In this document: positions 1-64,000 of the stretch, piece after piece
How positions within the stretch are numbered: the stretch's first letter is position 1
Layout: the number at the start of each line of letters is the position of its first letter
Source of the DNA: Candidatus Kerfeldbacteria bacterium
GTDB lineage: Bacteria; Patescibacteriota; Patescibacteriia; SBBC01
Assembly: GCA_016207275.1 (NCBI GenBank)
Contig: JACQPY010000018.1
Span: 23,960 to 87,959, forward strand
Reading direction: 5' to 3'
DNA length: 64,000 nucleotides
The notes under the pieces: generated by a model
The model's database searches: none
Seen by the model: only the letters and a program-made list of their open reading frames with translations
Told to the model about the DNA's origin: nothing
Translations under genes and position numbers: made by a program

Positions 1-416
1 CACAAGCCGTAGGCTATCCCTAAAAAAACTTCCCGGTTCGTCCGGCTTCGACTGACTAAGGCCATGGCTTCACGTAGCCGGCGGTACGATACCGGATCAT
101 CGAGCTGTCCGACGACGAGCGTCTCGGCCGCCGACGCCAGCAAACCAGCCGCAGCAATCTTGGCCAAGTTCTCGTGGATCGACCGGTACGATTCACGAAC
201 GACGCTACCGATAATCACTGAACGTCGGCTAGGTGCGACGGTCAGTTCAACCAGAGTAAGCGGTTCTAAGCTGCCAGCCAGCTTGCTAGCCAGCTTCTGA
301 GTGCCGCGGGCGCGAAATTCTTGCTTACCGGCGGCCGAAAACAAGGTTACTAGCCGATCGACGCTGCCAATGTTGCGGCGCTTGAGAACGATGCCGGTCA
401 GGCGGTGCAACGACAT
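1..416 (-). CDS. recO: DNA repair protein RecO, N-terminal part; the gene continues beyond the window start
   Basis: Reverse-strand translation from the ATG near 416 gives MSLHRLTGIVLKRRNIGSVDRLVTLFSAAGKQEFRARGTQKLASKLAGSLEPL..., which is RecO N-terminal OB-fold-like, and stays open to position 1. The ORF track misses it because no stop falls inside the window. The plus-strand ORFs 64..300 and 301..495 are its antisense. Confidence 0.55.
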   Translation of the reverse strand, partial: MSLHRLTGIVLKRRNIGSVDRLVTLFSAAGKQEFRARGTQKLASKLAGSLEPLTLVELTVAPSRRSVIIGSVVRESYRSIHENLAKIAAAGLLASAAETLVVGQLDDPVSYRRLREAMALVSRSRTNREVFLGIAYGL

Positions 417-421
417 GAGCC

Positions 422-1354
422 TCAGTCACAGGTTCCGCTGCCCTGGTCGCGAAATGAAACCCCCGCCACCGGCACGAACTCCCATTCGTAACTAGCTTGG
501 CGCAAGGACAACTTCAGGACCCCGTACGAGGTGTTGTCTCGCGCCTCGCTCCCGGCCAGTACCCGACCAAAGTTGTAGTGACTCCGGCCGCCGGTGCCGA
601 CCGTAAAGGCTCGAATACCCCCTGAATCAGGCTGACCATCAGGGCCCAGCACGGCAAACCGTTCATAGACATGGTCATGACCGGCCAGGGCCACGTCAAC
701 TCCGCCGGCGACCAGCTCGCGCCAGACCGTATCGAGCGCCGGCGTGCTGCCGTGCTGCTGACCAGAGCTGAACCGCGGATGGTGCATGTACGCCAGCGCG
801 CACGGGGTCGGATGCGTCCGCAGGTCTTCCTTAAGCCACTGGACTTGGGCTGAAGCTGGACCGCAGCCGCCAACCTCGTCGCAGTTCGAGTTTAAAACCA
901 CGAGGTGCCACTGACCGAGGTCGTAGCTGTAGTAGCCTTTGTTCGGCAGGCCGGCCGCCGCCCCGAAGTAACCGAAGTAGCCAGTCGCACCCTGCACATG
1001 GTACTCGTGGTTTCCGACGGCCGGCTTGGTTCGCGCTTTATGTCGTCCCCAGGTCGGCTGGTAGCAACGGGTAAACTCATCGGCCGTGCCATTGGCGTAG
1101 ACATTATCGCCCAGCGTAAACACCGTGCCCTCAATGCCGTCCAATAATGTAGCCGTCGCTTCGTCGTGGTCGTTGACGCAACTGGCAATGTCGCCGGCGC
1201 CGACCAACACCGCGTCAACGACGCCTGTAGACTGAAGATCAGACTGATTTGTGGTGCTGACGAGGACTAATCGGCCGTTAATCCACCAATAGGCAAAACC
1301 GATTACAAGAACCATCCCGATCGAGAAGTAGAGCCAGCGGGTTGGATGGTTCAT
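422..1354 (-). CDS. Metallophosphoesterase (calcineurin-like/purple acid phosphatase-like) with an N-terminal TM anchor
   Basis: Carries the GDNVY, GNHEY and GHDH phosphoesterase motifs. An N-terminal hydrophobic helix is present. Confidence 0.8.
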   Translation of the reverse strand: MNHPTRWLYFSIGMVLVIGFAYWWINGRLVLVSTTNQSDLQSTGVVDAVLVGAGDIASCVNDHDEATATLLDGIEGTVFTLGDNVYANGTADEFTRCYQPTWGRHKARTKPAVGNHEYHVQGATGYFGYFGAAAGLPNKGYYSYDLGQWHLVVLNSNCDEVGGCGPASAQVQWLKEDLRTHPTPCALAYMHHPRFSSGQQHGSTPALDTVWRELVAGGVDVALAGHDHVYERFAVLGPDGQPDSGGIRAFTVGTGGRSHYNFGRVLAGSEARDNTSYGVLKLSLRQASYEWEFVPVAGVSFRDQGSGTCD

Positions 1355-1798
1355 GATTTCCTATGCTCCAAAAACGCCGCAAAGACCGGAACCAGATTCT
1401 CAATCAATGGATAGGAGTGAAAATCCTTGGGCTCGATCCATTGAAATGTATCGTGATCGACGCTCAGCATAACATTGTTAGTCTTGGCCTGACAGACAAA
1501 ATACACGCCAATAATCTGCCACTGTTCGCCATGCACGACTGGTCGCCACCAGGGCGACGTGAAAGGGCTGACCACGTTCGACCGTTAATCCTGTTTCTTC
1601 TCGAATCTCACGCCTCAAGGTTTCGTCAAACCGTTCACCCGGCGCGAGTCGCCCGCCGACCACGTCAAATTTCCCGGCGTTGGTACCGACCGGGTTCGTC
1701 GGCGCTTCTCGGACAATCAAAACTTTCCCTTCAAAGACAATAAAGGCCTTAATGGCGATGCATAACGTAATACCCGATTTCTTCGTCATTCCGGTCAA
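1351..1798 (-). pseudogene. NUDIX hydrolase interrupted by a frameshift (two overlapping ORFs, 1478..1798 and 1351..1575)
   Basis: The Nudix box GGRLAPGERFDETLRREIREETGL lies in the first ORF. The C-terminal part of the fold (WQIIGVYFVCQAK...WIEPKDF) continues in another frame. The frames switch near 1560-1580. Confidence 0.6.
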
Positions 1799-1818
1799 AT
1801 GTCAAACGTCAAATGTCT
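1795..1818. promoter_or_regulatory. Tandem TTGAC/GTCAAATGTCA array directly abutting the NUDIX ATG
   Basis: The plus strand reads gtcaaatgtcaaacgtcaaatgtc, which on the minus strand is TTGACgTTTGACaTTTGACC immediately followed by ATG. The same array recurs at 38225-38250 and 38636-38665. Confidence 0.4.
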
Positions 1819-2208
1819 TATCTGTCCTTCACCCGCCACACAAACTTCAATCCCGACCACGTCTCGTCGATCGCCGCCACTTTTACGTCCACCAAACCAT
1901 GCGCCAGACCAACTTTCATGACCACGTTCTCACGCAAATCCGTTTTCACACCTGACGATTGCTTTGGCCACGACACCCACAGCATGCCTTCTTTCTTCAA
2001 CGATCGCTTGAGCCTCGGAAACGCCGCGCGCAGCTCATGCTCATCCTTGGAAAAATACTGGATGAAGTCACATGAACTGGCTAATTTGTGTGGAAATTTC
2101 ATGCCGAGCAGACGGCGGTATCCTGGTGGCGGCTGTACCACACACGCACGAAAACCAGGCGTGAGGCCCAGCTTATCAGCCAGTTTTTTCTTGGAGTAGC
2201 CCGCCACG

Positions 2209-2222
<14 letters not shown>
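1818..2222 (-). CDS. Hypothetical protein (DUF3052-like)
   Basis: 134 aa starting MPRANVAGYSKKKLADKLGL. I recall a resemblance to DUF3052 small proteins but cannot confirm it. Confidence 0.4.
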
Positions 2223-5772
<3,550 letters not shown>

Positions 5773-5829
5773 GACTGCGATATATCAGATCGCATTGGTA
5801 CTGTACCTGAAGAACTTGAGGTAGTCAAA

Positions 5830-5946
5830 CCTTCCCTTGTCAATCACCTTCCCTTGTCCCCTCCTGACTTCAGGAGGGGCACGCTTTATCGAACCCCCTC
5901 TTCAATTGAGGAGGGGTGTCCCGAGCACCCCCGACTCGATCGGGGG
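5830..5946. repeat. Family-1 palindromic repeat cluster R2 between the ileS start and the DUF559 gene's 3' end
   Basis: Contains a direct repeat cttcccttgt x2 and three hairpins: cccctcctg-actt-caggagggg, cccctc-ttcaattgag-gagggg and cccccga-ctcga-tcggggg. Confidence 0.65.
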
Positions 5947-6313
5947 CGAGGGACGAGGAGGTGATGAACTCCCGCAGCCGTTCCAACGTACCGTCAAGGT
6001 TATGGAGCACGTCATCGTTCGTGAACCTGACAACTCGAAAAAACATCGATTGTAACCACGCTGTTCGTCTGCGATCGTAGGCTTGCTGGTGTACGGCCCC
6101 GTGGGAATCACCATCAACTTCGACTACCAACCGAAGTTCACGACAATAAAAATCGGCAATGTAGTTGCCAATGCTGTGCTGGCGACGAAATTTCAACCCC
6201 ATAAACTGCTTCGTCTTCAAAGCATTCCACAAAACGACTTCTGCTTTGGAGCTATCCCGCCGAAGCGACCGACGCCGGTCAACGTATTTTGTCAGATTGT
6301 AAATTCGTGGCAT
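5870..6313 (-). CDS. DUF559 endonuclease-domain protein (Vsr-like fold); its C-terminal tail is encoded by the R2 repeat
   Basis: LWNALKTKQFMGLKFRRQHSIGNYIADFYCRELRLVVEVDGDSH is typical of DUF559. The last ~30 codons overlap the hairpin repeats. Confidence 0.75.
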   Translation of the reverse strand: MPRIYNLTKYVDRRRSLRRDSSKAEVVLWNALKTKQFMGLKFRRQHSIGNYIADFYCRELRLVVEVDGDSHGAVHQQAYDRRRTAWLQSMFFRVVRFTNDDVLHNLDGTLERLREFITSSSLAPDRVGGARDTPPQLKRGFDKACPS

Positions 6314-6427
6314 CGAAAAATATCCGCGCCACCAACATTGGCAATATACCAGATCGCAGGGGCAGTCTACTCGGGAAACGAGGGTGCGTCAAGCCGCAAC
6401 GCACACACGATCAGCGTCCTTTGGACC

Positions 6428-6997
6428 CTACAACAACCCCTTCTTCTCTAACAACAAATGCGGATACCCGCGAAAATCCTGCGGGCCAGTCTTTGCGCCA
6501 ATTTCTTTCAGCACATCGGACAAACATTTCTTGGCCTCTTCCACCGAGGCAAACTCGCCTTTTGCTTCGAGCTCTATATGTGAGCCCAAATCCGTGACTT
6601 CATCAATCGCAATCTCCACGTCATTGTACATCCAGGTGCTCCGACGTTTTTCTACGATCACAACCTCTTTAATATCCAAGCGTCGTAAAATGTTCTTCAT
6701 CGCTTCAACATCCGCGATGGCTGTTTCATGCTCATCGCAAGAGACGGCCTGCTCGTCATTCTGGTTATGCCAGAACTTGTAGTTCACCGTAGCCCCTTTT
6801 GACGTTTCACGAATCCGCAGCCATTCGGAAATCGGCTTCTGCTTCAAGAAATTCCGATGCGCTGGAATGTAGTAGGTGTCTTTTTGGTACTCCTGCTGCT
6901 TTTCCGGTTGTGCCAGTCCTGCCAACCGCCTCTTCAACGCTTCTTGGTTGAGCAGCGGAAACGTCAGCTCAACCTCGACGTTTGTGAGTACACCCAT
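6428..6997 (-). CDS. CYTH-domain protein (class IV adenylyl cyclase / triphosphatase-like)
   Basis: 189 aa with an N-terminal EVELTF (ExExK-like) motif and an acidic C-terminal half, consistent with a CYTH fold. Confidence 0.5.
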   Translation of the reverse strand: MGVLTNVEVELTFPLLNQEALKRRLAGLAQPEKQQEYQKDTYYIPAHRNFLKQKPISEWLRIRETSKGATVNYKFWHNQNDEQAVSCDEHETAIADVEAMKNILRRLDIKEVVIVEKRRSTWMYNDVEIAIDEVTDLGSHIELEAKGEFASVEEAKKCLSDVLKEIGAKTGPQDFRGYPHLLLEKKGLL

Positions 6998-7030
6998 GCG
7001 CGATCTTCAATCCCACTTACAACCGACAAC

Positions 7031-8176
7031 TTAAATCTTTCTCTTCTCTCCCACTTCCCGATATACCTGTAACGTCTCTTTTGCCGTCGCTTCCCAGGTG
7101 AACATCGCGGCGCGACGCTGGCCTTCGGTACTTAACCGTTTCCGTAAATTTGCGCTGCCGACAACCTTGGCAATCGCCTGACCAATGTCCTTAAATCGTC
7201 CGGGGTTGACGAACACGGCCGCCGTGCCCGCGACCTCGGGCAAGCTCGAGACGCGGCTGGCAATGACCGGCGCGCCGAGGCTCATCGCCTCGAGCACGGG
7301 TAAGCCAAACCCCTCGTAGAGGCTGGGGAAGACGAAGACGGCGGCGTGCTCAATCAGCTGCAGCTTATCTTGATGCGGCACGTAGCCGAGGTAGCGGATC
7401 CGTCCGCCGAGCTTGGCCTGGGCAATCGCCCGCAGCACGTCGCCGTACTTCCAGCCCGGCGCCCCGGCCAGAATGAGATCAACCTTCTTCAGGCTCGGCA
7501 GGTTAGCGACCGAGGAAAATCCTTTAATCAGTCCGGCCAGGTTCTTACGTGGTTCAATCGTACCGATAAACAGGACGTAGCGGTCAAGGCGGTATTTCTG
7601 CCGAACGTCGACGACGGTCTTCGGCACGCGTTCGCGGACAAAACCCTCGTAGATGACGCGAACTTTCTTGTCGCTGACTTTAAAGAGATTTTTAAGATCG
7701 CGCTTGGTCGCCTCGGACACGGCAATCACCTTCTTCGCTCGCCGAATGCTCCGCGGCACCACTAACTTGGTTGACAAAAACTGGCCGGCCGGAAACAACC
7801 TCGGGTACTTATAGATGGTTAAATCATGAACCGTCACCACCGCCGTCGATGGGTAGGTCAGCGGCAGTGTCGTCGCCGGAGCGTGCAAGACGTCGAGACG
7901 TTCCTTCAAAAAAACCGCGGTCGTCAGCAGGTGCGAGTAGGTGATCGGCAGGAAGCGACGGTACTGGGAGAACGGCAGATAGCGAACCGTTACGTTCGCC
8001 TGCTCGAACTCCTGCGTTTTATCGCGATCCATGCGCGAATCGAAGAACAACACGTAATCGTTCTTCCGGTCGAGCTTCAATAGATTCTTAACCAGGTAGA
8101 ACGTGTAGTGCCCAATGCCGGCCTGCTCGCCGCGGCCGGGATTGAGGATGGTTCGACAATCGATTCCTATTCGCAT
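7031..8176 (-). CDS. Glycosyltransferase family 4 (GT-B)
   Basis: Carries [20 protein letters not shown] and the N-terminal GT4 pattern. Confidence 0.85.
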
Positions 8177-8236
8177 AGATTCAACCTCGAGTTCATACGA
8201 GAGATCCCGCGGTTATGAGATCCCTCACCGAGTTCG

Positions 8237-8312
8237 GGATGACCCCGCACCTCTTCCGCTGACGGACATATCAGTCAGGAAAACAACGGATTTGGGGAAA
8301 AGGTGCGGGGTC
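8237..8312. repeat. Family-2 palindromic element overlapping the argS stop codon
   Basis: cgggatGACCCCGCACC-[~50 nt]-GGTGCGGGGTCAcatc has 11-bp inverted arms. The argS TGA is the revcomp of the tca inside the right arm. Confidence 0.6.
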
Positions 8313-9942
8313 ACATCTTCTCCGGCGCGCTGACACCCATCAGCCTGAGCGTCTTGGCCAGTACCAACTTCGTGGCCTGGACCAGCTCCAACGCTCGCGG
8401 GTTGACCGTGCCGTGGTCAATCACCCGAACCTGACCGTAGAAAACATGGAATGTCTCAGCCAGGCGCATGGTGTAGAACGGTAGTTTGTGGACGTCGTAC
8501 GACATCGCCACCTCTTCGACGAGCTCCGGCAGACGGAGTAATTGTTTAATCAGTCCGAGCGCCGCCGGTTCGCTAATTGCCGCGCCTTTTTTCGTCGGCA
8601 ATCCCTTCGTCTTCTTCACTATACTGCAAATCCGCGCGTGCGCATACTGGACGTAGTAAACCGGATTCTTTTCGCTTTTTTCTTTGGCCAAATCAAGATC
8701 GAAATCCATGTGCGTGTTGGCCGCGTGCATCAAGAAGAAAAACCGCGCCGCATCGAGGCCGACCTCGTCAATCAGCTCTTCAATGGCCACATAATTCCCG
8801 GCCCGTTTCGACATCTTTACTTCCTGACCGGCTTTTATCAACCGTACGAATTGCACAATGACGATTTCGAGTTTTTTTTCAAAGCCGAGCGCACTCATCG
8901 CCGCCTGCATACGGCCTTGATAGCCGTGATGATCCGCGCCCAGGAACAGAACTTCGCAATCGAATTTTCGCTGCCGGAATCTATTCCAGCGAAGCGCAAT
9001 ATCCGCCAGAAAGTAGGTTTTCTCTCCGTCCGACTTTATCAGCACCCGATCCTTGTCATCGCCGAACTGCGTCGTCCTGAACCACGTCGCTCCATCCTGT
9101 TTATAAATCAATCCCTTCTCAGCCAACAAGGCCAACGCTTTTTCATCCAGTCGCTGTTCATAAAGCTCGGACTCGCGAAACCAGCGATAATACCCAATGC
9201 CGAGCTTCTTGGCGGCCACCCGTTGCAACTCCGTCAGCATCATCTTTACCACCCGCCCCTTGACCCGCTGCTTCAACTCGTTCGCGCTTTTCAATTTGTA
9301 GCGTTCCAGATGAAGTTTTTTGGCAATTTCCAAAACGTACTCGCCCTGGTACAGGTCGGTCGGGTAATCCACCTTAATTCCTTTGAGTTGAAATGACCGA
9401 CGGATGACCGACTCGGTCAATTTTTCGACCTGTCCACCGATGTCGTTGACGTAGTACTCGCGGAATGGCTTGTAGCCAGCCGCCACCAGCACGTTGGCCA
9501 GAGTATCGCCGGCAAATCCGCCCCGGCCGTTGGCCAAAGTCATCGGGCCGGTGGGGTTTGCGGAGATGAATTCAAGGATCACGCGTTTGCCCTCTCCGAT
9601 CGTGCTTGCTCCGTACTCCTTTCCGGCGTCGAGGATCGCTCTCACCTGTTGCGTGAACCACGACGCTGCCACGCGAAAATTCAAGAATCCGGGCGGCACC
9701 ACCTCTATGGTAGTGATTCCAGGGACCGTGCCCAGCGCCACCTTCAACTTATCGGCAATCCGCATTGGCCCATCTTTGACCACCGGTGCCAATTGCATCG
9801 CCAGGTTGGTGCTGTAGTCACCAAATTTTGGATCGCTGGGCGTCTCCACTCGAACAACCGGCGGCTGCTGCTTGCACTCTTCAAAGAGGTCAGCGGCCGT
9901 CTGCGTCAGCTTGGCGCGGAGGATTTGCGTCATGGTCATCAT
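8311..9942 (-). CDS. argS: Arginine--tRNA ligase
   Basis: 543 aa with a HIGH-like region and KMSKRAGN, which is the ArgRS architecture. Confidence 0.95.
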   Translation of the reverse strand: MMTMTQILRAKLTQTAADLFEECKQQPPVVRVETPSDPKFGDYSTNLAMQLAPVVKDGPMRIADKLKVALGTVPGITTIEVVPPGFLNFRVAASWFTQQVRAILDAGKEYGASTIGEGKRVILEFISANPTGPMTLANGRGGFAGDTLANVLVAAGYKPFREYYVNDIGGQVEKLTESVIRRSFQLKGIKVDYPTDLYQGEYVLEIAKKLHLERYKLKSANELKQRVKGRVVKMMLTELQRVAAKKLGIGYYRWFRESELYEQRLDEKALALLAEKGLIYKQDGATWFRTTQFGDDKDRVLIKSDGEKTYFLADIALRWNRFRQRKFDCEVLFLGADHHGYQGRMQAAMSALGFEKKLEIVIVQFVRLIKAGQEVKMSKRAGNYVAIEELIDEVGLDAARFFFLMHAANTHMDFDLDLAKEKSEKNPVYYVQYAHARICSIVKKTKGLPTKKGAAISEPAALGLIKQLLRLPELVEEVAMSYDVHKLPFYTMRLAETFHVFYGQVRVIDHGTVNPRALELVQATKLVLAKTLRLMGVSAPEKM

Positions 9943-10073
9943 AGCAACGTCAGTATACCGAATCGAACAGACAAACTAAAGCCGCGCGGCGGCAAATTTT
10001 CGAAGAAAAAGGTGGGGGTCAAGAGATGAAGTCCGGGAAATTCTCTCGGCCCCCTACCTTCTGACGAGCTCAG

Positions 10074-10538
10074 TTACTCGGTGCTGCACCATCCCCCGCC
10101 GGTTGGCTGCGCCTTCTGGGATCCACTTCGCGGCACGTGGTTACCCATCTTCTGGTCCCAATTCTGGAGAACATTGATGACCCGTGACATGGTCTCCCGA
10201 ACGAGCAGCGGCTGCTGACCCCAGGTCAGCATGATTCTCCGGTAGAGGGCGTGCTTATCAGCGCTGATGCGGCCGCGCTCCATCGCCCTCCTCAGCAACT
10301 GCCGACGCTGCTCACGTTCGCTTGCAGACAGACCGGTCTGATCTTCCGCTTCTTCGGGCGCCGGTTCGACGGTGAGAAGCGCGTACCGCTGCAGCAGTCG
10401 GGTGAAAAGCGACAAGTGATCCTGCGGCTTCGACTCAACGAACCAACCCTCCATGACGCTTCCTCCGCAGCGCTCCTGCCCGCACGCAATTGTTCGGGCA
10501 TGAGCCTGAGGAAGAGGGTGTACTAACGAACAAAACAC
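10074..10538 (-). CDS. Hypothetical protein (true start likely the internal MEGWFVES)
   Basis: An ORF with no recognisable motifs. The long N-terminal extension overlaps noncoding-looking sequence. Confidence 0.3.
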   Translation of the reverse strand: MFCSLVHPLPQAHARTIACGQERCGGSVMEGWFVESKPQDHLSLFTRLLQRYALLTVEPAPEEAEDQTGLSASEREQRRQLLRRAMERGRISADKHALYRRIMLTWGQQPLLVRETMSRVINVLQNWDQKMGNHVPRSGSQKAQPTGGGWCSTE

Positions 10539-10761
10539 CCGCCTCGAGCGGGGGTAGTGAACTGCCGGTGAAACTATTCGCTCTTAATTCGTAGTTATTC
10601 GCAGCGCGCAGCGGTCCCGTTTGAGGGGCTTGAAAAGCCTGTAAACCACCAGCGATACTGCGATTGATTCATGATGAAACCATCATACACCAACCAATAA
10701 TCCTGTCAAATTGAAAGCGGCCAGAGGATCCGAAGATCATGGCCGCTGTCTATTTGAGCGA

Positions 10762-11007
10762 TTAATGCTCGTAGCAATCCCCTGCAGAGATGACCATGGC
10801 CCAAGTCTCTCCACTTTCGAACTGCTGAAGACATTTTTCCTGCATCCAACGAAGTAGACTCGACTTTTCGCGTTCGAACTCTTCGCGGGATCCGAAGAAC
10901 CATGCCTCGTACCAATCAGCAAGAAACGCTTCCTGGATTGCGACGGCATTTTGCTGCCCAATGATAGCTCGGATCGGCTCGATCTGTGCTAACTCAGTAA
11001 TGTGCAT
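10762..11007 (-). CDS. Hypothetical small protein (81 aa, start MHITELAQ)
   Basis: The internal ATG is preceded by GGAGGA, so the longer ORF-track start is unlikely. No known domain was found. Confidence 0.4.
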   Translation of the reverse strand: MHITELAQIEPIRAIIGQQNAVAIQEAFLADWYEAWFFGSREEFEREKSSLLRWMQEKCLQQFESGETWAMVISAGDCYEH

Positions 11008-11122
11008 GACTCCTCCTCGTAATGCATTGAGCGACGCATGAACGATGCGGAAGTAGGACGCATTTAATAACGAACAAACCCCTCCCGCGGGAAGGGTCGT
11101 CATACATGACCAGTTACGACGC

Positions 11123-11437
11123 TTACCGCGAAAGGCGTGGGTACGCAGTATGATGGCGCAGGCGCGCAAGCATGAGCCGGTAGCCGCCCATGCCTTTCTC
11201 AAGCCACCATGAAATCCGGGCAATAGTCCGGGAACTCAAGCCAATGTGGTTTTCAATTGCCGTATACGGTGCGCCAGCATTGAGCATCCGCGCGGCCTGC
11301 CACCGCTTTCCGAACTCGATGAGCTCGTCCTCGGTCAGGAGATCGCGCAAAAACTTCCGGGCTTCCAGCGGTGTTTTCAAACGCAGAATGGCCACGAAAA
11401 GCGCCTTTGTTTGCGGATTGTTCCAGGAATTACGCAT
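11123..11437 (-). CDS. TrpR-like (YerC/YecD family) DNA-binding protein
   Basis: LLTEDELIEFGKRWQAARML...YTAIENHIGLSSRTIARI is the Trp-repressor-like fold signature. Confidence 0.55.
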   Translation of the reverse strand: MRNSWNNPQTKALFVAILRLKTPLEARKFLRDLLTEDELIEFGKRWQAARMLNAGAPYTAIENHIGLSSRTIARISWWLEKGMGGYRLMLARLRHHTAYPRLSR

Positions 11438-11532
11438 AGGAAATACTTTACTACAGTAAAGTATACCAATGACGGGATCCCGTCAAGGGATACTTTTCCA
11501 CATGGTCTAAAAACCAAAAAACAAACAAAAAC

Positions 11533-11566
11533 ATCCCCCTCCTAGGCTAGGAGGGGCTAGGGGTGG
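11533..11566. repeat. Family-1 hairpin R3 in the divergent intergenic region upstream of smpB
   Basis: ccccctcctag-g-ctaggagggg followed by ctaggggtggtac. Confidence 0.6.
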
Positions 11567-11578
11567 TACGCTCAACCC

Positions 11579-12028
11579 ATGCCACATCTCGCCGACAACC
11601 GCCAAGCCCGTCACGACTACCACATCCTCGAAACCTTCGAGGCCGGCATCATCCTGACCGGCCCGGAAGTGAAATCTGCCAAAGCCGGCCAGGTCAACTT
11701 GCGCGGCAGCTACGTGACCATCAAAGATAACGCGGCTTGGTTGGTCAACTGCCACATTGCTCCGTACAAACCAGCTAACCTCGGCGCTAACTACATTCCC
11801 ACGCGGACACGCAAGCTCTTGCTCCAAGCCCACGAGCTCGCCACCCTGATCGGAAAATCCAAGGCCCAAGGCCAAACCCTCATTCCCCTGTCAGTCTATA
11901 CCAAGCGCGGTTTAGTCAAAGTCCAAATCGCTTTGGCCCGCGGCAAGAAACTCCACGACAAACGCGCCACCATCAAAAAGCGCGAGGCCAAACGCTCGAT
12001 CGAACGGGCCATACGGATGAAATCCTAG
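11579..12028 (+). CDS. smpB: SsrA-binding protein SmpB
   Basis: HDYHILETFEAGIILTGPEVKS...KRGLVKVQIALARGKK is the canonical SmpB sequence. Confidence 0.95.
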   Translation: MPHLADNRQARHDYHILETFEAGIILTGPEVKSAKAGQVNLRGSYVTIKDNAAWLVNCHIAPYKPANLGANYIPTRTRKLLLQAHELATLIGKSKAQGQTLIPLSVYTKRGLVKVQIALARGKKLHDKRATIKKREAKRSIERAIRMKS

Positions 12029-12109
12029 GCCTTGACATTCATCTGCTACTCGTCCACACTACCCCTCGCTCGGCCTTCCCCCGCTCTGACCACTTGGTGG
12101 TCGGAGCGG

Positions 12110-12523
12110 GGGGATGCTCAAATGTTGATGCAACCTTGACAAGCTACCATTGCACGGCGTAGCGCCGGAACCTACGTAAAAATTCCGGAAATGATAAGTG
12201 CCAAGACACTGATCAGCAAGCTAAAGACGCTGAAGGATAACTTCTCCGTCCCACAGTTTGCCCCGTCGTTCGCCTAACCCCGAATTAATTCGGGGCCGAA
12301 CGGCCATCCGTCTGGCCGATGCCGATAAGCCAGAGCCGGGTGTAATATCTTTCGGCTGGCCAACATTGTGCTCCACGATGTTGGTAAGAACTCGGAGCTA
12401 GTGACGTCGGCGTCTGGTCTGCCTCTAAGCAGGCGTCACGAACAACCCTGAGGTGGACGAACCGTGTGGACTGTGGTAGAGTGTTGGTTGCAGACGCGGG
12501 CGCACGACCCGCCATCTCCACCA
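12110..12523 (+). ncRNA. ssrA: Candidate tmRNA (ssrA), about 414 nt
   Basis: - It lies immediately downstream of smpB.
- The 5' GGGGATG pairs with the 3' CATCTCC, including a G3:U70 wobble, followed by ACCA.
- A T-arm-like GCGGG-cgcacga-CCCGC abuts the 3' acceptor strand.
- A helix-2-like pairing forms between TGCAACC (~12130) and GGTTGCA (~12487).
- An internal frame ends ...PQFAPSFA-TAA (12275-12277), followed by a perfect hairpin ccccgaattaattcgggg. Confidence 0.7.
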
Positions 12524-12528
12524 CGTAA

Positions 12529-12547
12529 AGTCCCGCCTGCGGCGGGA
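12529..12547 (+). terminator. GC-rich hairpin directly after the tmRNA 3' end
   Basis: The hairpin is gtcccgcc-tgc-ggcgggac with no T-tract. Confidence 0.4.
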
Positions 12548-12699
12548 CCACGTGGCGCGGCCAGCGCCTCGTGCTACGCGAAGCGTAGGTACGTGGTGAG
12601 TCGCGTCCGCGAAGCGGTTTACGCGACCACCAGTTAAGAGGTTAACAGCACCTCAAAAAATAAATGAGGATTCATGGTGGCGCGTAACGTATCACCACC

Positions 12700-12981
12700 A
12701 TGCACTACGTCTACCTTCTTGAAGATCAAGTTGATCGCGGCTGGTACATCGGTTACTCAACCAAGCCGGTCCCGCGACTTGATCAACACCGCTCCGGTCT
12801 TGTATATTCAACACGATTGAAGCAGGCGCTGCGCATCATCTACGTCGAGGGTTACCTCAACAAATTCGATGCCCTCGGCCGGGAACGTTTTCTCAAGAGT
12901 GGAGCTGGCCGACGATTCCTTAGAAAGCAACTTAAACACCACCTGGAAGACCAAAACAAAACACCGCTAACTTACCCCTAA
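12700..12981 (+). CDS. GIY-YIG nuclease family small protein
   Basis: 93 aa. MHYVYLLEDQVDRGWYIGYSTKPVPRLDQHRSG is the GIY-YIG signature. Confidence 0.7.
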   Translation: MHYVYLLEDQVDRGWYIGYSTKPVPRLDQHRSGLVYSTRLKQALRIIYVEGYLNKFDALGRERFLKSGAGRRFLRKQLKHHLEDQNKTPLTYP

Positions 12982-12991
12982 CCCTTCCGCC

Positions 12992-13504
12992 ATCAGCAGC
13001 CCCGCCCTCCGCGTTAATCGTCTCATCCGCGCGCCGGAAGTCATGCTCATCGATGAGCAAGGAAAGTCCCACGGCGTCGTGACGACGGACGAAGCGCTCC
13101 GCCTGGCCGCTGAACGGGGGTTTGACTTAGTCGAAGTCGCGCCCCACGCTCGGCCGCCGGTCTGCAAGCTGCTCGACTTCGGCGCGTACCAGTACCGCCT
13201 AGAAAAGCAGGAACGGAAATCAAAGGCCCACGCCAAGCGAATCGAGGTCAAGGGTGTCCGGCTGTCGTTCAAGATCGGTGACCACGATCGGCAGGTGCGC
13301 CTGCACACCGCGCGCCGGTTTCTTGACGAAGGACACAAAGTCAAGGTTGAGATGATTCTGCGCGGTCGTGAATTCGCCCATCAGAATCGTGCCCGAGAAA
13401 ACGTCAATGACTTTATTCGGCAACTGGGAGAGAAAGTATACGTCGAGCAACCAATCAGCAAGCAGGGTAACAAATTATTCACCGTCATCGGAGAAAAGAA
13501 ATGA
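12992..13504 (+). CDS. infC: Translation initiation factor IF-3, probably with a non-AUG start
   Basis: The ORF-track ATG is at 13043, but the conserved N-terminus (..VNRLIRAPEVMLID) is encoded upstream in frame from a stop at 12968-70. A candidate ATC/ATT-type start lies near 12992, as is known for infC autoregulation. The start is uncertain. Confidence 0.85.
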   Translation: MSSPALRVNRLIRAPEVMLIDEQGKSHGVVTTDEALRLAAERGFDLVEVAPHARPPVCKLLDFGAYQYRLEKQERKSKAHAKRIEVKGVRLSFKIGDHDRQVRLHTARRFLDEGHKVKVEMILRGREFAHQNRARENVNDFIRQLGEKVYVEQPISKQGNKLFTVIGEKK

Positions 13505-13581
13505 TTCCGCCTCAGCGGAATCATCCCGAGCCACTCCGGCGAAGGATCTCCAATGAACCATCAGTTTGAAATCATTCTTCC

Positions 13582-13806
13582 ATGAAGCTAAAAACGCACC
13601 AAGCCACGGCCAAACGCTTCCGCGTCACCCGACGCGGCAAGGTTCTCAAACGGGCGGCTGGTCAAGACCACTTCAACTCCCGTGATCCCGGGAGAATCAC
13701 GCTGCGCAAACGCCGCGACCGCACCATCGCCAAGGTTGATACTCGCGCGCTCCAGCATCTCCTACCCTACGCCAAGATCAAACCCGCCGCCAACCGTGAC
13801 TTTTAA
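13582..13806 (+). CDS. rpmI: 50S ribosomal protein L35
   Basis: MKLKTHQATAKRFRVTRRGKV...LLPYAK matches L35. Confidence 0.9.
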   Translation: MKLKTHQATAKRFRVTRRGKVLKRAAGQDHFNSRDPGRITLRKRRDRTIAKVDTRALQHLLPYAKIKPAANRDF

Positions 13807-13835
13807 CCATGCGGCCTTTGTAGCCACGCTAACAA

Positions 13836-13855
13836 CGCGGACTTAAGTCCGCGCT
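13836..13855 (+). promoter_or_regulatory. Perfect hairpin between rpmI and rplT
   Basis: gcgcggac-ttaa-gtccgcgc. It may be an attenuator or L20-feedback structure, or an internal terminator. Confidence 0.3.
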
Positions 13856-13862
13856 CCACACT

Positions 13863-14210
13863 ATGCGCGTCAAACGCGGCATCATCCACAAAAAACACGT
13901 CAAGAACATCCTCAAACATGCTAAAGGCTACCGTTGGCGTCGAAAAACTTCGGTTAAGCTCGCGAAGGTCGCGGTCACCCACGCCGGCTGGAACGCCTAC
14001 AAACACCGCCGAACCAAAAAGCGCGATTTCCGGCGGCTCTGGCAGATCCGGATCAACGCCGGCGCGCGACAGAATGGCATTACCTACTCTCGGCTAATAC
14101 CGTTGCTCAAAGCCAAGAAGATCGAGCTCAACCGAAAGGTTTTAGCCGAACTGGCGGCCAAACACCCTCAGGTCTTTGCCGAGGTCGTCAAGGTCGCGCA
14201 GGCAAAGTGA
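13863..14210 (+). CDS. rplT: 50S ribosomal protein L20
   Basis: MRVKRGIIHKKHVKNILKHAKGYRWRRK...RKVLAELAAKHPQVF matches L20. Confidence 0.95.
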   Translation: MRVKRGIIHKKHVKNILKHAKGYRWRRKTSVKLAKVAVTHAGWNAYKHRRTKKRDFRRLWQIRINAGARQNGITYSRLIPLLKAKKIELNRKVLAELAAKHPQVFAEVVKVAQAK

Positions 14211-14214
14211 AGCT

Positions 14215-14320
14215 CCACGGCCTCACGGCCGTGGTTTCTCTCGATCCGTGGTTCCGTGGAGCGGAACCCCGCACCGTCCCGACCGCACAAGCGCGTCGGG
14301 ACTGGTGCGTGGGTAAAACA
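14215..14320. repeat. Family-2 element copy A (with a conserved upstream hairpin block) between the convergent rplT and PRTase genes
   Basis: ccacggcc..ggccgtgg and ggttccg-tggag-cggaacc are followed by AACCCCGCACC-gtcccgac...gtcgggac-TGGTGCGTGGGTAA. This is near-identical in layout to copy C at 25521-25608. Confidence 0.6.
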
Positions 14321-14392
14321 ACTTCATTGCAGGCAGGTTGAAGCCGGTCACATCCATGTGGACCGGCTCCTTAGTGCTGACGAACTTCCCTC

Positions 14393-14980
14393 CTAGGCGA
14401 CGACCGCCACCGCTTGCATTTTCCTGACGCGAGCTTGCATCACCCGTTCCCAGAGCTCCCACGGATAGAGCCGATAGCGTGGATCGATCTCCGCCGCGAA
14501 GATGTCCGGCTTGCGCTCCGGGAAGATGTTGCATTCGGACTTGAAGTGCAGCGTGATGGTGGTGAGGCTCCGAGGGCTGGCGTCCATGATGCGGTGCTGA
14601 GCCCGGACGTTGCTCTTGCCGGTCTCCCACACTTCATCGAACAGCCCGACATTCTTGTCGCGGAGATCCTCGTCCGAAGGAAAGTAGACGATCTTCGGCG
14701 AGGGTGAATCCCGCTCCGACAACCCTGTCTCCTCGCGCCTCAAGCGGGCATAGGCCACCTTGTTGTGGTCGAGCACGCGCTCAACGAGTGAGACGAAGTG
14801 GGTGGCGCCGTGTTTGATCGCCACGATCGTGTCGAACGGACCGAGTTTCTCGATCCGCGGCACAAGCTGGAGCACGACCTCCTGCGCCAGCAAGCCGACT
14901 TCGGACCATGACACGTAAACCTCGTTCGGCTCAATCAGACTGCGCGGATCAATGCCGTCTACCACCTGCAATTCATTCAT
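14393..14980 (-). CDS. Phosphoribosyltransferase-domain protein (start at the internal MNELQVV preceded by GGGAGG)
   Basis: VGLFDEVWETGKS resembles the PRTase PRPP-binding loop. The longer ORF-track N-terminus is S/R-rich junk that overlaps element A. Confidence 0.45.
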   Translation of the reverse strand: MNELQVVDGIDPRSLIEPNEVYVSWSEVGLLAQEVVLQLVPRIEKLGPFDTIVAIKHGATHFVSLVERVLDHNKVAYARLRREETGLSERDSPSPKIVYFPSDEDLRDKNVGLFDEVWETGKSNVRAQHRIMDASPRSLTTITLHFKSECNIFPERKPDIFAAEIDPRYRLYPWELWERVMQARVRKMQAVAVVA

Positions 14981-15209
14981 ACCGCCTCCCTGGGGTTCAG
15001 TGGTCGAAAATGCAGACGAGCGATGCTGCGTAGTGCAGCGTTTCGGTTTTGGTTTCCCTCCTGTGGTGGACCAATAAAACACGCGAGGGCGCGGTTGCGC
15101 CCCCAAGGCTTCACTGTCTTCGTTTCTGGTTCCGCTTGATCGGCGGGATCTCCATAGGTATTTAGTAGCATGGCCGCGCTGATCTGACAACCAGGGAGTT
15201 TTCCCCAGG

Positions 15210-15596
15210 CTAGAGCTTACTGCTCGGCGCAGTCATCCGCCGTCGAATGGCCAGGCCGCTCAGCACACCGACCAGGTCAATCGCCGCGTCAACCGGCGCC
15301 CCGTGCCGGCCAGGGACGAAGGTTTGGTGCCATTCATCAATCCCGGCGTAGCCAGCGCTCAGGACCGCGGCCAAGACCACTGCCCGCGCCCGCGGCAGGC
15401 CGCTAACCTCGAACGCCCGAAACATCAGCCCGCCGAGAATGGCATACTCAGCCAGGTGAGCAATCTTCCGTAGGATTATATCCCACAGCGGCAGCAACCC
15501 TGAACGGAGGTCAGGAATCGACGACCAGATAAAAATCACCGTCATCCACCCGCTGACGTAGACCCAGGCCCACAGGCGCTGTTGAGACAAAGTCAT
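15210..15596 (-). CDS. VanZ-like membrane protein
   Basis: 128 aa with 3-4 TM helices and AHLAEYAILGGLMFRAF typical of the VanZ family. Confidence 0.6.
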   Translation of the reverse strand: MTLSQQRLWAWVYVSGWMTVIFIWSSIPDLRSGLLPLWDIILRKIAHLAEYAILGGLMFRAFEVSGLPRARAVVLAAVLSAGYAGIDEWHQTFVPGRHGAPVDAAIDLVGVLSGLAIRRRMTAPSSKL

Positions 15597-15680
15597 ACTT
15601 CATCGGTACCATAGCGGTCAACCCTCGACAAGCCCAGCCATGTTTGCTAAAATCGTCCTGCTCAAGAACGTGCGCGGAGC

Positions 15681-15702
15681 GGACCGTTAGTGTAGTGGTT
15701 AA
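15681..15702 (+). other. Displaced 5' fragment of a tRNA-Asp-like gene (acceptor strand plus D-arm)
   Basis: GGACCGT-TA-GTGT-AGTGGTTAA parallels the start of the intact tRNA-Asp but stops at a family-2 element. The matching 3' half is at ~15917-15958. Confidence 0.45.
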
Positions 15703-15742
15703 CCCCGCACCAATTCTCGCTTCGCTCGAATGGTACGGGGCA
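15703..15742. repeat. Family-2 element (CCCCGCACC-aattctcgcttcgctcgaa-TGGTACGGGG)
   Basis: Inverted arms enclose a TTCG-containing core. The same subfamily is found at cobA (56188-56236) and prfB (44119-44165). Confidence 0.6.
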
Positions 15743-15772
15743 AGCACGCCTCCCTTGCAAAGCGCCCAGAGC

Positions 15773-15847
15773 GGACCCATAGTGTAGCCCGGTTAACACG
15801 TCTCCCTGTCACGGAGAAGATCAGGGGTTCAAATCCCCTTGGGTCCG
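15773..15847 (+). tRNA. tRNA-Asp (GTC)
   Basis: Cloverleaf: acceptor GGACCCA/TGGGTCC, U8A9, D-stem GTGT/ACAC, anticodon stem TCTCC/GGAGA with loop CTGTCAC, variable AGATC, T-arm AGGGG-TTCAAAT-CCCCT, discriminator G. Confidence 0.8.
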
Positions 15848-15869
15848 CTCTGAGCGCAGCCTCCCTGCC

Positions 15870-15919
15870 TGCCCCGCACTTGTGACCCTGAGCCAGTCGA
15901 AGGGGAACATAGTGCGGGG
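15870..15919. repeat. Family-2 element with a nested gaccc-hairpin core
   Basis: CCCCGCACT-tgtgaccctgagccagtcgaaggggaacat-AGTGCGGGG. The inner part matches the family-3 H2 motif. Confidence 0.55.
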
Positions 15920-15958
15920 TCACGGAGGAGATCACGGGTTCGACTCCCGTACGGTCCG
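15917..15958 (+). other. tRNA-Asp-like 3' half (anticodon loop 3' side, variable loop, T-arm, acceptor 3' strand)
   Basis: TCAC-GGAGG-AGATC-ACGGG-TTCGACT-CCCGT-ACGGTCC-G. Its acceptor strand complements GGACCGT at 15681-15687. Confidence 0.45.
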
Positions 15959-16022
15959 CTCCGCGCATGCGTCTCCCTGCTGCGCCCCGTCTACGCAAAC
16001 GTAGTGAGCGTTGTACGGGGCC

Positions 16023-16062
16023 TGCCCCGCACTTGACTCGAAGAGGCATAGTGCGGGGTCAC
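16023..16062. repeat. Family-2 element (short-core variant)
   Basis: CCCCGCACT-tgactcgaagaggcat-AGTGCGGGG followed by tcacggag. Confidence 0.5.
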
Positions 16063-16326
16063 GGAGCCCAGTACCACGTAGGGTGCTGGGCAAGAAGACC
16101 TGTCCCGTAAATGAGCGAAGCGAATTATACGGGATCAGGGGTTTCCCGCCACAATAATTTCAAAATTCTAAGGAAGGCGGGATCCCCGCCTGCCGAAGTC
16201 TCGCACGGCGGGCAGGCCGCCGAACTTGTCCCGTCGAATAACGGGATGGCGGGACAAATCCGGTCGGATCCGCCAAGAAAACTTAGTATCGAGCAATCCG
16301 ACAACACCGACGGTTGAATAAAGTTT

Positions 16327-17280
16327 ATGAGGACAAAGAAGACGGCAGTCGTCACGGGTGGAGCAGGATTCATCGGCCACCATCTTTGCGCAAGACTTCT
16401 GGACAATGGGTACCGAGTTGTTTGTCTGGATAACTTCTCTAGCGGCAGGCCAGAGAATGTTCGACCGTTTCGTGGTCACTCACGATTTACTTTTTATCGT
16501 CGTGACATTACCCGGCCACTTCGTTTACGTGAAGATGTCGATGAAATATACAACCTGGCATCACCGGCATCCCCTGTCGATTACCAGCATCGGCCAATGG
16601 ACACGGTGCAGGCTAATACCCTTGGTGTCTATCGGGTGGTCGCGTTAGCTCTACAAAAACGTGCCAAGCTGTTGCAGGCTTCGACCTCGGAGATCTACGG
16701 GGATCCCCTGGAACACCCGCAACCCGAGACGTACCACGGTAATGTTAATCACCTTGGTGTGCGCGGGTGTTATGAAGAAGGAAAACGCATTGCGGAAACG
16801 ATTTTTTCAATCCACCATCAGACCTACGGCCTTCGGTTACAAATCGCCAGGATATTCAATACCTACGGTCCCGGGATGCGCGAAAACGACGGGCGCGTCA
16901 TTCCGGAATTCATTTACGCCGCTCTTCGGAACCAGCCGCTGACGGTCTACGTCGGATCGCAGACGCGCTCTTTCTGTTATGTTGATGACCTGATTAAGGG
17001 CCTTATCAGATTACAGAGAGTTCCAAAATACATTGATCCGGTAAACATCGGCAATCCTAAAGAAATATCCATGCTACAACTTGCTCGTCGGGTTATTCAA
17101 ATGACCAATTCGAAAAGCCGGATCAGAATTTTGCCTAGTCAAACAGACGACCCGCGCCAACGCAAACCGGATGTTCGTAAGGCATCTCATTTCCTGAAAT
17201 GGTCCCCGGACACCAATTTTGACCTTGGCCTTCGCCGAACCATAGACGATTTTCGAAATAGATTCACTGCGGAATCTTGA
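16327..17280 (+). CDS. NAD-dependent epimerase/dehydratase, UDP-glucuronate decarboxylase (UXS)-like
   Basis: VVTGGAGFIGHHL ... YNLASPASP ... ASTSEIYGDP is the extended SDR / UXS pattern. The gene has lower GC than its surroundings. Confidence 0.85.
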   Translation: MRTKKTAVVTGGAGFIGHHLCARLLDNGYRVVCLDNFSSGRPENVRPFRGHSRFTFYRRDITRPLRLREDVDEIYNLASPASPVDYQHRPMDTVQANTLGVYRVVALALQKRAKLLQASTSEIYGDPLEHPQPETYHGNVNHLGVRGCYEEGKRIAETIFSIHHQTYGLRLQIARIFNTYGPGMRENDGRVIPEFIYAALRNQPLTVYVGSQTRSFCYVDDLIKGLIRLQRVPKYIDPVNIGNPKEISMLQLARRVIQMTNSKSRIRILPSQTDDPRQRKPDVRKASHFLKWSPDTNFDLGLRRTIDDFRNRFTAES

Positions 17281-17420
17281 AAAAGTATCGCGTCGTCGTA
17301 TGCAACGCTGGCCGCACTCAAATACATACCCGCCCACAAACAGAGCGAGTGGCATGAGACTCTCCGCTCCGCAAAAATCATTTTATTCCAATGAATATCG
17401 TTCGATAATCAAAAACTGCT

Positions 17421-18437
17421 GTGAACGAACGATATAGGTTTTCGGGCGAAGCAGGATCGTTTGCAAAATTAGCATTGACGGAAAAAGAGGTGGACGTCAT
17501 TAAAAAACTCGGCCTCACGCCGGAAGATCTTCACAAGCTTCTTATTACGCAACCTTTCGCAGAAGGTAGTTATGCCTTGCTTTTCGAATTACCAAGAAGC
17601 AATTCGGATCTCGTCACAAAAGCATGGAAGAATCCTCAACATGGCTCTGGAAGAGAGGCAAATGAGAATGTAGCTCTGCGCTTACTCAGAATTCACGGTT
17701 ATAAGAGCGCGCCAAAACTTGAGGGCTATTTAAAAACATCGAGTATCCTTTTCGAAGAAAAGATTGAAGGTGAGACAGTGGAACACTTTGATAAGGATAT
17801 CATAGATCGGCTGGCAGTAGCGCTCGCGAATCTTCATTCCATCGAGCTAAACGCATACGGCAAACCCCTGACCGAAAGGAAAAAAGGTTCCCGCATGGAT
17901 TACTTGCTCGACGGCATCGAAACCCTTCGCCAGATCGCACTCCCCTTCAGGGGTCAGACCGAAACGATGGGGTTAATTAACCGTTTACTCGTCAGGATGA
18001 AGGACGCGGCGGATAGGACCGGCGAGGCTTTCTCAGACGACCGTTTCACCCTCATTCACTTCGATCTCAATCCAAGCAATATCATCTATTCAAGAAAGGA
18101 CGGGGCCCTGGCCATTGTCGACTGGGAACAAGCTTCTGCCGGCGACAACGCAATGGATATAGCCAAGTTATTTTTGAAGTCAGGCTTCGATGCGGATCAA
18201 AAACAGGAATTCCTCACGCAATATGAAAGTCATTTACCAAAAAAAGGTCCGCATTTTCAGGAGCGACTTCGAGTATACGAGCTTTTCGTCCTCATTAATT
18301 CAATTATATGGAGACTGGGCGTCTTAAGGGACAAACCGGAGCGGGTATCACCCGGGAACGAAGAACAATTCTACGATCGTGTCAAAACCAACCTGGACAA
18401 GGAAATTGACACGCTGAAAAACTTTTTATCAGAATAA
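17421..18437 (+). CDS. Phosphotransferase (APH/choline-kinase-like) family kinase
   Basis: FTLIHFDLNPSNIIY ... IVDWEQASAGDNAMDIAKL carries the Brenner and DxD motifs of the APH fold. Confidence 0.65.
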   Translation: MNERYRFSGEAGSFAKLALTEKEVDVIKKLGLTPEDLHKLLITQPFAEGSYALLFELPRSNSDLVTKAWKNPQHGSGREANENVALRLLRIHGYKSAPKLEGYLKTSSILFEEKIEGETVEHFDKDIIDRLAVALANLHSIELNAYGKPLTERKKGSRMDYLLDGIETLRQIALPFRGQTETMGLINRLLVRMKDAADRTGEAFSDDRFTLIHFDLNPSNIIYSRKDGALAIVDWEQASAGDNAMDIAKLFLKSGFDADQKQEFLTQYESHLPKKGPHFQERLRVYELFVLINSIIWRLGVLRDKPERVSPGNEEQFYDRVKTNLDKEIDTLKNFLSE

Positions 18438-18443
18438 TTATCT

Positions 18444-19322
18444 ATGTTTTTGACCAGATTTGATCTACATTTTCACTCGGTCCATTCGGATGGGAAATTG
18501 TCCGTTCCAGAACTTGCCACTACGATCAGGAGAAAAAAATGGCAATACTGCGCCTTGGTCGACCATAACTCCATAGACGGTATCCGAGAAATGGAAACAT
18601 GCCTAGACGGTTCCGGGACAAAAGTGATCCCCGGCACGGAACTCACCGCTAAGTACGGAGAAAATGAGGTACATATTCTGGCGTATGATTTTGACATCGA
18701 TGTAGCCGGCGTCATATTAAGGGAACGTAATGAGATCGTACGACGACAAAAAATTAAGGAAATGGAAATAGCAATTTGTCTTTCCCGTCGAGAAGGGCTT
18801 GAGATTACCGATGGCTTAGCACCGTCTGAAAAACAGCCCGTTAGTCTAACAGTTGCGCTTGATATTTGTGCAAATCGCGCAAATCAAAACATATTTCTAG
18901 AGAGGCATGGAAAACGGCTGACTCCGGAAAGTGTTTATTACGAGTATCAAGCGCCGAATAAATCTTGCGCCGTGGAAAGAAGCGGGGTTACCGTCGAGTG
19001 GCTAGCGAAAAAATTCAGAGGGGTTGCCCAGGATCTGATCATTGCGCATCCTTTTGTGTCAGTAAGTGTTGTGACCAAGCCGCTTGATGAGATGCGTATC
19101 AATGATTTACTAAAGATTGGGGCGACCGGGGTCGAAGTGTATCATAATCAAACTTCAAATGAACAAATTGAACTGCTAAAAAAAATAGTGAGTGACCGGG
19201 CCATCCATTATACGGGCGGGTCTGATTTTCATGGCAAAAAGAATGATACATCGCCTGGACAATTCGGTCCTAAAAAGACTATTCCTGACTTTCATCTTTC
19301 TCGTTACCAACTATCATCGTAA
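18444..19322 (+). CDS. PHP-domain phosphoesterase
   Basis: FDLHFHSVHSDG ... ALVDHN is the PHP family N-terminal His motif pattern. Confidence 0.65.
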   Translation: MFLTRFDLHFHSVHSDGKLSVPELATTIRRKKWQYCALVDHNSIDGIREMETCLDGSGTKVIPGTELTAKYGENEVHILAYDFDIDVAGVILRERNEIVRRQKIKEMEIAICLSRREGLEITDGLAPSEKQPVSLTVALDICANRANQNIFLERHGKRLTPESVYYEYQAPNKSCAVERSGVTVEWLAKKFRGVAQDLIIAHPFVSVSVVTKPLDEMRINDLLKIGATGVEVYHNQTSNEQIELLKKIVSDRAIHYTGGSDFHGKKNDTSPGQFGPKKTIPDFHLSRYQLSS

Positions 19323-19333
19323 TTGGTCAATAG

Positions 19334-19606
19334 ATGCCACATCCTCCATTTATCCAAAAGGTTGCGGAAGCGCTTAAAGCAAGATTTGAAAACTTTACGC
19401 CCATTCGATCGGCCTATCTTTACGGCAGCGTATTGACAGATCATTTTTCTGAAACCAGCGATATCGATGTGCTTTTCATCGTCGACGATATGCCAGAAAG
19501 GAATTCATTTCTAGAACCTATCCTAAAAATCGCTTTCGAGCCGAGGGACGAAATTTCGAAGGCGAGGGGCGAGCCACCGCAAAGCGGGGTCCCGCTGCTG
19601 CGGTGA
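19334..19606 (+). pseudogene. Minimal nucleotidyltransferase (MNT) gene fragment interrupted by an inverted-repeat element
   Basis: LYGSVLTDHFSETSDIDVLFIV is the NTase GS..D.D motif. The ORF reads into the hairpin element and no HEPN partner is present. Confidence 0.5.
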
Positions 19607-19713
19607 TTCGGAGGACGAGGAATATTGGTGATATTTCGAGTCCGAGACGAAGCCCCGCAGCCCGAAATTGCGGGCCGCAGCGCCGGAATGGATTTTTAGG
19701 ATAGGTTCTAGTG
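19508..19713. mobile_element. MITE-like hairpin element with 21-bp perfect terminal inverted repeats
   Basis: ctagaacctatcctaaaaatc ... gatttttaggataggttctag, with further internal palindromes. It lies between the MNT fragment and the GT4 fragment. Confidence 0.5.
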
Positions 19714-20460
19714 GTTTTTGAACGAAGATGCATGAATTACAGTCGCATTGTTTTTGTAAAATCTCATACAATGGCGAGCGAAGTTGCTCGTCTTTATGGT
19801 GTCAATCCAGAGAAAATCGCGATTGTTGCCGGCGGCATCGATGAAAAGGATTTTCAGATGAAGACCGAATCGTCTAGTATTGAGTTCAGACAAAAACTTG
19901 GGATACCTTTGGGTGTTTATGCAGTTTTGTATGCCGGACGCATTGTGCCGCAGAAAGGGTTAATATATTTAGTTAAGGCCGCGCTACGTCTGGTTAAAGA
20001 GTTTAATTTTGTGGTGGTGGTGGCAGGTGCCTCAATGAACAAGTCATACGCAGCATCAATCAATCGCCTTCTGAGAAATAAAATTCATCAGAGGTTTTTT
20101 CACTTCCTAGGGCACATAGATCAGATGGAGATATCACGCGTCTTCGCTTCAGTAGATTGTATCGTGACACCATCAATCTATGAACCATTCGGCATGGTTA
20201 ATTTACAAGCGGCCTCCATGGGTAAAACTGTGATAACGACAGACGTGACCGGTTCTGTTGATATGTTAGCACAGTGCCCAAATGTGAAAGTCGTTCCAGC
20301 CGGTTCCATTGAGTCCCTTGGGGCTGCCTTAAGGGAAGTATTGTCTTTGAGGAGAAAAAAGGGGCAGATACCTTTTAATTTCAGAGCGTATTCATGGCAC
20401 AGCGTAGCAGAACAGCTTGCGCGATATTTTTCATTATACAGTTTGAAAAGATTAGCGTGA
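19711..20460 (+). pseudogene. C-terminal half of a GT4 glycosyltransferase (N-terminal domain missing)
   Basis: EPFGMVNLQAASMGKTVITTD is present, but the ORF begins inside the fold directly after the hairpin element. Confidence 0.5.
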
Positions 20461-20692
20461 AAACCGTTATTGATAAAAGTGTTCTTGCATTGCAGGTAGT
20501 GAAAATCCAACTATAATGAGATTGTGTCCCTCAAAATTTACCAGTAATAAAACAATTCTCCTAAATATTCGACTCCCAGCCCACATGCCTCAAATTGCGA
20601 TCTATAAAAAGCACCGAAAAACCCTTATACTGTTTGCATGAAAGTGAAACAAGTCCAAGCTGCTTACTGAAATAATCCCTAACTAACCAAGT

Positions 20693-21721
20693 ATGACCAA
20701 ACCCACCAAGCGCGACCTGCTCAAACAACCGATCGAACACATCGACATCACCAAGCTCAATGCCACGCCGATTGTCGAGGCGTACAAGAAAATGTCCTTT
20801 TCTTCACGCGACCTCGGTCGAGCGAGCGACATTTACAATATGATGCTAGCCGACAAAGACTCGTCGGTTTGGCTGACGATTGCTGGTAGCACATCAGCAG
20901 CCGGCTGCATGCAGGCCTACGTCGATTTAGTAAAACACAACATGATCGACGTCATCGTGGCCACGGGGGCGACCATTGTCGATATGGACTTTTTCGAGGC
21001 CCTCGGCTTTAAACACTATAAAGGCACGCCGTACATTGACGACGCCATGCTCCGCTCGCTGTACATCGACCGCATCTACGACACCTTCATCGACGAGGAA
21101 GAACTGCAAGCCTGCGACAAAACCATCACCGCCATTGCTGACTCACTCGAACCGCGGCCTTACTCGTCGCGCGAGTTCATCTGGGAAATGGGCAAGTGGC
21201 TGACTAAAAATTCCAAGAAAAAGGATTCGCTGGTCCAAGCCGCCTACGAGCACAACGTGCCGATCTTCTGTCCGGCGTTTTCCGATTCCTCGGCTGGTTT
21301 CGGTCTGGTCATGCATCAAGACAAGCATCCGGACAAACACGTCTCGATTGACTCGGTCAAAGACTTTCGCGAGCTGACTGACATCAAGCTGAAGAGCAAA
21401 GACTCCGGCCTGTTAATGATCGGCGGCGGCGTGCCAAAAAACTTTGCCCAGGATACTGTCGTCTGCGCCGAAGTGCTCGGCCACGACGTGCCAGTGCACA
21501 AGTACGCCATCCAAATCACGGTGGCTGATGTCCGCGACGGCGCCTGCTCATCGTCGACGCTCAAGGAAGCCAGCTCCTGGGGCAAGGTTTCGACGGTCTA
21601 CGAGCAAATGGTCTTTGCTGAAGCGTCTATGGCCTTGCCCTTGCTCGCTGCGTATGCCTACGAAAAGGGATCGTGGAAAAACCGCAAGCCTCGCGAGTTC
21701 GCGAAACTGTTCAGGAAGTGA
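20693..21721 (+). CDS. Deoxyhypusine synthase-like protein (homospermidine-synthase-like)
   Basis: 342 aa with LLMIGGGVPKNF and the NAD-binding DHS fold pattern. Confidence 0.7.
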   Translation: MTKPTKRDLLKQPIEHIDITKLNATPIVEAYKKMSFSSRDLGRASDIYNMMLADKDSSVWLTIAGSTSAAGCMQAYVDLVKHNMIDVIVATGATIVDMDFFEALGFKHYKGTPYIDDAMLRSLYIDRIYDTFIDEEELQACDKTITAIADSLEPRPYSSREFIWEMGKWLTKNSKKKDSLVQAAYEHNVPIFCPAFSDSSAGFGLVMHQDKHPDKHVSIDSVKDFRELTDIKLKSKDSGLLMIGGGVPKNFAQDTVVCAEVLGHDVPVHKYAIQITVADVRDGACSSSTLKEASSWGKVSTVYEQMVFAEASMALPLLAAYAYEKGSWKNRKPREFAKLFRK

Positions 21722-22062
21722 TGGCGCACGCGTACCGCCAGGTCATCATCAGTGCGACGAGCAAGAAGGAAGCTGAATCGCTATCGGCGTTGTTGCTGAA
21801 AAAACGACTCATCGCTGGATCACTCATCATTCACGGACCATCACAGTATTGGTGGCAGCGGAAAATAGTTAAGAAAACTTACTACAATATCCAAGCGTTC
21901 ACTGTCTCCTCAAAGAAAAAGACGATTATCGCACAAGTCAAGCGCTACCACTCCGACAGGGCACCAATCATCGCGTTTGTTCAAATCGACGGAAATACGG
22001 AATTCAAGAAATGGATCGACGAATCCGTGCATAGTCAAACGTCAAATGTCATCCTTCGATAA
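21721..22062 (+). CDS. cutA: CutA1 divalent-cation tolerance protein
   Basis: MAHAYRQVIISATSKKEAESLSALLLKKRLIAGSL...YWWQRKI. The ATG overlaps the DHS stop (ATGA). The longer ORF-track start is rejected. Confidence 0.7.
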   Translation: MAHAYRQVIISATSKKEAESLSALLLKKRLIAGSLIIHGPSQYWWQRKIVKKTYYNIQAFTVSSKKKTIIAQVKRYHSDRAPIIAFVQIDGNTEFKKWIDESVHSQTSNVILR

Positions 22063-22150
22063 TACTCAGGATGACTCCGTACTTCACAGGGAAACAAGAA
22101 ATATGTCCATCAGACAGCGTCTCGGGATGACCCTGAGCGAAGTCGAAGGG
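22028..22150. repeat. Family-3 composite element (GTCAAACGTCAAATGTCA + catcc-hairpin + gaccc-hairpin) spanning the cutA 3' end and the agmatinase 5' end
   Basis: catccttcgataatactcaggatg and cgggATGACCCTGAGCGAAGTCGAAGGGTCAaaagttaaacg. A second copy is at 55375-55600. Confidence 0.55.
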
Positions 22151-23071
22151 TCAAAAGTTAAACGTAGTATTCTCCACGACACCGGCTCCCGCGGCTTCCT
22201 CAACCTGCCTAACCACCGCGACTTCAAGCGCTCGAAAGTCGTAGTCGTGCCGTTCGGTTTGGAAAAATCCGTCACCTTCGGCCATGGAACCTCAAAAGGT
22301 CCGGCCGCCATCATTGCGGCCAGTCACGAAGTCGAACTCTACGACGAACAGTTCAAAAACGAACCGTACAAACGTTACGGCATTGCCACCCTTAAACCAT
22401 TCCCCATACCCCACTCCCATCGTCGTGCACTAGAACTTCTCACCGATCTAACAGCCCGGTTGCTTCGACGTAAAAAATTCCCCATCATCCTCGGCGGCGA
22501 ACACTCGCTGACTGGCGGTTCAGTCGCTGGTATGGCCAAGGTTTTTGGCCGACGCGGTTTTAATATTCTCCACTTTGACGCACACACTGACCTACGACCG
22601 TCGTTTCAAGGCAACAAGCTAAGCCACGCCTCAGCCCTGCACCTGGCTATCCCCTACTTCCACCGTTTGGTTCAAATCGGCATCCGCAATACCTCCACCG
22701 AGGAACAGCCGATCATTCGCCGCTTGACCAAAGCCCGCCGTTTACAAATTTTCACCGCTGAGGACATTCTGCGTGCTAACAACACCGCCTACTTAACCAA
22801 AGCTATGGACTTTCTGCGAGACCGGCCAGTCTGGTTAACCTTTGACGTTGATGTCTTTGATCCGGCCATCATCGGTTCGAGCACTGGCACGCCCGAACCC
22901 GGCGGTTTATGGTGGTACGGCGTGCTTGACGCCCTCCAGGCAGCCACCAAACAACTCGACATTATCGGCGCCGAATTCGTCGAACTTTTGCCAAAACCGG
23001 GCCAGCAAGCGCCGGATTTTATCGTGGCCAAGCTCATCTACCAATTCCTGAATTTCAGGTTCGCGGCTTGA
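22103..23071 (+). CDS. speB: Agmatinase / arginase-family ureohydrolase (start uncertain: 22046, 22103 or 22127)
   Basis: GGEHSLT, HFDAHTDL and DVDVFDPA..TGTPEPGG are the Mn-binding motifs. The N-terminal ~15 codons are encoded by the family-3 repeat. Confidence 0.8.
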   Translation: MSIRQRLGMTLSEVEGSKVKRSILHDTGSRGFLNLPNHRDFKRSKVVVVPFGLEKSVTFGHGTSKGPAAIIAASHEVELYDEQFKNEPYKRYGIATLKPFPIPHSHRRALELLTDLTARLLRRKKFPIILGGEHSLTGGSVAGMAKVFGRRGFNILHFDAHTDLRPSFQGNKLSHASALHLAIPYFHRLVQIGIRNTSTEEQPIIRRLTKARRLQIFTAEDILRANNTAYLTKAMDFLRDRPVWLTFDVDVFDPAIIGSSTGTPEPGGLWWYGVLDALQAATKQLDIIGAEFVELLPKPGQQAPDFIVAKLIYQFLNFRFAA

Positions 23072-23664
23072 TGCGGAAACCGGTTGACGATTTACGAAAG
23101 GACATCGTTTTCTCCGCGCACTTACGCCAACACGAATTCGCGTTCCATTCGACCTGGGGACTCTTCAGTCCGGAGGCGATTGATCCAGGATCTAAACTCC
23201 TGATTGATCACCTCGATGTGCGCCCCAACGATACCGCAATTGATCTCGGATGCGGATACGGGGCAATCGGCATCGCCGTGGCGCGTGAAGCGTCGGCGGG
23301 ATACGTTCACCTTGTTGATAAAGACTTCATCGCGGTTGAATACGCCAAAAAGAACATTGCCGTAAACGGCATCGCCAACGCCACCGCCTACCTAAGCAAT
23401 GGATTCAACGCCATTCCCAAGGATCAGCGGTTCGATCTCATTCTTTCAAATCTTCCAGCCAAGGTCGGTCGAGAACTCTACGATATATTCTTCCTTGATG
23501 CCAAAAACTTCCTCAAACCTGGCGGCCGGATCTACGTCGTCACCATTGCCGGCCTCAAGGAATTCATCAAGAAAAACTTCCACGAAATATTCGGGAATTA
23601 CGACAAAGTAAAACAAAATGGCACGCACGTCGTCGCCCGAGCAGTGAAGCGCTCCCCGAGCTGA
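23068..23664 (+). CDS. Class I SAM-dependent methyltransferase (RsmC/RlmG-like small MTase domain)
   Basis: DLGCGYGAIG is SAM motif I, and NLPAKVG is an NPP-like motif. Confidence 0.65.
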   Translation: MMRKPVDDLRKDIVFSAHLRQHEFAFHSTWGLFSPEAIDPGSKLLIDHLDVRPNDTAIDLGCGYGAIGIAVAREASAGYVHLVDKDFIAVEYAKKNIAVNGIANATAYLSNGFNAIPKDQRFDLILSNLPAKVGRELYDIFFLDAKNFLKPGGRIYVVTIAGLKEFIKKNFHEIFGNYDKVKQNGTHVVARAVKRSPS

Positions 23665-23696
23665 CGCTCGGGGTATCAGTCCTTTCGGGCTTTCGG

Positions 23697-23750
23697 AGCG
23701 CGGAACCCCGCACCCGTCCCGCCAGCGGGCGGGACTGGTGCGTGGGTCAA
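23697..23750. repeat. Family-2 element copy B
   Basis: AACCCCGCACC-cgtcccgcc-agcg-ggcgggac-TGGTGCGTGGGTCA. It marks the left edge of an AT-rich islet. Confidence 0.6.
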
Positions 23751-24263
23751 ACGATCATAATCAGCGTTTGGCCTGTCTCGTCAGGAAACGCAGCTGGCGG
23801 GCCAAGTTCATCTATAAGTTTTTTTGAATTTTTGATTCGGTCGCTGACAGAAATATGTTATTCGCACGGACGGGCTGACCTCCAGTTTTCAGTCATAAAA
23901 TTCCTTAAAATATCAAACTCGCTGCAGGTGAGTCCGGCGTCCTTCCCCCAACCTACTCTGCTACCACCTCCGCCCTCTCCATCAACCACGCCAAAGTCAT
24001 AATTTTTGAGCAATCACCTAAATGTAGCTCTACTTACTAAGTCGAATATTTCTGCATTGTTTCTAAAGGCCTCTAGCAGTTTAAGGTTGATTGTCCCTTC
24101 GGGATAATTAGTTTTTTCTTGAATCATTATCAGCTCAACCGTGGCCATAAGAAAGTCGCTGGAATATTCTCCATATTTATTCAAGTCTTCATACTCTTTT
24201 AGGTTGACTTTGGTGAAGAACTGGAATTCAGGCGGATATTTTTTCGAGGGTTGAATTTTCTGG

Positions 24264-24452
24264 TCAAGTTATTTCCTCGGTCAAATCTTCTGATAGGTCT
24301 TCCAATAACCACTTACGTCCACATTGACAACTTCGCATATAAGAATTTTGGTATTGCCCGCCAATTAACTTCAATACTACTTCTCTTCCGCATCCGCAGG
24401 TTATTGACTTGATTTGATTGTATGAATCACGCATTCGATCAACACTTTTCAA
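24264..24452 (-). CDS. Small zinc-ribbon protein (possibly the 5' part of a frameshifted gene continuing to ~24010)
   Basis: CGCG...CQCG gives two CxxC pairs. It lies in the AT-rich islet, and an ATG-less ORF follows in another frame. Confidence 0.3.
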   Translation of the reverse strand: MKSVDRMRDSYNQIKSITCGCGREVVLKLIGGQYQNSYMRSCQCGRKWLLEDLSEDLTEEIT

Positions 24453-24456
24453 TTAA

Positions 24457-25203
24457 TTATAACCGGCTACCATAATTGATATTGTTTTCCAGGCTCACAA
24501 TTTCGAAACTTTTAGCGTGCCATTCGGACAATCGCTCGTAGTCTATGAACTTTATTCTTGACTTGATTGGTACGAAAGCATTGAGTAATACTTTGGCCTC
24601 GAACTCTGACTTTCGAGCGCCGTTTGCAACAATGTAAAAATTCGTATTAAAATCTTGAAGTTCGATGAACTTCAACAGTGAGTTTTTAATATCAGTAGAA
24701 TGCTCAACCTCGAAGAAATACGCTGGCATTTTTCGCACATTAAACCAGCTGACGTCAACTGTTCGCGCCTTACGGATAATATGATCATAGCCGAATCGGT
24801 AAAAATCCCGTATGGTGGCAATCTCGCCAAGTTTCCTGTTTATAAATTTTCTATTTTTATCTTGACTCGGAACGAAAGTATAATATTTTTTCAAGTTGCC
24901 GATTTCAACCAATAAACCTTGGTAGTAGCTATGGTTAAATAACTCATGTTCTTTTTGAGAGACAAGTTCGGTTGGTAGTATCTCAAGTGGTATCCTCGTC
25001 CGATATGACCGCAGCGCCCAAAGACCGGGTTTAATTTTAAAGAAAAACCTCTTATCCTGGACGATGCGACGGATACTCGCGAAAGGAGTTTTTGTTTTCC
25101 ACTCAACGCCAGAAACTTTCAAAACTTCCTGATTGAGGTGGCCGAGTGTCGCGAACCCGCCGCTCCGTTCCATTACCTTAATTACTGCTTCGTGTTGTTT
25201 CAT
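24457..25203 (-). CDS. Hypothetical protein, possibly a restriction-endonuclease-like partner of the adjacent methyltransferase remnant
   Basis: 248 aa and AT-rich. Only the location beside the MTase fragment suggests the role. A possible D..EVEH acidic cluster is present but no family was recognised. Confidence 0.35.
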   Translation of the reverse strand: MKQHEAVIKVMERSGGFATLGHLNQEVLKVSGVEWKTKTPFASIRRIVQDKRFFFKIKPGLWALRSYRTRIPLEILPTELVSQKEHELFNHSYYQGLLVEIGNLKKYYTFVPSQDKNRKFINRKLGEIATIRDFYRFGYDHIIRKARTVDVSWFNVRKMPAYFFEVEHSTDIKNSLLKFIELQDFNTNFYIVANGARKSEFEAKVLLNAFVPIKSRIKFIDYERLSEWHAKSFEIVSLENNINYGSRL

Positions 25204-25246
25204 ATTTGAAAATTGACAATAACATCAACACCCTTACTCTTTTGTC

Positions 25247-25435
25247 TCATTCGCTCTTATTGACGCTTACCTGCCGACCGGCATGAACAGTAAACCCGCC
25301 GTTTGAAAGATGGTACGGCGGGTCAGCAAAAATCATGTCCACCGAGTTCTCTTTGAGAAGCGGAAGTATCTTTAAACAACCACCACGATACAAAGTAAAC
25401 CGCTTGTCCTCATCTTGATAGCTGGGTCTTATCAT
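25247..25435 (-). pseudogene. N-terminal fragment of a DNA (N6-adenine/N4-cytosine) methyltransferase
   Basis: SVDMIFADPPY is the catalytic motif IV (DPPY), found in a 62-codon ORF that then terminates. Confidence 0.6.
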
Positions 25436-25520
25436 TTTGCGCTTGTATGACTCCCTGTTGATATCTTACCCGAAGAAAAACCGAATGTCAATTTATGCGA
25501 AATTGTGAAGCTCCATGTCC

Positions 25521-25608
25521 CCACGGCCGTGGTTTCTCTCGATACGTGGTTCCGTGGAGCGAAACCCCGCATCCGCCCCGAGCAATGTCGAGGGGCTGGT
25601 GCGTGGGT
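25521..25608. repeat. Family-2 element copy C (with the conserved upstream hairpin block)
   Basis: ccacggccgtgg...ggttccgtggagcgaaACCCCGCATC-cgccccgag..tcgaggggc-TGGTGCGTGGGTAA. It marks the right edge of the AT-rich islet. Confidence 0.6.
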
Positions 25609-25684
25609 AAGGATTTACTACTCTATGGTACGAGTTTTCCACACCAAAATCAAGAAAAAATCGCGGAAAGCTACAGACTAGCCA

Positions 25685-27172
25685 TTAACGCTTTGTAACC
25701 TTCACGAGCGTACGAATTTTGTTCGCCAATTCTTTCGTCAACAGCTTTTCACTGAACCGCCATTGCCAGTTGCCTGTTCTCGTCCCCGGCGTATTCATCC
25801 GCGCCTCGCTGCCGAGATTCAGCACGTCCTGAAGCGGCACGATGACCGTGTTGGCGCGACTGCGGTAGGCCGCGCGAATCATCCGCCAGGCAATGCTTGG
25901 TTCAGTCGCGTGAAAGAATTTCAATATGTTCTTGCGTTCGTGCCGCTGCGCGTCTTCGCCAAACCAGCCGCGGGTCGTGTTGTTGTCGTGCGTGCCGGTG
26001 TAGAGAACGGGGCGGCGACTGATGTTCCCGAGGGCGTGGATACTGCCCAGGTCGTCGAATCCGAACTGCAACACGCGCACGCCTGGGTATCCAAGCTGGT
26101 TGCGCAGCGCCACCACGTCATCAGTAATCACGCCAAGATCTTCGGCGATTAAGCGAGCGTGGGGCAGGGCGTGTCGAACGGCGCGAAAGAGTTCACGACC
26201 GGGAACCGGATACCAAGCCCCGTGACGGGCCGTCGGACTCTTCGCTCTGATGCCCCAGCCGGCCACGTATCCTCGGAAGTGATCAAGTCGGACGATGTCG
26301 TAGAGCTCAAACGAGCTTCTGAACCGGGCAATCCACCAGCGAAATCGTTCTTGCCGCAGGTGCTCCCAATCGTAGAGTGGATCGCCCCAGACCTGTCCGC
26401 GCCGGCTGAAGTAATCGGGCGGCACGCCGGCCACGAGCCGCGGCCGGCCGAGGTGATCGAGCATGAAGTTCTTCGGATCAGCCCAGGTATCGGCGCTGTC
26501 GCGCGTCACAAACAGCGGCAGGTCGCCGATTACCGAAATCCCGCGGGCGTTGGCGTACCGTTTGAGTGCTGACCACTGCCGTCGGAACAGCCACTGCCGC
26601 CACGCCTGAAAACGGATTTCTGCGCCCAGCCGTCTGCTCCAGGTGCGAACTGCTGCCGGCGTGCGTTTGCGAATCGGACCCGGCCAGCGGGTCCAGGGGA
26701 CGGTCAGACTAAAATGTTCTTTCAGGGCCGCAAAGAGCGCGTAGTCCTGAAGCCACGACCGCTGACTAATGACAAACGACTGAAATTGTCGTTGCTGGTA
26801 CGGCTGAGCGGCCACCGTAAAAACGTGGAATGCTTCTTCCAGCAGCCGCCGCTTTCGGTACTCAACCGAACGATAGTGAACTGGCTCGGCCGGGTCGGTC
26901 CATCCCTGGAGATGCGGTGGCAGGAGTCCGTCCTCGACTAAACGGGCAAGGCTGATCATCAACCAGTTACCGGCAAAGGCTGACGATGAAGCGTAGGGTG
27001 AACCAAGCTCGTCAGGAATAGTCAGCGGGAGGACTTGCCACACCCGCATGCCCGCCGATTTCAGGAAGTCAACAAACCGGTAGGCCGACGGGCCCAGGTC
27101 GCCAATACCAAAGGCGCTGGGCAGGCTGGTTGGGTGCAGCAGGACGCCAGCCCGCCGGGCAAAGAGGCTCAT
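25685..27172 (-). CDS. malQ: 4-alpha-glucanotransferase (amylomaltase, GH77)
   Basis: 495 aa. The N-terminus GVLLHPTSLP..GIGDLG and the GH77 fold pattern are present. Confidence 0.9.
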   Translation of the reverse strand: MSLFARRAGVLLHPTSLPSAFGIGDLGPSAYRFVDFLKSAGMRVWQVLPLTIPDELGSPYASSSAFAGNWLMISLARLVEDGLLPPHLQGWTDPAEPVHYRSVEYRKRRLLEEAFHVFTVAAQPYQQRQFQSFVISQRSWLQDYALFAALKEHFSLTVPWTRWPGPIRKRTPAAVRTWSRRLGAEIRFQAWRQWLFRRQWSALKRYANARGISVIGDLPLFVTRDSADTWADPKNFMLDHLGRPRLVAGVPPDYFSRRGQVWGDPLYDWEHLRQERFRWWIARFRSSFELYDIVRLDHFRGYVAGWGIRAKSPTARHGAWYPVPGRELFRAVRHALPHARLIAEDLGVITDDVVALRNQLGYPGVRVLQFGFDDLGSIHALGNISRRPVLYTGTHDNNTTRGWFGEDAQRHERKNILKFFHATEPSIAWRMIRAAYRSRANTVIVPLQDVLNLGSEARMNTPGTRTGNWQWRFSEKLLTKELANKIRTLVKVTKR

Positions 27173-27181
27173 GCCGATATG

Positions 27182-29206
27182 TTACTTCAGGCGGACGGCG
27201 CGAATCAAATCGTTGATCTGATCGGCGACCAGCAGGTAGGTCGAGGTCAGCATCACCATGCCGCGGGGGTTATGGAACGTCGCCACGGTCGCCGCGCCAT
27301 CGGTACTGCCGCGTGAACCCGTCCCCGCCACCAAACTGATAGTCTGCCGGGCGAGGTCGATCCGCCGAATGCGCTGACCACCGATCTCGCTGACGAATAA
27401 GGTATTTTTCGTTCCCAGGGCTAACGAATCGGGCAGGCTCAGCCGCGCCGCAGGCAGTGACCCATTGCGATACCCGGCTTTTCCGGTTCCAACCAGCGTC
27501 GTCACCAACTTCGTCTTCAGATGAACGACGCGAATGGCGTGGTTGTCCTGGTCGACCACGTAGAGCTTCTTTCCATCAGGACTGAGCTGGAGCGCCACCG
27601 GCGTGTTGAACTGCGCGGCCGAGCCAACGCCGTTCTTGAAGCCGACCGTCCCGCCGGCGATGAGACGCGTCCGGCCGGTCCGCAGGTCGTAGGACCGAAT
27701 GCGGTGATTCTCCGTATCGGCTACGTAGATAAGGTTGCCGCCACGGGAAATGGCAATACCCATCGGCCGGTTGAAGTAGGCGCAGCCGGCCACGGCCCGA
27801 TTCATTTCCAACGGACAGCCACGTCCTTCAGCGTAGCCATTGTTATCACCGGCAAACTGGTTGACCGCCCCGGCACCGGCCAGGGTCGTCATTCGCTGGT
27901 CGGCCACGGCCAGCACGCGAATGCGGTTGTTGTTGCGGTCGGCGAAATAGAGCTTGGTGCCGTCCGGCGAACTGACCATCTGCGTGGCGCCGCTCAGTCG
28001 CGCCTCGTCGCCGACGCCGTCGCGCCAGTTGTCATTGGCGTGTCCGGCCAGCAGGCGGAGCGTCTTGGTCTTCAGCGTAAACTCTTTTATCTTCTGATTC
28101 TCCAGCAGGTAGACTTTGGACCGGTCTTTCGATACGACCAGCGACTTCGGCCGACCAAGCACGGCTGACCGCCAAAAACCATCTTGATCGCCGTAGCGGT
28201 GCTGGCCGGCGATTCGTTCGGCGTTGGTGCCGTCGACGTTCAACCGAAAAACGCTCGATCCGGACGAGAAGAGCAGGTACATTTTGTCGTTGCAGAACAG
28301 GATGTCCGAGGCATGGTTGTACCACTCGGTTTCCGGCACATTGGCGATGCGGGTGATGATCCCGACGGCTGGATCGTACTTCCAGATCTCGTTATGTATT
28401 CCCTTTGGTCCGGCGACCACGTAGACCTGTCCGTTGTAGACGGCCACGCCTTCAGCGTTTTCCAGATCAGTCTTGATCGACACGATGGTACCGGTTGAAA
28501 TACTGACCTTCGAAAAGCTGGTGCTGTTGTGCACCACGTACAGCGTGTCGCCGGACACGGCCAGCTTCCATGGTCGGGTGATGGTGGCCACGAGCTGCGC
28601 CAAGCCGTCTGGCGTCGTGGCTTTGAGAATGCGGTTGTTGTTGGTGTCGGCAATGTAGGCGGTGGTCCCGTCGATGGTTATGCCGGCCGGCCGCTTCAGT
28701 CCGCTCAGCCAGGTGCTGATTGTGCTGTCAGTTATAATCCGAATCCGGTCGTTCTCGGTGTCGGCCACGTACAACCGACCATCAGCGCCCCGGTCAATGT
28801 CGTACGGCGCGCGAAACGTGGCGTTTAAGGCCACGCCGTCATCGTGGCGGTAGGCGCCGGTGCCGGCCAAGCGCGTGATGACATTGGTGCTGACCGTAAT
28901 CTTCCGCACCATGTTGTTCATGGTGTCGGCCAAGGTCAGGTTGCAGCTGGCATCGGCCACAAAACCATTCGGATTATCGAGAAAGGCATCCCGCGCATCA
29001 ACGCCCTCGCCAGCGAATAGCTGCCCAAACCAGGTCGTGGTCGTGCCGGTCAGGTGTTTGGCCTGGACGGTGAGGGGAGCGAAAAGACCAACCAGCAACA
29101 GCCACGTGCTGAGGCCAGCAATCAAACGCAATCGTATCATCCTCCTACGTACGCCAGTCATATTTTTGCGATTCACACTATACCACACTATGGTAGAGGG
29201 AGACAA
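27182..29206 (-). CDS. Secreted NHL-repeat beta-propeller protein (paralog 1)
   Basis: Signal/TM N-terminus and repeated YVADTENHRIR / YFADRNNNRIRV NHL motifs. It is a tandem paralog of the next gene. Confidence 0.8.
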   Translation of the reverse strand: MSPSTIVWYSVNRKNMTGVRRRMIRLRLIAGLSTWLLLVGLFAPLTVQAKHLTGTTTTWFGQLFAGEGVDARDAFLDNPNGFVADASCNLTLADTMNNMVRKITVSTNVITRLAGTGAYRHDDGVALNATFRAPYDIDRGADGRLYVADTENDRIRIITDSTISTWLSGLKRPAGITIDGTTAYIADTNNNRILKATTPDGLAQLVATITRPWKLAVSGDTLYVVHNSTSFSKVSISTGTIVSIKTDLENAEGVAVYNGQVYVVAGPKGIHNEIWKYDPAVGIITRIANVPETEWYNHASDILFCNDKMYLLFSSGSSVFRLNVDGTNAERIAGQHRYGDQDGFWRSAVLGRPKSLVVSKDRSKVYLLENQKIKEFTLKTKTLRLLAGHANDNWRDGVGDEARLSGATQMVSSPDGTKLYFADRNNNRIRVLAVADQRMTTLAGAGAVNQFAGDNNGYAEGRGCPLEMNRAVAGCAYFNRPMGIAISRGGNLIYVADTENHRIRSYDLRTGRTRLIAGGTVGFKNGVGSAAQFNTPVALQLSPDGKKLYVVDQDNHAIRVVHLKTKLVTTLVGTGKAGYRNGSLPAARLSLPDSLALGTKNTLFVSEIGGQRIRRIDLARQTISLVAGTGSRGSTDGAATVATFHNPRGMVMLTSTYLLVADQINDLIRAVRLK

Positions 29207-29262
29207 TCATAAAGGCGGGATCGTTATCCCGCCCTTGCTATAACGTCAGGCTGGGTATTTTG

Positions 29263-31269
29263 TTACTTTGGGAGCTTGATCAGCCGAATGAGGTCGTTGA
29301 CGACGTCAGCCACCAAGAGTGTCTTGGCGGACAGCAAGACCATGCCCTTCGGGTTGTTAAACGTCGCTTTATCAGCCCGGCCGTTAGCGCTCCCGCGTTG
29401 ACCAGAGCCGGCCACCAGCGAAATCTCTTTTTTCTTGAGGTCAAGTTGCCGAATCCGCTGCGAGCCGACTTCGGAAAGTAAAATGGTATTGCTATTTGGC
29501 CCGAACGCGAGCGAGTCGGGGAAGGAGAGGCGAGCTTTCTTAAACGTTCCCTCTCGATATCCAGCCTTACCAGTGCCGACCAGCTTAGTGACGCGCTTGG
29601 TGGCCAGATCAATCTTGCGAATGGCCTGGTTGCCGGAATCGATGACGTACAGCGTTTTCCCGTCCTGGCTTAGCAGGATGCTGGTCGGACCCTTGAACCG
29701 GGCGGCCGAGCCGACGCCGTTCTTAAATCCCTTCTCGCCGCCAGCCAGCAGGGCGGTGGCGCCAGTCGCTACGTTGACCGTTCGGATACGCTGGTTGTCG
29801 CCGTCGCTGACGTAGAGCGTCTTGCCGTCGCCTGAGATGGCAATGCCGTGCGGCCGGTCGAAGTACGCACATCCAGTAACGCCTTTGTCGGTCGTTGAGC
29901 AGGCCGCTCCCTCGGCGTAGCCGTTGCGTTCACCGGCAAACTGGTTGATCGCCCCGGCGCCGGTTAGCGTTTCCAGACGGGCTTCGTCGATGATCAGCGA
30001 ACGAATACGGTTGTTATTTTTATCGGCAAACCAGATCCGTTTCCCGTCGGGCGACAGGACCGCCTGATTCGGTCCGCTGGTCCGCGCCTGATTGCCGACG
30101 TTATCCCGCCAGTTGTCCATCGGGCTGCCGGCGATGAAGGACAACTTCTGGGTGGCAAAATCAAATACCTTGAAGCGATGGTTTTCGACGATGTAGAGCT
30201 TATCTTTATTCTTGGACAAGATCAGCACCTTCGGCCGACCGAGCACCAAGTCGCTGACCCCGCCGTCGGTATCGCCGTACCGGTGAATGCCGGCGATCTT
30301 TACGGGATTCGTCCCATCGGGCTCGAGCCGGAAGATGCTCGATCCCGAAGAGAACAGGAGGTACATCTTGTCTTTGCAGAAGAGGATGTCCGAGGCATGG
30401 TTGTACCATTCAGTCTCGACGACGCGGATAAGCATGACGATCTCGCCGGTCGCCGGATCGTAACGCCAGATTTCGTTGTACATGCCGCGATCGCTCGCAA
30501 CGAAGTAGATCTTATCGTTGTACGCAGCAACGCCCTCGAGGTCGGTGAGTCCGTCCTTGATCGTTGTCGTCTCGCCGGTTGACGGATTGACTTTTGCTAA
30601 TGCCGTGTTGTCGAGGTATGTTACGTACAGCGTCGAACTCGAAGCACCAGTGGGCATGACCGAAATCATCCCGTTTGGATGTACAAGGTTCGTCACTACC
30701 GTCGGACTGCCGTTCGGAGCGGTTGCTTTGACAATACGGTTATTCCCGGTGTCGCTGACGTAGAGCGTCGAACCGTCAATGGCGCTTCCCTTCGGTCGCT
30801 TGAGGTTTTTGAGCCACGTGGAGACGACACCGTCTCGAAGGATTCGCACGGCCCCGTTCTCCGTGTCGGTGATAAAGACTTCCCCGCTCGGTCCAAGCTC
30901 GACGTCGCTCGGCCAGCGGAACGAGGATGAGGCTGCCGCGCCGTCTTTCAACAGGAAGTGGCCGTTCCCGGCGATGGTCGACATGACGTTCGTGGTCCCG
31001 TCGACGCGGCGGATGACGTTGTTGAGCGTATCGGCGATGGTGAAGGTACAATTCGCATCAGCGACAAAGCCCTCAGGATTGTCGAGGTAAGCGCTGTTTG
31101 CCTCCACCCCATCACCGGCGTAGAGCCGGCCAAGGAAAGTACTGACCGTGCCGTACTTCTTCTTGGCCTTTTTAGTCGCGGCCTCGGCCGACGCCGGTAC
31201 CACAAGCAGCCCCACGGTCATCAAGGCGAGCAGTGGAACGGCAATGAAGCGGAGTGTGCGTGTTTTCAT
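29263..31269 (-). CDS. Secreted NHL-repeat beta-propeller protein (paralog 2)
   Basis: Shares long identical blocks (ETEWYNHASDILFC.DKMYLLFSSGSS.FRL) with paralog 1. Confidence 0.8.
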   Translation of the reverse strand: MKTRTLRFIAVPLLALMTVGLLVVPASAEAATKKAKKKYGTVSTFLGRLYAGDGVEANSAYLDNPEGFVADANCTFTIADTLNNVIRRVDGTTNVMSTIAGNGHFLLKDGAAASSSFRWPSDVELGPSGEVFITDTENGAVRILRDGVVSTWLKNLKRPKGSAIDGSTLYVSDTGNNRIVKATAPNGSPTVVTNLVHPNGMISVMPTGASSSTLYVTYLDNTALAKVNPSTGETTTIKDGLTDLEGVAAYNDKIYFVASDRGMYNEIWRYDPATGEIVMLIRVVETEWYNHASDILFCKDKMYLLFSSGSSIFRLEPDGTNPVKIAGIHRYGDTDGGVSDLVLGRPKVLILSKNKDKLYIVENHRFKVFDFATQKLSFIAGSPMDNWRDNVGNQARTSGPNQAVLSPDGKRIWFADKNNNRIRSLIIDEARLETLTGAGAINQFAGERNGYAEGAACSTTDKGVTGCAYFDRPHGIAISGDGKTLYVSDGDNQRIRTVNVATGATALLAGGEKGFKNGVGSAARFKGPTSILLSQDGKTLYVIDSGNQAIRKIDLATKRVTKLVGTGKAGYREGTFKKARLSFPDSLAFGPNSNTILLSEVGSQRIRQLDLKKKEISLVAGSGQRGSANGRADKATFNNPKGMVLLSAKTLLVADVVNDLIRLIKLPK

Positions 31270-31349
31270 TTAATCCTCCGGTTACGTGTGTTTTAGTTTT
31301 TATAGTGTAGCACAGCTAAGCTATTTCCGCAACCCCACACAATCGACCT

Positions 31350-32315
31350 TTATATTTTTCTCGGCGTGAGGCTGCTTTCGAGACGTCCGTGGTTTCGCTC
31401 CGACCGTGCAGCGACCAGATGCGCCCCCCCCAGCACCAGTACTTCTACCACCATCATCGACACCCGGCTGACGGCGGCCACGGCCACGGCTTGCGGCGCA
31501 CCCATGAACGGTCCCAGTAACGCAATTAAGAAAGCTTCGCGTACCCCCAGTCCGCTCGGGGCCAAAAAACTGAGATAGCCCAGCAGCCAGCTGAGTAAAA
31601 ACACGCCGGCCAAAGCCACTAGCGACCCGGCTGAGACCACTCCCAACGCCTGCGCCACAAGCAACTGAAACGTCGCAAACATCAACCAGCTGACCGTCAT
31701 CGAAGCGAAGGCTGGCGCGCTGCTGCCGATTGCTGACGGTGCTGGCCGCCGCAGCACCCGGTGAAGCAGCTGGACTAACGTCTTCGCCACTGGTTTCAGG
31801 ATGACGACCAAACTAGCGACTGCCACCACCAACAGCGCGATCGTGCGTCCTGGCCACTGATACTGCGGATAGCCAGTCAACAGTACGGCCGACAAACCGA
31901 GGCAGCTTAAGACCAACAGCATTGCCTCGAGCACCATGCTGGTAAAAATGGTCGTCCGGCTGGCGCCGAGGCGTCCGGCCTGCGCCATCCGGCCGAGCAC
32001 CGACCAGACGTATCCGGGAATGTACCGCACTACCTCCGCTTTCATCCAGATGTTCCAGGCAGTCACCTGGTCGACTCGCACTCCCAACAAGACCAATAAC
32101 CGATTCCAGGTTGCCGCGCGCAACCAAAAGTAGGCCACGCCGGGAAGTAAGCTCACCACCGTCCACTCCCAGCGTATTCGAGAGATAACTGCGGCCACCG
32201 TCGGCCAGTCAGCTTCAACTCGCCGCCACAGAAAAATAAAAACAAGGACGACGACTCCCCATCGAAGAACTTGCCGGACCCAGCGCCTACCGGCCATTAC
32301 CGTGCTGGCGGTCAA
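31350..32315 (-). CDS. Flippase-like / lysylphosphatidylglycerol-synthase-TM-region (UPF0104) membrane protein
   Basis: Multi-TM protein with YIPGYVWSVLGR, positioned with a GT2 gene as is usual for this family. Confidence 0.55.
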   Translation of the reverse strand: MTASTVMAGRRWVRQVLRWGVVVLVFIFLWRRVEADWPTVAAVISRIRWEWTVVSLLPGVAYFWLRAATWNRLLVLLGVRVDQVTAWNIWMKAEVVRYIPGYVWSVLGRMAQAGRLGASRTTIFTSMVLEAMLLVLSCLGLSAVLLTGYPQYQWPGRTIALLVVAVASLVVILKPVAKTLVQLLHRVLRRPAPSAIGSSAPAFASMTVSWLMFATFQLLVAQALGVVSAGSLVALAGVFLLSWLLGYLSFLAPSGLGVREAFLIALLGPFMGAPQAVAVAAVSRVSMMVVEVLVLGGAHLVAARSERNHGRLESSLTPRKI

Positions 32316-33228
32316 GCACCTGCTCGACCGGGTAACGTCGCGGCGCTGACCGGCTGGTGATCAACTCCGCCAACAGGCCAGTAAACAAAAACTGCAAACC
32401 GGTTAGCATCAAGAGGACGGCAAAGGTCAGTAATGGTCGCTGGCCGATGGACTGACCTTGCCACCAGATGATCGTCAGGTAGAGCGCGATCACGAAGCCG
32501 AGGCCGAAGCACCCCAATCCCAGGGTGCCGAACAAGTGGAGCGGTCGATTGGCGAACCGACCGAGAAAGGCTACCGTCATCAGATCAAGTGCCCCCCGCA
32601 CGAAGCGCTTCCAGCCGTACTTCGACTGTCCGTACTTGCGCTGGTGGTGTCCAACTGGTACCTCACCGATCCGGAACCCCTGAAGGAACGCTAAGATGGG
32701 CACGAAACGGTGAAATTCACCGTACAAATCAATGGCCGTCGCCACTTCCCGACGCATGACCTTGAGGCCGCTGTTCAAATCATTTAAGCGGACGCCGAAG
32801 AGGAGACGCGCCGCGCCGTTAAATACTTTTGAAGGAAAACGCTTAGTCCACGGGTCGTTCCGTTGTTGCTTCCAGCCGGTGACCAAATCAAAACGATCCA
32901 GCGCCTCAACTAATCGAGGAATCTCGCGCGGTTCATCTTGCAGATCAGCGTCAATCGTCACCACCAGCTCACCGCGGGCCCCTTGAAAACCTTGGCTCAG
33001 GGCGGCGGACTTGCCTAGGTTGCGTCGGAACTTGATGACCCGGACGCGTCGGTCAGCGGTGAACAGACGCTGCGCCACGGTAAAGGACTGATCAGTGCTG
33101 CCGTCGTCAATGAAAATAATTTCGAAGCTGCCGAGCGGTTCGAGCGCGGCCACCAGGCGCTGGTACAATTCGTCGAGGCTTTCGGCCTCGTTGAAAAACG
33201 GAATGACGACGGAAAAACGTGGGTTCAT
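32287..33228 (-). CDS. GT2 polyprenol-phosphate glycosyltransferase (Ppm1/ArnC/GtrB-like) with C-terminal TM helices
   Basis: VVIPFFNEAESL ... DDGSTD ... DADLQDEP, followed by two C-terminal TM segments. Confidence 0.85.
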   Translation of the reverse strand: MNPRFSVVIPFFNEAESLDELYQRLVAALEPLGSFEIIFIDDGSTDQSFTVAQRLFTADRRVRVIKFRRNLGKSAALSQGFQGARGELVVTIDADLQDEPREIPRLVEALDRFDLVTGWKQQRNDPWTKRFPSKVFNGAARLLFGVRLNDLNSGLKVMRREVATAIDLYGEFHRFVPILAFLQGFRIGEVPVGHHQRKYGQSKYGWKRFVRGALDLMTVAFLGRFANRPLHLFGTLGLGCFGLGFVIALYLTIIWWQGQSIGQRPLLTFAVLLMLTGLQFLFTGLLAELITSRSAPRRYPVEQVLDRQHGNGR

Positions 33229-33231
33229 GAC

Positions 33232-35049
33232 TTAGTCCTTGGCGGCTGAAATCAGCTCGAGCAGCACAAACCGGTCGCGCTCTAGTATAGCACGCCCCTG
33301 CCCAAACTGGTCGCGACTTGCCGTGGTTGTCAGCACGTATGGACCAGCAGCTGTTTCCGCCGTGACCTCACGAACCGCTACACCGGCGCGCCGTAGGTAA
33401 AAGTAACCCGCCGGCTGGGTCAGCAGCTTGACGCCAACCACATCCACCTGCCCGGCCTTGAGGTGATCGAGACGTCCAGCCAGTTCTTGTAACGGCGAGC
33501 TCGTGGGCAGGTGACGCAGGTATGAAATCTGCCAGCCAAGAGCTAAGGCCACGACGTAGATTGTACTAAGCGTAGTTACCGCTTTAAGCGGTCGTTCCCG
33601 CCACCGACGAAGCAACGCGACCACCAGCCACACGACCGCCGCCGTGGTCAGACCGACGACGACTCGGCCACCGCTCGATAGCGCCGCTGCGGGCAGGTAG
33701 GAGTACGGCGTTAGCTGCCAGAGGAGACCTTCGTGCGCCAGTCCAAGCGGCAATCCGTAGACGGCCGCAGCCAAGCTAACTAGGAATCCGCCGGTCAGGA
33801 GCCAATCTGGTCGCTTAACGAGCTCCCACACTGCCCGCGCCAGCAGCAGGACCAAGGCCGGATAGATTGGCAATACGTACCAGTCAAACTTGGTCTGGAT
33901 GACGGAAAAGAGACTAAACACCGCGGCCGCCCAGACCAACAGTAAACGGTCGAGTTCGTCTCGGGAACGCAGCCACCGTCGGGCGCCGAGCAACACTGCC
34001 AACGGAACAAACGCCACAACCGGAAACATTCGCCGCCCAATGATCTCGGCGTACCAGTACCACGGCACTTGGTTGGCGTACAGCGCTTCACCAGCCCGCT
34101 CGAGTATGTGAAAACCGAAGTAGCTTTGCCAAAACTCGCGGCCGTGCCGAACGAGCTCAAGCAGGTGCCATGGCAGCGTCACCACGACGGCGGCCAGCGC
34201 ACTCCAGCCGATCGTCCGCCAACCAACCGACCGCCAGCGCCGACCAAGAATCATATCAGTCGCCACGATGATGGCGGGAATGGCGCCGGCAAACGACTTT
34301 GTCATGACGGCTAAACCAGTCAGCAAGCCGAACCAAATAAACCACCATCTAATCCACTCTCCTCTCTGAGGAGAGGGTGGGTGAGGAGAGAGCGGTCCTC
34401 CCCCTGCCTGCACGCCCCGCCGTAGGCGAGGCTCCGCCGAATGGCGGGCCGAGGGAGGGGGAGTTAGAGGGGGTGGGAGTGCTACGCTTCGCCAATACGC
34501 ATACATCGCCGCTACAAAAAACAACATGAACAGTCCGTCGGTTTCGCCAGTCCGGAAGGCATGGAACAGTACATACCGACCAGTCACGAACAGCACTCCG
34601 GTCAGCACTGCCATGCGCGCATTGCCAAAGACCTGCCAGGCCCAATACGACAACAGCAAGGTCGTCGCCACGCCCGCCACCGCTGACCACAGACGAATGG
34701 CTAATTCGGTCTCGCCAAAAACAGTAAACAAAGCTGCCCGCATCCAGAACGACAGTGGTGGCTTAGCCGTGTACAGCTCATCGCGGTACGACAAGTCGAG
34801 CCAGGCGCCCTGACGGTACATTTCTAGCGTCACGTTGGCATGGATGCCCTCGTCCCAGTTTTCCAACGGCTTGTCACCCAGCCGCCAGAACAGGATGAAA
34901 GAAGAAACGATCGCGACTACCAACAACGCCACCACCAATCGCTGCCGTGCAGTAGTGTTGCTGTTCGCCAACGACAAAGCAGGCACCATCGCCCCCACCC
35001 TAGCAAACGACAAGCTCACCGTCCAGCAGTAAATCCCAATACCCACCAT
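33232..35049 (-). CDS. GT39/GT83-like (PMT_2 family) membrane glycosyltransferase with an in-frame GC-rich repeat insertion
   Basis: GDKPLENWDEGIHANVTLEMYRQGAWL with many TM helices. Residues ~190-232 (PPPLTPPPSARHSAEPRLRRGVQAGGGPLSPHPPSPQRGE) are encoded by repeat R4. Confidence 0.8.
   Translation of the reverse strand: MVGIGIYCWTVSLSFARVGAMVPALSLANSNTTARQRLVVALLVVAIVSSFILFWRLGDKPLENWDEGIHANVTLEMYRQGAWLDLSYRDELYTAKPPLSFWMRAALFTVFGETELAIRLWSAVAGVATTLLLSYWAWQVFGNARMAVLTGVLFVTGRYVLFHAFRTGETDGLFMLFFVAAMYAYWRSVALPPPLTPPPSARHSAEPRLRRGVQAGGGPLSPHPPSPQRGEWIRWWFIWFGLLTGLAVMTKSFAGAIPAIIVATDMILGRRWRSVGWRTIGWSALAAVVVTLPWHLLELVRHGREFWQSYFGFHILERAGEALYANQVPWYWYAEIIGRRMFPVVAFVPLAVLLGARRWLRSRDELDRLLLVWAAAVFSLFSVIQTKFDWYVLPIYPALVLLLARAVWELVKRPDWLLTGGFLVSLAAAVYGLPLGLAHEGLLWQLTPYSYLPAAALSSGGRVVVGLTTAAVVWLVVALLRRWRERPLKAVTTLSTIYVVALALGWQISYLRHLPTSSPLQELAGRLDHLKAGQVDVVGVKLLTQPAGYFYLRRAGVAVREVTAETAAGPYVLTTTASRDQFGQGRAILERDRFVLLELISAAKD
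34353..34482. repeat. Family-1 (CTCTCC variant) palindromic repeat R4 inside the GT39 coding sequence
   Basis: cctctc-tgag-gagagg followed by gtgggtgagg, plus a long-range cctccccct/agggggagg stem. It is the same subfamily as R7. Confidence 0.6.
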
Positions 35050-35065
35050 TCGTGCTTCGCAACGC

Positions 35066-35160
35066 TTGATTCAAAACAAAAGGGCGTCGCCGAAGTTCAG
35101 GTGTTAGCTGAAACTTCGAACGACGCCCCAGCGAGCATCGCCGAGCATTGTGCTCGGCGT
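35066..35160 (-). terminator. Long nested GC hairpin after the 35164 gene
   Basis: gggcgtcg ... cgacgccc (8-bp stem) with inner cgaagttcag..ctgaaacttcg pairing. Confidence 0.4.
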
Positions 35161-35163
35161 TAG

Positions 35164-36693
35164 TTAATGAGCAGTCGACTGCCGGCGGTGGTAAGCCCCC
35201 CACAATCCGAAGCAGACAGCCGCGCCCAGCACGATCCCGATCATGGCGGCCGGCATACCCAGCGCAGCCAGCAGCCCGCCGACGATCAGCGCGATGGCGA
35301 TTGCTCCGACCAGCGCCCACCACGAGCTGAACATGTGGGTGAACCCGCTGGCCACCAGCAGCACCACTGCGACCAGCAGGATCAGGCCGACCACCGTCTG
35401 CATTTCCTTGCGCATGCCGGCGTGTCTGACCTTGGTCCAGAAGTTGTGCCACTCGATGTTCGTCGCTTGGTACTGCGACGAACTGCCGCCTCCGTTGTCG
35501 GACTTGGAAAGCAGCGCCTCCTTCGCCTTGAGCGAATCTGCCTTCCAACGAGCCGTGTCGCGGACTGCCTGCACCCACAGCTGGTGATCGCGCTCGTACT
35601 GGGCCCGCCGGCGCATCTCCTCGATGCGCTGGGGGTTGTCGACACGGAGCGTGTCGCGGACCGGGTTGATGAAGCCGGCCTTGACCTCCTCGCCGTCCGA
35701 CACCCCGTTGTCGTCAGTATCGCGGTCACGCCAGTTGGTGTTGAACACTACACGTTCGTCGTAGTTGGTCAGACCGTCGTGATCGTAGTCGTGGCGGTAG
35801 ATATACGCCACTGCCCATGAGTAAACGGTGACCCCCACGATGACCAGGGTGGCCAGCCCCCGAAGGTGGACTTGGGTGATCGGCAACTCAAACTTCCGAC
35901 CCTTGCCAAATCCGAACGCCACCTTACGATTGCTGACCTGTCGGCGAAGAACATCATACTCCTTGGCCTCAAGAACGCTGTTTCCTTCGGCGTCCCTGTT
36001 GTTGCCGATGGTGGTATTCACTTCCCACAGGGCCAAGGCCGCCAACCCCTGTAGGGTAACGGTCAGCCACGGCAAGCCGGTGGCGTGGTGAAACGTGACG
36101 ATGCAGATGATCAGGGCCCAGGTGAAGTAGTGACCCTCGTTCATCAGCTTGTGAATCACTTCCCAAGCCGCCGCCGGCATGGCCACCTTCGCCGCCTCCA
36201 GGGCCTTCTTGATCGAAGCCCACTGTTTGCGGGGGTTGGGTGAGAAATCCAGCTCGCCGACCGCGCTGATGAGCCCGCTGGCCAGGATTGCATCCTGCAC
36301 GCGGGCCATCATGTACGACTTCTCGACGTGCTTCATCCAGAGTCCGAATGCGAAGAACACCAGCATTACCGGACCCCAGTCGAAGAACCAGTGAATGCCC
36401 AATGCCAGAAGCGTCAGGCCGACCCACTTAAACTCCATGAGGGCGTAGCCGATGGCGAGGGCTTCGACCAACAGATTGACTGAGCCCTCGGCCATGCGGA
36501 TGCCACCGATCCACGCGGCCCGCAGATACCGCAGCATCATCCGCTGCGCCCGCTCGTTGAAGAGCATGATGCCGACAACTGCAAACCATGGACTCCGCTT
36601 CATCGCCTTGCGCAGGACGCGCTTGGCGTCGCGGAGGAATGACTCGTTCTCGGCCTGCGTTTCCGGTCCAGGTTCCTGTGGATTCTCGTTCAC
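35164..36693 (-). CDS. Multi-TM membrane protein with thrombospondin-type-3-like Ca-binding aspartate repeats
   Basis: At least 8 predicted TM helices and DYDHDGLTNYDE / DRDTDDNGVSDGEE (DxDxDG) motifs. Confidence 0.45.
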   Translation of the reverse strand: MNENPQEPGPETQAENESFLRDAKRVLRKAMKRSPWFAVVGIMLFNERAQRMMLRYLRAAWIGGIRMAEGSVNLLVEALAIGYALMEFKWVGLTLLALGIHWFFDWGPVMLVFFAFGLWMKHVEKSYMMARVQDAILASGLISAVGELDFSPNPRKQWASIKKALEAAKVAMPAAAWEVIHKLMNEGHYFTWALIICIVTFHHATGLPWLTVTLQGLAALALWEVNTTIGNNRDAEGNSVLEAKEYDVLRRQVSNRKVAFGFGKGRKFELPITQVHLRGLATLVIVGVTVYSWAVAYIYRHDYDHDGLTNYDERVVFNTNWRDRDTDDNGVSDGEEVKAGFINPVRDTLRVDNPQRIEEMRRRAQYERDHQLWVQAVRDTARWKADSLKAKEALLSKSDNGGGSSSQYQATNIEWHNFWTKVRHAGMRKEMQTVVGLILLVAVVLLVASGFTHMFSSWWALVGAIAIALIVGGLLAALGMPAAMIGIVLGAAVCFGLWGAYHRRQSTAH

Positions 36694-37181
36694 GGCCTAC
36701 CCCTCCTTCTCAGTCGAGTCCCGAGCGACGCAGGCCACGCCCACGTCGACACGGGAACGTGTGCCTTCAGAAACCAGACGTGCGGCCGATTCCGATCTCG
36801 CCGACGACGCCGGTCTCCAGACAGCCCACGGAGTTGACCAACGTGTGAACTGACCGCATGAGGATACAGCCTCTCGGCGGTCCGGCTGATGATTCCCCGC
36901 GGCTTGACTGCATGCTTCCAGCCGACGACGATCAGGTTCTGAGCAGCCCGGAGGGCTTTGCCCGCTGTCACCCGACCGCGCTCGGCCTTGAACATACCGA
37001 GAACGAAGCCGACGATAATGCTCAGGGTGGCAAGGATGCCGACCTGCTCACCAGCTGTCGTCTTCGACTCCCCGGTTGGGGCCGACGGCGTGGCTGCTGC
37101 TGCCGCTTGGACACCTGCTCCTAGACTCGTCGTCTCCGGAGCTGGCGCCTCCTCCCGCTTCTTACCCTTACCGTTACTCAT
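36690..37181 (-). CDS. Hypothetical single-TM protein
   Basis: One hydrophobic helix (VGILATLSIIVGFVLGMF) and an Arg-rich tail. It overlaps the neighbouring gene by 4 nt. Confidence 0.3.
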   Translation of the reverse strand: MSNGKGKKREEAPAPETTSLGAGVQAAAAATPSAPTGESKTTAGEQVGILATLSIIVGFVLGMFKAERGRVTAGKALRAAQNLIVVGWKHAVKPRGIISRTAERLYPHAVSSHVGQLRGLSGDRRRRRDRNRPHVWFLKAHVPVSTWAWPASLGTRLRRRGRP

Positions 37182-37213
37182 GGCAATCCCTCCTTTTCAT
37201 CATTCGTCACGTT

Positions 37214-38011
37214 TCAGTCGAGGCGTGCGCTCTCAGCTTCGAGTGCTGTGTTCAGACGATCGAGCATCGGATCGACTGCTTCACCCATGCCCTGGAACAG
37301 GTCCTCCAACGGACCTTCCTTAGCCAGGGCGCGCAGCATCCGCACCCGCAACGGCCGAGGTTGATGCAGCAGGAGCCGGAGCGAATCGATGTCGCTCATC
37401 GTCCCCAGCATCTCCCGTACGACTTCTTGGTCGCGCGGCTCGAGCGTTGAGAACCACCACGCCACTTCGTGCTGCTCGGCCTCGCTGAGAAGACTGACTG
37501 TCTTGAAGAACGCAGCGGTTTCGTCTGGTTTGGCCTGGGCCCGCTTCCACGTGTCGAGGATGCGAGTCGGGAAACTACGAACGGCGCGGAGCAAACGTTG
37601 ACTGAACTGTTGGACGTTTGCGACCAACGTCTCCCGGATCAGCCCCTCGACGGTCTCACGATTGAGCTCGAGTGGCGTGAAGCCCTCGAAGTCGATCGGA
37701 TGCTCCTTGTTCCGTTCCGTGTAGTAACGCGTCACCGCCCGCGGAACCTGACCGAGAACCTCGGTCTTGGCCCGCTTGAAGGTTGGATTATCACGCACCC
37801 ACGGGATCCGATTGGTGGCGACATCGATGCCGGTGTTGACGGCAGCAGTGAGGAACTCGACCTTGGTTGGTTCCTTGATCGCGTTATAGGCCAGGGTCTT
37901 CCATAGGTCGGGTCTGGTTTCTTCGAGGGTGTCGAGGACCGGTCCGACGAGGATCAGTCGTGTTCCGAGATCCGCGAACCACTCTTTCGTTACTTCCAGA
38001 TGTTCTGGCAT
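37214..38011 (-). CDS. Hypothetical protein (265 aa)
   Basis: Clean ORF with no recognisable motif. Confidence 0.4.
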   Translation of the reverse strand: MPEHLEVTKEWFADLGTRLILVGPVLDTLEETRPDLWKTLAYNAIKEPTKVEFLTAAVNTGIDVATNRIPWVRDNPTFKRAKTEVLGQVPRAVTRYYTERNKEHPIDFEGFTPLELNRETVEGLIRETLVANVQQFSQRLLRAVRSFPTRILDTWKRAQAKPDETAAFFKTVSLLSEAEQHEVAWWFSTLEPRDQEVVREMLGTMSDIDSLRLLLHQPRPLRVRMLRALAKEGPLEDLFQGMGEAVDPMLDRLNTALEAESARLD

Positions 38012-38224
38012 TCCTCAACTCCTTGAGACTCAGGAACGCACGGTGCGTCCTGCGGTTAGGGTGTCGGGTATGTGTCCGTAGATTCTCTACTAACAGTGAT
38101 ATGACTTGGCTGACCAAAAACTGGCCAGCTAGAGTGTTTTTATCGAGCTATCTGCAATCGTTGCAACAGATGCAACGGGTCACCTTACTACATGTTACGG
38201 AAAATGTCAAGGGTTGGGTGGGGA

Positions 38225-38250
38225 CGTTTAACTTTTGACATTTGACGTTT
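38225..38250. repeat. TTGAC x3 array (left flank of the four-helix-bundle gene)
   Basis: tttgacatttgacgtttgacc-ATG. It is inverted relative to the array at 38636-38665. Confidence 0.5.
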
Positions 38251-38259
38251 GACCATGCG

Positions 38260-38643
38260 CTATTCCAGCAGTCTTTTCCTAAATGCTGATAATTGATTTC
38301 CAAGTTCTGCCGCGCTCGACAGTACTTCATCGCGTTCTTGGTGGGTGAGGCAGCCACAATCAACAGCCACATCACAACAGGCAACAACTTCATTCAAAGA
38401 GGCTAGTGCATAATTAAGAAAGAGCGCAAAATCCTTGTCCGAACTTCGATTCGATCCTTCGGCAATGTTGAGGACGATTGAGTTTGCTGCCCGCAGCAAC
38501 TGCGCCGTAAGAATGTATCTCTCACCATCCGGAAATGATCGCGCGTAACGACGAACGTGACTGACAAATTGTCGTGCTAACTGGTAGACGGTGAATTTTC
38601 TAAATCGAAACTTTCTATCGATATCAAATACCATTCTGGTCAA
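38260..38643 (-). CDS. Four-helix-bundle protein (23S rRNA intervening-sequence protein family)
   Basis: YILTAQLLRAANSIVLNIAEG ... LASLNEV is diagnostic for this family. Confidence 0.75.
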   Translation of the reverse strand: MTRMVFDIDRKFRFRKFTVYQLARQFVSHVRRYARSFPDGERYILTAQLLRAANSIVLNIAEGSNRSSDKDFALFLNYALASLNEVVACCDVAVDCGCLTHQERDEVLSSAAELGNQLSAFRKRLLE

Positions 38644-38665
38644 ATGTCAATTGTCAAATGTTATT
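38636..38665. repeat. TTGAC x3 array (right flank of the four-helix-bundle gene)
   Basis: ggtcaaatgtcaattgtcaaatg reads as TTGACAATTGACATTTGACC on the gene strand, directly upstream of the ATG. Confidence 0.5.
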
Positions 38666-39498
38666 TTTTGCCCGTCACTCGTCATCACCACGTCGCCGTC
38701 TTCATCCGTCCGTAACATTTTCGCCCCGCGCTTGTTGTACCGCCGCAGCACTACCGGGTGCGGATGGCCGTAGCGATTGTCCTGGCCCACGGAAATGACT
38801 GCCGCGGCAGGCTTGAGCGCATCTAAAAACTCCTCGCTCGACGACGAAATACTCCCGTGGTGCGGAACTTTCAAAACTTCGACGTCGGGCAACGTGCCGG
38901 TCAGCACCAGCCGCTGCTCAACGTCGGCACTGATGTCGCCGGTCAACAGCACGTCAGTCTCGCCGTACTGGACGTGCAGAACGACCGACGTGTCGTTGCG
39001 CAGTTTGGCATCGGCCGCGACCGCTGTTGGCGGCCACAGCACCTTCAGTGCAACCCCACCGACATCGAGCCGATAATTACCGATTGCTTCCAGGCGTTGC
39101 GCGCGCTGAGCGTCAATGGCGGCTTCCCAGGATCGATCGGCCAAGCTGTCGCTGCGGACCGCCGTTTCCAGAACGCGTTCGATCTTAAAGTGTTCAGCGA
39201 CGGCTGGTAAGCCACCGACGTGGTCTGCGTCAGGGTGGGTCAGGACCACGAGCTCCAGCGTCCGATCAGACGGCGGCAGGTACTCCGACAGTCGCTCAAC
39301 TACGCGTCCATCAGGACCACCATCAACCAGCACATCGCTGCCATCCGGTGTTTGCAGCAAAATGGCATCGCCCTGCCCAACGTCCAGCACCACCATTCGA
39401 AAAGCCGGGTCGGATCGCGGCCCGACCCACAGCGCCAGGGCCAGGGCGCAGGCCACCATCAGGAATGCTACCCGAATGACCAGGTTACGTTGCGACAT
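38647..39498 (-). CDS. comEC: ComEC/Rec2 C-terminal metallo-beta-lactamase domain
   Basis: VLDVGQGDAILL ... LTHPDADHVGG ... PHHGS. It forms a separate ORF with a 14-nt overlap on the upstream ORF. Confidence 0.75.
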   Translation of the reverse strand: MSQRNLVIRVAFLMVACALALALWVGPRSDPAFRMVVLDVGQGDAILLQTPDGSDVLVDGGPDGRVVERLSEYLPPSDRTLELVVLTHPDADHVGGLPAVAEHFKIERVLETAVRSDSLADRSWEAAIDAQRAQRLEAIGNYRLDVGGVALKVLWPPTAVAADAKLRNDTSVVLHVQYGETDVLLTGDISADVEQRLVLTGTLPDVEVLKVPHHGSISSSSEEFLDALKPAAAVISVGQDNRYGHPHPVVLRRYNKRGAKMLRTDEDGDVVMTSDGQKITFDN

Positions 39499-40654
39499 GC
39501 CGCTTCCTCGTTATCGTGACGTACCAACCAATGGCCAGGGCATTGACGGATGCGGCCGCGGCGCTGGCCTGCCAACCGAGCTGAACCGCCGCGATCGGCA
39601 GTGCGGCGCCAAACGTCACCACCCAGACCATCGCCCGCAGCGGTAACCACGCCAGCCAGCCGACCAACACTGCCAGCCACGGCGCCAGAGCGGTCAGCAC
39701 CGCCACCGCAAAGCCGGTCAGCATGGCCGGCGGGATCAAAGGCAGTACCACGACGTTGACTAGGGGTGCTACCAGCGACACCTGCCCGAAGTACAGTAAA
39801 ATCAACGGCTGCGTAAACATGATGGCCGCCAGCGTCGAGGCTAGTGAGCTCCGCAAGCCAAAGACGGTTGACACGAAGGTTAACCGCTGTTCCAACGGTT
39901 CGGCCAGCAGCACCAAAGCGGCAGTCGCCACGACGGACAGCTGAAAGCTCAAGCTCGTGATGATGACTGGCTGGATCACAACCATGCTGGCCGCGCTCAG
40001 GACCAGCAGATGCCAACCGTCAGCCAGCCGACCACTGTACCGCGCCAGCACCACCAGCGATCCCATAATCCCAGCCCGGACAACCGAGGGCGACGCACCG
40101 GTGAGAATGACGAAGGCGGCCACGGCCAGAATCGTGACCAACAACTGCATGGCGCGACCCAACGGCATCGATCTGATGATGGCGGCCACCGCACTGACCA
40201 CGATGGTGACGTTGAAGCCTGAAACTGCCACGATGTGGCTGGTGCCCGTAGTCCGAAAGGCTTGGAGTAAGTTGCGCGGTAGGTCTTCGCGTCCGCCGAG
40301 CAGCAAGCCAGTCAGCAAGGCCGCCTCAGTCGGCGGCAGCGCCTGGTTAATCCCGTGTTCTAACCACGCACGGGTTGCGGTCAGGGCAGCGATAATTGGC
40401 TGCTCATCACTGACTCCCGCTGGCGCACCCAGCAGCCACCCCCGGAGCAATCCGAGACCAAACAGCAACGGCACAAACCACCAGCGCCACCGTGCGGCGA
40501 TGGCCGTGAGTGTTGCTCCGAACACCATCCCCATCGTCGGAACAACAAAACCACCGACCGCTGCGCCAGCGGCCAGCGCCATTGCTCCGACTTGAATCCG
40601 CGTTTTCCGTGGTAACAAAATTGGTGACCAGCGGCCACCGTTTGTCTGGATCAA
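39485..40654 (-). CDS. comEC: ComEC/Rec2 N-terminal competence (TM) domain
   Basis: Multi-TM protein with FRTTGTSHIVAVSGFNVTIV, the competence-domain signature. Confidence 0.75.
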   Translation of the reverse strand: MIQTNGGRWSPILLPRKTRIQVGAMALAAGAAVGGFVVPTMGMVFGATLTAIAARWRWWFVPLLFGLGLLRGWLLGAPAGVSDEQPIIAALTATRAWLEHGINQALPPTEAALLTGLLLGGREDLPRNLLQAFRTTGTSHIVAVSGFNVTIVVSAVAAIIRSMPLGRAMQLLVTILAVAAFVILTGASPSVVRAGIMGSLVVLARYSGRLADGWHLLVLSAASMVVIQPVIITSLSFQLSVVATAALVLLAEPLEQRLTFVSTVFGLRSSLASTLAAIMFTQPLILLYFGQVSLVAPLVNVVVLPLIPPAMLTGFAVAVLTALAPWLAVLVGWLAWLPLRAMVWVVTFGAALPIAAVQLGWQASAAAASVNALAIGWYVTITRKRHVAT

Positions 40655-40689
40655 CCATACACCGCCGGTGCACCGTCGTCAAGAATGAG

Positions 40690-40730
40690 AACCGCCCAAC
40701 ACCTTTCTCCGATTGGTGCTGGGCGGGTTG
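40690..40730 (-). terminator. Hairpin downstream of glmS
   Basis: aaccgccca ... tgggcgggtt is a 9-bp stem. Confidence 0.4.
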
Positions 40731-40743
40731 AAACGACGAGCGA

Positions 40744-42618
40744 CTACTTGACCGTCACCGACTTGGCTAGGTGCCGCGGCTGGTCGATATTCCGACCGAG
40801 CGCCGCCGCCGCACCGTGGGCGAGGAGTTGCAGCGGGAGAACTGCGGTAATGGCGGAGAACGGTCCGATCGTCGCCGGCACGCGGATGATTCTCTCGAGC
40901 CTCGTGCCGGAATACTCGAGTTCCGCGATTCGTTCATCGCCTTCCTCCGCGATGGCGATGACGCGGCCGCCGCGGCTCAGGATCTGTCCGACGTTGTCGA
41001 TCGTCCGGTCGTAGGTCAACGGCACCTTCGGATCCGGCAGACACATTGCAATGACGACTGTCCTCTTGTCGACGAGCGCCAGGGGTCCGTGTTTCATCTC
41101 GGCGGCGGACTTCTCCAGCGCTGAGATGTAGGCGACCTCGAGCATCTTCAGCGCTCCTTCGTGCGCCGCGGCCAGTGTGTACCCGCGACCGAGGAACACC
41201 ATCCGCGAGATCTTTGCCAGCGAACTCCCGAGCGCTTCATACGACGGTCCGCGTTTGAGGATAGCTTCTGCGGCTTCCGTCAGCCGTCGCGCCGCCTCGC
41301 CGAATTCCTGAACATCGAGGGCGGTGACCCGACCGGCGCTACGAGCGATCGCCAGCGTCAGGAGGCAACCGCTCAAAATCTGAGCGGTGTATGCCTTCGT
41401 CGAGGCAACGGCGGTCTCCAGTCCTGCCCGGGTGTACACCCCATTTCCGTACAACGACAGCGTCGACCCTGGGACATTGACGAGCGAGAACGTGACGGCC
41501 GAATCCTTCAGTAGTCGTTCCATCGCCTCGAGAACGTCGGCTGTTGTTCCGGACTGCGAGATCGGAACGACGAGCGTCTCTGGCGTGACATGGCGGTACG
41601 ACGTGGCGAACTCCGCCGCGTCGATGACCTCGGACGGGTAGCCGAATTCCTCGAAGTACCGGGCGATCGCCAGGCCAGCGAACTTCGACGTTCCGCAGCC
41701 GAGGATCAAGACCCGACGAAGCTGGGTGGTTATGTAGTGCTGGAACTCCGGCCTCCGAGCAATGCCGCCAATGTGAATGGCGTACTGTTCGGTAAACCGT
41801 CCTTCGAGCACTCGACGAATGACCTCACCCTGTTCGTGGATCTCCTTGTGCATGAACGTCGGGTGTTTCCCTTTCTCGATTTCACCGAGTTCGTACCAGA
41901 GATCCTCGACCGCGTGGAGGACCTCCTCATTCTCGAACGTCAGCACCTGGTGCGACGCGTCGCGACGGATCACTGCCACATGGCCGTCCTTGACGTAGAC
42001 GTACTTGTCAGTATGCGCCCGGAACGCTCGCGTGTCCGAAGCAACGAACAGTCCGCCGTTAGCCAGTCCGATGAACAAGTCGCTGCCCAAACGGGCGGCC
42101 ACGATCTCATCCGGCGCGGTGCTGTCAATCACTGCAAACGCGAATGCGCTCTCGCGAATGAGCAGCGCGGTTTTCTGCACCGCAGTGACGAGCGAATCGC
42201 CGTCTGACCGAAACTGCTCGACGAGGTGGCTGATGACCTCCGTGTCGGTGTCCGATCGGAAGCGGTGCCCGCGCCGCTCCAGGTCTTCCTTGATCGCTTT
42301 GTAGTTCGCGAGCATGCCGTTGTGGACGACCGCGATCTGTCCGGAGCAGTCGGCGTGTGGGTGGGCATTTCGCTGATTCGGTTTTCCATGCGTTGCCCAG
42401 CGCGTGTGCGCAATGCCGCAGGTACCCTTGAGTTCCTTGTCGATCACTGCCGCTGCCGTGATCTCCACCGGGCCCTTCCGCTTCACCAAGACGAGCTCAT
42501 TGCCTTCGTTGACCGCCACGCCAGCCGAATCGTACCCACGGTACTCCATCCGCCGCAGTCCTTCGAGCAGGAACGGAACTGCCGTTCGCGGACCGATGTA
42601 TCCGATGATGCCGCACAT
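40744..42618 (-). CDS. glmS: Glutamine--fructose-6-phosphate aminotransferase
   Basis: MCGIIGYIG N-terminal nucleophile and two SIS domains. Confidence 0.95.
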   Translation of the reverse strand: MCGIIGYIGPRTAVPFLLEGLRRMEYRGYDSAGVAVNEGNELVLVKRKGPVEITAAAVIDKELKGTCGIAHTRWATHGKPNQRNAHPHADCSGQIAVVHNGMLANYKAIKEDLERRGHRFRSDTDTEVISHLVEQFRSDGDSLVTAVQKTALLIRESAFAFAVIDSTAPDEIVAARLGSDLFIGLANGGLFVASDTRAFRAHTDKYVYVKDGHVAVIRRDASHQVLTFENEEVLHAVEDLWYELGEIEKGKHPTFMHKEIHEQGEVIRRVLEGRFTEQYAIHIGGIARRPEFQHYITTQLRRVLILGCGTSKFAGLAIARYFEEFGYPSEVIDAAEFATSYRHVTPETLVVPISQSGTTADVLEAMERLLKDSAVTFSLVNVPGSTLSLYGNGVYTRAGLETAVASTKAYTAQILSGCLLTLAIARSAGRVTALDVQEFGEAARRLTEAAEAILKRGPSYEALGSSLAKISRMVFLGRGYTLAAAHEGALKMLEVAYISALEKSAAEMKHGPLALVDKRTVVIAMCLPDPKVPLTYDRTIDNVGQILSRGGRVIAIAEEGDERIAELEYSGTRLERIIRVPATIGPFSAITAVLPLQLLAHGAAAALGRNIDQPRHLAKSVTVK

Positions 42619-42834
42619 TCCTGTGCCTCCTTTGTCGACGAGCAGGCCGATTACCTACAACCGCGAATCAACGATACCCCAAGAGGTTCGCAGAAAGCCA
42701 CTTGAATGTCAACCAAGCCCCGCGCCAGCTGTCATCCTGACCCCGACAGATGGCGGGGGAAGGATCTCCTATGGGACTGCAGTCGAATGAGAGACTCTTC
42801 GGCTCCGCCTCATGGTGACGGCGCGGGGCGGCAC

Positions 42835-43981
42835 CTATACCCCATCCTTCCCACTCCCACGTTTCGCCTGCCCCGAGCTCTTTCGGCGGGGCCTGCCTTC
42901 ACGTTTCCAACGTAGGAACGCTTCCATAAATGACTGGAGTTCTCCATTCAACACCGCGTCCACATCGCTTGTTTCGAACTTTGTCCGATGATCCTTGACC
43001 ATCCGGTACGGCTGCAGCACGTACGAGCGAATCTGGTTGCCCCAGGCCGCTTCGGCGTACTCGCCGCGTAGCTGCTGCTTTTCTTGATGGATTTTTTCTT
43101 CTTCCAGCATCTGCAGCTTCGACTGCAGAATCTTCATCGCGGTTTCGCGATTCTGCTGCTGCGAGCGCTCGTTCTGCACAGACACCATGATTTTCGTCGG
43201 CCGGTGCACCACCCGCACGGCCGAGTACGTCGTCTGCACGCCTTGTCCGCCGTGACCGCCGGACAAAAATGTGTCAACGCGAATATCTTTCGGATCAATT
43301 TTGACTACTTCCAACTCTTCGAACTCGGGAATGACCTCGACCAGGGCGAACGACGTGTGCCGCATCTTTTCCGCGTCAAACGGCGAAATCCGGACCAGCC
43401 GGTGCACGCCGGCCTCACTCTTAAGGTAGCCGAAGGCAAACCGACCTTTGACTTCAAGCAGCACGCTCTTGATGCCGGCTTCTTGCCCCCGCGACTCGTC
43501 AATCACCCGCGTCTGCCACCCTTGCTGTTCAGCAAACCGCAGCAGCATCCGCAGCAACATCAGCGCCCAGTCTTGGGCGTCCGTGCCGCCGGTACCGGCG
43601 TGCACGGCGACAATTGCATTTTTATCGTCGTGCTTTCCCGACAGCAATATTCTAAATTCCAAATTCCGCATTCCCCCTTCCAATTCTCCCAACTGATGTT
43701 CAATGTCTTTTCGCAGTGATTCTGCCTCCGGCTCCTCCAGTACATGCGCTAAATCGGCGGCTTGCTGATTCAACCGATCCCAGATCACGATATCTTCTTT
43801 AAGCTCGCTTAGATGCCTGCTCTGCCGTTCGGCCTGCTCACGATCATCCCAAAACCCCGGCTGGCCCATCCGCTCTTCAATTTCGAGAATGGCCTGCCGT
43901 TTCTGATCCAGGTCAAAGCAAGCCGCGGGCAGAAACTATTTTCTGCCGTAGGCTGTCCAATCTTCGCGCTAAATCATTCAT
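42835..43981 (-). CDS. prfB: Peptide chain release factor 2 with a programmed +1 frameshift
   Basis: SPF and GGQ motifs are present in ORF 42835..43869. Upstream, ATG (43981) - MNDLARRLDSLRQKIVSARGLL runs into the canonical CTT TGA C shift site (~43913-43918). The +1 frame then continues DLDQKRQAILEIEERMGQPGFW. Confidence 0.85.
43913..43918 (-). promoter_or_regulatory. RF2 autoregulatory +1 frameshift site CUU UGA C
   Basis: The minus-strand sequence is ggcttgCTTTGACctgg. Confidence 0.8.
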
Positions 43982-43999
43982 ACAATTACGAAACGGCGC

Positions 44000-44045
44000 A
44001 GTCCCGCAACGTAACGAGCGGCCGCGAGTTACTGGTGCGGGGAAA
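44000..44045. repeat. Family-2 element between prfB and its first 5'-end duplicate
   Basis: GTCCCGCAAC-gtaacgagcggccgcgagttac-TGGTGCGGGGAAA. Confidence 0.55.
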
Positions 44046-44105
44046 CCCCCGTGCTTCGGAAACTTTCTTCTCAAGAATTGTCAGTCGGTCTTTTAAATCT
44101 TTCAT
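44046..44105 (-). other. Duplicate of the prfB 5' end (decoy start 2)
   Basis: Minus strand reads ATGAAAGATTTAAAAGACCGACTGACAATTCTTGAGAAGAAAGTTTCCGAAGCACGGGGG, translating MKDLKDRLTILEKKVSEARGF. This is RF2-N-terminus-like and runs into the element. Confidence 0.55.
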
Positions 44106-44118
44106 GGTACTAGCAATG

Positions 44119-44165
44119 TAACCCCGCACCGGAACGAACGCAAGTGAGTGACTGGTGCGCGGGCA
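44119..44165. repeat. Family-2 element between prfB duplicates 2 and 3
   Basis: AACCCCGCACC-ggaacgaacgcaagtgagtgac-TGGTGCGCGGG. Confidence 0.55.
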
Positions 44166-44279
44166 GCCTTCGCGACGTGTTGATTTTGTCGCGAAGGTGT
44201 TCCAAGCGCTTTACCAAATCGTGCATCATAAAAATGTTTAGGCTGTCCCGAGCGAGCGAAGCGAGTCGAGGGATAACCT

Positions 44280-44336
44280 CCGTGAACTTGTAACTTTACT
44301 TTGGAGAACTGACAGACGATCCTTTAAGTCTTTCAT
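44280..44336 (-). other. Duplicate of the prfB 5' end (decoy start 3)
   Basis: Minus strand reads ATGAAAGACTTAAAGGATCGTCTGTCAGTTCTCCAAAGTAAAGTTACA, translating MKDLKDRLSVLQSKVT. Confidence 0.5.
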
Positions 44337-44375
44337 GGCGCTGATACTACATCATTTTCCAACCAAACGCAAATG

Positions 44376-45239
44376 TTACTCCAGCGCGTACCGGTACGCG
44401 CCGACGTGTCCGAGGCCGGGTTCGCCGGGTGCGGCGTAGCGGAACGTGCCGCAGAGCGTGGTGGTCCCGCTACAGGTTCTTTCCCCGTCAGCATTATCCC
44501 AGCAGGTCAGCACCGAGGGATCAATTGAACCAGTATACCAGACGTAAGGTTCGGTAACGCGGAGACGCCCATCGGCGTCCAGTTTACTGCCGGCGCCAAA
44601 GGCGCTGAACTCGAACGAGCTCTGGTAGGGCCCGTGAAGACACAGCGGTTGGTCGTCGTAGCTGGCCGGCTTCTGCAGAACCTGGCTAACTTCATAGGTC
44701 ACGACAAAGTTATCGGTTGGCTGCGTGTTGACGTTTTTTGTTGCTGGTCTCGCTGCTTCGCAACGCTGGTTCACGCATCGACAGGTATATCCCTCGTACG
44801 TTCGACAGGCCAAATCCGGCGGTGCCGTCTTCAAAAAGTCTTTGGAGAAACAGCCGCTGCAGATGAGCAAGCCGCAGTCTTCGTCTCGCTGGCAGTACTT
44901 GTTGCCGACTGACGAGTTCGTGTTGACGTTTAGGGCAATGTTTGCGTTAACGGTGACATCGGTATTCGCAGTATTCGCATTCCCATTCGCAGCATTAGCA
45001 TCATTAGTAGCATTCGCAGTTGGACACTCCGCAAACTCACAGTTCGGCGCAACCCGGCCGACGTAGCTGCCGTCCGGACAGAGTTTGGCGTCTTGCGTAC
45101 AGGCCACGGCATTTCCGTTTCCATTGAGTGACGGTGCCTTCTGGCCGGGATTAAACACGACCAGCCCCAAACCGACCACCGCGGCCAGTGCGGCCACAAT
45201 GATAAGCAGCGGAATTACGGCAAACCCACCTGACTTCAT
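44376..45239 (-). CDS. N-anchored, Cys-rich secreted hypothetical protein with an Asn/Val-rich linker
   Basis: An N-terminal TM helix is followed by NANTANTDVTVNANIALNVNTNSS and many Cys residues. Confidence 0.4.
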   Translation of the reverse strand: MKSGGFAVIPLLIIVAALAAVVGLGLVVFNPGQKAPSLNGNGNAVACTQDAKLCPDGSYVGRVAPNCEFAECPTANATNDANAANGNANTANTDVTVNANIALNVNTNSSVGNKYCQRDEDCGLLICSGCFSKDFLKTAPPDLACRTYEGYTCRCVNQRCEAARPATKNVNTQPTDNFVVTYEVSQVLQKPASYDDQPLCLHGPYQSSFEFSAFGAGSKLDADGRLRVTEPYVWYTGSIDPSVLTCWDNADGERTCSGTTTLCGTFRYAAPGEPGLGHVGAYRYALE

Positions 45240-45397
45240 ACGAAATACCGAATACTAACTCCCAAATCCTACTTCCTTCTTCCTAATTCCCAGCTTCCCT
45301 ATTTCGTAAAGGTAAAGGCGGAGAGAATTTGCAGTTCGATCGCGGTGGTCTTCGATGACGGCATTGTATAACATTTTCTTATTCTTCAAAATCACGC

Positions 45398-45595
45398 TCA
45401 TGCAACTGGGCCTGTCGAAGAATTGACCGGAACGTCCCCTGCGGTATTTCCTTTCGGTTCGCTGGTAATGATGACGGTCAACGTCGGACTGCCGTATCGC
45501 CGATACTTCACGTGGCTTCCCCGTTGAGATACAAAAACAAAGCCCTTATTCTCCAAAATCCTGACGATATGTTTGGAAGAATGCAGCTTAGGCAT
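45398..45595 (-). CDS. hicA: HicA-family mRNA interferase toxin
   Basis: 65 aa with ..ILENKGFVFVSQRGSHVKY, the YcfA/HicA fold signature. Confidence 0.65.
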   Translation of the reverse strand: MPKLHSSKHIVRILENKGFVFVSQRGSHVKYRRYGSPTLTVIITSEPKGNTAGDVPVNSSTGPVA

Positions 45596-45803
45596 GTACG
45601 AGAGAACGGCTTATTTCCGCTCTCTCTACCTGCGCCAAGCGAGGATTTTTTGCATCCTCGAAGTAGAGTTCTAGTGCTTCCTGAAGATTCCGTAAGGCCT
45701 CCTTCTTCGTTTTCCCGAAGCTGGAAACGTCAACGTTCAAGCACTGGGCCACGTAGTGCTTGCCTTCTTTCCAAACCACGTTCTGCAATCGAAAAGCTTT
45801 CAT
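45588..45803 (-). CDS. hicB: HicB-family antitoxin
   Basis: 71 aa protein immediately upstream of and overlapping hicA. The HicB/UPF0150-like N-terminal domain pattern is present. Confidence 0.6.
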   Translation of the reverse strand: MKAFRLQNVVWKEGKHYVAQCLNVDVSSFGKTKKEALRNLQEALELYFEDAKNPRLAQVERAEISRSLVHA

Positions 45804-45946
45804 GTCAAAAAGAGTGTAGACAATTTCTCATCACCTGTCAAATTCCGCCAAGCACAAGCCGGCTCTCCAACGTCTTAAACTAAACCCTATTCCCAATCCC
45901 TAGACTGTTTCCCTTACTCCGCCTGCCAAGCACTACGACCTCGTCG

Positions 45947-47095
45947 TTAGTCTTGTGTGAAGGTGAAAGTGGAGAGGATTTGATCAACAACTGTCATGTC
46001 CTCACTCAATCCGTTGGATAGGTATATCCAATTGTCATAAGACCAATCAGATGGTACGACTTTTCGAAATTGCACTGTATCGCGACGATAGCATCCACTT
46101 TCAAATTTCGGTTCTATGGCGCCGGTACAAGTGACTTTTGATCTTGTTGCTGAACGGCCAGCAATAATAACATCTGCATCACTCGTCTCCCATTGACGTA
46201 CCGCATCTTGGTCCTTTATAGACCTGCAGTAGAAACCTGCTTCTGGACAAACTGAGAAATAGTTTTTACCAGCGTTGTCAGCGACCGCAAACTGTGTTCC
46301 ATCGAGAGGACCATCAATCGTAAAATCCTCAGTTAATTTCCAGTTGGGTGGGTATCGAAAAAGAAAATGATATTTCTGATTCGTATACGTCTTCCACCCG
46401 GCGGTGGGAGAGGTGGTCGAAAAACTTATGGTTTGCAATAAGGTTTCCAGATCCGTCACAAACGAAGCAGATGTGTCTGGATGGGCCAAAAGATCAAATC
46501 GTGTCGACCCGGTAGTGCCACACACGAGTATAACTTTAAACTGACCATTGTCCGCATTAAGTAACAAACGTAAGAACTTCGCTGGTTGGTCATCGATAGT
46601 TATGTTTTTGTTTTCTTGGGTGGTGTAATTTGCATACTGACTATGAGCTAGGTCAGCGCATCGACTCTCGGGCGTAGAGCCGCTGGCGATGCTTCTCCCC
46701 CAATCAAAATTAATATAATCTTTGGTGGTATCTCCAGGAGTAGCATATAAAGATATGGTATCTATACTAGCGGATGCAGCGTACTTTGAAGGGTATGCTA
46801 ATGCGAGTGCTGGACGCTTCGCTTCTATTATAGGAGCGTCATCAAAGGTAGTTGAGTTAAAGGTAAGCCAGCCCTGAGGAATAGTTTTGGGGGTTAGAGT
46901 ATTTTTAGTTGAGTCCGCATTAGTATTCACAGCGGCATTCCCGTTCACCGCATTCGTATTCTTCACGATCACCGGACCAGTTGACGGCAAATCCGACGCC
47001 TTTGGCCACAGCATGTAGCCAAAAATCAACACGACCACGGCCGCGCCGAAGATAAAGGCGATAGCCGGAATAATGCTGCCGCGTTGGTTGGTCAT
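45947..47095 (-). CDS. N-anchored secreted hypothetical protein
   Basis: A TM anchor is followed by the Asn-rich linker NAVNGNAAVNTNADSTKN. Confidence 0.4.
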   Translation of the reverse strand: MTNQRGSIIPAIAFIFGAAVVVLIFGYMLWPKASDLPSTGPVIVKNTNAVNGNAAVNTNADSTKNTLTPKTIPQGWLTFNSTTFDDAPIIEAKRPALALAYPSKYAASASIDTISLYATPGDTTKDYINFDWGRSIASGSTPESRCADLAHSQYANYTTQENKNITIDDQPAKFLRLLLNADNGQFKVILVCGTTGSTRFDLLAHPDTSASFVTDLETLLQTISFSTTSPTAGWKTYTNQKYHFLFRYPPNWKLTEDFTIDGPLDGTQFAVADNAGKNYFSVCPEAGFYCRSIKDQDAVRQWETSDADVIIAGRSATRSKVTCTGAIEPKFESGCYRRDTVQFRKVVPSDWSYDNWIYLSNGLSEDMTVVDQILSTFTFTQD

Positions 47096-47191
47096 AATTC
47101 CTCCAAAATCTTAATTCACCATCCGTTATTCTATACCCTAATCTCCTAATTCCCTAACCCCTAATCCCTAACAACCTAATTCCCAACAGAC

Positions 47192-48574
47192 CTACCGATT
47201 CACCCAGTTGATCCCCAGCCGACCGCCGCCCGGTCCGCCGTAACCGTCGCCGCCGTAGCCCTGGATGCCGCTGATGCCTTCGAGCTCGACTGCTTTCTTG
47301 ACGCTCGGCGAGTAGCTGTAGAGGTCGCCTTGGTTGTTAGCGTAGATAATCAGACTGCCCGGGTACCACAAGACGGCGTAGGAAAACTCTTTGATCGTGT
47401 CGACGGCTCCCTTGGCCAGGTCGTAGATGACGCCGCCGTCGCCCGTCCGGACCAGCAGCTTGCCCGAGTCCGGCGACCAGGCGCTGGGGTTGTCGCCGTA
47501 GAACTTGTCAATTGACTTTTCGTTCAGTTTTCCGGTTTGGACGTTGTGGACGACCAACACCGACTGCCGTTTCTCTTGACTGTAGCTGCTGAATACGAAC
47601 AAGGTGTTGTTCGGCGAGATCGAGTCGGGTGACGGGTAAACGTCGCGCGGCGGGCTAAGCGATCCTTCATCAAGCAGCAACTTGGTCGCCGCCACCTTGC
47701 CATCGCTCAATCTAATCTGGTCGTAGGACCACTTCCCTTTCGGCGGATCACGGTACTGTTCGTCGTCAGTGTAGAGCACCTCAAGCGAAGAACCGTTACC
47801 GGGAAAACCGACCAGCCGCGGCGCCGTGGTGTACGACTTCAGGTCGCGCACTGTCTTATCTTTCAGATTGACGATTTTGACGTAGTTGTTGTTGACGCCT
47901 GACTCGCCGCGGATAACAAAGGCGACCTGGTTGGTCGGCGCGTTGAACAGGATTTCGCTGATCGTCGGCAGGTCGTTGTTGAACAGGTTGTTGCGGTCGT
48001 ACTGGACAACGGTCTCGACCGTGGTCGGCGTAGCCAAGCTCGTCCGGTAGATGCCGATGAACGGGTTGGTGCCGGTGGCGCTGCTCATCAGGAAGACGAT
48101 GCTGTCGCCGTCCCGGCCGAACTGGAACTGCGACGGCGCTGGCGGCAGCTCGGTCAGGCCCAAACTCTGCTGGATCTGGGTGGTGCTAAGCTCAACCGTG
48201 GTAATCGTTTTACCAGTCGCCGCGTTGACCTTAGCCAACCGGGTTACCAGCTTGTCAGTCGAACGACGAAAGGCCACTGCCAGGGTCTTTGAGTCGGCCA
48301 CAGTAAACGGAGCCTCCGGGGCGTCGTAACCGGCTGGTTCCAGCGCGACAGTGACGTTAGCATTTTCATTGGCGTTCGTTACCACCGCCACGTTTACGTT
48401 CTGATTCAGGTCGACCGCTGACGTTACATTCGTCGTCCTGACCGTCCTCGTCGATGACCTGGACGAATAGACCACAAAGTAGCTGGCCGCGAAAAACGCC
48501 GCCAGTCCGGCGATGATGACCAGGACCGGCACAAGGGTCATTCCACGGTGGGGATTGGGCATAGAAGCCTCCAA
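47192..48574 (-). CDS. N-anchored secreted protein with a probable beta-propeller (TolB/WD40-like) C-terminal region
   Basis: TM anchor plus NQNVNVAVVTNANENANVT linker. Repeated short beta-strand motifs suggest a propeller. Confidence 0.35.
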   Translation of the reverse strand: MEASMPNPHRGMTLVPVLVIIAGLAAFFAASYFVVYSSRSSTRTVRTTNVTSAVDLNQNVNVAVVTNANENANVTVALEPAGYDAPEAPFTVADSKTLAVAFRRSTDKLVTRLAKVNAATGKTITTVELSTTQIQQSLGLTELPPAPSQFQFGRDGDSIVFLMSSATGTNPFIGIYRTSLATPTTVETVVQYDRNNLFNNDLPTISEILFNAPTNQVAFVIRGESGVNNNYVKIVNLKDKTVRDLKSYTTAPRLVGFPGNGSSLEVLYTDDEQYRDPPKGKWSYDQIRLSDGKVAATKLLLDEGSLSPPRDVYPSPDSISPNNTLFVFSSYSQEKRQSVLVVHNVQTGKLNEKSIDKFYGDNPSAWSPDSGKLLVRTGDGGVIYDLAKGAVDTIKEFSYAVLWYPGSLIIYANNQGDLYSYSPSVKKAVELEGISGIQGYGGDGYGGPGGGRLGINWVNR

Positions 48575-48629
48575 TGTTGTTTTCCTACCGATTAAAATAC
48601 CACGTCAGCGTTGCTAAAAGCAACTATCA

Positions 48630-48720
48630 CCTCCTGTCCTCCTCTTATATCAAGAGGAGGGACTTGCTAAAGGCCTGTTCGCGAGTCCTCCCTCTTCCCT
48701 GAAGAGGGAGACGGAGGGTG
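48630..48720. repeat. Family-1 composite repeat R5 upstream of DUF559 gene 2
   Basis: tcctcctctt-atatc-aagaggagga, then GACTTGCTAAAGGCC, then tcctccctcttc..gaagagggagacggagggtg. It is a direct copy of R6. Confidence 0.65.
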
Positions 48721-48781
48721 ATACACTTGACACTGCATTAAATGTCTTCTACGCTGTAGTCCGGTGGCATAACCATACAAC

Positions 48782-49192
48782 ATGCCGCCACATTTTTTAT
48801 ACAACAACCCGTCGTTTAAGCGACGACGGCAAAAGCTGCGAAACAAGTCAACACCGGCTGAACGAAAACTTTGGGGACATCTTCGAAAAAGTCAGTTGTT
48901 GGGCTTAAAGTTCCAACGGCAGTATGGGATCGGCCCGTACGTGCTTGATTTCTTTTGTCCGGAATTACGACTGGCAATTGAAGTTGACGGCGACTCACAT
49001 TTCACGCCCGACGCCCGCGCCTACGATCAGCAACGTCAACAATTCATCGAGAACGAGGATATCGCCGTGGTCAGGTTTCTCAATACCGACATTCACGAGA
49101 ATATGGATGGCGTGCTAACAAAGCTAGGCGAGGTAGTGATGTCTCTTACCACCCCTTGTTCCCCTCCTACGCTAGGAGGGGAGACTTGCTAA
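48782..49192 (+). CDS. DUF559 endonuclease-domain protein (copy 2); its C-terminal tail is encoded by repeat R6
   Basis: LWGHLRKSQLLGLKFQRQYGIGPYVLDFFCPELRLAIEVDGDSH matches DUF559. The tail ..TTPCSPPTLGGETC lies in the hairpin. Confidence 0.75.
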   Translation: MPPHFLYNNPSFKRRRQKLRNKSTPAERKLWGHLRKSQLLGLKFQRQYGIGPYVLDFFCPELRLAIEVDGDSHFTPDARAYDQQRQQFIENEDIAVVRFLNTDIHENMDGVLTKLGEVVMSLTTPCSPPTLGGETC

Positions 49193-49250
49193 AAGCCGTT
49201 AGCATATCCTCCCTCCTAGGGTAGGAGGGAGACAGAGGGTGGTACCAAAA
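49160..49250. repeat. Family-1 composite repeat R6 at the 3' end of DUF559 gene 2
   Basis: tcccctccta-cgc-taggagggga, then GACTTGCTAAAAGCC, then tcctccctcctagggtaggagggagacagagggtgg. Confidence 0.65.
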
Positions 49251-49258
49251 CAACCAAC

Positions 49259-50650
49259 CTAGTTCTTATAAATCACAATCGGCATGCCGACCTCGCCCCA
49301 GGTAAAGATCCACTCCGAGTCGTCGACTGACTGGCCGACGCAGCCGTGCGAGCGCGGCCGGATGCCGAAGTCGTTGTGCCAGTAAACGCCGTGCAGTGAG
49401 TAGTCGCCTTTGAACCACAAAATATTCGGCACGTTCGGCAGGTAGTAGCCAGGACCGGACATCTTCTGCTTTTTGGTTTTGGCGTACACGCGGAACGTGC
49501 CGGTCGGCGTCCAGTCATTGATACCAGACGAGATTTTCATCGAGTAGACCAGCTGGCCGTCTTGGTAGGCGTAGGCCTGCTGTTTCGTCAGGTCAACGCC
49601 AACTACCTTACCCGTGCCGATGGGCGCGGCCGGTGGTTCGGCCAGCTGCGTCTCAAACGGCACGTCGGTCAGGGCCAGCTCGAGCGGCTGGCGGTCACCC
49701 GCCAGCAGGTGCGTCCGCACCTGCGCGACCGCCTGATCGATAACCAGGCGTTTTCCCGGAACGCCAACTTGCAGCACGTCGGTTTTGTGCTGGCTCTTCA
49801 GAATCGTTTGCGCTACGGGATCTCGCTCAACCGCCGCGGCCTGGGCTCGCAAAAACTCGCTGACCGCGTCAGCGTTTAGATCAAGCTGTCCGGCCGGGCC
49901 GGCCGGCAGGGCGCGGCCGAGCGCGGCCACGGTCCGCGGTGGCGATTCAACGCCGAAGGCTAGCCAGTTCGCCAGGTCCGGTCGTTCGACGATCACGGTT
50001 TGGTCGCCGAGTTTCAGCGTCAGGGGTTCTGCGACCAATCCTTCGGCCGCGGCTACCAGCGGTCGCAAGTCGTCTTCGGTCACGGCCGGTCGGGCTAGCA
50101 CCAGCGGCACGTCAACGGTGACGGCGGTCGCGCGCTCGAGCGCCGGCTTGAGCTTAGCCATCACCGCCGATTCATCAACCACCAACCCCTCAGCGCCGGG
50201 CACCAACGCAAAAGCACCATCAGCGCCAACCGTCACCGTGGCCGGTTTTGGCTGAACGCCTAGGCTCCGCACCAACGCATCAAAGTACGGCTGCCGTTCC
50301 TCGGCTGGCCAGTCGAATGTCATTGGCACGCGCCACCACCACCGTCCCCGCCCAACGCTGAAGGCTTTTGCGGCCAGCGGCCGGGCATCGTACCGAACGC
50401 CGAGGTCAGCGGGAGTCGCGGTCAGGTAGTGATCGTTCAGCCGCAACTCGATCGGCTGTTGGCTCGTGGCCTGCTCAATGGTCGCGGTCGCCTGTTGTCT
50501 CGTTAAGCCGCCAACCGGCACCGATCCAACCGTAACGCCCGGCAGAATTGTATCGTCAAACGAAACGGCGAAAGCAAATGTTGCCGCGCTCAGCACGAAC
50601 GGCACCGCTTGCTTCAAGCCAATATGAAGTCTGGTTTTGGTTTCAACCAC
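49259..50650 (-). CDS. L,D-transpeptidase (YkuD domain) family protein with an N-terminal TM
   Basis: The C-terminal YkuD catalytic motif is ...LHGVYWHNDFG..SHGCV. Confidence 0.75.
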   Translation of the reverse strand: MVETKTRLHIGLKQAVPFVLSAATFAFAVSFDDTILPGVTVGSVPVGGLTRQQATATIEQATSQQPIELRLNDHYLTATPADLGVRYDARPLAAKAFSVGRGRWWWRVPMTFDWPAEERQPYFDALVRSLGVQPKPATVTVGADGAFALVPGAEGLVVDESAVMAKLKPALERATAVTVDVPLVLARPAVTEDDLRPLVAAAEGLVAEPLTLKLGDQTVIVERPDLANWLAFGVESPPRTVAALGRALPAGPAGQLDLNADAVSEFLRAQAAAVERDPVAQTILKSQHKTDVLQVGVPGKRLVIDQAVAQVRTHLLAGDRQPLELALTDVPFETQLAEPPAAPIGTGKVVGVDLTKQQAYAYQDGQLVYSMKISSGINDWTPTGTFRVYAKTKKQKMSGPGYYLPNVPNILWFKGDYSLHGVYWHNDFGIRPRSHGCVGQSVDDSEWIFTWGEVGMPIVIYKN

Positions 50651-50756
50651 GATTTTCTTTTTGTTTTTTGCTTGTCTCCCGTCATTATCTCACATTTTTC
50701 AACTTTTTTCAAGTACCAAAATTCAGCCGGCTATCCGCGGTTGCCAGGCTCGAACG

Positions 50757-51578
50757 CTACGCGCGTGGTATCGTCGTTTCGGCTTTGACTTCCTCGTCAG
50801 TCGTCGCGTCGAGCAGGTCGTTCATCAAGCTGCGCTCCTGCTCGTCAAAATCGTCGACTACTTCCGAACCAAACTTCTTTCGGTAGCGTTGGTTAAAACC
50901 GGGCTCGCTCCAATACGATAAGTCGAGCGCCAGCTCGACGGTTCGACGCAACTTGTCGCTGAAGCTGGTGGCCCCGACGCGATCGGGCAGCAGTTTCTTC
51001 AAGACCGCGCCAGCCTGTGTTTCCTTAAAACTCGAAACCATCCGCTCCGTCTCGCGCTTCAGATTTTCGCCAGTCAGTTCACGACGGCGGACCCGCGAAC
51101 GGAGTTCTCTGACCCGCTTGGTCAGCTCGTCCTTCGCCTCCTCGTACGCCTCCTCGGCAACCTCCAGTTGCTTGAGTTGGGCCTCGATGCGCCGGCGTCG
51201 GGCCTTGGTTTCAGCAATGGCATCCGCTTCCGCCCGCGACGGTCGGCCCGGTTTGGTGGGTGCGGTTTCGACGGTCGTCTGTTCACGAGCTGACGGTTCA
51301 GGCGTCGGCTGTCTTGGTTTGCCGCGGCGACCGCGTTTCCGGTCCCGGGCCTGACGAGGCTGATCGCCGCCACCACCGCCAATTTCACCGTGGTTGTCCA
51401 ACCGGTCAGACTGTTCGACTTTTCCTTCCGCCTCTTTCAGTTCAGGCTGCGTCTCGCTCATATCAGCTCCCTCCCCTCCGGCGCTCTGCGCCACCTCCCC
51501 TTCAGACAAGGGGAAACGGCGAGCATCAAACTGCAGAGGATCGTCAACCGGCGGCCCGTCAAAGCGTTTCGTATCCAT
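50757..51578 (-). CDS. Hypothetical Glu/Arg-rich coiled-coil protein
   Basis: Low-complexity charged N-terminal two-thirds and a C-terminal ~80 aa with no known motif. The start is uncertain. Confidence 0.3.
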   Translation of the reverse strand: MDTKRFDGPPVDDPLQFDARRFPLSEGEVAQSAGGEGADMSETQPELKEAEGKVEQSDRLDNHGEIGGGGGDQPRQARDRKRGRRGKPRQPTPEPSAREQTTVETAPTKPGRPSRAEADAIAETKARRRRIEAQLKQLEVAEEAYEEAKDELTKRVRELRSRVRRRELTGENLKRETERMVSSFKETQAGAVLKKLLPDRVGATSFSDKLRRTVELALDLSYWSEPGFNQRYRKKFGSEVVDDFDEQERSLMNDLLDATTDEEVKAETTIPRA

Positions 51579-51688
51579 GCACCTACCCTAGCACCGTCCA
51601 AATCAAAAAAGCAAGCCCTCAATCTCTGAAACCTCTAAACCGCCAATCCTCCAAACTGACAACGCAGGCTTAAGCCTGCGCTTGACCG

Positions 51689-52915
51689 CTACTCGGTCCG
51701 CGCTTCGAGCGTCGCCTGAACGGTCTTTTCTTTCCCCTTCGAGAAAACCTTGAGTGTCACGGTTTGACCGATTGTTTTCTCCGACAGCGCCTGGGCCAGG
51801 TCGTGGTCCTCGGTAATTTTCTGGCCGTCGATTTCCAGAATAATATCGTTCTCGACAAGGCCGGCTTTGTCGGCTGGGCCGCCGGGAATTACCGCTAGTT
51901 CGTCGCGAGTATCACCGCGAACGACCAGAGCGCCGTAATCGACCGCCAGGTCGTTCGCCTCTTTGATTGCCTGGTTGATGAGGATGTAGCGAATGCCGAG
52001 GTAGGGCTGCTCGATCTTGCCCGTCTTCTTCAGGCTGTCGAGGTCACGCTTGGGCACGTTGATGGGGATGGCGAAACCGATCAGCTGACCCTCGCGGTCG
52101 ATGGCGGTGTTGATGCCGATCGCTTGGCCAGCCAGGTTGAGCAGCGGACCGCCGGAGTTCCCCTGGTTGATGGCGGCGTCGGTCTGGATGACGTTGCGCA
52201 GGGTTTCGACCTGACCCGATCCGTCGCCGGCCCGGATGGTCCGGGCTAAGCCGGAGATGACCCCTTTGGTCACGGAGTTTCGGTACTGGCCGAGGACGTT
52301 GCCAATGGCGATGACCGTGTCGCCGACTTGGGCTGAATCTGAATCACCGAGTTCGACGGTTGGCAAATCTTTGGCCTCAATCTTCATGAAAGCGACATCG
52401 TTGGTCGGATCGGTAGCGAGCACGTTGGCGTCGAAGGTCTGCTGGTCGTTCATCACCACCACAAACTCGTCGGCGCCTTCAATCGTGGCGACGTGCTTAT
52501 TGGTGACGATCGTCCCATCTGAAGAAATAATAAACCCCGTTCCGCTGCCGATGGTTTGGATGCCGCGCGGCGGCGTTTTTAAAAACGGCAAGCCGAAAAA
52601 GTCGTCGAGCGGCGTGTTCTGGTTGCCGAAAACCTTGCTGAAATCCTTCTTGGCGATGATGCTGACGACGGCCGGGTTGACCTTCTTAACGACGTCAACC
52701 GTCGCCGACTCCTCTTGCAGGGCGATCGTGCTGACGTTGACGTTGCTGACGCCGCGCTGCACCGGCGACCCGAGGAAATTACTCAATCCCCCTTTGGTCG
52801 CGGCCACCCCGAAAATGCCGCCCGACATGCCGCCGACGAGAAAGCTGACGATAATGATCGTCGCTAGCGTCGGCTGACCAGGTCGCGAGGGCGATTCAGG
52901 CGTAGGATGTTCCAT
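51689..52915 (-). CDS. htrA: HtrA/DegP-family serine protease (trypsin-like domain plus PDZ)
   Basis: GSGTGFIIS..TNKHV and GNSGGPLLNLAGQAIGINTA are the S1C triad regions. A C-terminal PDZ domain is present. Confidence 0.9.
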   Translation of the reverse strand: MEHPTPESPSRPGQPTLATIIIVSFLVGGMSGGIFGVAATKGGLSNFLGSPVQRGVSNVNVSTIALQEESATVDVVKKVNPAVVSIIAKKDFSKVFGNQNTPLDDFFGLPFLKTPPRGIQTIGSGTGFIISSDGTIVTNKHVATIEGADEFVVVMNDQQTFDANVLATDPTNDVAFMKIEAKDLPTVELGDSDSAQVGDTVIAIGNVLGQYRNSVTKGVISGLARTIRAGDGSGQVETLRNVIQTDAAINQGNSGGPLLNLAGQAIGINTAIDREGQLIGFAIPINVPKRDLDSLKKTGKIEQPYLGIRYILINQAIKEANDLAVDYGALVVRGDTRDELAVIPGGPADKAGLVENDIILEIDGQKITEDHDLAQALSEKTIGQTVTLKVFSKGKEKTVQATLEARTE

Positions 52916-52971
52916 AGTAAGTTATCCCCAAATATACTACTACACAGTGTAGTAGACCAACCCCGACCTCG

Positions 52972-53883
52972 TCAAATCCCGGCTGAGGAGTTGGTATTCT
53001 GGCTGGCCGCCGACGTCTCGACGCGGAGCAGGTCGCGCAAGGTCACGAAAGTGTACCCTTTGGCGCGAACCTCATCAACCAGCGGTCCGAGCAAGTCAAC
53101 CGCAATGTCGCTGTTGGCCTGCAACATCATGATGGCGCCGTCCTTGAGTCCGTCGAGGACGCGCGTCTTTGCGCTGTCCGCCGTGGCGCCGTTCTTCCAG
53201 TCTTCCGCATCGACCGTCCAGAGAATCATGCAGTACCCCTGCTTCCGTGTCTCGGCCAGCGAGGCCGTATCGTAGTCGCCGAATGGCGGCCGGAAGTAGG
53301 GCTTGGTCGTTTCGGTCGTCACGTCGAAGACGGCCGCCTCGGCTTTGGTCAACTCGGTATCAACCTTCTCGTCGTCCAGACCTTTAAACGAAGGGTGGCT
53401 GTAGCTGTGACTGAAGATGTCGACGCCGGCATCGTGGTAGGCCTTGATTACCTCGGCGTTGTCCTCCGCCCACTTTCCCGTACTGAAGAGGGTCGCCGGA
53501 ACTTGCTTCGACTTAATAACGTCGAGTGCCTTCAGGGCGTCGCCGATAATGCCGCCGCCGTCGAGCGTCAGGGCGACGTACTTACCATCGACGCGCGCCA
53601 GCGAAATTGGCTTCGGACAGTCTTTCGTGATCAACTCGCGACCGGACAGCTCTGGCACGGTCGTGCTCGCCGTCGCATTGACACTAAGGTTGCCGTTACT
53701 ATTATTGGCCAGCCGAATGCTGTCGGACGCATTCTGGTTGGTGGTCGAGCTCCCGGACAGCCCGTTGCGAATCAGGATAATGACGACGATGCCGACCGCC
53801 GCCCAGCCGACCAGCTTGAACAGCCGACCTCCCCCAGAGGTGCGGTGCTGTCGGTACGGTTGGTAGCGGCGGTAGTTAGCCAT
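52972..53883 (-). CDS. Polysaccharide deacetylase (NodB domain) with an N-terminal TM
   Basis: ALTLDGG...FSHSYSHP...TVDAEDW are the NodB motifs. The start is taken at the internal MANYRRY. The longer ORF-track N-terminus is rejected. Confidence 0.75.
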   Translation of the reverse strand: MANYRRYQPYRQHRTSGGGRLFKLVGWAAVGIVVIILIRNGLSGSSTTNQNASDSIRLANNSNGNLSVNATASTTVPELSGRELITKDCPKPISLARVDGKYVALTLDGGGIIGDALKALDVIKSKQVPATLFSTGKWAEDNAEVIKAYHDAGVDIFSHSYSHPSFKGLDDEKVDTELTKAEAAVFDVTTETTKPYFRPPFGDYDTASLAETRKQGYCMILWTVDAEDWKNGATADSAKTRVLDGLKDGAIMMLQANSDIAVDLLGPLVDEVRAKGYTFVTLRDLLRVETSAASQNTNSSAGI

Positions 53884-53893
53884 CGTCGTGCAC

Positions 53894-54442
53894 TTAGCTT
53901 TTCTGGTGTACCACCAACTGCCGTCGGCGCGCAAGCAGGAGCGCCAGCTCGAAAGCGCCGAACAACAAACCAGTAAAGGCCAGATCGCCGAGGACCGTGT
54001 TGCGGAAAAACGGCAGGCCGGCGACGTAGGCGGCCAACAGGCCGGCAATTGTTTTGGGATACAACGCCGCAAAGGCCCAGACCGCGGCGTTGGTCACCAG
54101 GAAGAACACCATCGACCCAATGACGGTGCCAGTGAGAATCGGGCCGACGCGTTTGTGTGTCCGCAGCCACAACCCAATCAGGCCACTGACTGCGAAGCTG
54201 CCGTACACCGACGCCATAATCCCAAGCTCATAGAAACCAATCAGCACGTCAGCCAACAGCATGGCCGCCAGCGGCACGGCAAAGGCCAGCCGCCGCGGCA
54301 GGTAGACCCCGCCGAACAAGGCCAGGGCGGCAATCGGCGCCACGTTTGGCGGTAAGCTAATCAAGCCGGCGTCACGTAACACGCGAATGCCGGCCGCGCC
54401 AACAATTAAGGCGATGGCGAGAATCAGGTGCGGGCGCTTCAT
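53894..54442 (-). CDS. Small integral membrane protein, possibly an ECF-type S-component (CbrT-like)
   Basis: 182 aa with 5-6 TM helices. It sits next to a DUF4430 gene, which is a common pairing at cobalamin ECF loci. The family assignment is tentative. Confidence 0.35.
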   Translation of the reverse strand: MKRPHLILAIALIVGAAGIRVLRDAGLISLPPNVAPIAALALFGGVYLPRRLAFAVPLAAMLLADVLIGFYELGIMASVYGSFAVSGLIGLWLRTHKRVGPILTGTVIGSMVFFLVTNAAVWAFAALYPKTIAGLLAAYVAGLPFFRNTVLGDLAFTGLLFGAFELALLLARRRQLVVHQKS

Positions 54443-54445
54443 GCG

Positions 54446-54829
54446 CTACTGGGCATAGACGAACCGCCACTCAATCGTTTCAGTCGACTTCGTCACGTAA
54501 TCCTTCGCGCCGACTTGTCCTTCCTGACCATTGGCGTACCACAGCCAATAGGCGGTCGACGAACCAACCCGACCATCAATGCCCTGAACGAAGCCGTTGC
54601 TCTCGACGACCTCGTGATTCTCCTGCAGCAACTCGAGGACGGTCTTACCATCCTGACCTTGGTACGAAATAGTCGTCGGCAGCGGCGCTTCGACGTTCGC
54701 ATTCGGCGTCGCCGCCGGGTTGATGTTCTGGTTGGCGACGGGAGTGGTTTGTTGGCTGGTGTACCACCACGCTCCGACGCCGACCAGTGCCACGACAATA
54801 ACGACAATGACAATTGACTGTTTTTTCAT
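54446..54829 (-). CDS. DUF4430-domain secreted protein (transcobalamin-like fold)
   Basis: An N-terminal TM/signal is followed by TVLELLQENHEVVESNGFVQGIDG ... YWLWYANG. Confidence 0.5.
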   Translation of the reverse strand: MKKQSIVIVVIVVALVGVGAWWYTSQQTTPVANQNINPAATPNANVEAPLPTTISYQGQDGKTVLELLQENHEVVESNGFVQGIDGRVGSSTAYWLWYANGQEGQVGAKDYVTKSTETIEWRFVYAQ

Positions 54830-55039
54830 GGTCGATCCCTCGTTCTATATAATAAGCTGCAGGAACAATTTAGGCAACGTATGCTTGTCGGTCTAAAGAC
54901 CCCCTTTCTCATTAAAGTGGTTGATGACAAAAACACCTCGTTCCGAGAAGCGAGGCAATTAGTAACTAAACGCGACCTCATCCCGGAGGATTTGTCTTTA
55001 CCCGCGCACCATATTGGGTGTGGGGAAGGCGTCCGACTT

Positions 55040-55165
55040 CCTTCCCCTCTCCTCTCCGAGGAGAGGGCTGGGGTGAGGTTACGGTTGCGGGACAGTTCCG
55101 GAATTGATTTCCCTCCCCTTTCAGGTCCTCTCCTTTGCATTCTGCAAAGGGGAGGGGTCAGGAGT
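55040..55165. repeat. Family-1 (CTCTCC variant) palindromic repeat R7
   Basis: cctctc-cgag-gagagg followed by gctggggtgagg, then a cctttgca-ttc-tgcaaagg hairpin and ggggaggggtcaggagtgggg. Confidence 0.6.
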
Positions 55166-55374
55166 GGGGTCGCACCGGATTGCCTACATTCGTATTTTCA
55201 ATGTGTGGTTGACGACGAACTAACTACTGATCCCTAACCCCCAAACCCTATCTTGTCACCCAGTACATGAAGGAAAAGACGAACACCGCCGCGGCCATGA
55301 AGAAAATCAACCACAAAAACTGCAGGAGTGTCGACTTTTTTTCGAGTGGATTATGAAACATTGTTTTTGGTTAA

Positions 55375-55600
55375 ACGTTACGAGTCAAATGTTCACTTCG
55401 ATCCTTCGACTTTGCTCATCCTTCGACAATGCTCAGGATGAGTCCCGCCGAATGGGCGACCTTTATGCACGTATCCACAGGATAGCACATCGAATGACTT
55501 GTGACTAGCGACCCGTCACATGTCATCCCTCGACGCTGCTCGGGATGACCCCGAGCGTAGTCGAAGGGTCACAGATCAAATGTCACATGTTCTCAATAAT
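55375..55600. repeat. Family-3 composite element (two catcc-hairpins, one gaccc-hairpin, flanking GTCAAATGT motifs)
   Basis: catccttcgacaatgctcaggatg, catccctcgacgctgctcgggatg and gaccccgagcgtagtcgaagggtc, followed by cacagatcaaatgtcacatg. Confidence 0.55.
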
Positions 55601-56168
55601 CAATCCCCTTGCTGGCAATAATCCCTTGGTAGTATGGATGCTTAACCATCTTCATTTCGGTCACCAAGTCACAACGCTTTAATACAGCTGGGTAGGCGCT
55701 GTGGCCGGTCATGGCCACGTGGACCAGTTTTGCTTTCGGATGCTTAGCTCGTTCGTTGAGCAACTTCGCAATCGCCGACACGGGAAAGAGTTTCTGCTCC
55801 GAGCAAGCAATGATCTCATCGAGTATCACGAGCTTGTACTTTCCTGAAAACAGCAATTGCTTTGCTTCGGCCAACGCGCTGGCTGCAGCTTGCCGGTGCT
55901 GCCGGCGAGATTTTCGGTCGCCTAAAATGCCCACAAACCCTTTGCCGCGGACGCGCACATCAACCCCTAACTTCTTCAACGTCACCCGCTCGCCTGACGG
56001 CCATTGCGCTGACTTGTAAAACTGAAAAAACAGCACGGGCCAGCCGTAGCCCGCAGCTCGCGTGGCCAAACCGACAGCCGCCGTGGTTTTTCCTTTACCA
56101 TCGCCGACGTAGGCAATGGTTAGACCGCGATCAATGGCGCGAAATTGCTTTACGGCTGATCTCTTCAT
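55593..56168 (-). CDS. Cob(I)yrinic acid a,c-diamide / cob(I)alamin adenosyltransferase (BtuR/CobA/CobO family)
   Basis: IAYVGDGKGKTTAAVGLATRAAGYGW is the P-loop region. The start is taken at MKRSAVKQF. The longer ORF-track N-terminus is rejected. Confidence 0.75.
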   Translation of the reverse strand: MKRSAVKQFRAIDRGLTIAYVGDGKGKTTAAVGLATRAAGYGWPVLFFQFYKSAQWPSGERVTLKKLGVDVRVRGKGFVGILGDRKSRRQHRQAAASALAEAKQLLFSGKYKLVILDEIIACSEQKLFPVSAIAKLLNERAKHPKAKLVHVAMTGHSAYPAVLKRCDLVTEMKMVKHPYYQGIIASKGIDY

Positions 56169-56187
56169 AGAGTACTGCGCCGACGCA

Positions 56188-56236
56188 TGCCCCGTACCGG
56201 ACTCCGAGCGAAGTCGAGGAGGACTGGTGCGGGGTA
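56188..56236. repeat. Family-2 element immediately upstream of the adenosyltransferase gene
   Basis: CCCCGTACC-ggactccgagcgaagtcgaggaggac-TGGTGCGGGGTAGG, with a TTCG core like the tRNA-Asp and prfB copies. Confidence 0.55.
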
Positions 56237-56239
56237 GGC

Positions 56240-56293
56240 AATGATCAGGCCGCGATCGATCGCCCGAAATTTTTTTGGAGCAGATTTTTTCAT
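56240..56293 (-). other. Diverged duplicate of the adenosyltransferase 5' end
   Basis: Minus strand reads ATGAAAAAATCTGCTCCAAAAAAATTTCGGGCGATCGATCGCGGCCTGATCATTGCCTAC. The real start is ATGAAGAGATCAGCCGTAAAGCAATTTCGCGCCATTGATCGCGGTCTAACCATTGCCTAC. Confidence 0.55.
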
Positions 56294-56368
56294 GATTCAC
56301 GTAATCAGCGCGGCATTCGCCGCGCTCATTAGTTTACCGTACTACCAGTCAATCAACAATCGCCACCG

Positions 56369-58042
56369 CTATGCCTCACATGCACCCTCGCACAATTTCG
56401 TCTGGCTGAATTTTTGCGCGGCGTTCGTGCTGTGCTGGTAGTACAGAGTTTTAATCCCTTTTTGCCAGGCCTGGATGTACAGATTATTAATGTCCTTGGC
56501 CGAGGTCTTCGGATTGATCATGAGATTCAGCGATTGACCCTGATCAATGTGGTACTGACGGGAAGCGGCTTGCTCGATAATCACGGCTTGGTTAATTTCC
56601 GGGAAGGTCTTAAATACCTCTTTTTCATGGTCGGTCAGGAAATCAAGATGCTGGACCGAACCGTCGCGGTCGCGAATCGAGGACCAGACCTCTTTCGTAT
56701 TTTTCCCTTTTGACTCCAGCAGCTTCGCCAGGAACGGATTCTGAATCGTGACTTTCATTTTATCGATATCCTTGACGTAACAGTTCGACCAAACCGGCTC
56801 AATGCTCTGTGACACCTGACCCAAGATAAAAGCCGAGGAGGTCGTCGGCGCGACCGCGTTGAGCGTCGTATTCCGCCGGCCGTAGCCCTCTAACAGTGAC
56901 GGTTCGCCGTATTTTTTCGCCAGTTCTTCTGAGGCGCTATAAGAACGCTCTTGAATGAAGCGAAAGATCTGTACATTCAGCTTGTTGGCTTCCAGGCTTT
57001 CGAACGGAATCATCTTTGACTGCAAGTACGAATGCCAGCCCAGCACGCCCAGCCCGAGCGCGCGGTTGGCGACCGCAAAATTATACGCCCGTTCCATAAA
57101 AAAGAAGGCTTTGCGATCTTCGTCGCGCTCGGAGTCCCGCAAGCCCTCTAACTTGGCGATGAAATCGGTCATGACCGCGTCCAGGAAATAGACCATCGTT
57201 TCGACTGCGTCGGTCTGTTTCCACTCGTCGCAATGGAGAATATTCATGGAGGACAAATCGCACACAAACGACCAGTCGGCGCGAGTCGGCAACATGATTT
57301 CCGAACACAGATTACTATGCCTGATCGTCAGCTGTTTATCCTTGTACACGTCGACCGTGTTCCGGTTGACCGTATCGGTAAAAAAGATATACGGATAGCC
57401 CATCTCGACGCGGCGCTGAAGAACCTTGGCCCAAATCCGGCGCTTGGCGCTGTCGCCGTCGACCATGGCTTGCATCCAGCTGTCCGTCACCGTCACCGCG
57501 TGCGTCAATTCCTGAATCGGGTTGCCCTCCGTGCCGATGTCGAGAAAATCCTCGATGTCCGGATGCTCGACCGGCAGATACGGCGAGAAGTGGCCGCGGC
57601 GAGTTGATCCCTGGCTGACGACGTTGACCATCGATTCGAATAAACGCATAAAGTGGACCGAGCCCGACGACGTGCCGTTGTCCGTAATCGCCGCGCCGCG
57701 CGGACGCAGTTCCCCGAAGTACCCGGCTGTCCCCCCGCCGAATTTGCTCATCATGCCGACTTCCGCCAAGACGTTCAGAATGTTTCCCATGTTGTCAGGG
57801 ATATGCGAGGCAAAACAACTGATCGGCAACCCCTTTTTCAATCCAAAGTTCGCCCAAATCGGCGTCGACAACGAGTAGAACCCTTTCGACATGTACTCAT
57901 AAAACTTGTCGGCAAAACCGGCTTGTCCGAGGATCGTTTCGGCTCGATCGGCAATGAATCGGATGCGCTCCTCCGGGGTAACGCCGGTGGTCAGATACCC
58001 TTTGTTCAGAAACTTCCGACTATTTTCGTTCAGCCAGTTCAT
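56369..58042 (-). CDS. nrdA: Ribonucleoside-diphosphate reductase large subunit (class I, short form without an ATP-cone)
   Basis: NLCSEI active-site motif and a C-terminal Cys pair. At 557 aa it lacks the N-terminal ATP-cone. Confidence 0.85.
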   Translation of the reverse strand: MNWLNENSRKFLNKGYLTTGVTPEERIRFIADRAETILGQAGFADKFYEYMSKGFYSLSTPIWANFGLKKGLPISCFASHIPDNMGNILNVLAEVGMMSKFGGGTAGYFGELRPRGAAITDNGTSSGSVHFMRLFESMVNVVSQGSTRRGHFSPYLPVEHPDIEDFLDIGTEGNPIQELTHAVTVTDSWMQAMVDGDSAKRRIWAKVLQRRVEMGYPYIFFTDTVNRNTVDVYKDKQLTIRHSNLCSEIMLPTRADWSFVCDLSSMNILHCDEWKQTDAVETMVYFLDAVMTDFIAKLEGLRDSERDEDRKAFFFMERAYNFAVANRALGLGVLGWHSYLQSKMIPFESLEANKLNVQIFRFIQERSYSASEELAKKYGEPSLLEGYGRRNTTLNAVAPTTSSAFILGQVSQSIEPVWSNCYVKDIDKMKVTIQNPFLAKLLESKGKNTKEVWSSIRDRDGSVQHLDFLTDHEKEVFKTFPEINQAVIIEQAASRQYHIDQGQSLNLMINPKTSAKDINNLYIQAWQKGIKTLYYQHSTNAAQKFSQTKLCEGACEA

Positions 58043-58069
58043 TAGGTGATGTTGATTAACTCATCCCGG

Positions 58070-59356
58070 TTAAAATAAGTCCTCGCTGGTGATACTCTGA
58101 CTGCGTTTGTGGTAATTGATCGACCGTTTGACAAAAAAATCACCATGCTTGGTAGCAATGATCTCGTCGTTGAACCATTCCGTTCTTTCCAGTTCTTTTA
58201 TGTCAACCGGAAAGAGTCGCTCCAGGCCGATGCTGACCAGAGAATTGTTCAGCCGATGTTTGATAAATTCTTTCACGACGTTGCTCGGCAGAAAATCGAG
58301 TTCCCCGGCCTCAAAAATCCAATCCACAATTTTCGCTTCCGCGGCAAAAGCTTCACGGCACAACTGCCTGATGTCTTCGCGAGACTGTTCATCAAACCAT
58401 TCTGGGTGTTCTCGCTGAATAATATTGATCACATCGATTCCGAACAACCCGTGAATCTGTTCCTCCTTCGAGGTTGCTTCGACGGCGTTGGAGACCCCTT
58501 TAAAGACATTCCGATACTTATTGAAGGACATGATAATCAGGAATTGCGAGAACAGGGATACGTGCTCAATAAACAATGAGAACAACAGAATTGCCCGTGC
58601 ATACTCGCGCGGGCTGTCGCTCTTGGCGTTGGCTATTGCTTTCTCCAAATATGCAATCCGTTCCATGATGACCGGAACATCTTTGATCTTGGTGAATTCT
58701 TGATTCAACCCGAGGATCTCAAGCAAATGCGAATAGGCATCGTAGTGCCGCACTTCACTTTCGGCGAAGGTGTAGCCGACTGCTCCGATCTCCGGTTTTG
58801 GCAACTTCTTAAAAATGTCCCCCCAGAATGTTTTGACCGCGACTTCGATCTGGGCAATGGCCAACATCGCATTCTTGATCGCACTCCGCTCAACCGGATT
58901 GACGTTAACCTTAAAGTCTTGAATGTCGCTGGTAAAGTTGAATTCGGTGTGAATCCAATATGAGTGCCGGATGGCGTCAGTGTATTCCGCCAGTTCGGGG
59001 TACTCGTGCGGCTTGAGATTCATTCGTTTCTTAAAAATATCCCGCTGGCGTTCTTGGGCGTGTTTTTCTCGGTACAAAATATACGCCTTGGCCACGTCAT
59101 GAAAACTGCTGTCCATCAGCGCTTCTTCTACGGCATCCTGTATCTTCTCGACGCTGGGGACGTTACCGCTAGCATCCACGCCGTCTGTTCCGGTGTACGT
59201 GGCCTGCAGTTTCCGTTCAACCTCTTGGGAAATCCGCTGGGCGTCTTCGAGGGTGCCGTGTCCGGCCGCTTGCATGGCCGAAAAAACCGCCTTGGTTATT
59301 TTTTCCAATACAAAGGGTGTGACCGTGCCGTCTCTCTTTTGAATATGGTTGAGCGT
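58070..59356 (-). CDS. nrdB: Ribonucleotide reductase small subunit (ferritin-like R2) with an N-terminal ATP-cone; probable GTG start
   Basis: The ATP-cone is IQKRDGTVTPFVLEKI...VEKIQDAVEEAL. The R2 part has EVRHYDAYSHLLE and IEHVSLFSQF metal ligands. The ORF-track N-terminal extension overlaps repeat R8. A GTG preceded by AAAGGA is a better start. Confidence 0.8.
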   Translation of the reverse strand, partial: TLNHIQKRDGTVTPFVLEKITKAVFSAMQAAGHGTLEDAQRISQEVERKLQATYTGTDGVDASGNVPSVEKIQDAVEEALMDSSFHDVAKAYILYREKHAQERQRDIFKKRMNLKPHEYPELAEYTDAIRHSYWIHTEFNFTSDIQDFKVNVNPVERSAIKNAMLAIAQIEVAVKTFWGDIFKKLPKPEIGAVGYTFAESEVRHYDAYSHLLEILGLNQEFTKIKDVPVIMERIAYLEKAIANAKSDSPREYARAILLFSLFIEHVSLFSQFLIIMSFNKYRNVFKGVSNAVEATSKEEQIHGLFGIDVINIIQREHPEWFDEQSREDIRQLCREAFAAEAKIVDWIFEAGELDFLPSNVVKEFIKHRLNNSLVSIGLERLFPVDIKELERTEWFNDEIIATKHGDFFVKRSINYHKRSQSITSEDLF

Positions 59357-59487
59357 CACGAAGATTGTCCTTTCATAAACAACAGACTTGGCTCGAGCCA
59401 AGTTCGTGTACCGCAGGACAACCTGCGCCAAGCTTAGCGCGAGCCAAAGTGCGGACCCTTGAATGGGTGCATAGACGAGATCGGGCT

Positions 59488-59535
59488 CACCCCTCCCCTT
59501 CGACCTCCCCAAGGGGAGGGGTCGGGGGTGGGGTC
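59488..59535. repeat. Family-1 hairpin R8 between nrdB and nrdJ
   Basis: cccctcccctt-cgacctcccc-aaggggagggg is an 11-bp stem, followed by tcgggggtggggtctacc. Confidence 0.6.
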
Positions 59536-59627
59536 TACCGTTGCGCGACAGCGCTGGAGTTACACCAGCTTCACCGTCTAACCGCTTCGATTTGTTAAAG
59601 TTACCTAACCGCTAAACCAGGCAAACC

Positions 59628-61904
59628 TCAGCCGCACTTCGAAAATCCGCAATTGTGGCACTTCATGCAGCCTTCGGCGATTTCCAGCATCGTGCCGCAG
59701 TCCGGGCAAGCCGGAGCATAGCCGGCGTTAGCCAAAGACTCTTTTTTCGTCCCATTAGTCACGATCGTCGGAGTCGAATTTCCGTTCAGTCCGAGTTCAA
59801 GCTTTTGCTGATTGCGGTTAACGTGCTTTTCAATCACCTTGCCGATGGCGTCTGGGAGCGACAGAATCTGTCCGCCGTCGTGCCAGGACACGTCCGGCCC
59901 GCGGATCCCTTTGATCTGGTCAACGATTTCTTTCGGCGAAATGCCGGAGCGGAGAGACAGTGAAATCAAACGGCAGATCGATTCAGACTGGGCCGCAAAG
60001 AACCCGCCGTTTTTGCCGATGGTGGCGAAGACCTCAAACGGCCGACCCTGTTCGTCGTCATTGACAGTGATGTAGAGTGAGCCATATGGCGTGTTCACTT
60101 TGTAGGTGGTGCCCTTCAAGTGCTCAGGCCGCTCTCGTGGACCGAAACCATTGGCGGTCTCAACTACTGGCGTCGGTTTAACCTGTCCATTGAGCACCGT
60201 TTTGCCAGTAGTCAGCACTTGTTCGTCCCGGGAGCCGTCGCGGAAGATGGTTACGCCCTTGCAGCCAAGGTCGTAGGCCAGGTCGTACACTTTCCGGACG
60301 TCTTCCTCAGTTGCTTCGTGCGGGAAGTTGACGGTCTTGGAAATCGAGTTGTCGACGTGTTCCTGGAAGGCGGCTTGCATCCGGACGTGGTCTGCCGGCG
60401 TACAGTCAGCCGCGGTCACGAACACCTTCTTCCATTTGTCCGGTACTTCGTCGAACTTCTGGATTGAGCCTTCATAGGCAATTCGTTCCATCAGCTCGGC
60501 CGAGTACCAGCCTTCGCGCTTGGCGATCTCTTCGAATTTAGGGTGGACGTAGACGAGCGCCGTGCCGTCCATGACCGTTTTGGTGAAGACCACGGCGAAC
60601 AACGGCTCGAGCCCTGAGCTGCAGTCAGCAATCATCGAGATCGTGCCGGTCGGCGCGACCGTCGTCCGAGCGACGTTGCGCATCGGCAGACCCTGCTTCT
60701 CAAACTCAGAACCGACGTAGTTCGGGAAATTGCCGCGCGTCTTCGCCAGTTCGGCTGACGCCCGAGTGGCCTCATCATTGATGAACTTCATCACCTTGCC
60801 GGCCATGTCTAAACCGGCCTTCGAATTGTACGGAATCTCCAGCTCGATCAGCACGTCGGCAAAACCCATCACGCCTAAGCCGATGCGACGGTTAGTCAAC
60901 GTCTTTTCGGCAATCTGGGCGACCGGGAAACGATTCATGTCGATCACGTTGTCCAGAAAGTGAACCGTTTCCACTGTCACCTTCTTCAGCCGGGGCCAAT
61001 CAACGCTGGCCTTGCCGGTCTTGGTCCGCTTGACGAAGTGGCCGAGGTTGATTGAACCCAAGTTGCAGGAATCGTAGCCGGCCAGCCACTGCTCGCCGCA
61101 GGGGTTGGTGGCTTCGAGCGTTTCCACATGTCGGGCCGGGTTGGTGGCGTTCGCCCGGTCGATGAACAGGACACCGGGATCGCCGGTCAGCCAAGCGTGG
61201 TGGACAAGTAAGTTCCAGACTTTACGGGGATCGAGCTGACCGGTGACCTGGCCATTGTGCGGCGCCACCAAATCGTACTGCTTCCCGGCCTGGAGGGCGT
61301 CCATGAATTTTTCGGTCACCGCCACCGAGATGTTGAAGTTCCGCATTTCGTTCAGATCTTCCTTGATCTTGATAAACTCAAGGATGTCGGGGTGGTCGAC
61401 CCGCAGCACGCCCATGTTGGCACCGCGTCGGGTGCCGCCCTGCTTGACGATGTCGGTGGCCGTATTGAAAATGCGCATGAACGAGACCGGTCCCGAAGCC
61501 ACGCCGTGCGTGGTCTTAACCAAGCTGCCCTTGGGGCGCAGGCGGGAAAAGGAAAAGCCAGTCCCGCCGCCGGACTGGTGGATGATCGCCTGGTGCTTGA
61601 GCGTTTCGAAAATGCCCTCGATCGAGTCCTCGACCGGCAAGACAAAGCAGGCCGAGAGCTGTTGGAAGTCGCGACCAGCGTTCATTAAGCAGGGCGAATT
61701 GGGTAAGAAATCGCGGCTGGCAATCAGCCGAAAGAACTGCTCCTCGAGCTTGACCACCTTGGTCGGCGTCGTTCCGTACGTGGCATCGGCCTGGGCGATG
61801 TTGTTGGCCACCCGCCGGAACATGTCGACTGGCCGCTCCGCTGGTTTGCCGTCTTTCTTCTTCAGATATCGCTTTTCCAGGACCGTAATGGCGTTGGCGC
61901 TCAT
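59628..61904 (-). CDS. nrdJ: Class II (adenosylcobalamin-dependent) ribonucleotide reductase NrdJ
   Basis: [12 protein letters not shown] active site and a C-terminal Zn-ribbon [13 protein letters not shown]. The likely start is [14 protein letters not shown] (ORF-track maximum 62120). The start is uncertain. Confidence 0.85.
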
Positions 61905-62059
61905 GTTGTCGAGGAGCGCGTCGTCGTCCTGACGCTTTCGTCCGTCAACCAGGGCGTCGGTAATAATCTCCTTAAGTTTTTGCTGGTCGATCGGCTGCTG
62001 CTGAACGAGCTTGCGTGGATGGACGGAACCGTTCATACGGGTGGTGATGCGAAATGTGG

Positions 62060-62587
62060 TTATGACTTTTTGAAACGCGACTTGTTCGATCGGCGCCGAC
62101 CGCGCTGGCCACCCCGCCACTGGCGGGGAGTCCCGCCGGGGGCGGGAAAGGACTTAAGTTCCTCCCAGAAACTCTCGGCGTCCGTGAAAGACCGGTAAAC
62201 GGAGGCGAAGCGAATGTAGGCCACGGGATCGGCCCGTTTCAACCGCTTCATGACGATTTCACCGATCTGCTCCGAGGTGATTTCGTTTCGGCCCCGCAAT
62301 TGGATGTCCCGCTCAACGATATTGACCAGGCGCTTGAAGCTGTCGTGGGTAATCGGCCGCTTTTCCAGCGCTTTCTTCAGGCCGGCTTCCAGCTTCTCGC
62401 GACTGTAGGGCTCTCGCCGGCCGTCGCGCTTAACGACGGTGAGGTTGAGAATTTCAACCTCTTCGTAGGTAGAAAAGCGGAAACCGCACTGCAGACACTC
62501 CCGGCGGCGGCGGACAGCCACCCCTTCGTTGACCAGGCGCGAATCGGTTACTTTGGTGTCAATGTTATGGCACGCGGGACAGCGCAT
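62060..62587 (-). CDS. nrdR: Transcriptional repressor NrdR
   Basis: MRCPACHNIDTKVTDSR...CLQCGFRFSTYE Zn-ribbon followed by an ATP-cone. The start is taken at the internal ATG (the ORF-track TTG extension is rejected). Confidence 0.85.
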   Translation of the reverse strand: MRCPACHNIDTKVTDSRLVNEGVAVRRRRECLQCGFRFSTYEEVEILNLTVVKRDGRREPYSREKLEAGLKKALEKRPITHDSFKRLVNIVERDIQLRGRNEITSEQIGEIVMKRLKRADPVAYIRFASVYRSFTDAESFWEELKSFPAPGGTPRQWRGGQRGRRRSNKSRFKKS

Positions 62588-62882
62588 CGGCGCTCCTTTA
62601 GACGGTCGGTGAGGCCGGTCGACGGCATAAAATCTGCCCACCCGCCAGTTCCGACACCCTACCAAACCTCCATTCCTACAATATCTTGTGCCTCTACCGG
62701 GTAGTATACTACTAAATATGGGGTCGGTCAAGAACCACGCCCGCGTCTTCGGCGGGTTTTGTATCCGCCACTCGGAAAAAACAACAGCCCGTTCATCATA
62801 AACCTTCTGGCCCTCTCTGTCCTGTGGATAAAACAGCTATCAGCGCCTAGCCGCTAGCTTTCAGCCGCCTGCTGCTGGCCGC

Positions 62883-64000
62883 TTACATCATCTTTTTCCG
62901 AATAAACGCCGGAATTTCGAGGTCTTCTTCCGCCTTAGTCTTTTCCGGAACCTTAGGAGCAGGCTCCGAGAGTGACGGTACTGGGGCTGATCGGGTAACG
63001 GTTGCCGGGGCAGACGGAACCGAACCAAAACCGCTCACTTCCGGCTGGCCAAAACTCATCGGTGCCTGAACCGTGACCCGGCGAGCCGCTGGTCGGGTAT
63101 CCCCCTTGCCAAAACCCGTGGCAATCACGGTAATCTTGACTTCGTCTTTTAATTCTGGGTCAACCACCGCCCCAAAAATGATTTTGGCGTTAGCGTCGGC
63201 TGAACTGGTGATCACCCGGGCGGCCTCGTTGACCTCATGCATGCCCAGGTTCTCGCCGCCGGTGACCGTAAACAGAATGCCTTTGGCACCGTCAATCGAC
63301 AGCTCCAGCAGCGGCGAGTCAATGGCCGCCTTGGCGGCGTCGACCGCGCGATTCTCGCCGGTGGCCTGACCAATACCCATCAGGGCCGAGCCTTGGTTCT
63401 CCATGATCGCTTTGACGTCAGCGAAGTCGACGTTGATTAATCCGGGGACGGTGATCAACTCCGCGATTCCCTGCACGCCCTGCCGAAGCACGTCATCGAC
63501 CGTGTCAAAAGCATCAAGCAATGATGTCTTCTTGTCGATTATCTGCAAGAGCCGGTCATTGGGTATGGTAATAATGGTGTCAACCTTGTCGCGCAACTCG
63601 ACAAAACCTTGCTCCGAAATCTGTCGACGCTGGGCACCCTCGAAGCTGAACGGTTTAGTCACCACCCCGACGGTCAAGGCACCAACATCCTTGGCGATCT
63701 CGGCCACGATTGGGGCAGCCCCGGTGCCGGTCCCGCCTCCCAAGCCACAGGTAATAAAAACCATATCGCTACCTTTAAAGTTGTCGTGGATTTCATCAGC
63801 GTTTTCTTCGGCCGCTTTCCGACCAAGCTCGGCATCCATACCGGTACCCAAACCACGCGTCGTCGTCTTACCAATGTGAATCTTATGCGGGGCGGCGTTG
63901 TGGTGTAGCGCCTGGGCATCGGTGTTGATTGCGACAAAATCGATGCCGCGAATCTTCGAGCGCATCATCCGATTGATGGCCGAACCGCCGGAGCCGCCGA
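62883..64000 (-). CDS. ftsZ: Cell division protein FtsZ, 5' end beyond the window
   Basis: GGGTGTGAAPIVAEIAK... The reading frame continues upstream of the listed ATG through GGSGGSAINRMM to the window edge, so the true start is outside the window. Confidence 0.9.
   Translation of the reverse strand, partial: GGSGGSAINRMMRSKIRGIDFVAINTDAQALHHNAAPHKIHIGKTTTRGLGTGMDAELGRKAAEENADEIHDNFKGSDMVFITCGLGGGTGTGAAPIVAEIAKDVGALTVGVVTKPFSFEGAQRRQISEQGFVELRDKVDTIITIPNDRLLQIIDKKTSLLDAFDTVDDVLRQGVQGIAELITVPGLINVDFADVKAIMENQGSALMGIGQATGENRAVDAAKAAIDSPLLELSIDGAKGILFTVTGGENLGMHEVNEAARVITSSADANAKIIFGAVVDPELKDEVKITVIATGFGKGDTRPAARRVTVQAPMSFGQPEVSGFGSVPSAPATVTRSAPVPSLSEPAPKVPEKTKAEEDLEIPAFIRKKMM

Follow-up and report, generated by a model that had tools for sequence, protein, structure and literature searches.

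Three diverged copies of the first 63 nt of prfB lie upstream of the gene in the window (the whole 64-kb stretch of DNA analyzed here), and we regard them, with a probability of roughly 0.6, as former working prfB 5′ ends that were displaced by small horizontally acquired cassettes. On the best reading, the prfB start would have been swapped three times in this genome of an uncultured member of the Kerfeldbacteria (Patescibacteria), each swap leaving the old start as an upstream relic, and the same process would have replaced the start of cobO and whole tRNA genes. prfB is encoded on the minus strand (ATG 43981), and the ATGs of the upstream copies lie at 44336, 44226 and 44105 (relics A, B and C). 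Every upstream prfB copy in the window is followed by a GC-rich palindromic element (PE) and then by a 16–21-nt tail, giving on the gene strand the order A, degenerate PE (44246–44273), B, PE, C, PE and real prfB. The features of the array are as follows.

44344..44349, minus strand: TAGTAT, similar to a −10 box and 7 nt before the ATG of the outermost relic, the geometry of a leaderless-type promoter, based on box statistics across genomes
44274..44336, minus strand: relic start A, 63 nt, MKDLKDRLSVLQSKVTSSRRL; similar to the RF2 starts in use in L003, L209 and L210, the closest relatives
44246..44273, minus strand: PE_A, degenerate (TCCCTCGAC..CTCGGGA); homologous to the element before the L004 working start
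44227..44245, minus strand: tail A; relic ORF A ends here (TAA), and an additional ATG is present
44164..44226, minus strand: relic start B, ATG 44226 (second ATG 44229), MHDLVKRLEHLRDKINTSRRL; 70% nt identity to the L004 working start
44122..44163, minus strand: PE_B, hairpin CCCGCGCACCAGTC...CCGGTGCGGGG (the “first element” of the first-pass annotation)
44106..44121, minus strand: tail B; TAG stop of relic ORF B 4 nt ahead of the next ATG
44043..44105, minus strand: relic start C, MKDLKDRLTILEKKVSEARGF
44003..44042, minus strand: PE_C, hairpin (the “second element” of the first-pass annotation)
43982..44002, minus strand: tail C; TAA stop of relic ORF C 4 nt ahead of the real ATG
43919..43981, minus strand: working prfB 5′ segment, MNDLARRLDSLRQKIVSARGL; foreign type, 76–79% nt identity to L011 and L213, 52% to the sister genome L003
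43912..43918, minus strand: CTT TGA C, programmed +1 frameshift site of RF2; working copy only
42835..43911, minus strand: prfB body; tracks the sister genome L003 (88% aa identity) from about +85

The prfB homology of the relics ends at exactly the first base of each PE, after codon 21 and just 5′ of the CTT TGA site. Relic ORFs A, B and C stay open through the PEs, and their stops sit in the tails, 4–11 nt ahead of the next ATG, rather than inside the elements as the first-pass annotation had claimed. The sequences quoted in that annotation all lie on the minus strand where it had put them (ATG 44336, MKDLKDRLSVLQSKVT...; ATG 44105, MKDLKDRLTILEKKVSEARGF; ATG 43981, MNDLARRLDSLRQKIVSARGLL), as do CTT TGA C after the real start (43918–43912) and both palindromes (44122–44163 and 44003–44042). 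However, it counted two upstream copies and missed the one at ATG 44226, and the element that it placed directly after the outermost copy actually follows copy B. Its estimate of about 30% DNA divergence from prfB was also too low, as identity is 69% between relics A and C but just 44–53% between these relics and the real prfB 5′ end.

Scoring with a position-specific matrix built from real RF2 N-termini gave 40–46 bits for the relics. A six-frame scan of the window and 80 related loci (~600 kb) at a 22-bit cut-off revealed, outside the sequences that hold relic arrays (window, L004, L005, L006 and L011), at most one match per sequence, taken as the real prfB start (verified for the nearest loci). 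The upstream copies are not chance matches, and the earlier suggestion of a targeted process rather than chance is supported. The programmed +1 frameshift signature of RF2 was found in the working gene, with an in-frame CTT TGA C after about 22 codons and an SD-like AGG/GGG before it; the site is conserved in frameshift-bearing relatives and missing from the relics. NCBI annotates the 365-aa frameshifted prfB product as RF2. A conserved mRNA hairpin hiding the SD-like AGG before CTT TGA was considered and dropped as weakly supported: RNAalifold missed it, and the helix in question was paired in 70% of cells, with 40 of 500 shuffles as good.

Comparison with relatives indicated that the working prfB 5′ end disagrees with the gene-body phylogeny, with an apparent breakpoint near +85. 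The RF2 body of the window shares 88% aa identity with L003 and 70% with L011, whereas the working 5′ 63 nt share 52% nt identity with L003 and 76% with L011. Between +1 and +84, the window and L011 agree at 68/84 positions; beyond that point, starting at +85, agreement is 56/68 with L003 and 41/68 with L011. The starts of six of the seven closest relatives (81–88% aa identity; L003, L209–L212 and L214) are 59–68% identical to relics A and C and 38–57% identical to the working start, the exception being L213, which is 79% identical to the working start of the window. Compared with the start of the sister genome L010, L004 shows 74% identity for its relic and 53% for its working start; L011 compared with its sister L007 shows 77% and 63%, respectively. 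Within the limited phylogenetic signal of 63-nt segments, these comparisons show the copy joined to the gene body to be the putatively imported one, and the relics to match the starts of close relatives. GC3 in the window (A, 0.33; B, 0.71; C, 0.38; working start, 0.52; body, 0.66) singles out no copy as native. Differences among copies number 96, 39 and 111 at the three codon positions (chi-square p = 2e-8, although the compared pairs are not independent), and an internal stop occurs in just 1 of 13 relics.

A look for empty sites in relatives, suggested by the first-pass annotation, identified the sister pair L212 (empty) and L214 (filled). L214 carries ATGAAGGAC followed by a PE, a tail and a new start, where its counterpart L212 is empty; the two genomes have the upstream terminator in common and are 87% identical in the gene body, but match at only 43/63 positions in the 5′ segment. 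The start of L214 and the relic of L210 agree at 55/63 positions (87%), compared with 76% identity between the gene bodies of the two genomes. The point at which homology resumes in L214 can be placed only between +13 and the frameshift site.

The search of related genomes, which had likewise been suggested, yielded relic arrays at prfB in six genomes besides the window; in total, 13 relic prfB starts occur in 7 of 18 related genomes (window, L004, L005, L006, L011, L210 and L214), from independent assemblies. The number of relics at prfB ranges from 0 to 3, with none in 11 of the 18 close relatives, the sister genome among them. A unit of 100–125 nt (PE, tail and 5′ segment) is intact and compact in seven genomes, and each of the three window units has a counterpart acting as the working gene start in another genome: PE_A, its tail and B together align to the unit now in use in L004 (81% mean column identity), PE_B with tail B and C aligns as a single unit with the current L006 unit (83% mean column identity), and PE_C with its tail and the working start aligns with the current L011 unit. 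Judged by these alignments, the moving unit is shown to be PE, tail and 5′ segment, apparently travelling whole. Homologous units are only 72–83% identical between genomes, about the same divergence as that of the gene bodies, and the transfers would therefore be old or from unsampled donors.

The junctions of the units are asymmetric. Donor-side junctions invariably coincide with the first base of the PE; those on the recipient side fall at +63 (10 times), +33 (once) or +9 (twice), each just 5′ of CTT/CTC in the intact gene, a context that all prfB recipient sites share but cobO and tRNA sites do not. The last 9 nt of adjacent prfB units match at 5–9 of 9 positions, no clear excess over the conservation of that motif, and a check for target-site duplication found them not consistently more similar than those of non-adjacent units. 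The other side of the cassette has no fixed junction and is resolved by homology in the conserved region past the frameshift site, which for the window means about +72 to +85. Successive cassettes stack up, the most recent lying closest to the gene.

The first-pass annotation had drawn parallels at cobA (a CobA/CobO/BtuR-family adenosyltransferase gene, here cobO) and tRNA-Asp, and both were confirmed. The cobO locus consists of three parts.

56234..56293, minus strand: cobO relic start, MKKSAPKKFRAIDRGLIIAY
56169..56233, minus strand: cobO PE (56190–56233) and tail (56169–56189); PE/tail family the same as in L206
55593..56168, minus strand: working cobO, CobA/CobO/BtuR-family adenosyltransferase, MKRSAVKQFRAIDRGLTIAY-VGDGKGKTT...

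This relic–PE–start architecture is present at cobO in two genomes. In L206, the cobO relic has the composition of the rest of the gene (GC 0.56, GC3 0.74), whereas the working start has GC 0.31 and GC3 0.29; the predicted 222-aa cobO product of L206 reads in frame through the PE. A tblastn search (word size 2) for relic fragments beside other window genes found none, leaving prfB, cobO and tRNA-Asp as the sole relic-bearing loci of the 64 kb.

It is conceivable, but unlikely, that the arrays are ancient: a common ancestor would have had several units, of which lineages lost different ones by recombination between the repeated 5′ segments, so that different ancestral copies now serve as working starts with no horizontal transfer. 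Units about as diverged as the gene bodies (72–83%) would fit such descent; arrays can shrink by recombination between repeats, and unit number does vary among relatives. However, relics that had been non-functional since the split of 70%-identical RF2 bodies should be saturated or broken, whereas 12 of 13 relic ORFs are intact and changes at second codon positions are avoided. Nor would common descent readily yield a working start of GC3 0.29 within a GC3 0.74 gene in L206, the insert and 68%-identical 5′ segment that set L214 apart from L212, or an L214 start closer to the L210 relic than the gene bodies are to each other.

Architecture of the PE type was also found at tRNA-Asp, -His, -Cys, -Ser and -Val genes. 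The tRNA-Asp locus of the window is arranged as follows.

15681..15757, plus strand: old tRNA-Asp 5′ part, with positions 1–22 (15681–15702), PE in the D loop (15703–15744) and positions 23–35 (15745–15757)
15758..15859, plus strand: inserted cassette with the working tRNA-Asp (15773–15848)
15860..15959, plus strand: old tRNA-Asp 3′ part, with positions 27–34 (15860–15867), PE′ in the anticodon loop (15868–15919) and positions 35–74 (15920–15959)

The old fragments minus the elements rebuild a perfect tRNA-Asp(GTC). The cassette contains an 18-nt inverted repeat (15762–15779 and 15840–15857) and is flanked by an 8–9-nt direct repeat, CCTCCCT(T)G. Breakpoints in the tRNA genes lie in the anticodon loop, reportedly a classical crossover site of integrases (Williams 2002). 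Simple PE insertions in the D loops of relic tRNAs (L096, L109 and window) show no target-site duplication, and the duplicated lengths at cassettes vary (8–9, 12, 33 and 63 nt).

Tandem copies with a hairpin at every junction might instead have arisen in situ, the silent copies diverging afterwards; the routes considered are replication slippage, template switching stimulated by the hairpins, and insertion of a PE that duplicated a long target. The direct repeat around the tRNA-Asp cassette and the 12-nt duplicated start in L214 point in this direction, as does the near-identity of some adjacent copies over their last 9–17 nt (window cobO, L005 d1/real and L011 d0/real), but we consider duplication of this kind improbable. 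The gene-fused copy looks foreign and the relic native in both phylogeny and composition, units are common to several genomes together with their PE and tail, and the silent copies show no neutral decay. In-situ template switching, one of the two interpretations in the first-pass annotation, conflicts with a working copy of foreign origin.

At least nine PEs of the CCCCGCACC..GGTGCGGGG type occur in the 64-kb window, and the family is also present in contigs of GC 0.34–0.57, the low-to-moderate GC typical of these bacteria. Their orientation is constant, always matching that of the gene. Hairpin stability is modest (DNA z-scores about −1 to −2.7) and slightly higher on the antisense strand; PE_A no longer folds. 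The sequence GCGAAGC is found in some PE loops and is not enriched in the window (17 matches versus 17 expected). Comparison of 20 or more junctions revealed no conserved left flank or target motif, and any overlap at the joints is 1–3 nt only (C or CC/CT). An Rfam scan of the window, with a permissive scan of the tRNA region, returned tmRNA and tRNA-Asp only, the elements matching no RNA family. Of 120 metagenome matches to the PE pattern, many were rejected as chance matches in high-GC contigs, and a translated search around exact-arm PEs in metagenome loci gave tRNA cases only. Our literature search found no description of these elements or of the relic–PE–start arrangement.

Pfam scans of 59 window ORFs detected no integrase or transposase, including Y1 transposase and intI, in the 64 kb, and no enzyme or full-length element was identified for the cassettes. 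The units contain no ORF, and no endonuclease gene lies within or beside them. Genes of two nuclease-related families are located elsewhere in the window.

5870–6313 and 48782–49192: DUF559 (Vsr-like) genes, away from the units
12700–12981: GIY-YIG gene, away from the units

The other interpretation in the first-pass annotation was an integrating element that lands in gene 5′ ends with a replacement end and is now reduced to scars. Landing in the 5′ part, supply of a replacement end and displacement of the old one are borne out by the foreign working end, the native-looking relics and the compositional contrast at the second cobO, but reduction to scars is not, given compact units shared whole between genomes, no large inserts and no integrase. 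In the form of integrase-driven islands or prophages that targeted the prfB 5′ part and later lost their body, this reading also appears improbable, well known though integrative elements restoring a target gene end are, and suggestive as the tRNA breakpoints in the anticodon loop may be. In none of the 18 prfB loci are successive starts more than about 125 nt apart, and the 80 loci scanned contain no distant relic within about 3 kb upstream. Phage and plasmid collections gave no match to the prfB region, and a scan of viral contigs with the PE pattern gave 2 matches only.

A TANNNT box is located 6–9 nt before the first-unit ATG in 10 of 12 genomes (1.1 expected from shuffles; 0 of 5000 shuffles reached 10) and before only 2 of 13 internal units, so placed that a leaderless start of the outermost relic is predicted. 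A sigma-70 consensus scan found no promoter in the prfB array region. Stops of relic ORFs fall −4 to +12 nt from the next ATG in 11 of 13 units, a coupling geometry for which the shortness and AT-richness of the tails may be partly responsible.

RF2 is autoregulated through its 5′ region, and intact mini-ORFs that read through hairpins and stop beside the next ATG might be leader peptides or attenuators selected as a regulatory device for RF2. This is very improbable, as 11 of 18 close relatives, among them the sister genome, have no array, copy number ranges between 0 and 3, the relics lack the CTT TGA site, and the same architecture occurs at cobO and tRNA genes, where leader peptides would be senseless. 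An assembly artefact, such as concatenated strain variants or a chimeric contig, is barely credible: the window does come from a metagenome-assembled genome, and a Logan contig assembled from short reads of the same organism stops 4 nt past the upstream gene, exactly at the array start, but the architecture recurs in independent assemblies from different projects and assemblers (prfB in L004, L005, L006, L011, L210 and L214; cobO in L206 and L207; tRNAs in L096, L106, L109 and L135), and a divergence of 30–55% between its units, with specific elements in between, does not resemble strain variants that were collapsed or concatenated. An exact-sequence look-up of the 344-aa RF2 ORF and of P0001 returned no independent contig.

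If the upstream copies are displaced starts, each cassette would consist of a GC-rich PE, a G-poor tail of 13–25 nt and a 5′-terminal stretch, ~63 nt or longer, of the prfB allele of a different lineage. Such cassettes would enter as imported DNA; comEC (ComEC) is encoded in the window. Integration may be one-sided and anchored by homology, with the other end set by the hairpin, and candidate routes are homology-facilitated illegitimate recombination and a trans-acting hairpin-specific nuclease or recombinase. The cassettes would bring no promoter, and the leaderless-type −10 box would remain before the outermost relic. Ribosomes would probably translate each relic ORF through its PE and reach the working gene by a relay of termination and re-initiation, and this model predicts relic-ORF peptides such as MKDLKDRLTILEKK....

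A wider proposal, which we advance only tentatively, is that the PE units may form an undescribed class of minimal, protein-less selfish elements of Patescibacteria, able to home into essential conserved genes (prfB, cobO and tRNAs) because they carry a replacement for what they interrupt. They might spread between lineages by DNA uptake with host recombination, or by a trans-acting hairpin-specific enzyme, leaving stacked fossil starts used as a coupled mini-ORF relay on leaderless mRNA. If true, DNA would have a novel means of invading essential genes while the host survives: a geneless cassette of roughly 110 nt would swap a gene start or a whole tRNA. It would account for mosaic N-termini and odd “extended” gene calls in Patescibacteria, such as the L206 cobO product, and would serve as an annotation warning for gene starts and tRNA pseudogenes in these genomes. 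It would also provide a built-in fossil record of gene exchange among uncultured lineages, a family of hairpin elements, and a testable case of leaderless mRNAs with long relays of translational coupling ahead of the RF2 frameshift.

Integrative elements restore the end of their target gene at tRNA 3′ ends and at the 3′ end of icd (e14 and phage 21). As in those systems, the incoming DNA was found to carry a diverged copy of the displaced gene part, and function is thus preserved; the displaced fragment stays beside the insert, events can stack, and tRNA breakpoints lie in the anticodon loop. In contrast, the present unit spans only about 100–125 nt without coding for anything, and neither an integrase nor clear att arms were found. 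It replaces the 5′ end and supplies no promoter, and one of its sides is joined through homology at a position that varies, not at a fixed core. Integration into the 5′-distal part of tRNA genes is known but less frequent, according to a passage of PMC6563490 citing Zhao & Williams 2002. Partial gene duplications by free-standing homing endonucleases have been described in fungal and algal organelle genes (Allomyces atp6) and in the intronless homing of T4-type phages (PMC2988022). They likewise fuse a foreign segment in frame, leave the resident segment as a pseudo-fragment, target the most conserved motifs and produce a mosaic gene, but the present units have no endonuclease gene in or beside them, replace the 5′ end (organelles usually the 3′ end) and have a palindromic element at the junction.

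Homology-facilitated illegitimate recombination occurs during natural transformation in Acinetobacter and Streptococcus pneumoniae. It resembles the present case in its one homologous anchor (the gene body), its variable crossover, its non-homologous joint with 1–3 nt of possible microhomology and the addition of foreign DNA beside the anchor, and ComEC is encoded; here, however, the donor end is always the first base of a hairpin, recipient positions number three, and events are recurrent and stacking. Similar to REP/BIME palindromes, MITEs and Rickettsia palindromic elements, PEs are short, GC-rich, imperfect and present in many copies, and can lie inside transcribed or translated sequence. 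They differ from REP/RAYT systems in having no GTAG-type conserved flank and no RAYT (Y1 HUH) gene in the window, and from DDE-type MITEs in having no target-site duplication of fixed length, and we know of no described association of such elements with a replacement gene end. IS200/IS605-derived elements insert 3′ of a fixed tetra- or pentanucleotide and have strand-specific hairpins; PEs have a constant orientation and slightly greater hairpin stability on the antisense strand, and their left flanks share no motif. Unlike an integron cassette (an ORF with attC downstream), the PE is linked to a 5′ segment downstream of it, and no intI was found. Minimal mobile elements of Neisseria are, as the relevant passages of PMC3787668 and PMC1797815 describe them, cassettes exchanged by transformation between conserved flanking genes. 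They too are enzyme-less cassettes spread by host recombination with conserved flanks as homology arms, whereas the flanks of the units described here are pieces of the target gene and the cargo is a replacement for the gene that is interrupted.

On the minus strand, three diverged copies of the start of prfB (copies A, B and C) were found upstream of the working gene, each followed by a GC-rich palindromic element (PE) and a short tail leading to the next ATG.

Features of the prfB array (all on the minus strand)
-10-like box TAGTAT, 7 nt before the ATG of copy A
Copy A, ATG at 44336, 63 nt: MKDLKDRLSVLQSKVTSSRRL
PE_A, degenerate palindrome, 44273–44246, then a tail of 19 nt
Copy B, ATG at 44226: MHDLVKRLEHLRDKINTSRRL
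PE_B, palindrome, 44163–44122, then a tail of 16 nt
Copy C, ATG at 44105: MKDLKDRLTILEKKVSEARGF
PE_C, palindrome, 44042–44003, then a tail of 21 nt
Working prfB, ATG at 43981: MNDLARRLDSLRQKIVSARGL-L, with CTT TGA C at 43918–43912

The similarity of each copy to prfB ran from the ATG to codon 21 and stopped exactly where the PE begins, and comparison of the sequences 5' of the several ATGs with one another revealed no similarity. The NCBI annotation of the source contig (126 kb, from a Candidatus Kerfeldbacteria MAG) also places the RF2 start at 43981. The first-pass annotation had recognized copies A and C together with PE_B and PE_C, the two well-formed palindromes; copy B and PE_A, which is decayed, had escaped it. 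In the 5' segment of prfB (43919–43960) and the homologous region of relatives, a possible hairpin pairs Leu-Arg codons with the SD-like CGNAGG before CTT TGA; its DNA z-score was -2.6 in the window, and it was weakly supported across 12 genomes (70% of cells paired, no prediction by RNAalifold). Directly 3' of prfB lies a large palindrome (42715–42893, ~115 nt; arms GCCCCGCGCC / GGCGCGGGGC). Compared with L003, the sister genome by RF2 body, the window contains ~150 extra nt at this end and an RF2 ORF ~20 codons longer (...REGRPRRKSSGQAKRGSGKDGV), so that the gene's 3' end, too, may have been changed by an element.

A position-specific matrix from genuine RF2 N-termini (cut-off, 22 bits), run in all six frames over the window and 80 related prfB loci, scored copies A, B and C at 40–46 bits. 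With five sequences carrying relic arrays set apart, sequences without such arrays gave at most one match each, taken as the true start of prfB (verified at the nearest loci). Relics of the same anatomy were present at prfB in six relatives (one each in L004, L210 and L214, two each in L005 and L011, three in L006), giving a total of 13 across the 18 closest genomes, 7 of which, the window among them, carry relics; these genomes came from unrelated projects and assemblers, and no relic start was detected in more distant Patescibacteria. The copies are neither a product of chance nor a quirk of a single assembly. Relics ended at +63 from the ATG in ten cases, at +33 in one and at +9 in two, positions at which CTT or CTC comes next in intact prfB, and on the opposite side every junction fell at the PE's first base.

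The arrangement of relic, element and gene occurs at cobO and tRNA loci as well, and the parallels that the first-pass annotation had drawn at cobA and tRNA-Asp proved to be the same phenomenon.

Features of the cobO and tRNA-Asp loci
cobO relic, 56293–56234: MKKSAPKKFRAIDRGLIIAY, then a PE, a 21-nt tail and the working start
Working cobO start: MKRSAVKQFRAIDRGLTIAY-VGDGKGKTT, CobA/CobO/BtuR-family adenosyltransferase
tRNA-Asp cassette, 15758–15859, 102 nt, holding the working tRNA and sitting in the anticodon loop of an older tRNA-Asp

The cobO locus of a second genome, L206, had the identical layout, with the same codon and the same PE and tail family, and the site was empty in the closest relative. 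An ORF from GTG 56300 runs in frame through the PE into cobO (235 aa; region 55593–56300), and at 261–929 of L206 gene callers predicted a 222-aa fusion, P0021, of relic, PE-encoded peptide and real protein; this call is an annotation trap, and PEs are thus translatable. At tRNA-Asp, the pieces 15681–15702, 15745–15757 (or 15860–15867) and 15920–15959, minus two inserted PEs, rebuild a perfect tRNA-Asp(GTC), which indicates that an older tRNA was split in the anticodon loop by the cassette; the rebuilt and working tRNAs showed compensatory differences in three stems. The cassette carries an 18-nt inverted repeat, with the direct repeat CCTCCCT(T)G on both flanks, neither of which was found in the relic-free tRNA-Asp of L010. 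The same arrangement occurred at tRNA-His, -Cys, -Ser and -Val in metagenome contigs with the same PE family, the break falling either in the D arm or, within the anticodon loop, 3' of G34. Beyond the displaced 3' half of tRNA-Asp (15960–16066), a third anticodon-stem-like fragment (GTCTCCCTG ... TCACGGAG) carries two further palindromic elements at the same CTG|TCAC point; the rest of this tRNA is absent.

Comparison among genomes shows that the moving unit consists of PE, tail and 5' segment. All three units of the window had a counterpart in the current working unit of some other genome: PE_A, tail and copy B in L004; PE_B, tail and copy C in L006 and similarly L210; and PE_C, tail and the working start in L011. 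Shared units were 72–83% identical, and the sequence to their left varied by genome, native-looking in each. Since each gene start is linked to the PE on its 5' side, integron-like cassettes, in which an ORF is paired with a site downstream, were rejected.

Resident gene starts appear to have been displaced by imported ones, the newest unit adjoining the gene, and the replacement of 5' ends proposed in the first-pass annotation is supported by phylogeny, breakpoint, an empty/filled pair and composition. The RF2 body of the window was 88% identical (aa) to that of L003, 85–86% to L209, L210 and L211, and ~70% to L004 and L007–L011, whereas its working 5' 63 nt was only 52% identical to L003 and 76% and 79% to L011 and L213; at informative sites, the window resembled L011 from +1 to +84 and L003 from +85. 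Six of the seven closest relatives (all but L213) had working starts with 59–68% identity to relics A and C and only 38–57% identity to the working start of the window. Likewise, relics matched the sister's working start better than the genome's own working start did in L004 (74% vs 53%) and L011 (77% vs 63%). In the cleanest empty/filled pair, L212 and L214 share an upstream terminator and -10 box, with 87% identity in the gene body and 68% in the 5' 63 nt; the L214 insert comprises ATGAAGGAC, PE, tail and a new start 87% identical to the L210 relic. GC3 of L206 cobO was 0.74 in the relic, as in the rest of the gene, vs 0.29 in the working start. Differences among copies by codon position were 96/39/111 (p = 2e-8, pairs not independent), with second positions avoided even between relics, and only 1 of 13 relics had an internal stop; therefore most divergence arose while the copies were coding.

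The donor-side end is set at the PE boundary and the recipient-side joint is discrete yet variable, whereas the other side is resolved by homology, at a point that varies within the first conserved stretch of the gene. Judged from the junctions, this is probably the signature of one-sided, homology-anchored insertion of imported DNA with a hairpin-defined free end, either by DNA uptake and homology-facilitated illegitimate recombination or by a putative structure-specific enzyme, a nuclease or recombinase acting in trans. The window encodes ComEC as two overlapping ORFs (Competence domain, 39485–40654; metallo-beta-lactamase domain, 38647–39498; region 38260–40654) with a '23S rRNA intervening sequence protein' gene immediately downstream (38260–38643). 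No integrase or transposase was found within the 64-kb window, no relative had a large insert between relic and gene, and the prfB region had no match in phage and plasmid collections. As single-stranded DNA, PEs folded moderately, the antisense strand slightly better.

In 10 of 12 genomes, against 1.1 expected, a TANNNT box preceded the first ATG of the locus at a distance of 6–9 nt; of the 13 internal units, only 2 had one. This geometry suggests a leaderless mRNA from the outermost ATG and cassettes without promoters. Relic ORFs pass through the PE, and in 11 of 13 units their stop lies between -4 nt (ATGA overlap, five cases) and +12 nt relative to the following ATG; one relic ORF is an in-frame fusion. 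The working ATG has no Shine-Dalgarno sequence, and a termination/re-initiation relay may bring ribosomes to it. Such a relay would also account for the relic ORFs remaining open, although part of its geometry may simply result from the tails being short and AT-rich.

Other features of the window include two small DUF559 (Vsr-like, homing-endonuclease-type) genes. One (48782–49192, plus strand) is flanked by two directly repeated copies (48625–48724 and 49147–49245; 100 nt, 72% identical) of an element with two hairpins, another diverged duplication around an insert; the other (5870–6313) abuts paired hairpins at 5858–5916, and in L210 a DUF559 gene lies just upstream of prfB. A composite element of ~105 nt (14211–14316 and 25510–25610; partial copy, 23680–23750) consists of a GCTCCACGG...CCGTGGAGC stem with a PE after it. 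Metagenome contig L112 (GC 0.43) has a conserved version of the second half; the element matched no Rfam family, and may be either a structured RNA or a mobile element of larger size. The AT-rich island between two composite elements (23800–25500), with a HARE-HTH (restriction-endonuclease-associated HTH) gene at 24457–25203, looks like acquired DNA. Ahead of the tmRNA gene (12110–12523; region 12078–12700) lies a perfect 35-nt hairpin that extends into the gene's 5' end, and after it come several small hairpins, two with a GCGAAGC motif, and then a 93-aa GIY-YIG nuclease gene (12700–12981). The window also contains tandem paralogous NHL-repeat surface proteins (27182–29206 and 29263–31269; 54% identical) and two ribonucleotide-reductase large-subunit genes (56369–58042 and 59628–62120) on either side of the small-subunit gene.

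The most serious rival to import of gene starts is an ancient array with differential loss, in keeping with shared units being only 72–83% identical; the intact relics, the composition of L206 cobO and the L212/L214 pair are hard to square with it. The presence of the architecture in independent assemblies makes an artefact of assembly unlikely, although L208, an independent Logan short-read contig of the same organism with an identical upstream gene, breaks exactly at the array edge, 4 nt past that gene; the cause may be variation of array length within the population, or a break in the assembly graph. Scars of an integrase island, the integrating element of the first-pass annotation, are supported by no relative. 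Regulatory leader peptides do not fit, as they are missing in sister genomes and leave the tRNA cases unexplained. In-situ duplication and template switching (the latter envisaged in the first-pass annotation as hairpin-stimulated) are contradicted by the working copy being of foreign origin.

Literature searches revealed no account of these elements or this arrangement in Patescibacteria. Integrative elements at 5'-distal sites are known but rare (PMC6563490), and the prfB, cobO and tRNA units share the logic of target-restoring integrative elements and of the partial gene duplications that free-standing homing endonucleases produce. In contrast to both known systems, they are ~110 nt long, encode nothing, have a REP-like hairpin boundary, stack, and replace the 5' end of a gene without supplying a promoter. 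The chance that they represent a new class of minimal selfish element is substantial.

Follow-up and report, generated by a model that had tools for sequence, protein, structure and literature searches.

The BoxC/PIT/TM repeats of bacterial genomes have been known since 1992 and are conserved and linked to instability, and we know of no partner protein, origin or function for them. DUF559, a very large family of small nucleases, likewise has no assigned role to our knowledge. The repeats have been described as BoxC, as PIT elements and as TM motifs (TMECO) (Bergler 1992; Hoyne & Maher 2000; Holder et al. 2015, PMC4666352). The last of these papers, which gives the triplex-motif definition and a table of the motifs in E. 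coli MG1655, lists five inverted pairs in that genome and reports that TMECO motifs form stable triplexes in vitro by CD and NMR and stop polymerases, and that TM motifs mark rearrangement-prone loci in E. coli. According to the same paper (PMC4666352), the flanks of TM motifs hold no mobility genes and represent no functional class, Maher's group saw neither promoter nor terminator activity in these elements, and, in literature cited there, the purine-motif triplex does not form in RNA.

Repeats paired with a gene are described in the REPIN-RAYT system (Bertels & Rainey 2011, PMC3116915, PMC3337134; bioRxiv 10.1101/2021.07.10.451892). RAYT is a HUH/Y1 tyrosine transposase related to IS200, whereas DUF559 proteins belong with the Vsr-like PD-(D/E)XK nucleases, a fold shared with E. 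coli Vsr, I-Bth0305I (PDB 3R3P), N. gonorrhoeae NGO0050 (PDB 3HRL), YcjD and Caulobacter VsrA. For the last of these, which contains DUF559, the experimental link is with cytosine methylation and DNA damage rather than with repeats. Here we describe two DUF559 genes and their repeats within a window of 64,000 nucleotides of Candidatus Kerfeldbacteria DNA (the whole stretch analysed), and compare them with DUF559 loci of other bacteria. Unlike E. coli vsr, the Kerfeldbacteria DUF559 genes do not adjoin a cytosine methyltransferase gene, and, unlike I-Bth0305I, they do not lie within an intron or intein.

Results

Gene 2, the second DUF559 gene of the window (48782-49192, + strand), encodes a protein of 136 aa that matches Pfam DUF559 with E=5.8e-29 and is predicted to be a Vsr-like PD-(D/E)XK nuclease. 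The initial annotation placed this gene between two copies of a composite repeat in the same orientation, and this is the case, although the true ends of the copies, R5 (48625-48723, +) and R6 (49147-49244, +), differ by a few bases from those first given. The arrangement of R5 and R6 around gene 2 is real, and chance is ruled out. The proposed common layout of a hairpin, a core and a further hairpin or arm is also confirmed by the sequence, in that both copies run from a TAYCACC arm through hairpin a, the core GACTTGCTAAARGCC and hairpin b to a GGGTGRTA arm (repeat family D8). The core is exact in both copies, and there are exactly two occurrences, with 0 mismatches, in the 64-kb window. Each composite of ~100 nt is an inverted pair of two half-units. 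In each half-unit a pyrimidine-first hairpin precedes a G-rich arm, which is the mirror image of the hairpin's purine arm, so that the half-unit as single-stranded DNA can adopt a purine-motif triplex. Whereas R5 and R6 stand to each other as direct repeats, their gene-proximal half-units are mutually inverted. Motifs were scored by the triplex rule, under which a pyrimidine arm is followed by a pairing purine arm and by a third strand mirroring that purine arm (G opposite G; A or T opposite A), with stems of 6-15 nt, ≤1 mismatch and short loops.

The left half of R5 (48626-48660, -), which is on the list of strict motifs, satisfies the triplex rule at 9/9 positions and, read on the plus strand, runs from the C-rich arm ATCACCTCC into hairpin a (CCTCCTCTT/AAGAGGAGG). 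It is joined by a linker with the conserved core GACTTGCTAAAGGCC (48661-48687, +) to the right half (48688-48723, +; triplex rule 9/10), in which hairpin b (CTCCCTCTTC/GAAGAGGGAG) precedes a G-rich third strand, GAGGGTGATA, directed at gene 2. The linker sets the orientation of the composite. As RNA, R5 folds at -54 kcal/mol (z=-6.1). R5 is found in the window and at the syntenic loci L002 and L003, and it is missing from L004. The interval between R5 and the start codon of gene 2 (48724-48781, +) is a conserved, non-coding leader with a TTGACA box, which is kept in L002 and L003 within a block of 83.5% identity and of which L004 has only the TTGACA...CGGTGGC part; a consensus scan called no promoter in this leader. 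The possibility that R5 is a relic of a DUF559 3' end was rejected, the alignment being suggestive and the formal test giving p = 0.06-0.38.

R6 folds at -69.8 kcal/mol (z=-9.5) and is kept at the gene's 3' terminus in all four Kerfeldbacteria genomes (4/4), with stop codons at differing positions. Its left half (49148-49182, -; triplex rule 9/9) reads on the plus strand as the C-rich arm ACCACCCCT followed by hairpin a, with the third strand facing gene 2, and its right half (49209-49243, +; triplex rule 9/9) as hairpin b followed by the third strand GAGGGTGGT. Because the stop codon of gene 2 (49190-49192) lies inside R6, the repeat encodes the C-terminus of the protein as had been suggested, but the overlap comprises the last 14-15 codons plus the stop rather than about 17 codons. 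No T-run terminator is present in R6.

Gene 1 (5870-6313, -; 147 aa; Pfam DUF559 E=1.9e-34) was also said to end inside a repeat cluster, and its last ~32 codons indeed fall within a composite at 5840-5967 (-) that folds at -76.2 kcal/mol (z=-6.5). The latter has arms ATCACCTCC/GGAAGGTGAT, one extra hairpin and two pyrimidine-first hairpins, and includes a strict triplex motif (5846-5879, -; triplex rule 7/8). The structure model of the gene 1 protein is confident over residues 1-120, and the repeat-encoded tail is disordered. Gene 1 lies upstream of IleRS here and also in L205 (53% aa identity) and L206 (69%), both of which carry orthologues of the composite. An insertion polymorphism at this site could not be demonstrated, the insert beside IleRS being present in L205 as well. 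Fold z-scores of the composites in the window range from -5.5 to -9.5. Subtypes of the repeat follow the paralogues, with ATCACC arms at gene 1 and ACCACC arms at R6 of gene 2. The 64-kb window has 8 strict triplex motifs, 5 of which adjoin one or other of the two DUF559 genes; orphan single motifs lie at 11536-11567 (+; triplex rule 8/8), 12 nt upstream of smpB, at 34355-34388 (+; 10/10) and at 55045-55080 (+; 9/10). The last orphan is followed by a looser motif at 55127-55170, and a further looser motif with a 10-nt loop occurs at 59489-59535.

These elements, annotated at first as "family-1 composite repeats", represent the known intrastrand-triplex repeat BoxC/PIT/TM in the form of inverted doublets, and the repeat itself is therefore not new. 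They have the same pyrimidine-first hairpin, short loop and G-rich mirror arm, with G*G·C, T*A·T and A*A·T triads, and like the published elements, which are widespread and highly conserved across bacteria, they occur both as inverted pairs (R5, R6 and the gene 1 element) and as singlets (11536, 34355 and 55045). At a conformity of ≥80%, the triplex rule is satisfied by 40% of hairpin-strand instances compared with 1.1% of random flanks, and the triads number 2384 G*G, 719 A*T and 244 A*A, with ~4% other. Moreover, the third strand covaries with its own hairpin, since swapping third strands between motifs lowers conformity from 0.963 to 0.677. The window copies do not match the TMECO consensus of E. 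coli, CCCTCNCCC-N3-6-GGGNGAGGG-N3-GGGNGAGGG; they read CTCCCTCCTA...TAGGAGGGAG...GAGGGTGGT and have other stems, including CTCCCTCCTA and CCTCCTCTT; they are thus sequence variants of the triplex class, not TMECO itself. The Kerfeldbacteria doublets also differ in being mostly arm-outside composites with a conserved linker, and published work (PMC4666352) gives the motif no associated gene and no mobility function.

Watson-Crick folding programs, which cannot score triplexes, predict both a cloverleaf and a long rod for the composites. Covariation supports the local hairpins plus an outer stem (90.3% paired cells; score 0.443 vs 0.265 for shuffles), and the long rod was rejected as the conserved structure (77% paired and 0.225, against 90% and 0.443). 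Given that the third strand obeys the purine-motif rule and that such triplexes reportedly do not form in RNA, the primary constraint is on DNA. A known RNA family was rejected as the identity of the repeat: Rfam 15 at gathering score returned only tmRNA and tRNA for the whole window, an E-value scan of 48540-49300 gave nothing near threshold, and there was no Rfam match at 12 other loci. Mimicry of SD or anti-SD sequences, or SD sequestration, is plausible at single loci such as L024 but is not general, and the third-strand rule indicates DNA. A type III toxin-antitoxin repeat array and an omega-RNA-like guide overlapping the 3' end of the ORF were set aside because the repeats also occur downstream and in scattered positions and because the constraint is one on DNA. 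A G-quadruplex is permitted by the sequence, but one was excluded by NMR for TMECO (Holder et al., PMC4666352).

Both DUF559 genes are predicted to encode a small Vsr-like PD-(D/E)XK nuclease, and the Vsr-like fold that the initial annotation assigned to them is well supported. They match Pfam DUF559 / MTES_1575, not Y1_Tnp, with scores of 100.6 and 118.3 bits against a cutoff of 20.6, and acidic and histidine residues are invariant in the DUF559 alignment. Structure searches (model pLDDT 83) retrieved 3HRL (E=3.5e-8, TM 0.89) and 3R3P (probability 1.0, TM 0.78), the latter being the catalytic domain of the Vsr-like homing endonuclease I-Bth0305I and the nearest characterised structure; gene 2 matches PDB 3HRL at E=3e-16. 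Scores against the NCBIfam YcjD equivalog (70-85 bits) fall under its cutoff of 218, and PADLOC gave weak matches to a methyl-directed restriction enzyme and to DpdF.

Gene 2 is syntenic in L002, L003 and L004, where the DUF559 protein is 82, 78 and 67% identical, respectively, and the neighbouring proteins are 39-61% identical, as against 67-82% for DUF559. Its dN/dS of 0.07-0.19 is in the range of housekeeping genes, and its dS is about half that of its neighbours in comparison with L002 and L003 and equal to that of its neighbours in comparison with L004. DUF559 genes are single or low in copy number per genome, with two paralogues within 64 kb here, and were found on 44 of 72,556 plasmids and in 2 of 50,697 phages. 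The Kerfeldbacteria loci lie among housekeeping genes, outside R-M islands. Taken together, synteny, purifying selection and rarity on plasmids and phages argue against a hopping cassette and resemble the situation of REPIN-RAYT.

The association was then measured around 75 DUF559 genes (80 loci) from Nitrospirae, Cyanobacteria, Gammaproteobacteria, CPR, Bacteroidota, Chloroflexi, Planctomycetes and others, which were picked by the single peptide pattern IEVDGDSH and so cover one DUF559 subfamily; many of the 80 loci come from related groups (Nitrospira, Pseudanabaena, Thiothrix-like), and the 75 genes are accordingly not independent. A triplex motif lies ≤250 nt downstream of 63% of these genes, upstream of 65% and on either side of 84%, leaving 16% of the sample with no motif within 250 nt. 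For 407 other ORFs of the same loci the values are 2.7% downstream and 1.5% upstream (p = 7e-35 and 5e-41), and the odds ratios for DUF559 relative to other genes in the same loci are 60-126. Seen from the repeats, DUF559 is the sole recurring family among 285 neighbouring ORFs, and of the 82 repeats for which both flanks are available, 9 (~11%) have a DUF559 gene within 250 nt, ~89% being without one. The recurrent pairing of DUF559 with a structured repeat, which had been suggested from two genes, therefore holds strongly and across many phyla, and the odds ratios and the lack of any other recurrent neighbour are contrary to the idea that the repeats are no more common near DUF559 than elsewhere.

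The pairing also has a preferred geometry. Orientation was judged by linker asymmetry, which fixes the orientation of the composite, and by third-strand polarity, pyrimidine-first hairpins being unchanged by reverse complementation. The nearest upstream motif is sense in 43 of 53 cases and the nearest downstream motif antisense in 43 of 52 (p ~1e-6 on each side), at gaps of 37 nt upstream and 9 nt downstream, and the third strands of these two motifs face the DUF559 gene in the manner of terminal inverted repeats. At most loci the stop codon of the DUF559 ORF lies within the first downstream motif. Four of the five MG1655 doublets in Table 1 of Holder et al. (PMC4666352) are likewise sense-then-antisense, 16-27 nt apart, and thus have the bracket geometry of the DUF559 loci without an ORF.

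The same pairing is present in E. coli, where TMECO no. 9 (Holder Table 1, PMC4666352) lies 168 nt downstream of ycjD on the same strand and the unit beside ycjD satisfies the TMECO consensus. Of 5426 E. coli genomes, 3378 carry gene and motif together and the others lack the whole unit; the eef allele of the ycjD interval has neither. A duplicated 3' fragment of ycjD is found downstream of the gene. The median number of repeat places is 19 in ycjD+ and 6 in ycjD- genomes, a difference that tracks phylogroup and so amounts to only a few independent contrasts; ycjD- strains retain 1-16 motif copies. The link between DUF559 and this repeat appears to be new, being absent from PMC4666352 and from the literature found as open-access text.

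Discussion

The locus resembles REPIN-RAYT in several respects. The gene is short (~400-500 bp), conserved and bordered by a repeat; the repeat unit is a short palindrome with a conserved head that forms inverted doublets with a variable spacer and folds into long hairpins; the repeats far outnumber the gene, with many ORF-less copies per genome (8 strict motifs and 2 genes in the window); and each of the two DUF559 paralogues has its own repeat subtype. In its low copy number, synteny, apparently vertical descent and rarity on plasmids the gene also recalls RAYT, a likeness qualified by the two paralogues within 64 kb, by the halved dS against L002 and L003 and by the polymorphism of ycjD in E. 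coli. The differences, apart from the unrelated nuclease, are that REPINs are species-specific whereas the triplex repeat is nearly the same across phyla, and that the triplex repeat carries a triplex-forming third strand. A classical RAYT was rejected as the partner, since motifs are missing around the lone Y1_Tnp-like gene seen, that of L002, and the window contains no homolog of it. In having a gene between inverted structured ends and short ORF-less derivatives that retain both ends, the DUF559 element is also reminiscent of MITEs, but it has no recognised transposase and no consistent target-site duplication, and MITE turnover is rapid whereas DUF559 and its repeat are conserved deeply and vertically, with sequence kept across phyla. 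Integron attC cassettes were dismissed because the arms are TAYCACC/GGTGRTA, with no RYYYAAC...GTTRRRY core sites, no recurring integrase and no diverse cargo.

On this basis we suggest tentatively, as a reading with a fair amount in its favour that could yet prove wrong, that the small DUF559 nuclease is the cognate trans-acting partner of the BoxC/TM repeats in a relationship like that of REPIN and RAYT. We infer that the protein may bind, cleave and copy or mobilise the motif. The nuclease would recognise the folded hairpin/triplex motif, probably in single-stranded DNA at replication forks, and would nick at or beside it. The pair of inverted motifs around the gene, their third strands turned inward, would be the ends of an ancestral motif-gene-motif element, of which the ORF-less doublets and singlets across the genome would be non-autonomous derivatives, copied rarely by nuclease supplied from one or two vertically inherited gene copies. 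Such an arrangement would work like REPIN-RAYT but on a different nuclease. We know of no strand-transfer activity of a lone PD-(D/E)XK nuclease. The more far-reaching proposal, that DUF559 is a second, independently evolved class of domesticated repeat-associated nuclease which recognises the intrastrand triplex and drives slow copying of BoxC/TM doublets, we regard as doubtful. The initial annotation had left the choice between a RAYT-REP-like relationship and a selfish cassette bounded by the repeats. The former fits better in view of synteny, low copy number, purifying selection, rarity on plasmids and phages and the inverted bracket, and deep synteny and slow protein evolution tell against the latter, although it draws support from the presence or absence of ycjD and its motif as a unit.

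A selfish, homing-type DUF559 gene might nevertheless, alone or with one motif, land between inverted motifs that act as its targets and homology arms, and we consider this unlikely. The ORF fits exactly between units, as in L017, where it replaces 2 nt of an inter-unit spacer, while in L033 it sits in the linker of a unit with ACTCGA on both sides, and DUF559 fragments adjoin motifs in L077, L079, L141 and L149, to which the duplicated ycjD fragment may be added. The relation of the fold to the homing endonuclease domain of I-Bth0305I, the halved dS of gene 2 against L002 and L003 and the all-or-none occurrence of ycjD with its motif point the same way. Homing endonuclease genes are typically sporadic and quick to decay. 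On the other hand, four Kerfeldbacteria genomes with flanking proteins only ~40-60% identical have a DUF559 gene at the gene 2 locus, gene 1 is fixed upstream of IleRS, the dN/dS values are those of housekeeping genes, the dS against L004 equals that of the neighbours, and these single- or low-copy genes are nearly absent from plasmids and phages.

Decidedly unlikely, in our judgement, is that DUF559 is a caretaker, a structure-specific host nuclease that removes or repairs the triplexes or hairpins of the motifs, which can block polymerases, and limits damage with no spreading, the motifs at its own gene serving as sensors or autoregulators. Such a role would suit both the stable triplexes, polymerase stops and rearrangement-prone loci reported for E. 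coli (PMC4666352) and the strong conservation and apparent vertical inheritance of the gene, and non-coding R5 and the leader are conserved about as well as the coding region. It leaves unexplained, however, the precise inverted bracket with inward third strands and the same geometry in doublets that have no ORF; ycjD- lineages of E. coli, moreover, have fewer motifs and not more signs of trouble, a weak and confounded argument.

The motifs might instead act only in cis, as barriers, insulators or expression dampers for an adjacent and potentially toxic nuclease gene, and be unrelated to the substrate of the protein. The lack of promoter room between upstream motif and ORF at many loci would accord with this idea, as would the position of the stop codon inside the first downstream motif at most loci and the hairpin AAGGAGG and G-arm GTG of L024, which could be a ribosome-binding site and start codon. 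We hold it to be improbable, because third-strand covariation follows the purine-motif triplex rule and places the constraint primarily on DNA, because no promoter or terminator activity was found for these elements (Maher's group, via PMC4666352) and R6 has no T-run terminator, and because it does not explain why DUF559 alone among genes carries the motifs. No more probable is an unrelated function, in which DUF559 is a VSP-type mismatch endonuclease tied to a cytosine methyltransferase, the role proposed for Caulobacter VsrA, and the repeat link is a by-product of gene location, for instance in R-M islands and unstable intergenic DNA. The DUF559-containing VsrA of Caulobacter causes methylation-dependent DNA damage, several DUF559 loci lie within type I R-M operons, and the weak PADLOC matches (to the methyl-directed restriction enzyme and DpdF) can be added. 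Other genes of the same loci, R-M genes included, lack the motifs all the same (2.7% and 1.5%), the bracket geometry is specific, and in Kerfeldbacteria the surroundings are housekeeping genes, not R-M islands. Passive hitch-hiking, whereby motifs build up beside whichever small, dispensable gene lies in permissive intergenic DNA and a few loci of common ancestry account for the pattern, gains something from the related groups among the 80 loci but is very improbable given that the pattern persists across unrelated phyla (protein identities ~40-50%) and in E. coli, that no other gene family recurs beside motifs and that the polarity bias is significant on each side.

If the REPIN-RAYT-like partnership that we favour is correct, the DUF559 nuclease may be the missing protein partner of the repeat from CPR bacteria to E. 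coli. The pairing of ycjD with TMECO no. 9 in E. coli K-12 makes the idea directly testable by standard genetics and biochemistry, with no need of the uncultured organism. The link gives a candidate function for the DUF559 family and a candidate for the missing enzyme of BoxC/PIT/TM, and points to a possible second REPIN-RAYT lifestyle built on an unrelated nuclease. Under the more far-reaching proposal, which we hold to be doubtful, BoxC/TM and DUF559 would form a pan-bacterial analogue of REPIN-RAYT, extending from CPR bacteria to YcjD of E. coli K-12, and DUF559 would be the first protein with an intrastrand DNA triplex as its natural substrate.

The DUF559 genes end within composite repeats

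DUF559 gene 2 (48782-49192, + strand; 136 aa, Pfam E=5.8e-29) lies between two composite repeats of the same orientation, R5 (48625-48723, +) and R6 (49147-49244, +), which have in common the layout TAYCACC arm, hairpin a, core GACTTGCTAAARGCC, hairpin b, and GGGTGRTA arm. The direct-repeat arrangement described in the initial annotation is confirmed, the core occurring exactly twice in the whole window with no mismatches. R6 contains the gene 2 stop codon and encodes the final 14-15 codons of the gene, so that the coding overlap stands with a corrected length (about 17 codons had been proposed). DUF559 gene 1 (5870-6313, - strand; 147 aa, Pfam E=1.9e-34) likewise ends inside its repeat cluster, with its last ~32 codons encoded by a composite element at 5840-5967 (-). 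Both genes are clear Pfam members whose 3' ends are embedded in structured repeats, and the composite elements of the window give fold z-scores of -5.5 to -9.5 relative to shuffled controls and match no Rfam family. Structurally, the protein comes closest to 3HRL (TM 0.89), which is an uncharacterised DUF559 protein from N. gonorrhoeae, and to the I-Bth0305I catalytic domain (probability 1.0, TM 0.78), I-Bth0305I being a Vsr-like homing endonuclease, in agreement with the fold assigned earlier. Residues 1-120 are confident in the AlphaFold model and the repeat-encoded tail is disordered, so that the tail is a read-through product rather than a domain.

Each composite is an inverted pair of triplex motifs

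The repeat has three names, BoxC (first noticed beside envM, now fabI), PIT elements, and triplex motifs (TM), the last denoting a pyrimidine-first hairpin with a G-rich mirror arm after it, which together form a purine-motif intrastrand triplex in vitro (Holder et al. 2015, PMC4666352). The same authors report a wide and highly conserved distribution in bacteria, with 23 copies in MG1655, all intergenic and including five inverted pairs. They tie the motif to rearrangement-prone loci, and near the motifs they found neither transposase or integrase remnants nor any functional class of flanking gene. The words endonuclease, DUF559, and ycjD are absent from their main text. When the triplex rule was applied to all collected DNA, counting every hairpin on both strands, 40% of hairpin-strand instances had at least 80% conforming triads compared to 1.1% of random flanks, the third-strand triads being G*G (2384), A*T (719), A*A (244), and others (~4%). 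Swapping third strands between motifs of different purine arm lowered conformity from 0.963 to 0.677, and each third strand thus covaries with its own hairpin. Given that purine-motif triplexes are not formed by RNA, according to literature cited in Holder et al. 2015 (PMC4666352), this covariation suggests that the constraint acts on DNA. The R5 and R6 halves conform to the rule at 9/9, 9/10, 9/9, and 9/9 positions, so that each composite pairs two triplex motifs in inverted orientation. Its outer stem is formed by the third strands of the pair, whose sequences complement each other. Across ten Kerfeldbacteria-type elements, local hairpins plus outer stem give 90.3% paired cells and a covariation of 0.443 (shuffled, 0.265); a single long rod is less supported, with 77.3% paired cells and a covariation of 0.225 (shuffled, 0.183).

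DUF559 and the motif are associated across phyla

Many DUF559 homologs from unrelated phyla have C-termini reading TTPxxPP..GG, ITSPDPS, or PLPQGEG, which are translations of the C-rich arm together with the CCTCC-type hairpin after it. In most of 80 DUF559 loci drawn from species-representative genomes by one single peptide pattern, the strongest hairpin just past the domain is CCCCTCCTT-loop-AAGGAGGGG or CCCTCCCCT-loop-AGGGGAGGG. The composite unit also occurs in Thiothrix-like, Pseudanabaena, Uhrbacteria, and other genomes, and in some loci the DUF559 ORF is slotted between units of a tandem array. Among 75 DUF559 genes, a strict triplex motif lies within 250 nt downstream in 63% and upstream in 65%; 44% have one on each flank and 84% on one flank or more. 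The corresponding values for 407 other ORFs of the same loci are 2.7% downstream and 1.5% upstream (odds ratio 60, p = 7e-35 downstream; 126, p = 5e-41 upstream), although many sampled loci are related and so are not independent. The recurrent association proposed initially is also recovered from the repeat side. When metagenome contigs were scanned for the repeat itself, DUF559 was the sole recurrent family (12 members) among 285 repeat-adjoining ORFs, every other cluster having fewer than three. Of 82 repeats that have sequence to either side, only 9 lie within 250 nt of DUF559, meaning that most copies are orphans. As a separate observation, DUF559 fragments adjoin motifs in four loci (L077, L079, L141, and L149).

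Because pyrimidine-first hairpins are identical on both strands, orientation was judged by linker asymmetry and third-strand polarity. Composite linkers are purine-rich first on the coding strand and end in ...CTTGTT on either side of the gene (purine fraction >0.55 in 25, <0.45 in 2), and the gene-flanking composites are consequently true direct repeats of fixed orientation. Upstream, the motif closest to the gene is sense in 43/53 cases, its G-arm adjoining the gene (p ~1e-6); downstream, the closest one is antisense in 43/52, its C-arm adjoining the gene (p ~1e-6), at median gaps from the DUF559 domain match of 37 nt and 9 nt, respectively. This polarity implies that the gene is bracketed by inverted motifs with third strands facing it, a layout similar to that of a gene between terminal inverted repeats. 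In the table of Holder et al. 2015, 4/5 MG1655 doublets are sense-then-antisense with 16-27 nt between, representing the same bracket without an ORF.

The window genes are stable and under selection

The window derives from a Candidatus Kerfeldbacteria MAG (CPR/Patescibacteria), and three other assemblies of Kerfeldbacteria (L002, L003, and L004) have the same gene 2 neighbors, PsbP_2-like on one side and YkuD/PG_binding_4 on the other. All four genomes carry R6 at the gene 2 3' end, with variable loops, compensatory stem changes, and a shifting stop codon position, and R5 is present in 3/4, being missing from L004, the most distant. Gene 2 amino acid identities (82/78/67% for L002/L003/L004) are top or joint top among proteins of the block (YkuD 39-42%, HtrA 66-72%, most others 37-61%). 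From R5 to R6, the window shares 83.5% nucleotide identity with L002 across a 630-nt alignment that ends at the repeats' outer edges. Gene 2 (48782-49189) has a dN/dS of 0.07-0.19, comparable to that of its HtrA neighbor. Its dS is 0.58 against L002 and 0.93 against L003, with neighboring genes about twofold higher (1.3-2.3), and equals that of its neighbors against L004; the low values could reflect nucleotide-level constraint or between-lineage exchange of the R5-R6 block. Gene 1 is similarly fixed in place. Locus L205 has, in order, a GT4 gene, a small gene, DUF559 (53% aa identity), the composite element, and IleRS, and the DUF559-element-IleRS segment is kept at L206 (69%). Both genes are stable and under selection, neither decaying nor recently moved, and the fixed gene order and low dN/dS speak against the selfish cassette that had been offered as one reading. 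A 133-aa Y1_Tnp-like (IS200/RAYT-type) gene at 3128-3529 of L002 is surrounded by no triplex motifs and has no homolog within the window.

The IleRS ORF beside gene 1 (2209-5772, -; 1187 aa) has a His_Phos_1 domain inserted at residues 515-678 (Pfam E=1.6e-31), a histidine phosphatase insertion that is unusual for an aminoacyl-tRNA synthetase. It also carries a ~26-aa in-frame insert (PRPRSSARGGKREAAPPQAGGEVYKN, window ~4815-4895), missing from solved IleRS structures, over a pyrimidine-first hairpin and G-rich tract that look like a decayed repeat unit; the L205 ortholog has a similar insert, which must therefore be old. In three genomes a GCGAYCTGAT-TCGC hairpin directly precedes the IleRS start codon (window ~5775-5800 (-), GCGATCTGATATATCGC; L205 ~5505-5525, GCGATCTGATATATCGC; L206 ~1575-1595, GCGACCTGATTTGTCGC) and may have a regulatory role for ileS.

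Elsewhere in the window, a single triplex motif (11536-11567) lies 12 nt upstream of the start of smpB (11579-12028), which is followed by tmRNA (12110-12523); in L205, smpB is within a few kb of the gene-1-type DUF559. Another repeat of ~74 nt + 23 nt (families D3 and D9), with its own hairpins, has copies at 14207-14319, 23646-23752, and 25505-25613 and no Rfam match at gathering score. The short family D5, GTCAAATGTCAAACGTCAAATGT (1787, 22020, 38632, and 55363; inverted at 38223), and hairpin family D7, TCATCCTTCGA...TCAGGATGA (22049, 55416, and 55523), are frequently side by side.

In E. coli, ycjD and its motif vary together

The DUF559 gene of E. coli K-12 is ycjD, which adjoins fabI. 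The YcjD C-terminus (...NRRSPSP*) runs into a C-rich arm, and the unit CCCTCGCCCCTCTGGGGAGAGGGTTAGGGTGAGGGG, 168 nt downstream on the same strand, is E. coli triplex motif TMECO no. 9 (Table 1, Holder et al. 2015, PMC4666352). Between the ycjD stop and this motif, K-12 (NC_000913.3, ~1351290-1351340) has a ~40-nt near-duplicate of the ycjD 3' end (GGAGACGGTGCTGGAGAATATTC...). ycjD is single copy in 3378/5426 complete E. coli genomes, and in the remainder the fabI-sapF interval is occupied by the efflux operon eefRABCD, with no triplex motif in the interval. Comparing K-12 with an eef allele, ycjD plus motif and eefRABCD are alternative occupants. At this locus, gene and motif are gained or lost as one. 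In a spread sample, repeat places number 11-27 in ycjD+ genomes (median 19, n=37) and 1-16 in ycjD- genomes (median 6, n=22; Mann-Whitney p 1e-9), a difference that tracks phylogroup, is confounded by phylogeny, and is only suggestive. Those ycjD+ genomes with a more divergent downstream stretch have 11-13 places, near the 12 of ycjD- O157:H7. Few DUF559 homologs are carried by plasmids (44/72,556 records, 37 of the 44 non-mobilizable) or phages (2/50,697).

Interpretation

By analogy, a REPIN-RAYT-like partnership between DUF559 and the repeat fits these data best. The nuclease gene is short, conserved, low in copy number, and probably vertically inherited, and it is bracketed by inverted repeat units; ORF-less doublets and singlets are numerous elsewhere; and repeat subtypes are paralogue-specific (ATCACC arms for gene 1, ACCACC arms in R6 of gene 2). 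The RAYT-REP-like relation suggested initially is consistent with these features but not with the defining HUH/Y1 transposase, which is absent, so that the DUF559 system stands outside the REPIN-RAYT family while probably functioning like it. DUF559 would recognise and nick the folded motif, and the scattered motifs would be descended from the termini of an ancestral motif-gene-motif element. Alternatively, DUF559 might be a homing-type gene aiming at motif doublets, or a caretaker nuclease that resolves motif structures, or the motifs might have a purely cis role. Very-short-patch repair unrelated to repeats is a further rival; experiments on Caulobacter VsrA, which contains DUF559, tie the protein to cytosine methylation and DNA damage, not repeats, and no other experimental work on DUF559-containing proteins was found in open-access text. 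Passive hitch-hiking is the last of these rivals.

The repeat and the DUF559 family have each been described already, and the link between them appears to be new. It is absent from open-access papers mentioning DUF559, from Holder et al. 2015 (PMC4666352), and from open-access papers containing both 'intrastrand triplex' and 'ycjD'. The presence of ycjD and its motif in E. coli K-12 allows the proposed REPIN-RAYT-like partnership to be tested directly.

Follow-up and report, generated by a model that had tools for sequence, protein, structure and literature searches.

A hairpin-led element between two starts of cobA in a Kerfeldbacteria genome, and the same layout at other CPR genes

In a genome of Candidatus Kerfeldbacteria, the cobalamin adenosyltransferase gene cobA appears to begin twice, with a short hairpin between the two beginnings. 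Which of the two is the native start, where does the other come from, and what has the hairpin to do with it? We addressed these questions by sequence comparison of a 64,000-nt stretch of DNA (the 64-kb window) with related genomes and metagenome contigs.

Two starts of cobA

The functional cobA/cobO/btuR gene (ATP:corrinoid adenosyltransferase, 191 aa plus stop; Pfam PF02572, E = 3e-50) occupies 55593..56168 on the minus strand, beginning MKRSAVKQFRAIDRGLTIAYVGDGKGKTT... at 56168, downstream of the genes for the beta (with ATP-cone) and alpha subunits of class I ribonucleotide reductase (RNR). An NCBI Kerfeldbacteria MAG has an annotated protein that is 100% identical to its product (P0001); exact-protein look-ups with the 191-aa and 235-aa readings of cobA returned no record, and a look-up with RNR-alpha gave a second assembly. 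The preliminary description of this locus had proposed that the 5' end of cobA is duplicated about 130 nt upstream, with about 47 of 60 nucleotides identical and a family-2 element in between. Pairwise alignment of 56293-56234 with 56168-56109 (both minus strand) gave 46/60 matches without a gap and a start-to-start spacing of 125 nt, so that the similarity is borne out by a proper alignment, and the succession of gene-start fragment, hairpin element and intact gene is indeed present. Both copies begin with ATG and end with ATTGCCTAC: the upstream copy (ATGAAAAAATCTGCT...ATTGCCTAC) encodes MKKSAPKKFRAIDRGLIIAY, and the downstream copy (ATGAAGAGATCAGCC...ATTGCCTAC) encodes MKRSAVKQFRAIDRGLTIAY. 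A sliding dot-plot across the window (offsets 30-900, at least 26/36 matches) detected local direct repeats of this kind only at cobA, tRNA-Asp and prfB, in hairpin-repeat families and in genes for NHL-repeat proteins. A tblastn comparison of the ORF starts of the window with their own upstream DNA yielded only noise from spurious frames.

As had been described, the upstream fragment runs straight into the element CCCCGCACCAGTCCTCCTCGACTTCGCTCGGAGTCCGGTACGGGG (56234-56190, minus strand), a 45-nt imperfect palindrome of the form CCCCGCACC...GGTACGGGG that is followed by CATG (56186..56234 in all). This element and the one at 15703-15740 upstream of tRNA-Asp have their arms and the core TCG(A)CTTCGCTCG in common; the two were therefore correctly assigned to one subfamily, and cobA is an independent locus on the opposite strand. 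The folding of the cobA element is asymmetric, at -12.3 kcal/mol for the complementary strand vs -7.6 kcal/mol for the coding strand, because a C.A mismatch turns into G.T in the former. When the element and CATG were deleted from the sequence, the old and new copies aligned from -59 to +8 of the insertion point. The 8 nt after the element, CGTCGGCG (56178..56185, minus strand; TAC|GTCGGCGATGG in the intact copy), are thus a continuation of the old gene, and the element is a simple insertion without target duplication. In this respect the preliminary description needs a correction: the element does follow the fragment, but it ends with CATG and interrupts the old copy internally instead of bordering it.

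The new copy lies nearly in tandem with the old one. The 8-nt remnant is joined to the new ATG by a 9-nt linker, CAGTACTCT (56169..56177, minus strand), which was read directly from the sequence and does not resemble the native sequence ahead of the old cobA ATG. Between codons 20 and 21, cobA thus carries approximately 125 additional nt of non-coding DNA, made up of the element, the remnant, the linker and a second set of codons 1-20. This second set (56109..56168, minus strand), which we call the patch, ends ...ATTGCCTA. A 42-codon ORF leads from the native ATG through the element to a TGA that overlaps the new ATG as ATGA (56165..56293, minus strand). Translational bypassing or splicing was rejected as a candidate for cobA, since the upstream ORF terminates at an ATG that belongs to the second copy itself. 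A promoter scan found no sigma-70-like promoter near either cobA start, and with Rfam 15 covariance models only tmRNA and tRNA-Asp reached threshold in the window, with nothing below E = 0.69 around cobA. The G+C-rich, terminator-like hairpin at 56307..56326, between RNR-alpha and the old cobA start, is native and not part of the module; a similar one lies upstream of cobA in contig L002.

The nearest genomes belong to Candidatus Kerfeldbacteria and Ca. Microgenomatus (CPR/Patescibacteria). In the two closest cobA orthologues (86-87% aa; contigs L202/L203 and L204) the gene is uninterrupted, and in L204 it follows RNR-alpha, the order seen in the window. The upstream fragment, and not the functional start, is colinear with the uninterrupted cobA starts of L204, L202 and L002; with L204 and L002 this colinearity takes in the end of RNR-alpha and the upstream hairpin. 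The identity to L202 is 82.5% (47/57) for the upstream fragment, 83.1% for the rest of cobA and 78.9% (45/57) for the functional start, compared with an identity of only 77% between the two copies of the window. Judged by these identities and the colinearity, the upstream copy (56234..56293, minus strand) is the native, recently displaced start of cobA in its original context. For the functional start, a foreign (xenologous) patch is the best reading, and the evidence for it is weaker at this cobA (45/57 vs 47/57) than at prfB and at the distant cobA gene described below. Nine of the 14 differences between the copies are synonymous (pN/pS 0.17). Only 4/14 lie at an A in one of the copies, and a relation of the kind produced by diversity-generating retroelements was rejected on this count.

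A much more distant cobA (66% aa; protein P0021, contigs L205/L206) is interrupted by an element at the same position (…GCGTA|CCCC…), and here, too, a homologous remnant of 8 nt, CATCGGCG, and a new start are present. In L205 the GC3 is 29% for the patch, and 74% for both the displaced fragment and the rest of the gene.

Stacked units at prfB and tRNA-Asp, and the element family in metagenomes

The release factor 2 gene prfB of the window contains the +1 frameshift site in its classical form, CTT TGA C, and three units are stacked ahead of its functional start (43919..44336 with the functional patch, minus strand). In each unit a 21-codon RF2 start precedes a hairpin of the cobA-element family, with a short linker after the hairpin. 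On the minus strand, the first start lies at 44274-44336 and is followed by a degenerate element (44245-44273), the second at 44164-44226 (element 44122-44163) and the third at 44043-44105 (element 44001-44042), and the functional patch at 43919-43981 stands directly before the CTTTGAC site (43912-43918). The displaced starts read MKDLKDRLSVLQSKVTSSRRL, MHDLVKRLEHLRDKINTSRRL and MKDLKDRLTILEKKVSEARGF, and the functional one reads MNDLARRLDSLRQKIVSARGL. Every fragment ends after codon 21, immediately ahead of the frameshift site, whose context is GGAGGTTA CTTTGA in the native form and GCGGCTTG CTTTGA in the patch.

Three close relatives of this prfB (84-89% aa) have no such units. Their starts (MKDLKDRLQ...) resemble the fragment farthest upstream, which adjoins the same upstream gene as theirs. 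The functional 63-nt start shares only 52-57% identity with the three relatives, vs 70-78% among the relatives themselves. Along the gene, the first 63-nt bin had an identity of 54% vs a relatives' baseline of 73%, and each later 63-nt bin was at the level seen among the relatives themselves, with differences of -5 to +8 points. This profile confines the foreign tract to the patch, the first 63 nt, and places its end at the element site. In the array the newer units are nearer the gene, with the older starts stacked upstream. The sole other contig available for population variants of the array (Logan) breaks exactly at the array start and yielded none.

The tRNA-Asp complex (15672..16090, plus strand) has the same layout on both sides of an intact gene. 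Upstream, the 5' fragment of another allele, B (15672-15702), is followed by an element with CAAG (15703-15744), a B tail (15745-15755) and the intact tRNA-Asp of allele A (15773-15848). Downstream, a second B tail (15860-15867) leads into stacked units with inverted elements at 15868-15919, 15980-16020 and 16021-16058, a shorter element-like hairpin at ~16067-16090 and a 3' fragment of B at 15920-15966. Because the elements on the 3' side are inverted, the intact gene is again at their CARG side. In the acceptor stem, changes in one B fragment are matched by changes in the other (GGACCGT/ACGGTCC, vs GGACCCA/TGGGTCC in A), and an extended flanking stem is compensated likewise; this mutual compensation indicates that B was formerly a complete, functional tRNA-Asp gene. 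Each B fragment abuts the CCCC end of an element. The old gene resumes after the element and CARG for 8-11 nt, and then comes the new copy with its own flanks. A group I intron, reported in a preprint for patescibacterial tRNA at the 35/36 site, was rejected as a candidate: the elements here are 34-52 nt long and interrupt displaced fragments at 34/35 and in the D-loop.

We scanned metagenomes with the family pattern CCCCGCACCAGT-N(10-36)-GGTRCGGGG. At least 120 contigs matched, mostly from groundwater and sediment, and at least 12 copies are present in the 64-kb window. The arms read CCCCGCACC/GGTRCGGGG, with a bulged A after CCCCGCACC in 23 elements vs 2; the inner stems vary across the family yet stay complementary, and the bottom strand was the more stable one in 59/80 elements. 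Among the matches listed, the conserved flank CARG (CAAG/CAGG/CATG/CGAG) followed the hairpin in 41/86 elements. The left flanks had no fixed target motif (TTAA, GTGA, CCTA, AGCT, TGGA, GATA and others), only a weak preference for A, and inspection of 18 cases by eye detected no guide-type pairing between left-flank motif and hairpin loop. The junctions that could be resolved were exact, the old gene resuming after the element and CARG, and no duplication of the target was visible at them. Viral contigs gave only 7 pattern matches, and thus no sign of a phage vector.

The matches listed included 77 oriented, non-redundant elements with enough flank for a test of the layout (score at least 24). 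In 10 of these 77 the sequence abutting the element on the left was repeated 0-85 nt to the right, and the mirror arrangement occurred once (1/77), in that case with both copies abutting the element. The layout is thus present in about 13% of the 77 testable elements; for family members among the matches listed the share is only approximately 13-20%. The polarity is strict in the sense that the intact copy is at the CARG side of the element, 10 forward vs 1 mirror. The succession of fragment, element and gene was found in at least 12 unrelated CPR contigs. Among the targets are tRNA-Arg, -Val and -Thr, where the D-loop is interrupted at TAGCT^CAG or ATGGA^TAGA. Further targets include an rplP-like start (MLIPKKVKH), gyrB (an in-frame insertion), the 3' end of a gene (L161) and the starts of other protein genes. 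Collectively, cobA, tRNA-Asp, the triple stack at prfB, the distant cobA with an insertion at the same site and other CPR gene ends show that the layout is general. They also show what appears to be a discrete, polar, hairpin-led piece of DNA that carries a foreign gene end, with a site and remnant that are constant for each gene and with units that stack.

Origin of the replacing gene end

The reading that we favor, with a probability of roughly 0.6, is that these loci record a small, polar, hairpin-led insertion module that brings a replacement gene end with it, akin to target-restoring integrative elements but only about 125 nt long and non-coding. The hairpin would be a REP/IS200-like element, recognised in its single-stranded form and moved in trans. 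What moves would be the element together with its right flank as far as the target site next recurs, a unit of element, remnant, linker and gene end. In a new host this unit would enter the homologous, conserved site as one discrete piece. Since the unit would restore the gene end that it displaces, insertion in essential genes could be tolerated, and selection would retain only gene-restoring insertions. Repeated insertion into the current functional copy would then leave the older starts stacked upstream, and a restored protein gene may be expressed through termination-reinitiation from the displaced start. Comparison of the metagenome contigs revealed no near-identical unit in two different hosts, so that the mobility of the unit is deduced from phylogenetic patchiness and foreign composition and was not observed. 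The metagenome assemblies likewise showed no within-species empty-site or excision polymorphism and no circular junction. A Pfam scan of approximately 50 ORFs found no transposase, integrase or HUH enzyme in the 64-kb window.

Among the alternatives, one-sided homologous or homology-facilitated illegitimate recombination after natural transformation, with the hairpin as a hot spot or a passenger, is the strongest, and we consider it unlikely. It would account for a foreign patch with one seamless and one non-homologous junction, and the competence gene comEC is in the window and adjoins prfB in the relatives. The junction types fit homology-facilitated illegitimate recombination, but the site and the remnant are constant between events and genomes: the foreign tract ends at one site in three successive prfB events, with the baseline regained immediately, and two distant cobA genes share the same site and the same 8-nt remnant. 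The strict polarity of the element also speaks against such recombination. Furthermore, donor and recipient differ by 25-45% in the sole shared arm, which makes it a very poor substrate for RecA.

Homing by double-strand-break repair is less probable still. Here, a site-specific or guide-directed nuclease would cut the naive allele, and the composite would be copied from the donor genome. The sharp boundary at the site, the stacked units and the conserved targets are all compatible with this, and the window does contain small, free-standing nuclease-like ORFs of the GIY-YIG (12700-12978) and DUF559 (5873-6313 and 48782-49189) types; speculatively, the remnant beside the hairpin could even act as a guide. 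Against it, the sites are so many and so different that one protein nuclease cannot serve them all, the remnant is only 7-19 nt long, the site is intact in the functional copy and no nuclease gene could be linked to the element. Both recombination and nuclease homing keep the conclusion that the patch is foreign and differ from the insertion module in the driver.

The preliminary description spoke of a duplicated 5' end, and the repeat is real; that its second member is a copy made in place, for example by replication slippage at the hairpin, with the redundant copy then decaying, is very improbable. In favor of a tandem duplication, the new copy begins 3-9 nt past the end of the old copy at three loci of the window, and in the tRNA cases 6-14 nt of upstream flank are in common. 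When nine pairs of old and new copies were pooled, pS was 0.74, near saturation, and pN was 0.18 (ratio 0.24). The extreme pairs are L135, with 9 identical residues and 8 synonymous differences, and L195, with 7 synonymous and 2 non-synonymous differences over 12 residues. A neutrally decaying copy of such an age should have lost its frame and its residues, and in situ duplication with decay is rejected on this ground; divergence under coding constraint instead suggests that the second copy is a foreign (xenologous) patch with its right end at the insertion site. In addition, the functional copy of prfB is far more diverged from the relatives than the displaced one, the cobA fragment is nearer to its orthologue in another genome than to the neighbouring copy, the patch of L205 departs in GC3 from the gene that it heads and the tRNA-Asp B fragments co-vary with each other. 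At prfB and L205 these comparisons show the second copy to be foreign and not made locally, with weaker evidence at cobA, and they show that the replacing gene ends derive from distant lineages.

How the restored genes may be expressed bears on a further alternative. The displaced ORF is coupled to or fused with the new one in 8/9 protein-start cases (combined P ~9e-4, with the three prfB units not independent of one another). It overlaps the new ATG as ATGA in cobA, L167, L110 and L195, stops 4-11 nt before it in the three prfB units and is fused in frame in L205. The null expectation for coupling is 0.13-0.51 per case. The statistic is modest and is in part a consequence of genes that begin ATGA; the pattern fits a putative termination-reinitiation from the old start. 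The ATGA overlap at cobA, with a hairpin placed between upstream ORF and gene, could also be taken for a dedicated regulatory leader, in which the upstream fragment evolved as a uORF or attenuator for cobA control and the hairpin is regulatory. We regard this as improbable to about the same degree as local duplication, as tRNA genes, gene 3' ends and, in frame, gyrB share the layout, the closest cobA orthologues lack it and no Rfam family matched. Least probable is an assembly artefact that joined two strain alleles around a repeated hairpin: all data are short-read metagenome assemblies and the one Logan contig stops at the prfB array, but the whole cobA structure is identical in an independent assembly (Logan contig L001, SRR12113385), the L205/L206 composite is identical in two samples and assemblies, and dozens of cases from JGI, ENA and Logan have consistent polarity and reading-frame logic.

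Relation to known elements

Target-restoring integrative elements include islands at the 3' ends of tRNA and tmRNA genes, elements at the 5' end of dusA and non-autonomous CIMEs that accrete in tandem. The favored insertion module resembles them in that the native end is left as a fragment, the functional end comes from the incoming DNA and the site is conserved. Displaced and replacing gene ends flank the insert as direct repeats and leave the gene intact at cobA, prfB and tRNA-Asp; the targets are conserved genes, and fragments are stacked at prfB (three, after codon 21) and tRNA-Asp. In contrast to those elements, which span kilobases and carry an integrase gene, a unit here has ~110-130 nt and is non-coding, with ~65 nt between the repeats that hold one imperfect hairpin and no coding capacity. 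The repeats are only 54-77% identical at cobA and prfB, whereas att repeats are near-identical, and one hairpin family is found in many different genes.

REP/REPIN and IS200/IS605-derived palindromes, with the architecture treated by Di Nocera et al. (2013; PMC3733652), Nunvar et al. (2010; PMC2817692) and Bertels and Rainey (2011; PMC3116915), form a second group for comparison. Like these, the elements described here are short, G+C-rich imperfect palindromes in many copies. They share a conserved terminal tetranucleotide, CARG in the present family, a strand asymmetry with a bulge and a mismatch, the lack of a target duplication and polar insertion. They differ from REP/REPIN in the tag, which is CARG and not GTAG or CGTC, and from IS200/IS605-type elements in that the left flanks have no fixed target tetra- or pentanucleotide. 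No RAYT or TnpA gene was found in the 64-kb window. We know of no REP/IS200-type elements inside essential genes with a compensating copy of the gene end.

The likeness to integron attC cassettes lies in an imperfect hairpin with extrahelical bases as single-stranded DNA and in small, promoter-less units that form arrays. Unlike in integrons, there is no GTTRRRY core and no intI/attI platform (no intI gene was found in the 64-kb window), the arrays lie inside different housekeeping genes and each 'cassette' represents part of the gene downstream of it. Mycobacterial MIRU-type repeats contain a short ORF whose ends overlap the flanking genes at their stop and start codons, which preserves coupling. 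The ATGA-type overlaps found here keep downstream translation in a similar way, but MIRUs lie between the genes of operons, bring no gene-end copy and are not hairpin-led. In the Allomyces atp6 hybrid gene, an organelle insertion, the displaced native C-terminus lies beside an endonuclease ORF. There, too, a foreign terminus is fused in frame and the native one is left as a nearby fragment; such organelle insertions carry a homing-endonuclease ORF and are isolated cases, in contrast to the family of 125-nt non-coding units found here.

A full-text search of the literature, with the element sequence included, found no description of such elements. Tentatively, they could be previously undescribed, non-autonomous, patch-carrying homing mini-elements of CPR bacteria, a reading that we hold less firmly than the insertion module itself. 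The 110-130-nt hairpin-led units would then move between distant genomes into conserved sites of essential genes (release factor 2, tRNAs, a ribosomal protein, gyrase, cobA), where the foreign gene end and the built-in coupling would offset the damage. If so, the many genes hit by one hairpin family would imply that the site is chosen through nucleic acid, by the patch and/or the remnant.

If the favored reading is correct, tiny pieces of non-coding DNA routinely invade essential conserved genes in the streamlined genomes of CPR bacteria and swap the first codons or tRNA halves of these genes for foreign ones, and target-restoring integration, known from kilobase integrase islands, is reducible to about 125 nt. 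Stacked arrays would be a record of successive invasions. Cryptic horizontal transfer of this kind would make core genes mosaic and bias phylogenies from gene ends. Annotation would be affected as well, since calls of start codons and tRNAs can be misled and predicted proteins are inflated by fused hairpin-derived peptides; at the distant cobA, the gene caller joined fragment, element and gene into the 222-aa protein P0021.

Hairpin elements at prfB, at tRNA-Asp and in other contigs

The release factor 2 gene prfB, which carries a CTT TGA C frameshift site, is preceded by an array of three stacked units, each consisting of a start fragment and a hairpin, 5' of its functional start (window 43912-44336, minus strand). 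In the functional patch, the inferred foreign gene start that replaces the native one, the motif 3 nt before CTT is GCGGC, whereas relatives carry the Shine-Dalgarno-like GGAGG or GGGGG at this position. This replacement may reduce the efficiency of frameshifting in prfB. At tRNA-Asp (window 15672-16090, plus strand), fragments of a second allele surround the gene; that allele is broken up by at least four hairpin elements, and a further, shorter element-like hairpin lies at about 16067-16090. In both tRNA-Asp alleles the acceptor stem extends 9-11 bp into the flanks (GCGCCCAGAGC/GCTCTGAGCGC), and these extensions show compensatory differences between the two alleles.

Elements of the same hairpin family were also observed in metagenome contigs, among them L131 and L098. 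In L131, an 81-nt in-frame insertion composed of the element and a 28-nt repeat was found in the N-terminal tail of gyrB (11346-11454). In L098, a tRNA 5' fragment (GCCGGTGTAGCTCAA) lies directly against a fully symmetric element (6930-6985), and 7.4 kb contain no intact tRNA. This 'orphan' fragment is not explained by the unit model, in which the element carries a replacement gene end.

Repeats at gene ends and between genes

A composite repeat, made up of the hairpin GTGAAGCTCCACGG...CCGTGGAGC followed by the hairpin CCCCGCACC...GGTGCGTGG, is present in three copies (window 14207-14319, 23646-23752 and 25505-25613). It starts within the stop codon of rplT (TGA) and, likewise, within that of a methyltransferase gene. 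These repeats may represent the 3'-end form of the hairpin-insert phenomenon. In addition, the arginyl-tRNA synthetase gene takes its TGA stop codon from a 74-nt inverted-repeat element (TGACCCCGCACC...GGTGCGGGGTCA; window 8240-8313), and at the nucleotide level no duplication was seen to flank this element.

A 33-nt perfect palindrome (CCCCGCTCTGACCACTTGGTGGTCGGAGCGGGG; window 12079-12111) lies just 3' of smpB and overlaps the initial G's of the tmRNA gene (12110-12523, plus strand); it may be a terminator or a further inserted element. Further short intergenic repeat families, for example TCATCCTTCGACAATGCTCAGGATGA, GACCCTGAGCGAAGTCGAAGGGTC and GTCAAATGTCAAACGTCAAATGT, were found at 22020-22165, 55363-55583, 38632-38661 and 1787-1816, in part immediately 3' of cobA.

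Small nuclease ORFs and domain architecture

Two small ORFs of the DUF559 family (Vsr-like endonuclease fold; with their repeats, window 48625-49244 and 5858-6313) are both flanked on each side by palindromic repeats of other kinds; the bracketing repeats include a 51-nt direct repeat (48625 and 49147) and CCCCTCC...GGAGGGG hairpins. Together with these repeats, the ORFs look like small selfish cassettes. A free-standing GIY-YIG nuclease-domain ORF of 93 aa (12700-12978, plus strand) lies immediately 3' of the tmRNA gene.

The 1187-aa isoleucyl-tRNA synthetase (window 2212-5772, minus strand) contains an inserted histidine-phosphatase domain (PF00300) at residues 515-678. The ComEC competence domain and metallo-beta-lactamase domain are split into two adjacent ORFs (38650-40654, minus strand), and a second, TSCPD-containing ribonucleotide reductase (59631-62120, minus strand) is encoded in addition to the class I alpha/beta pair adjoining cobA.
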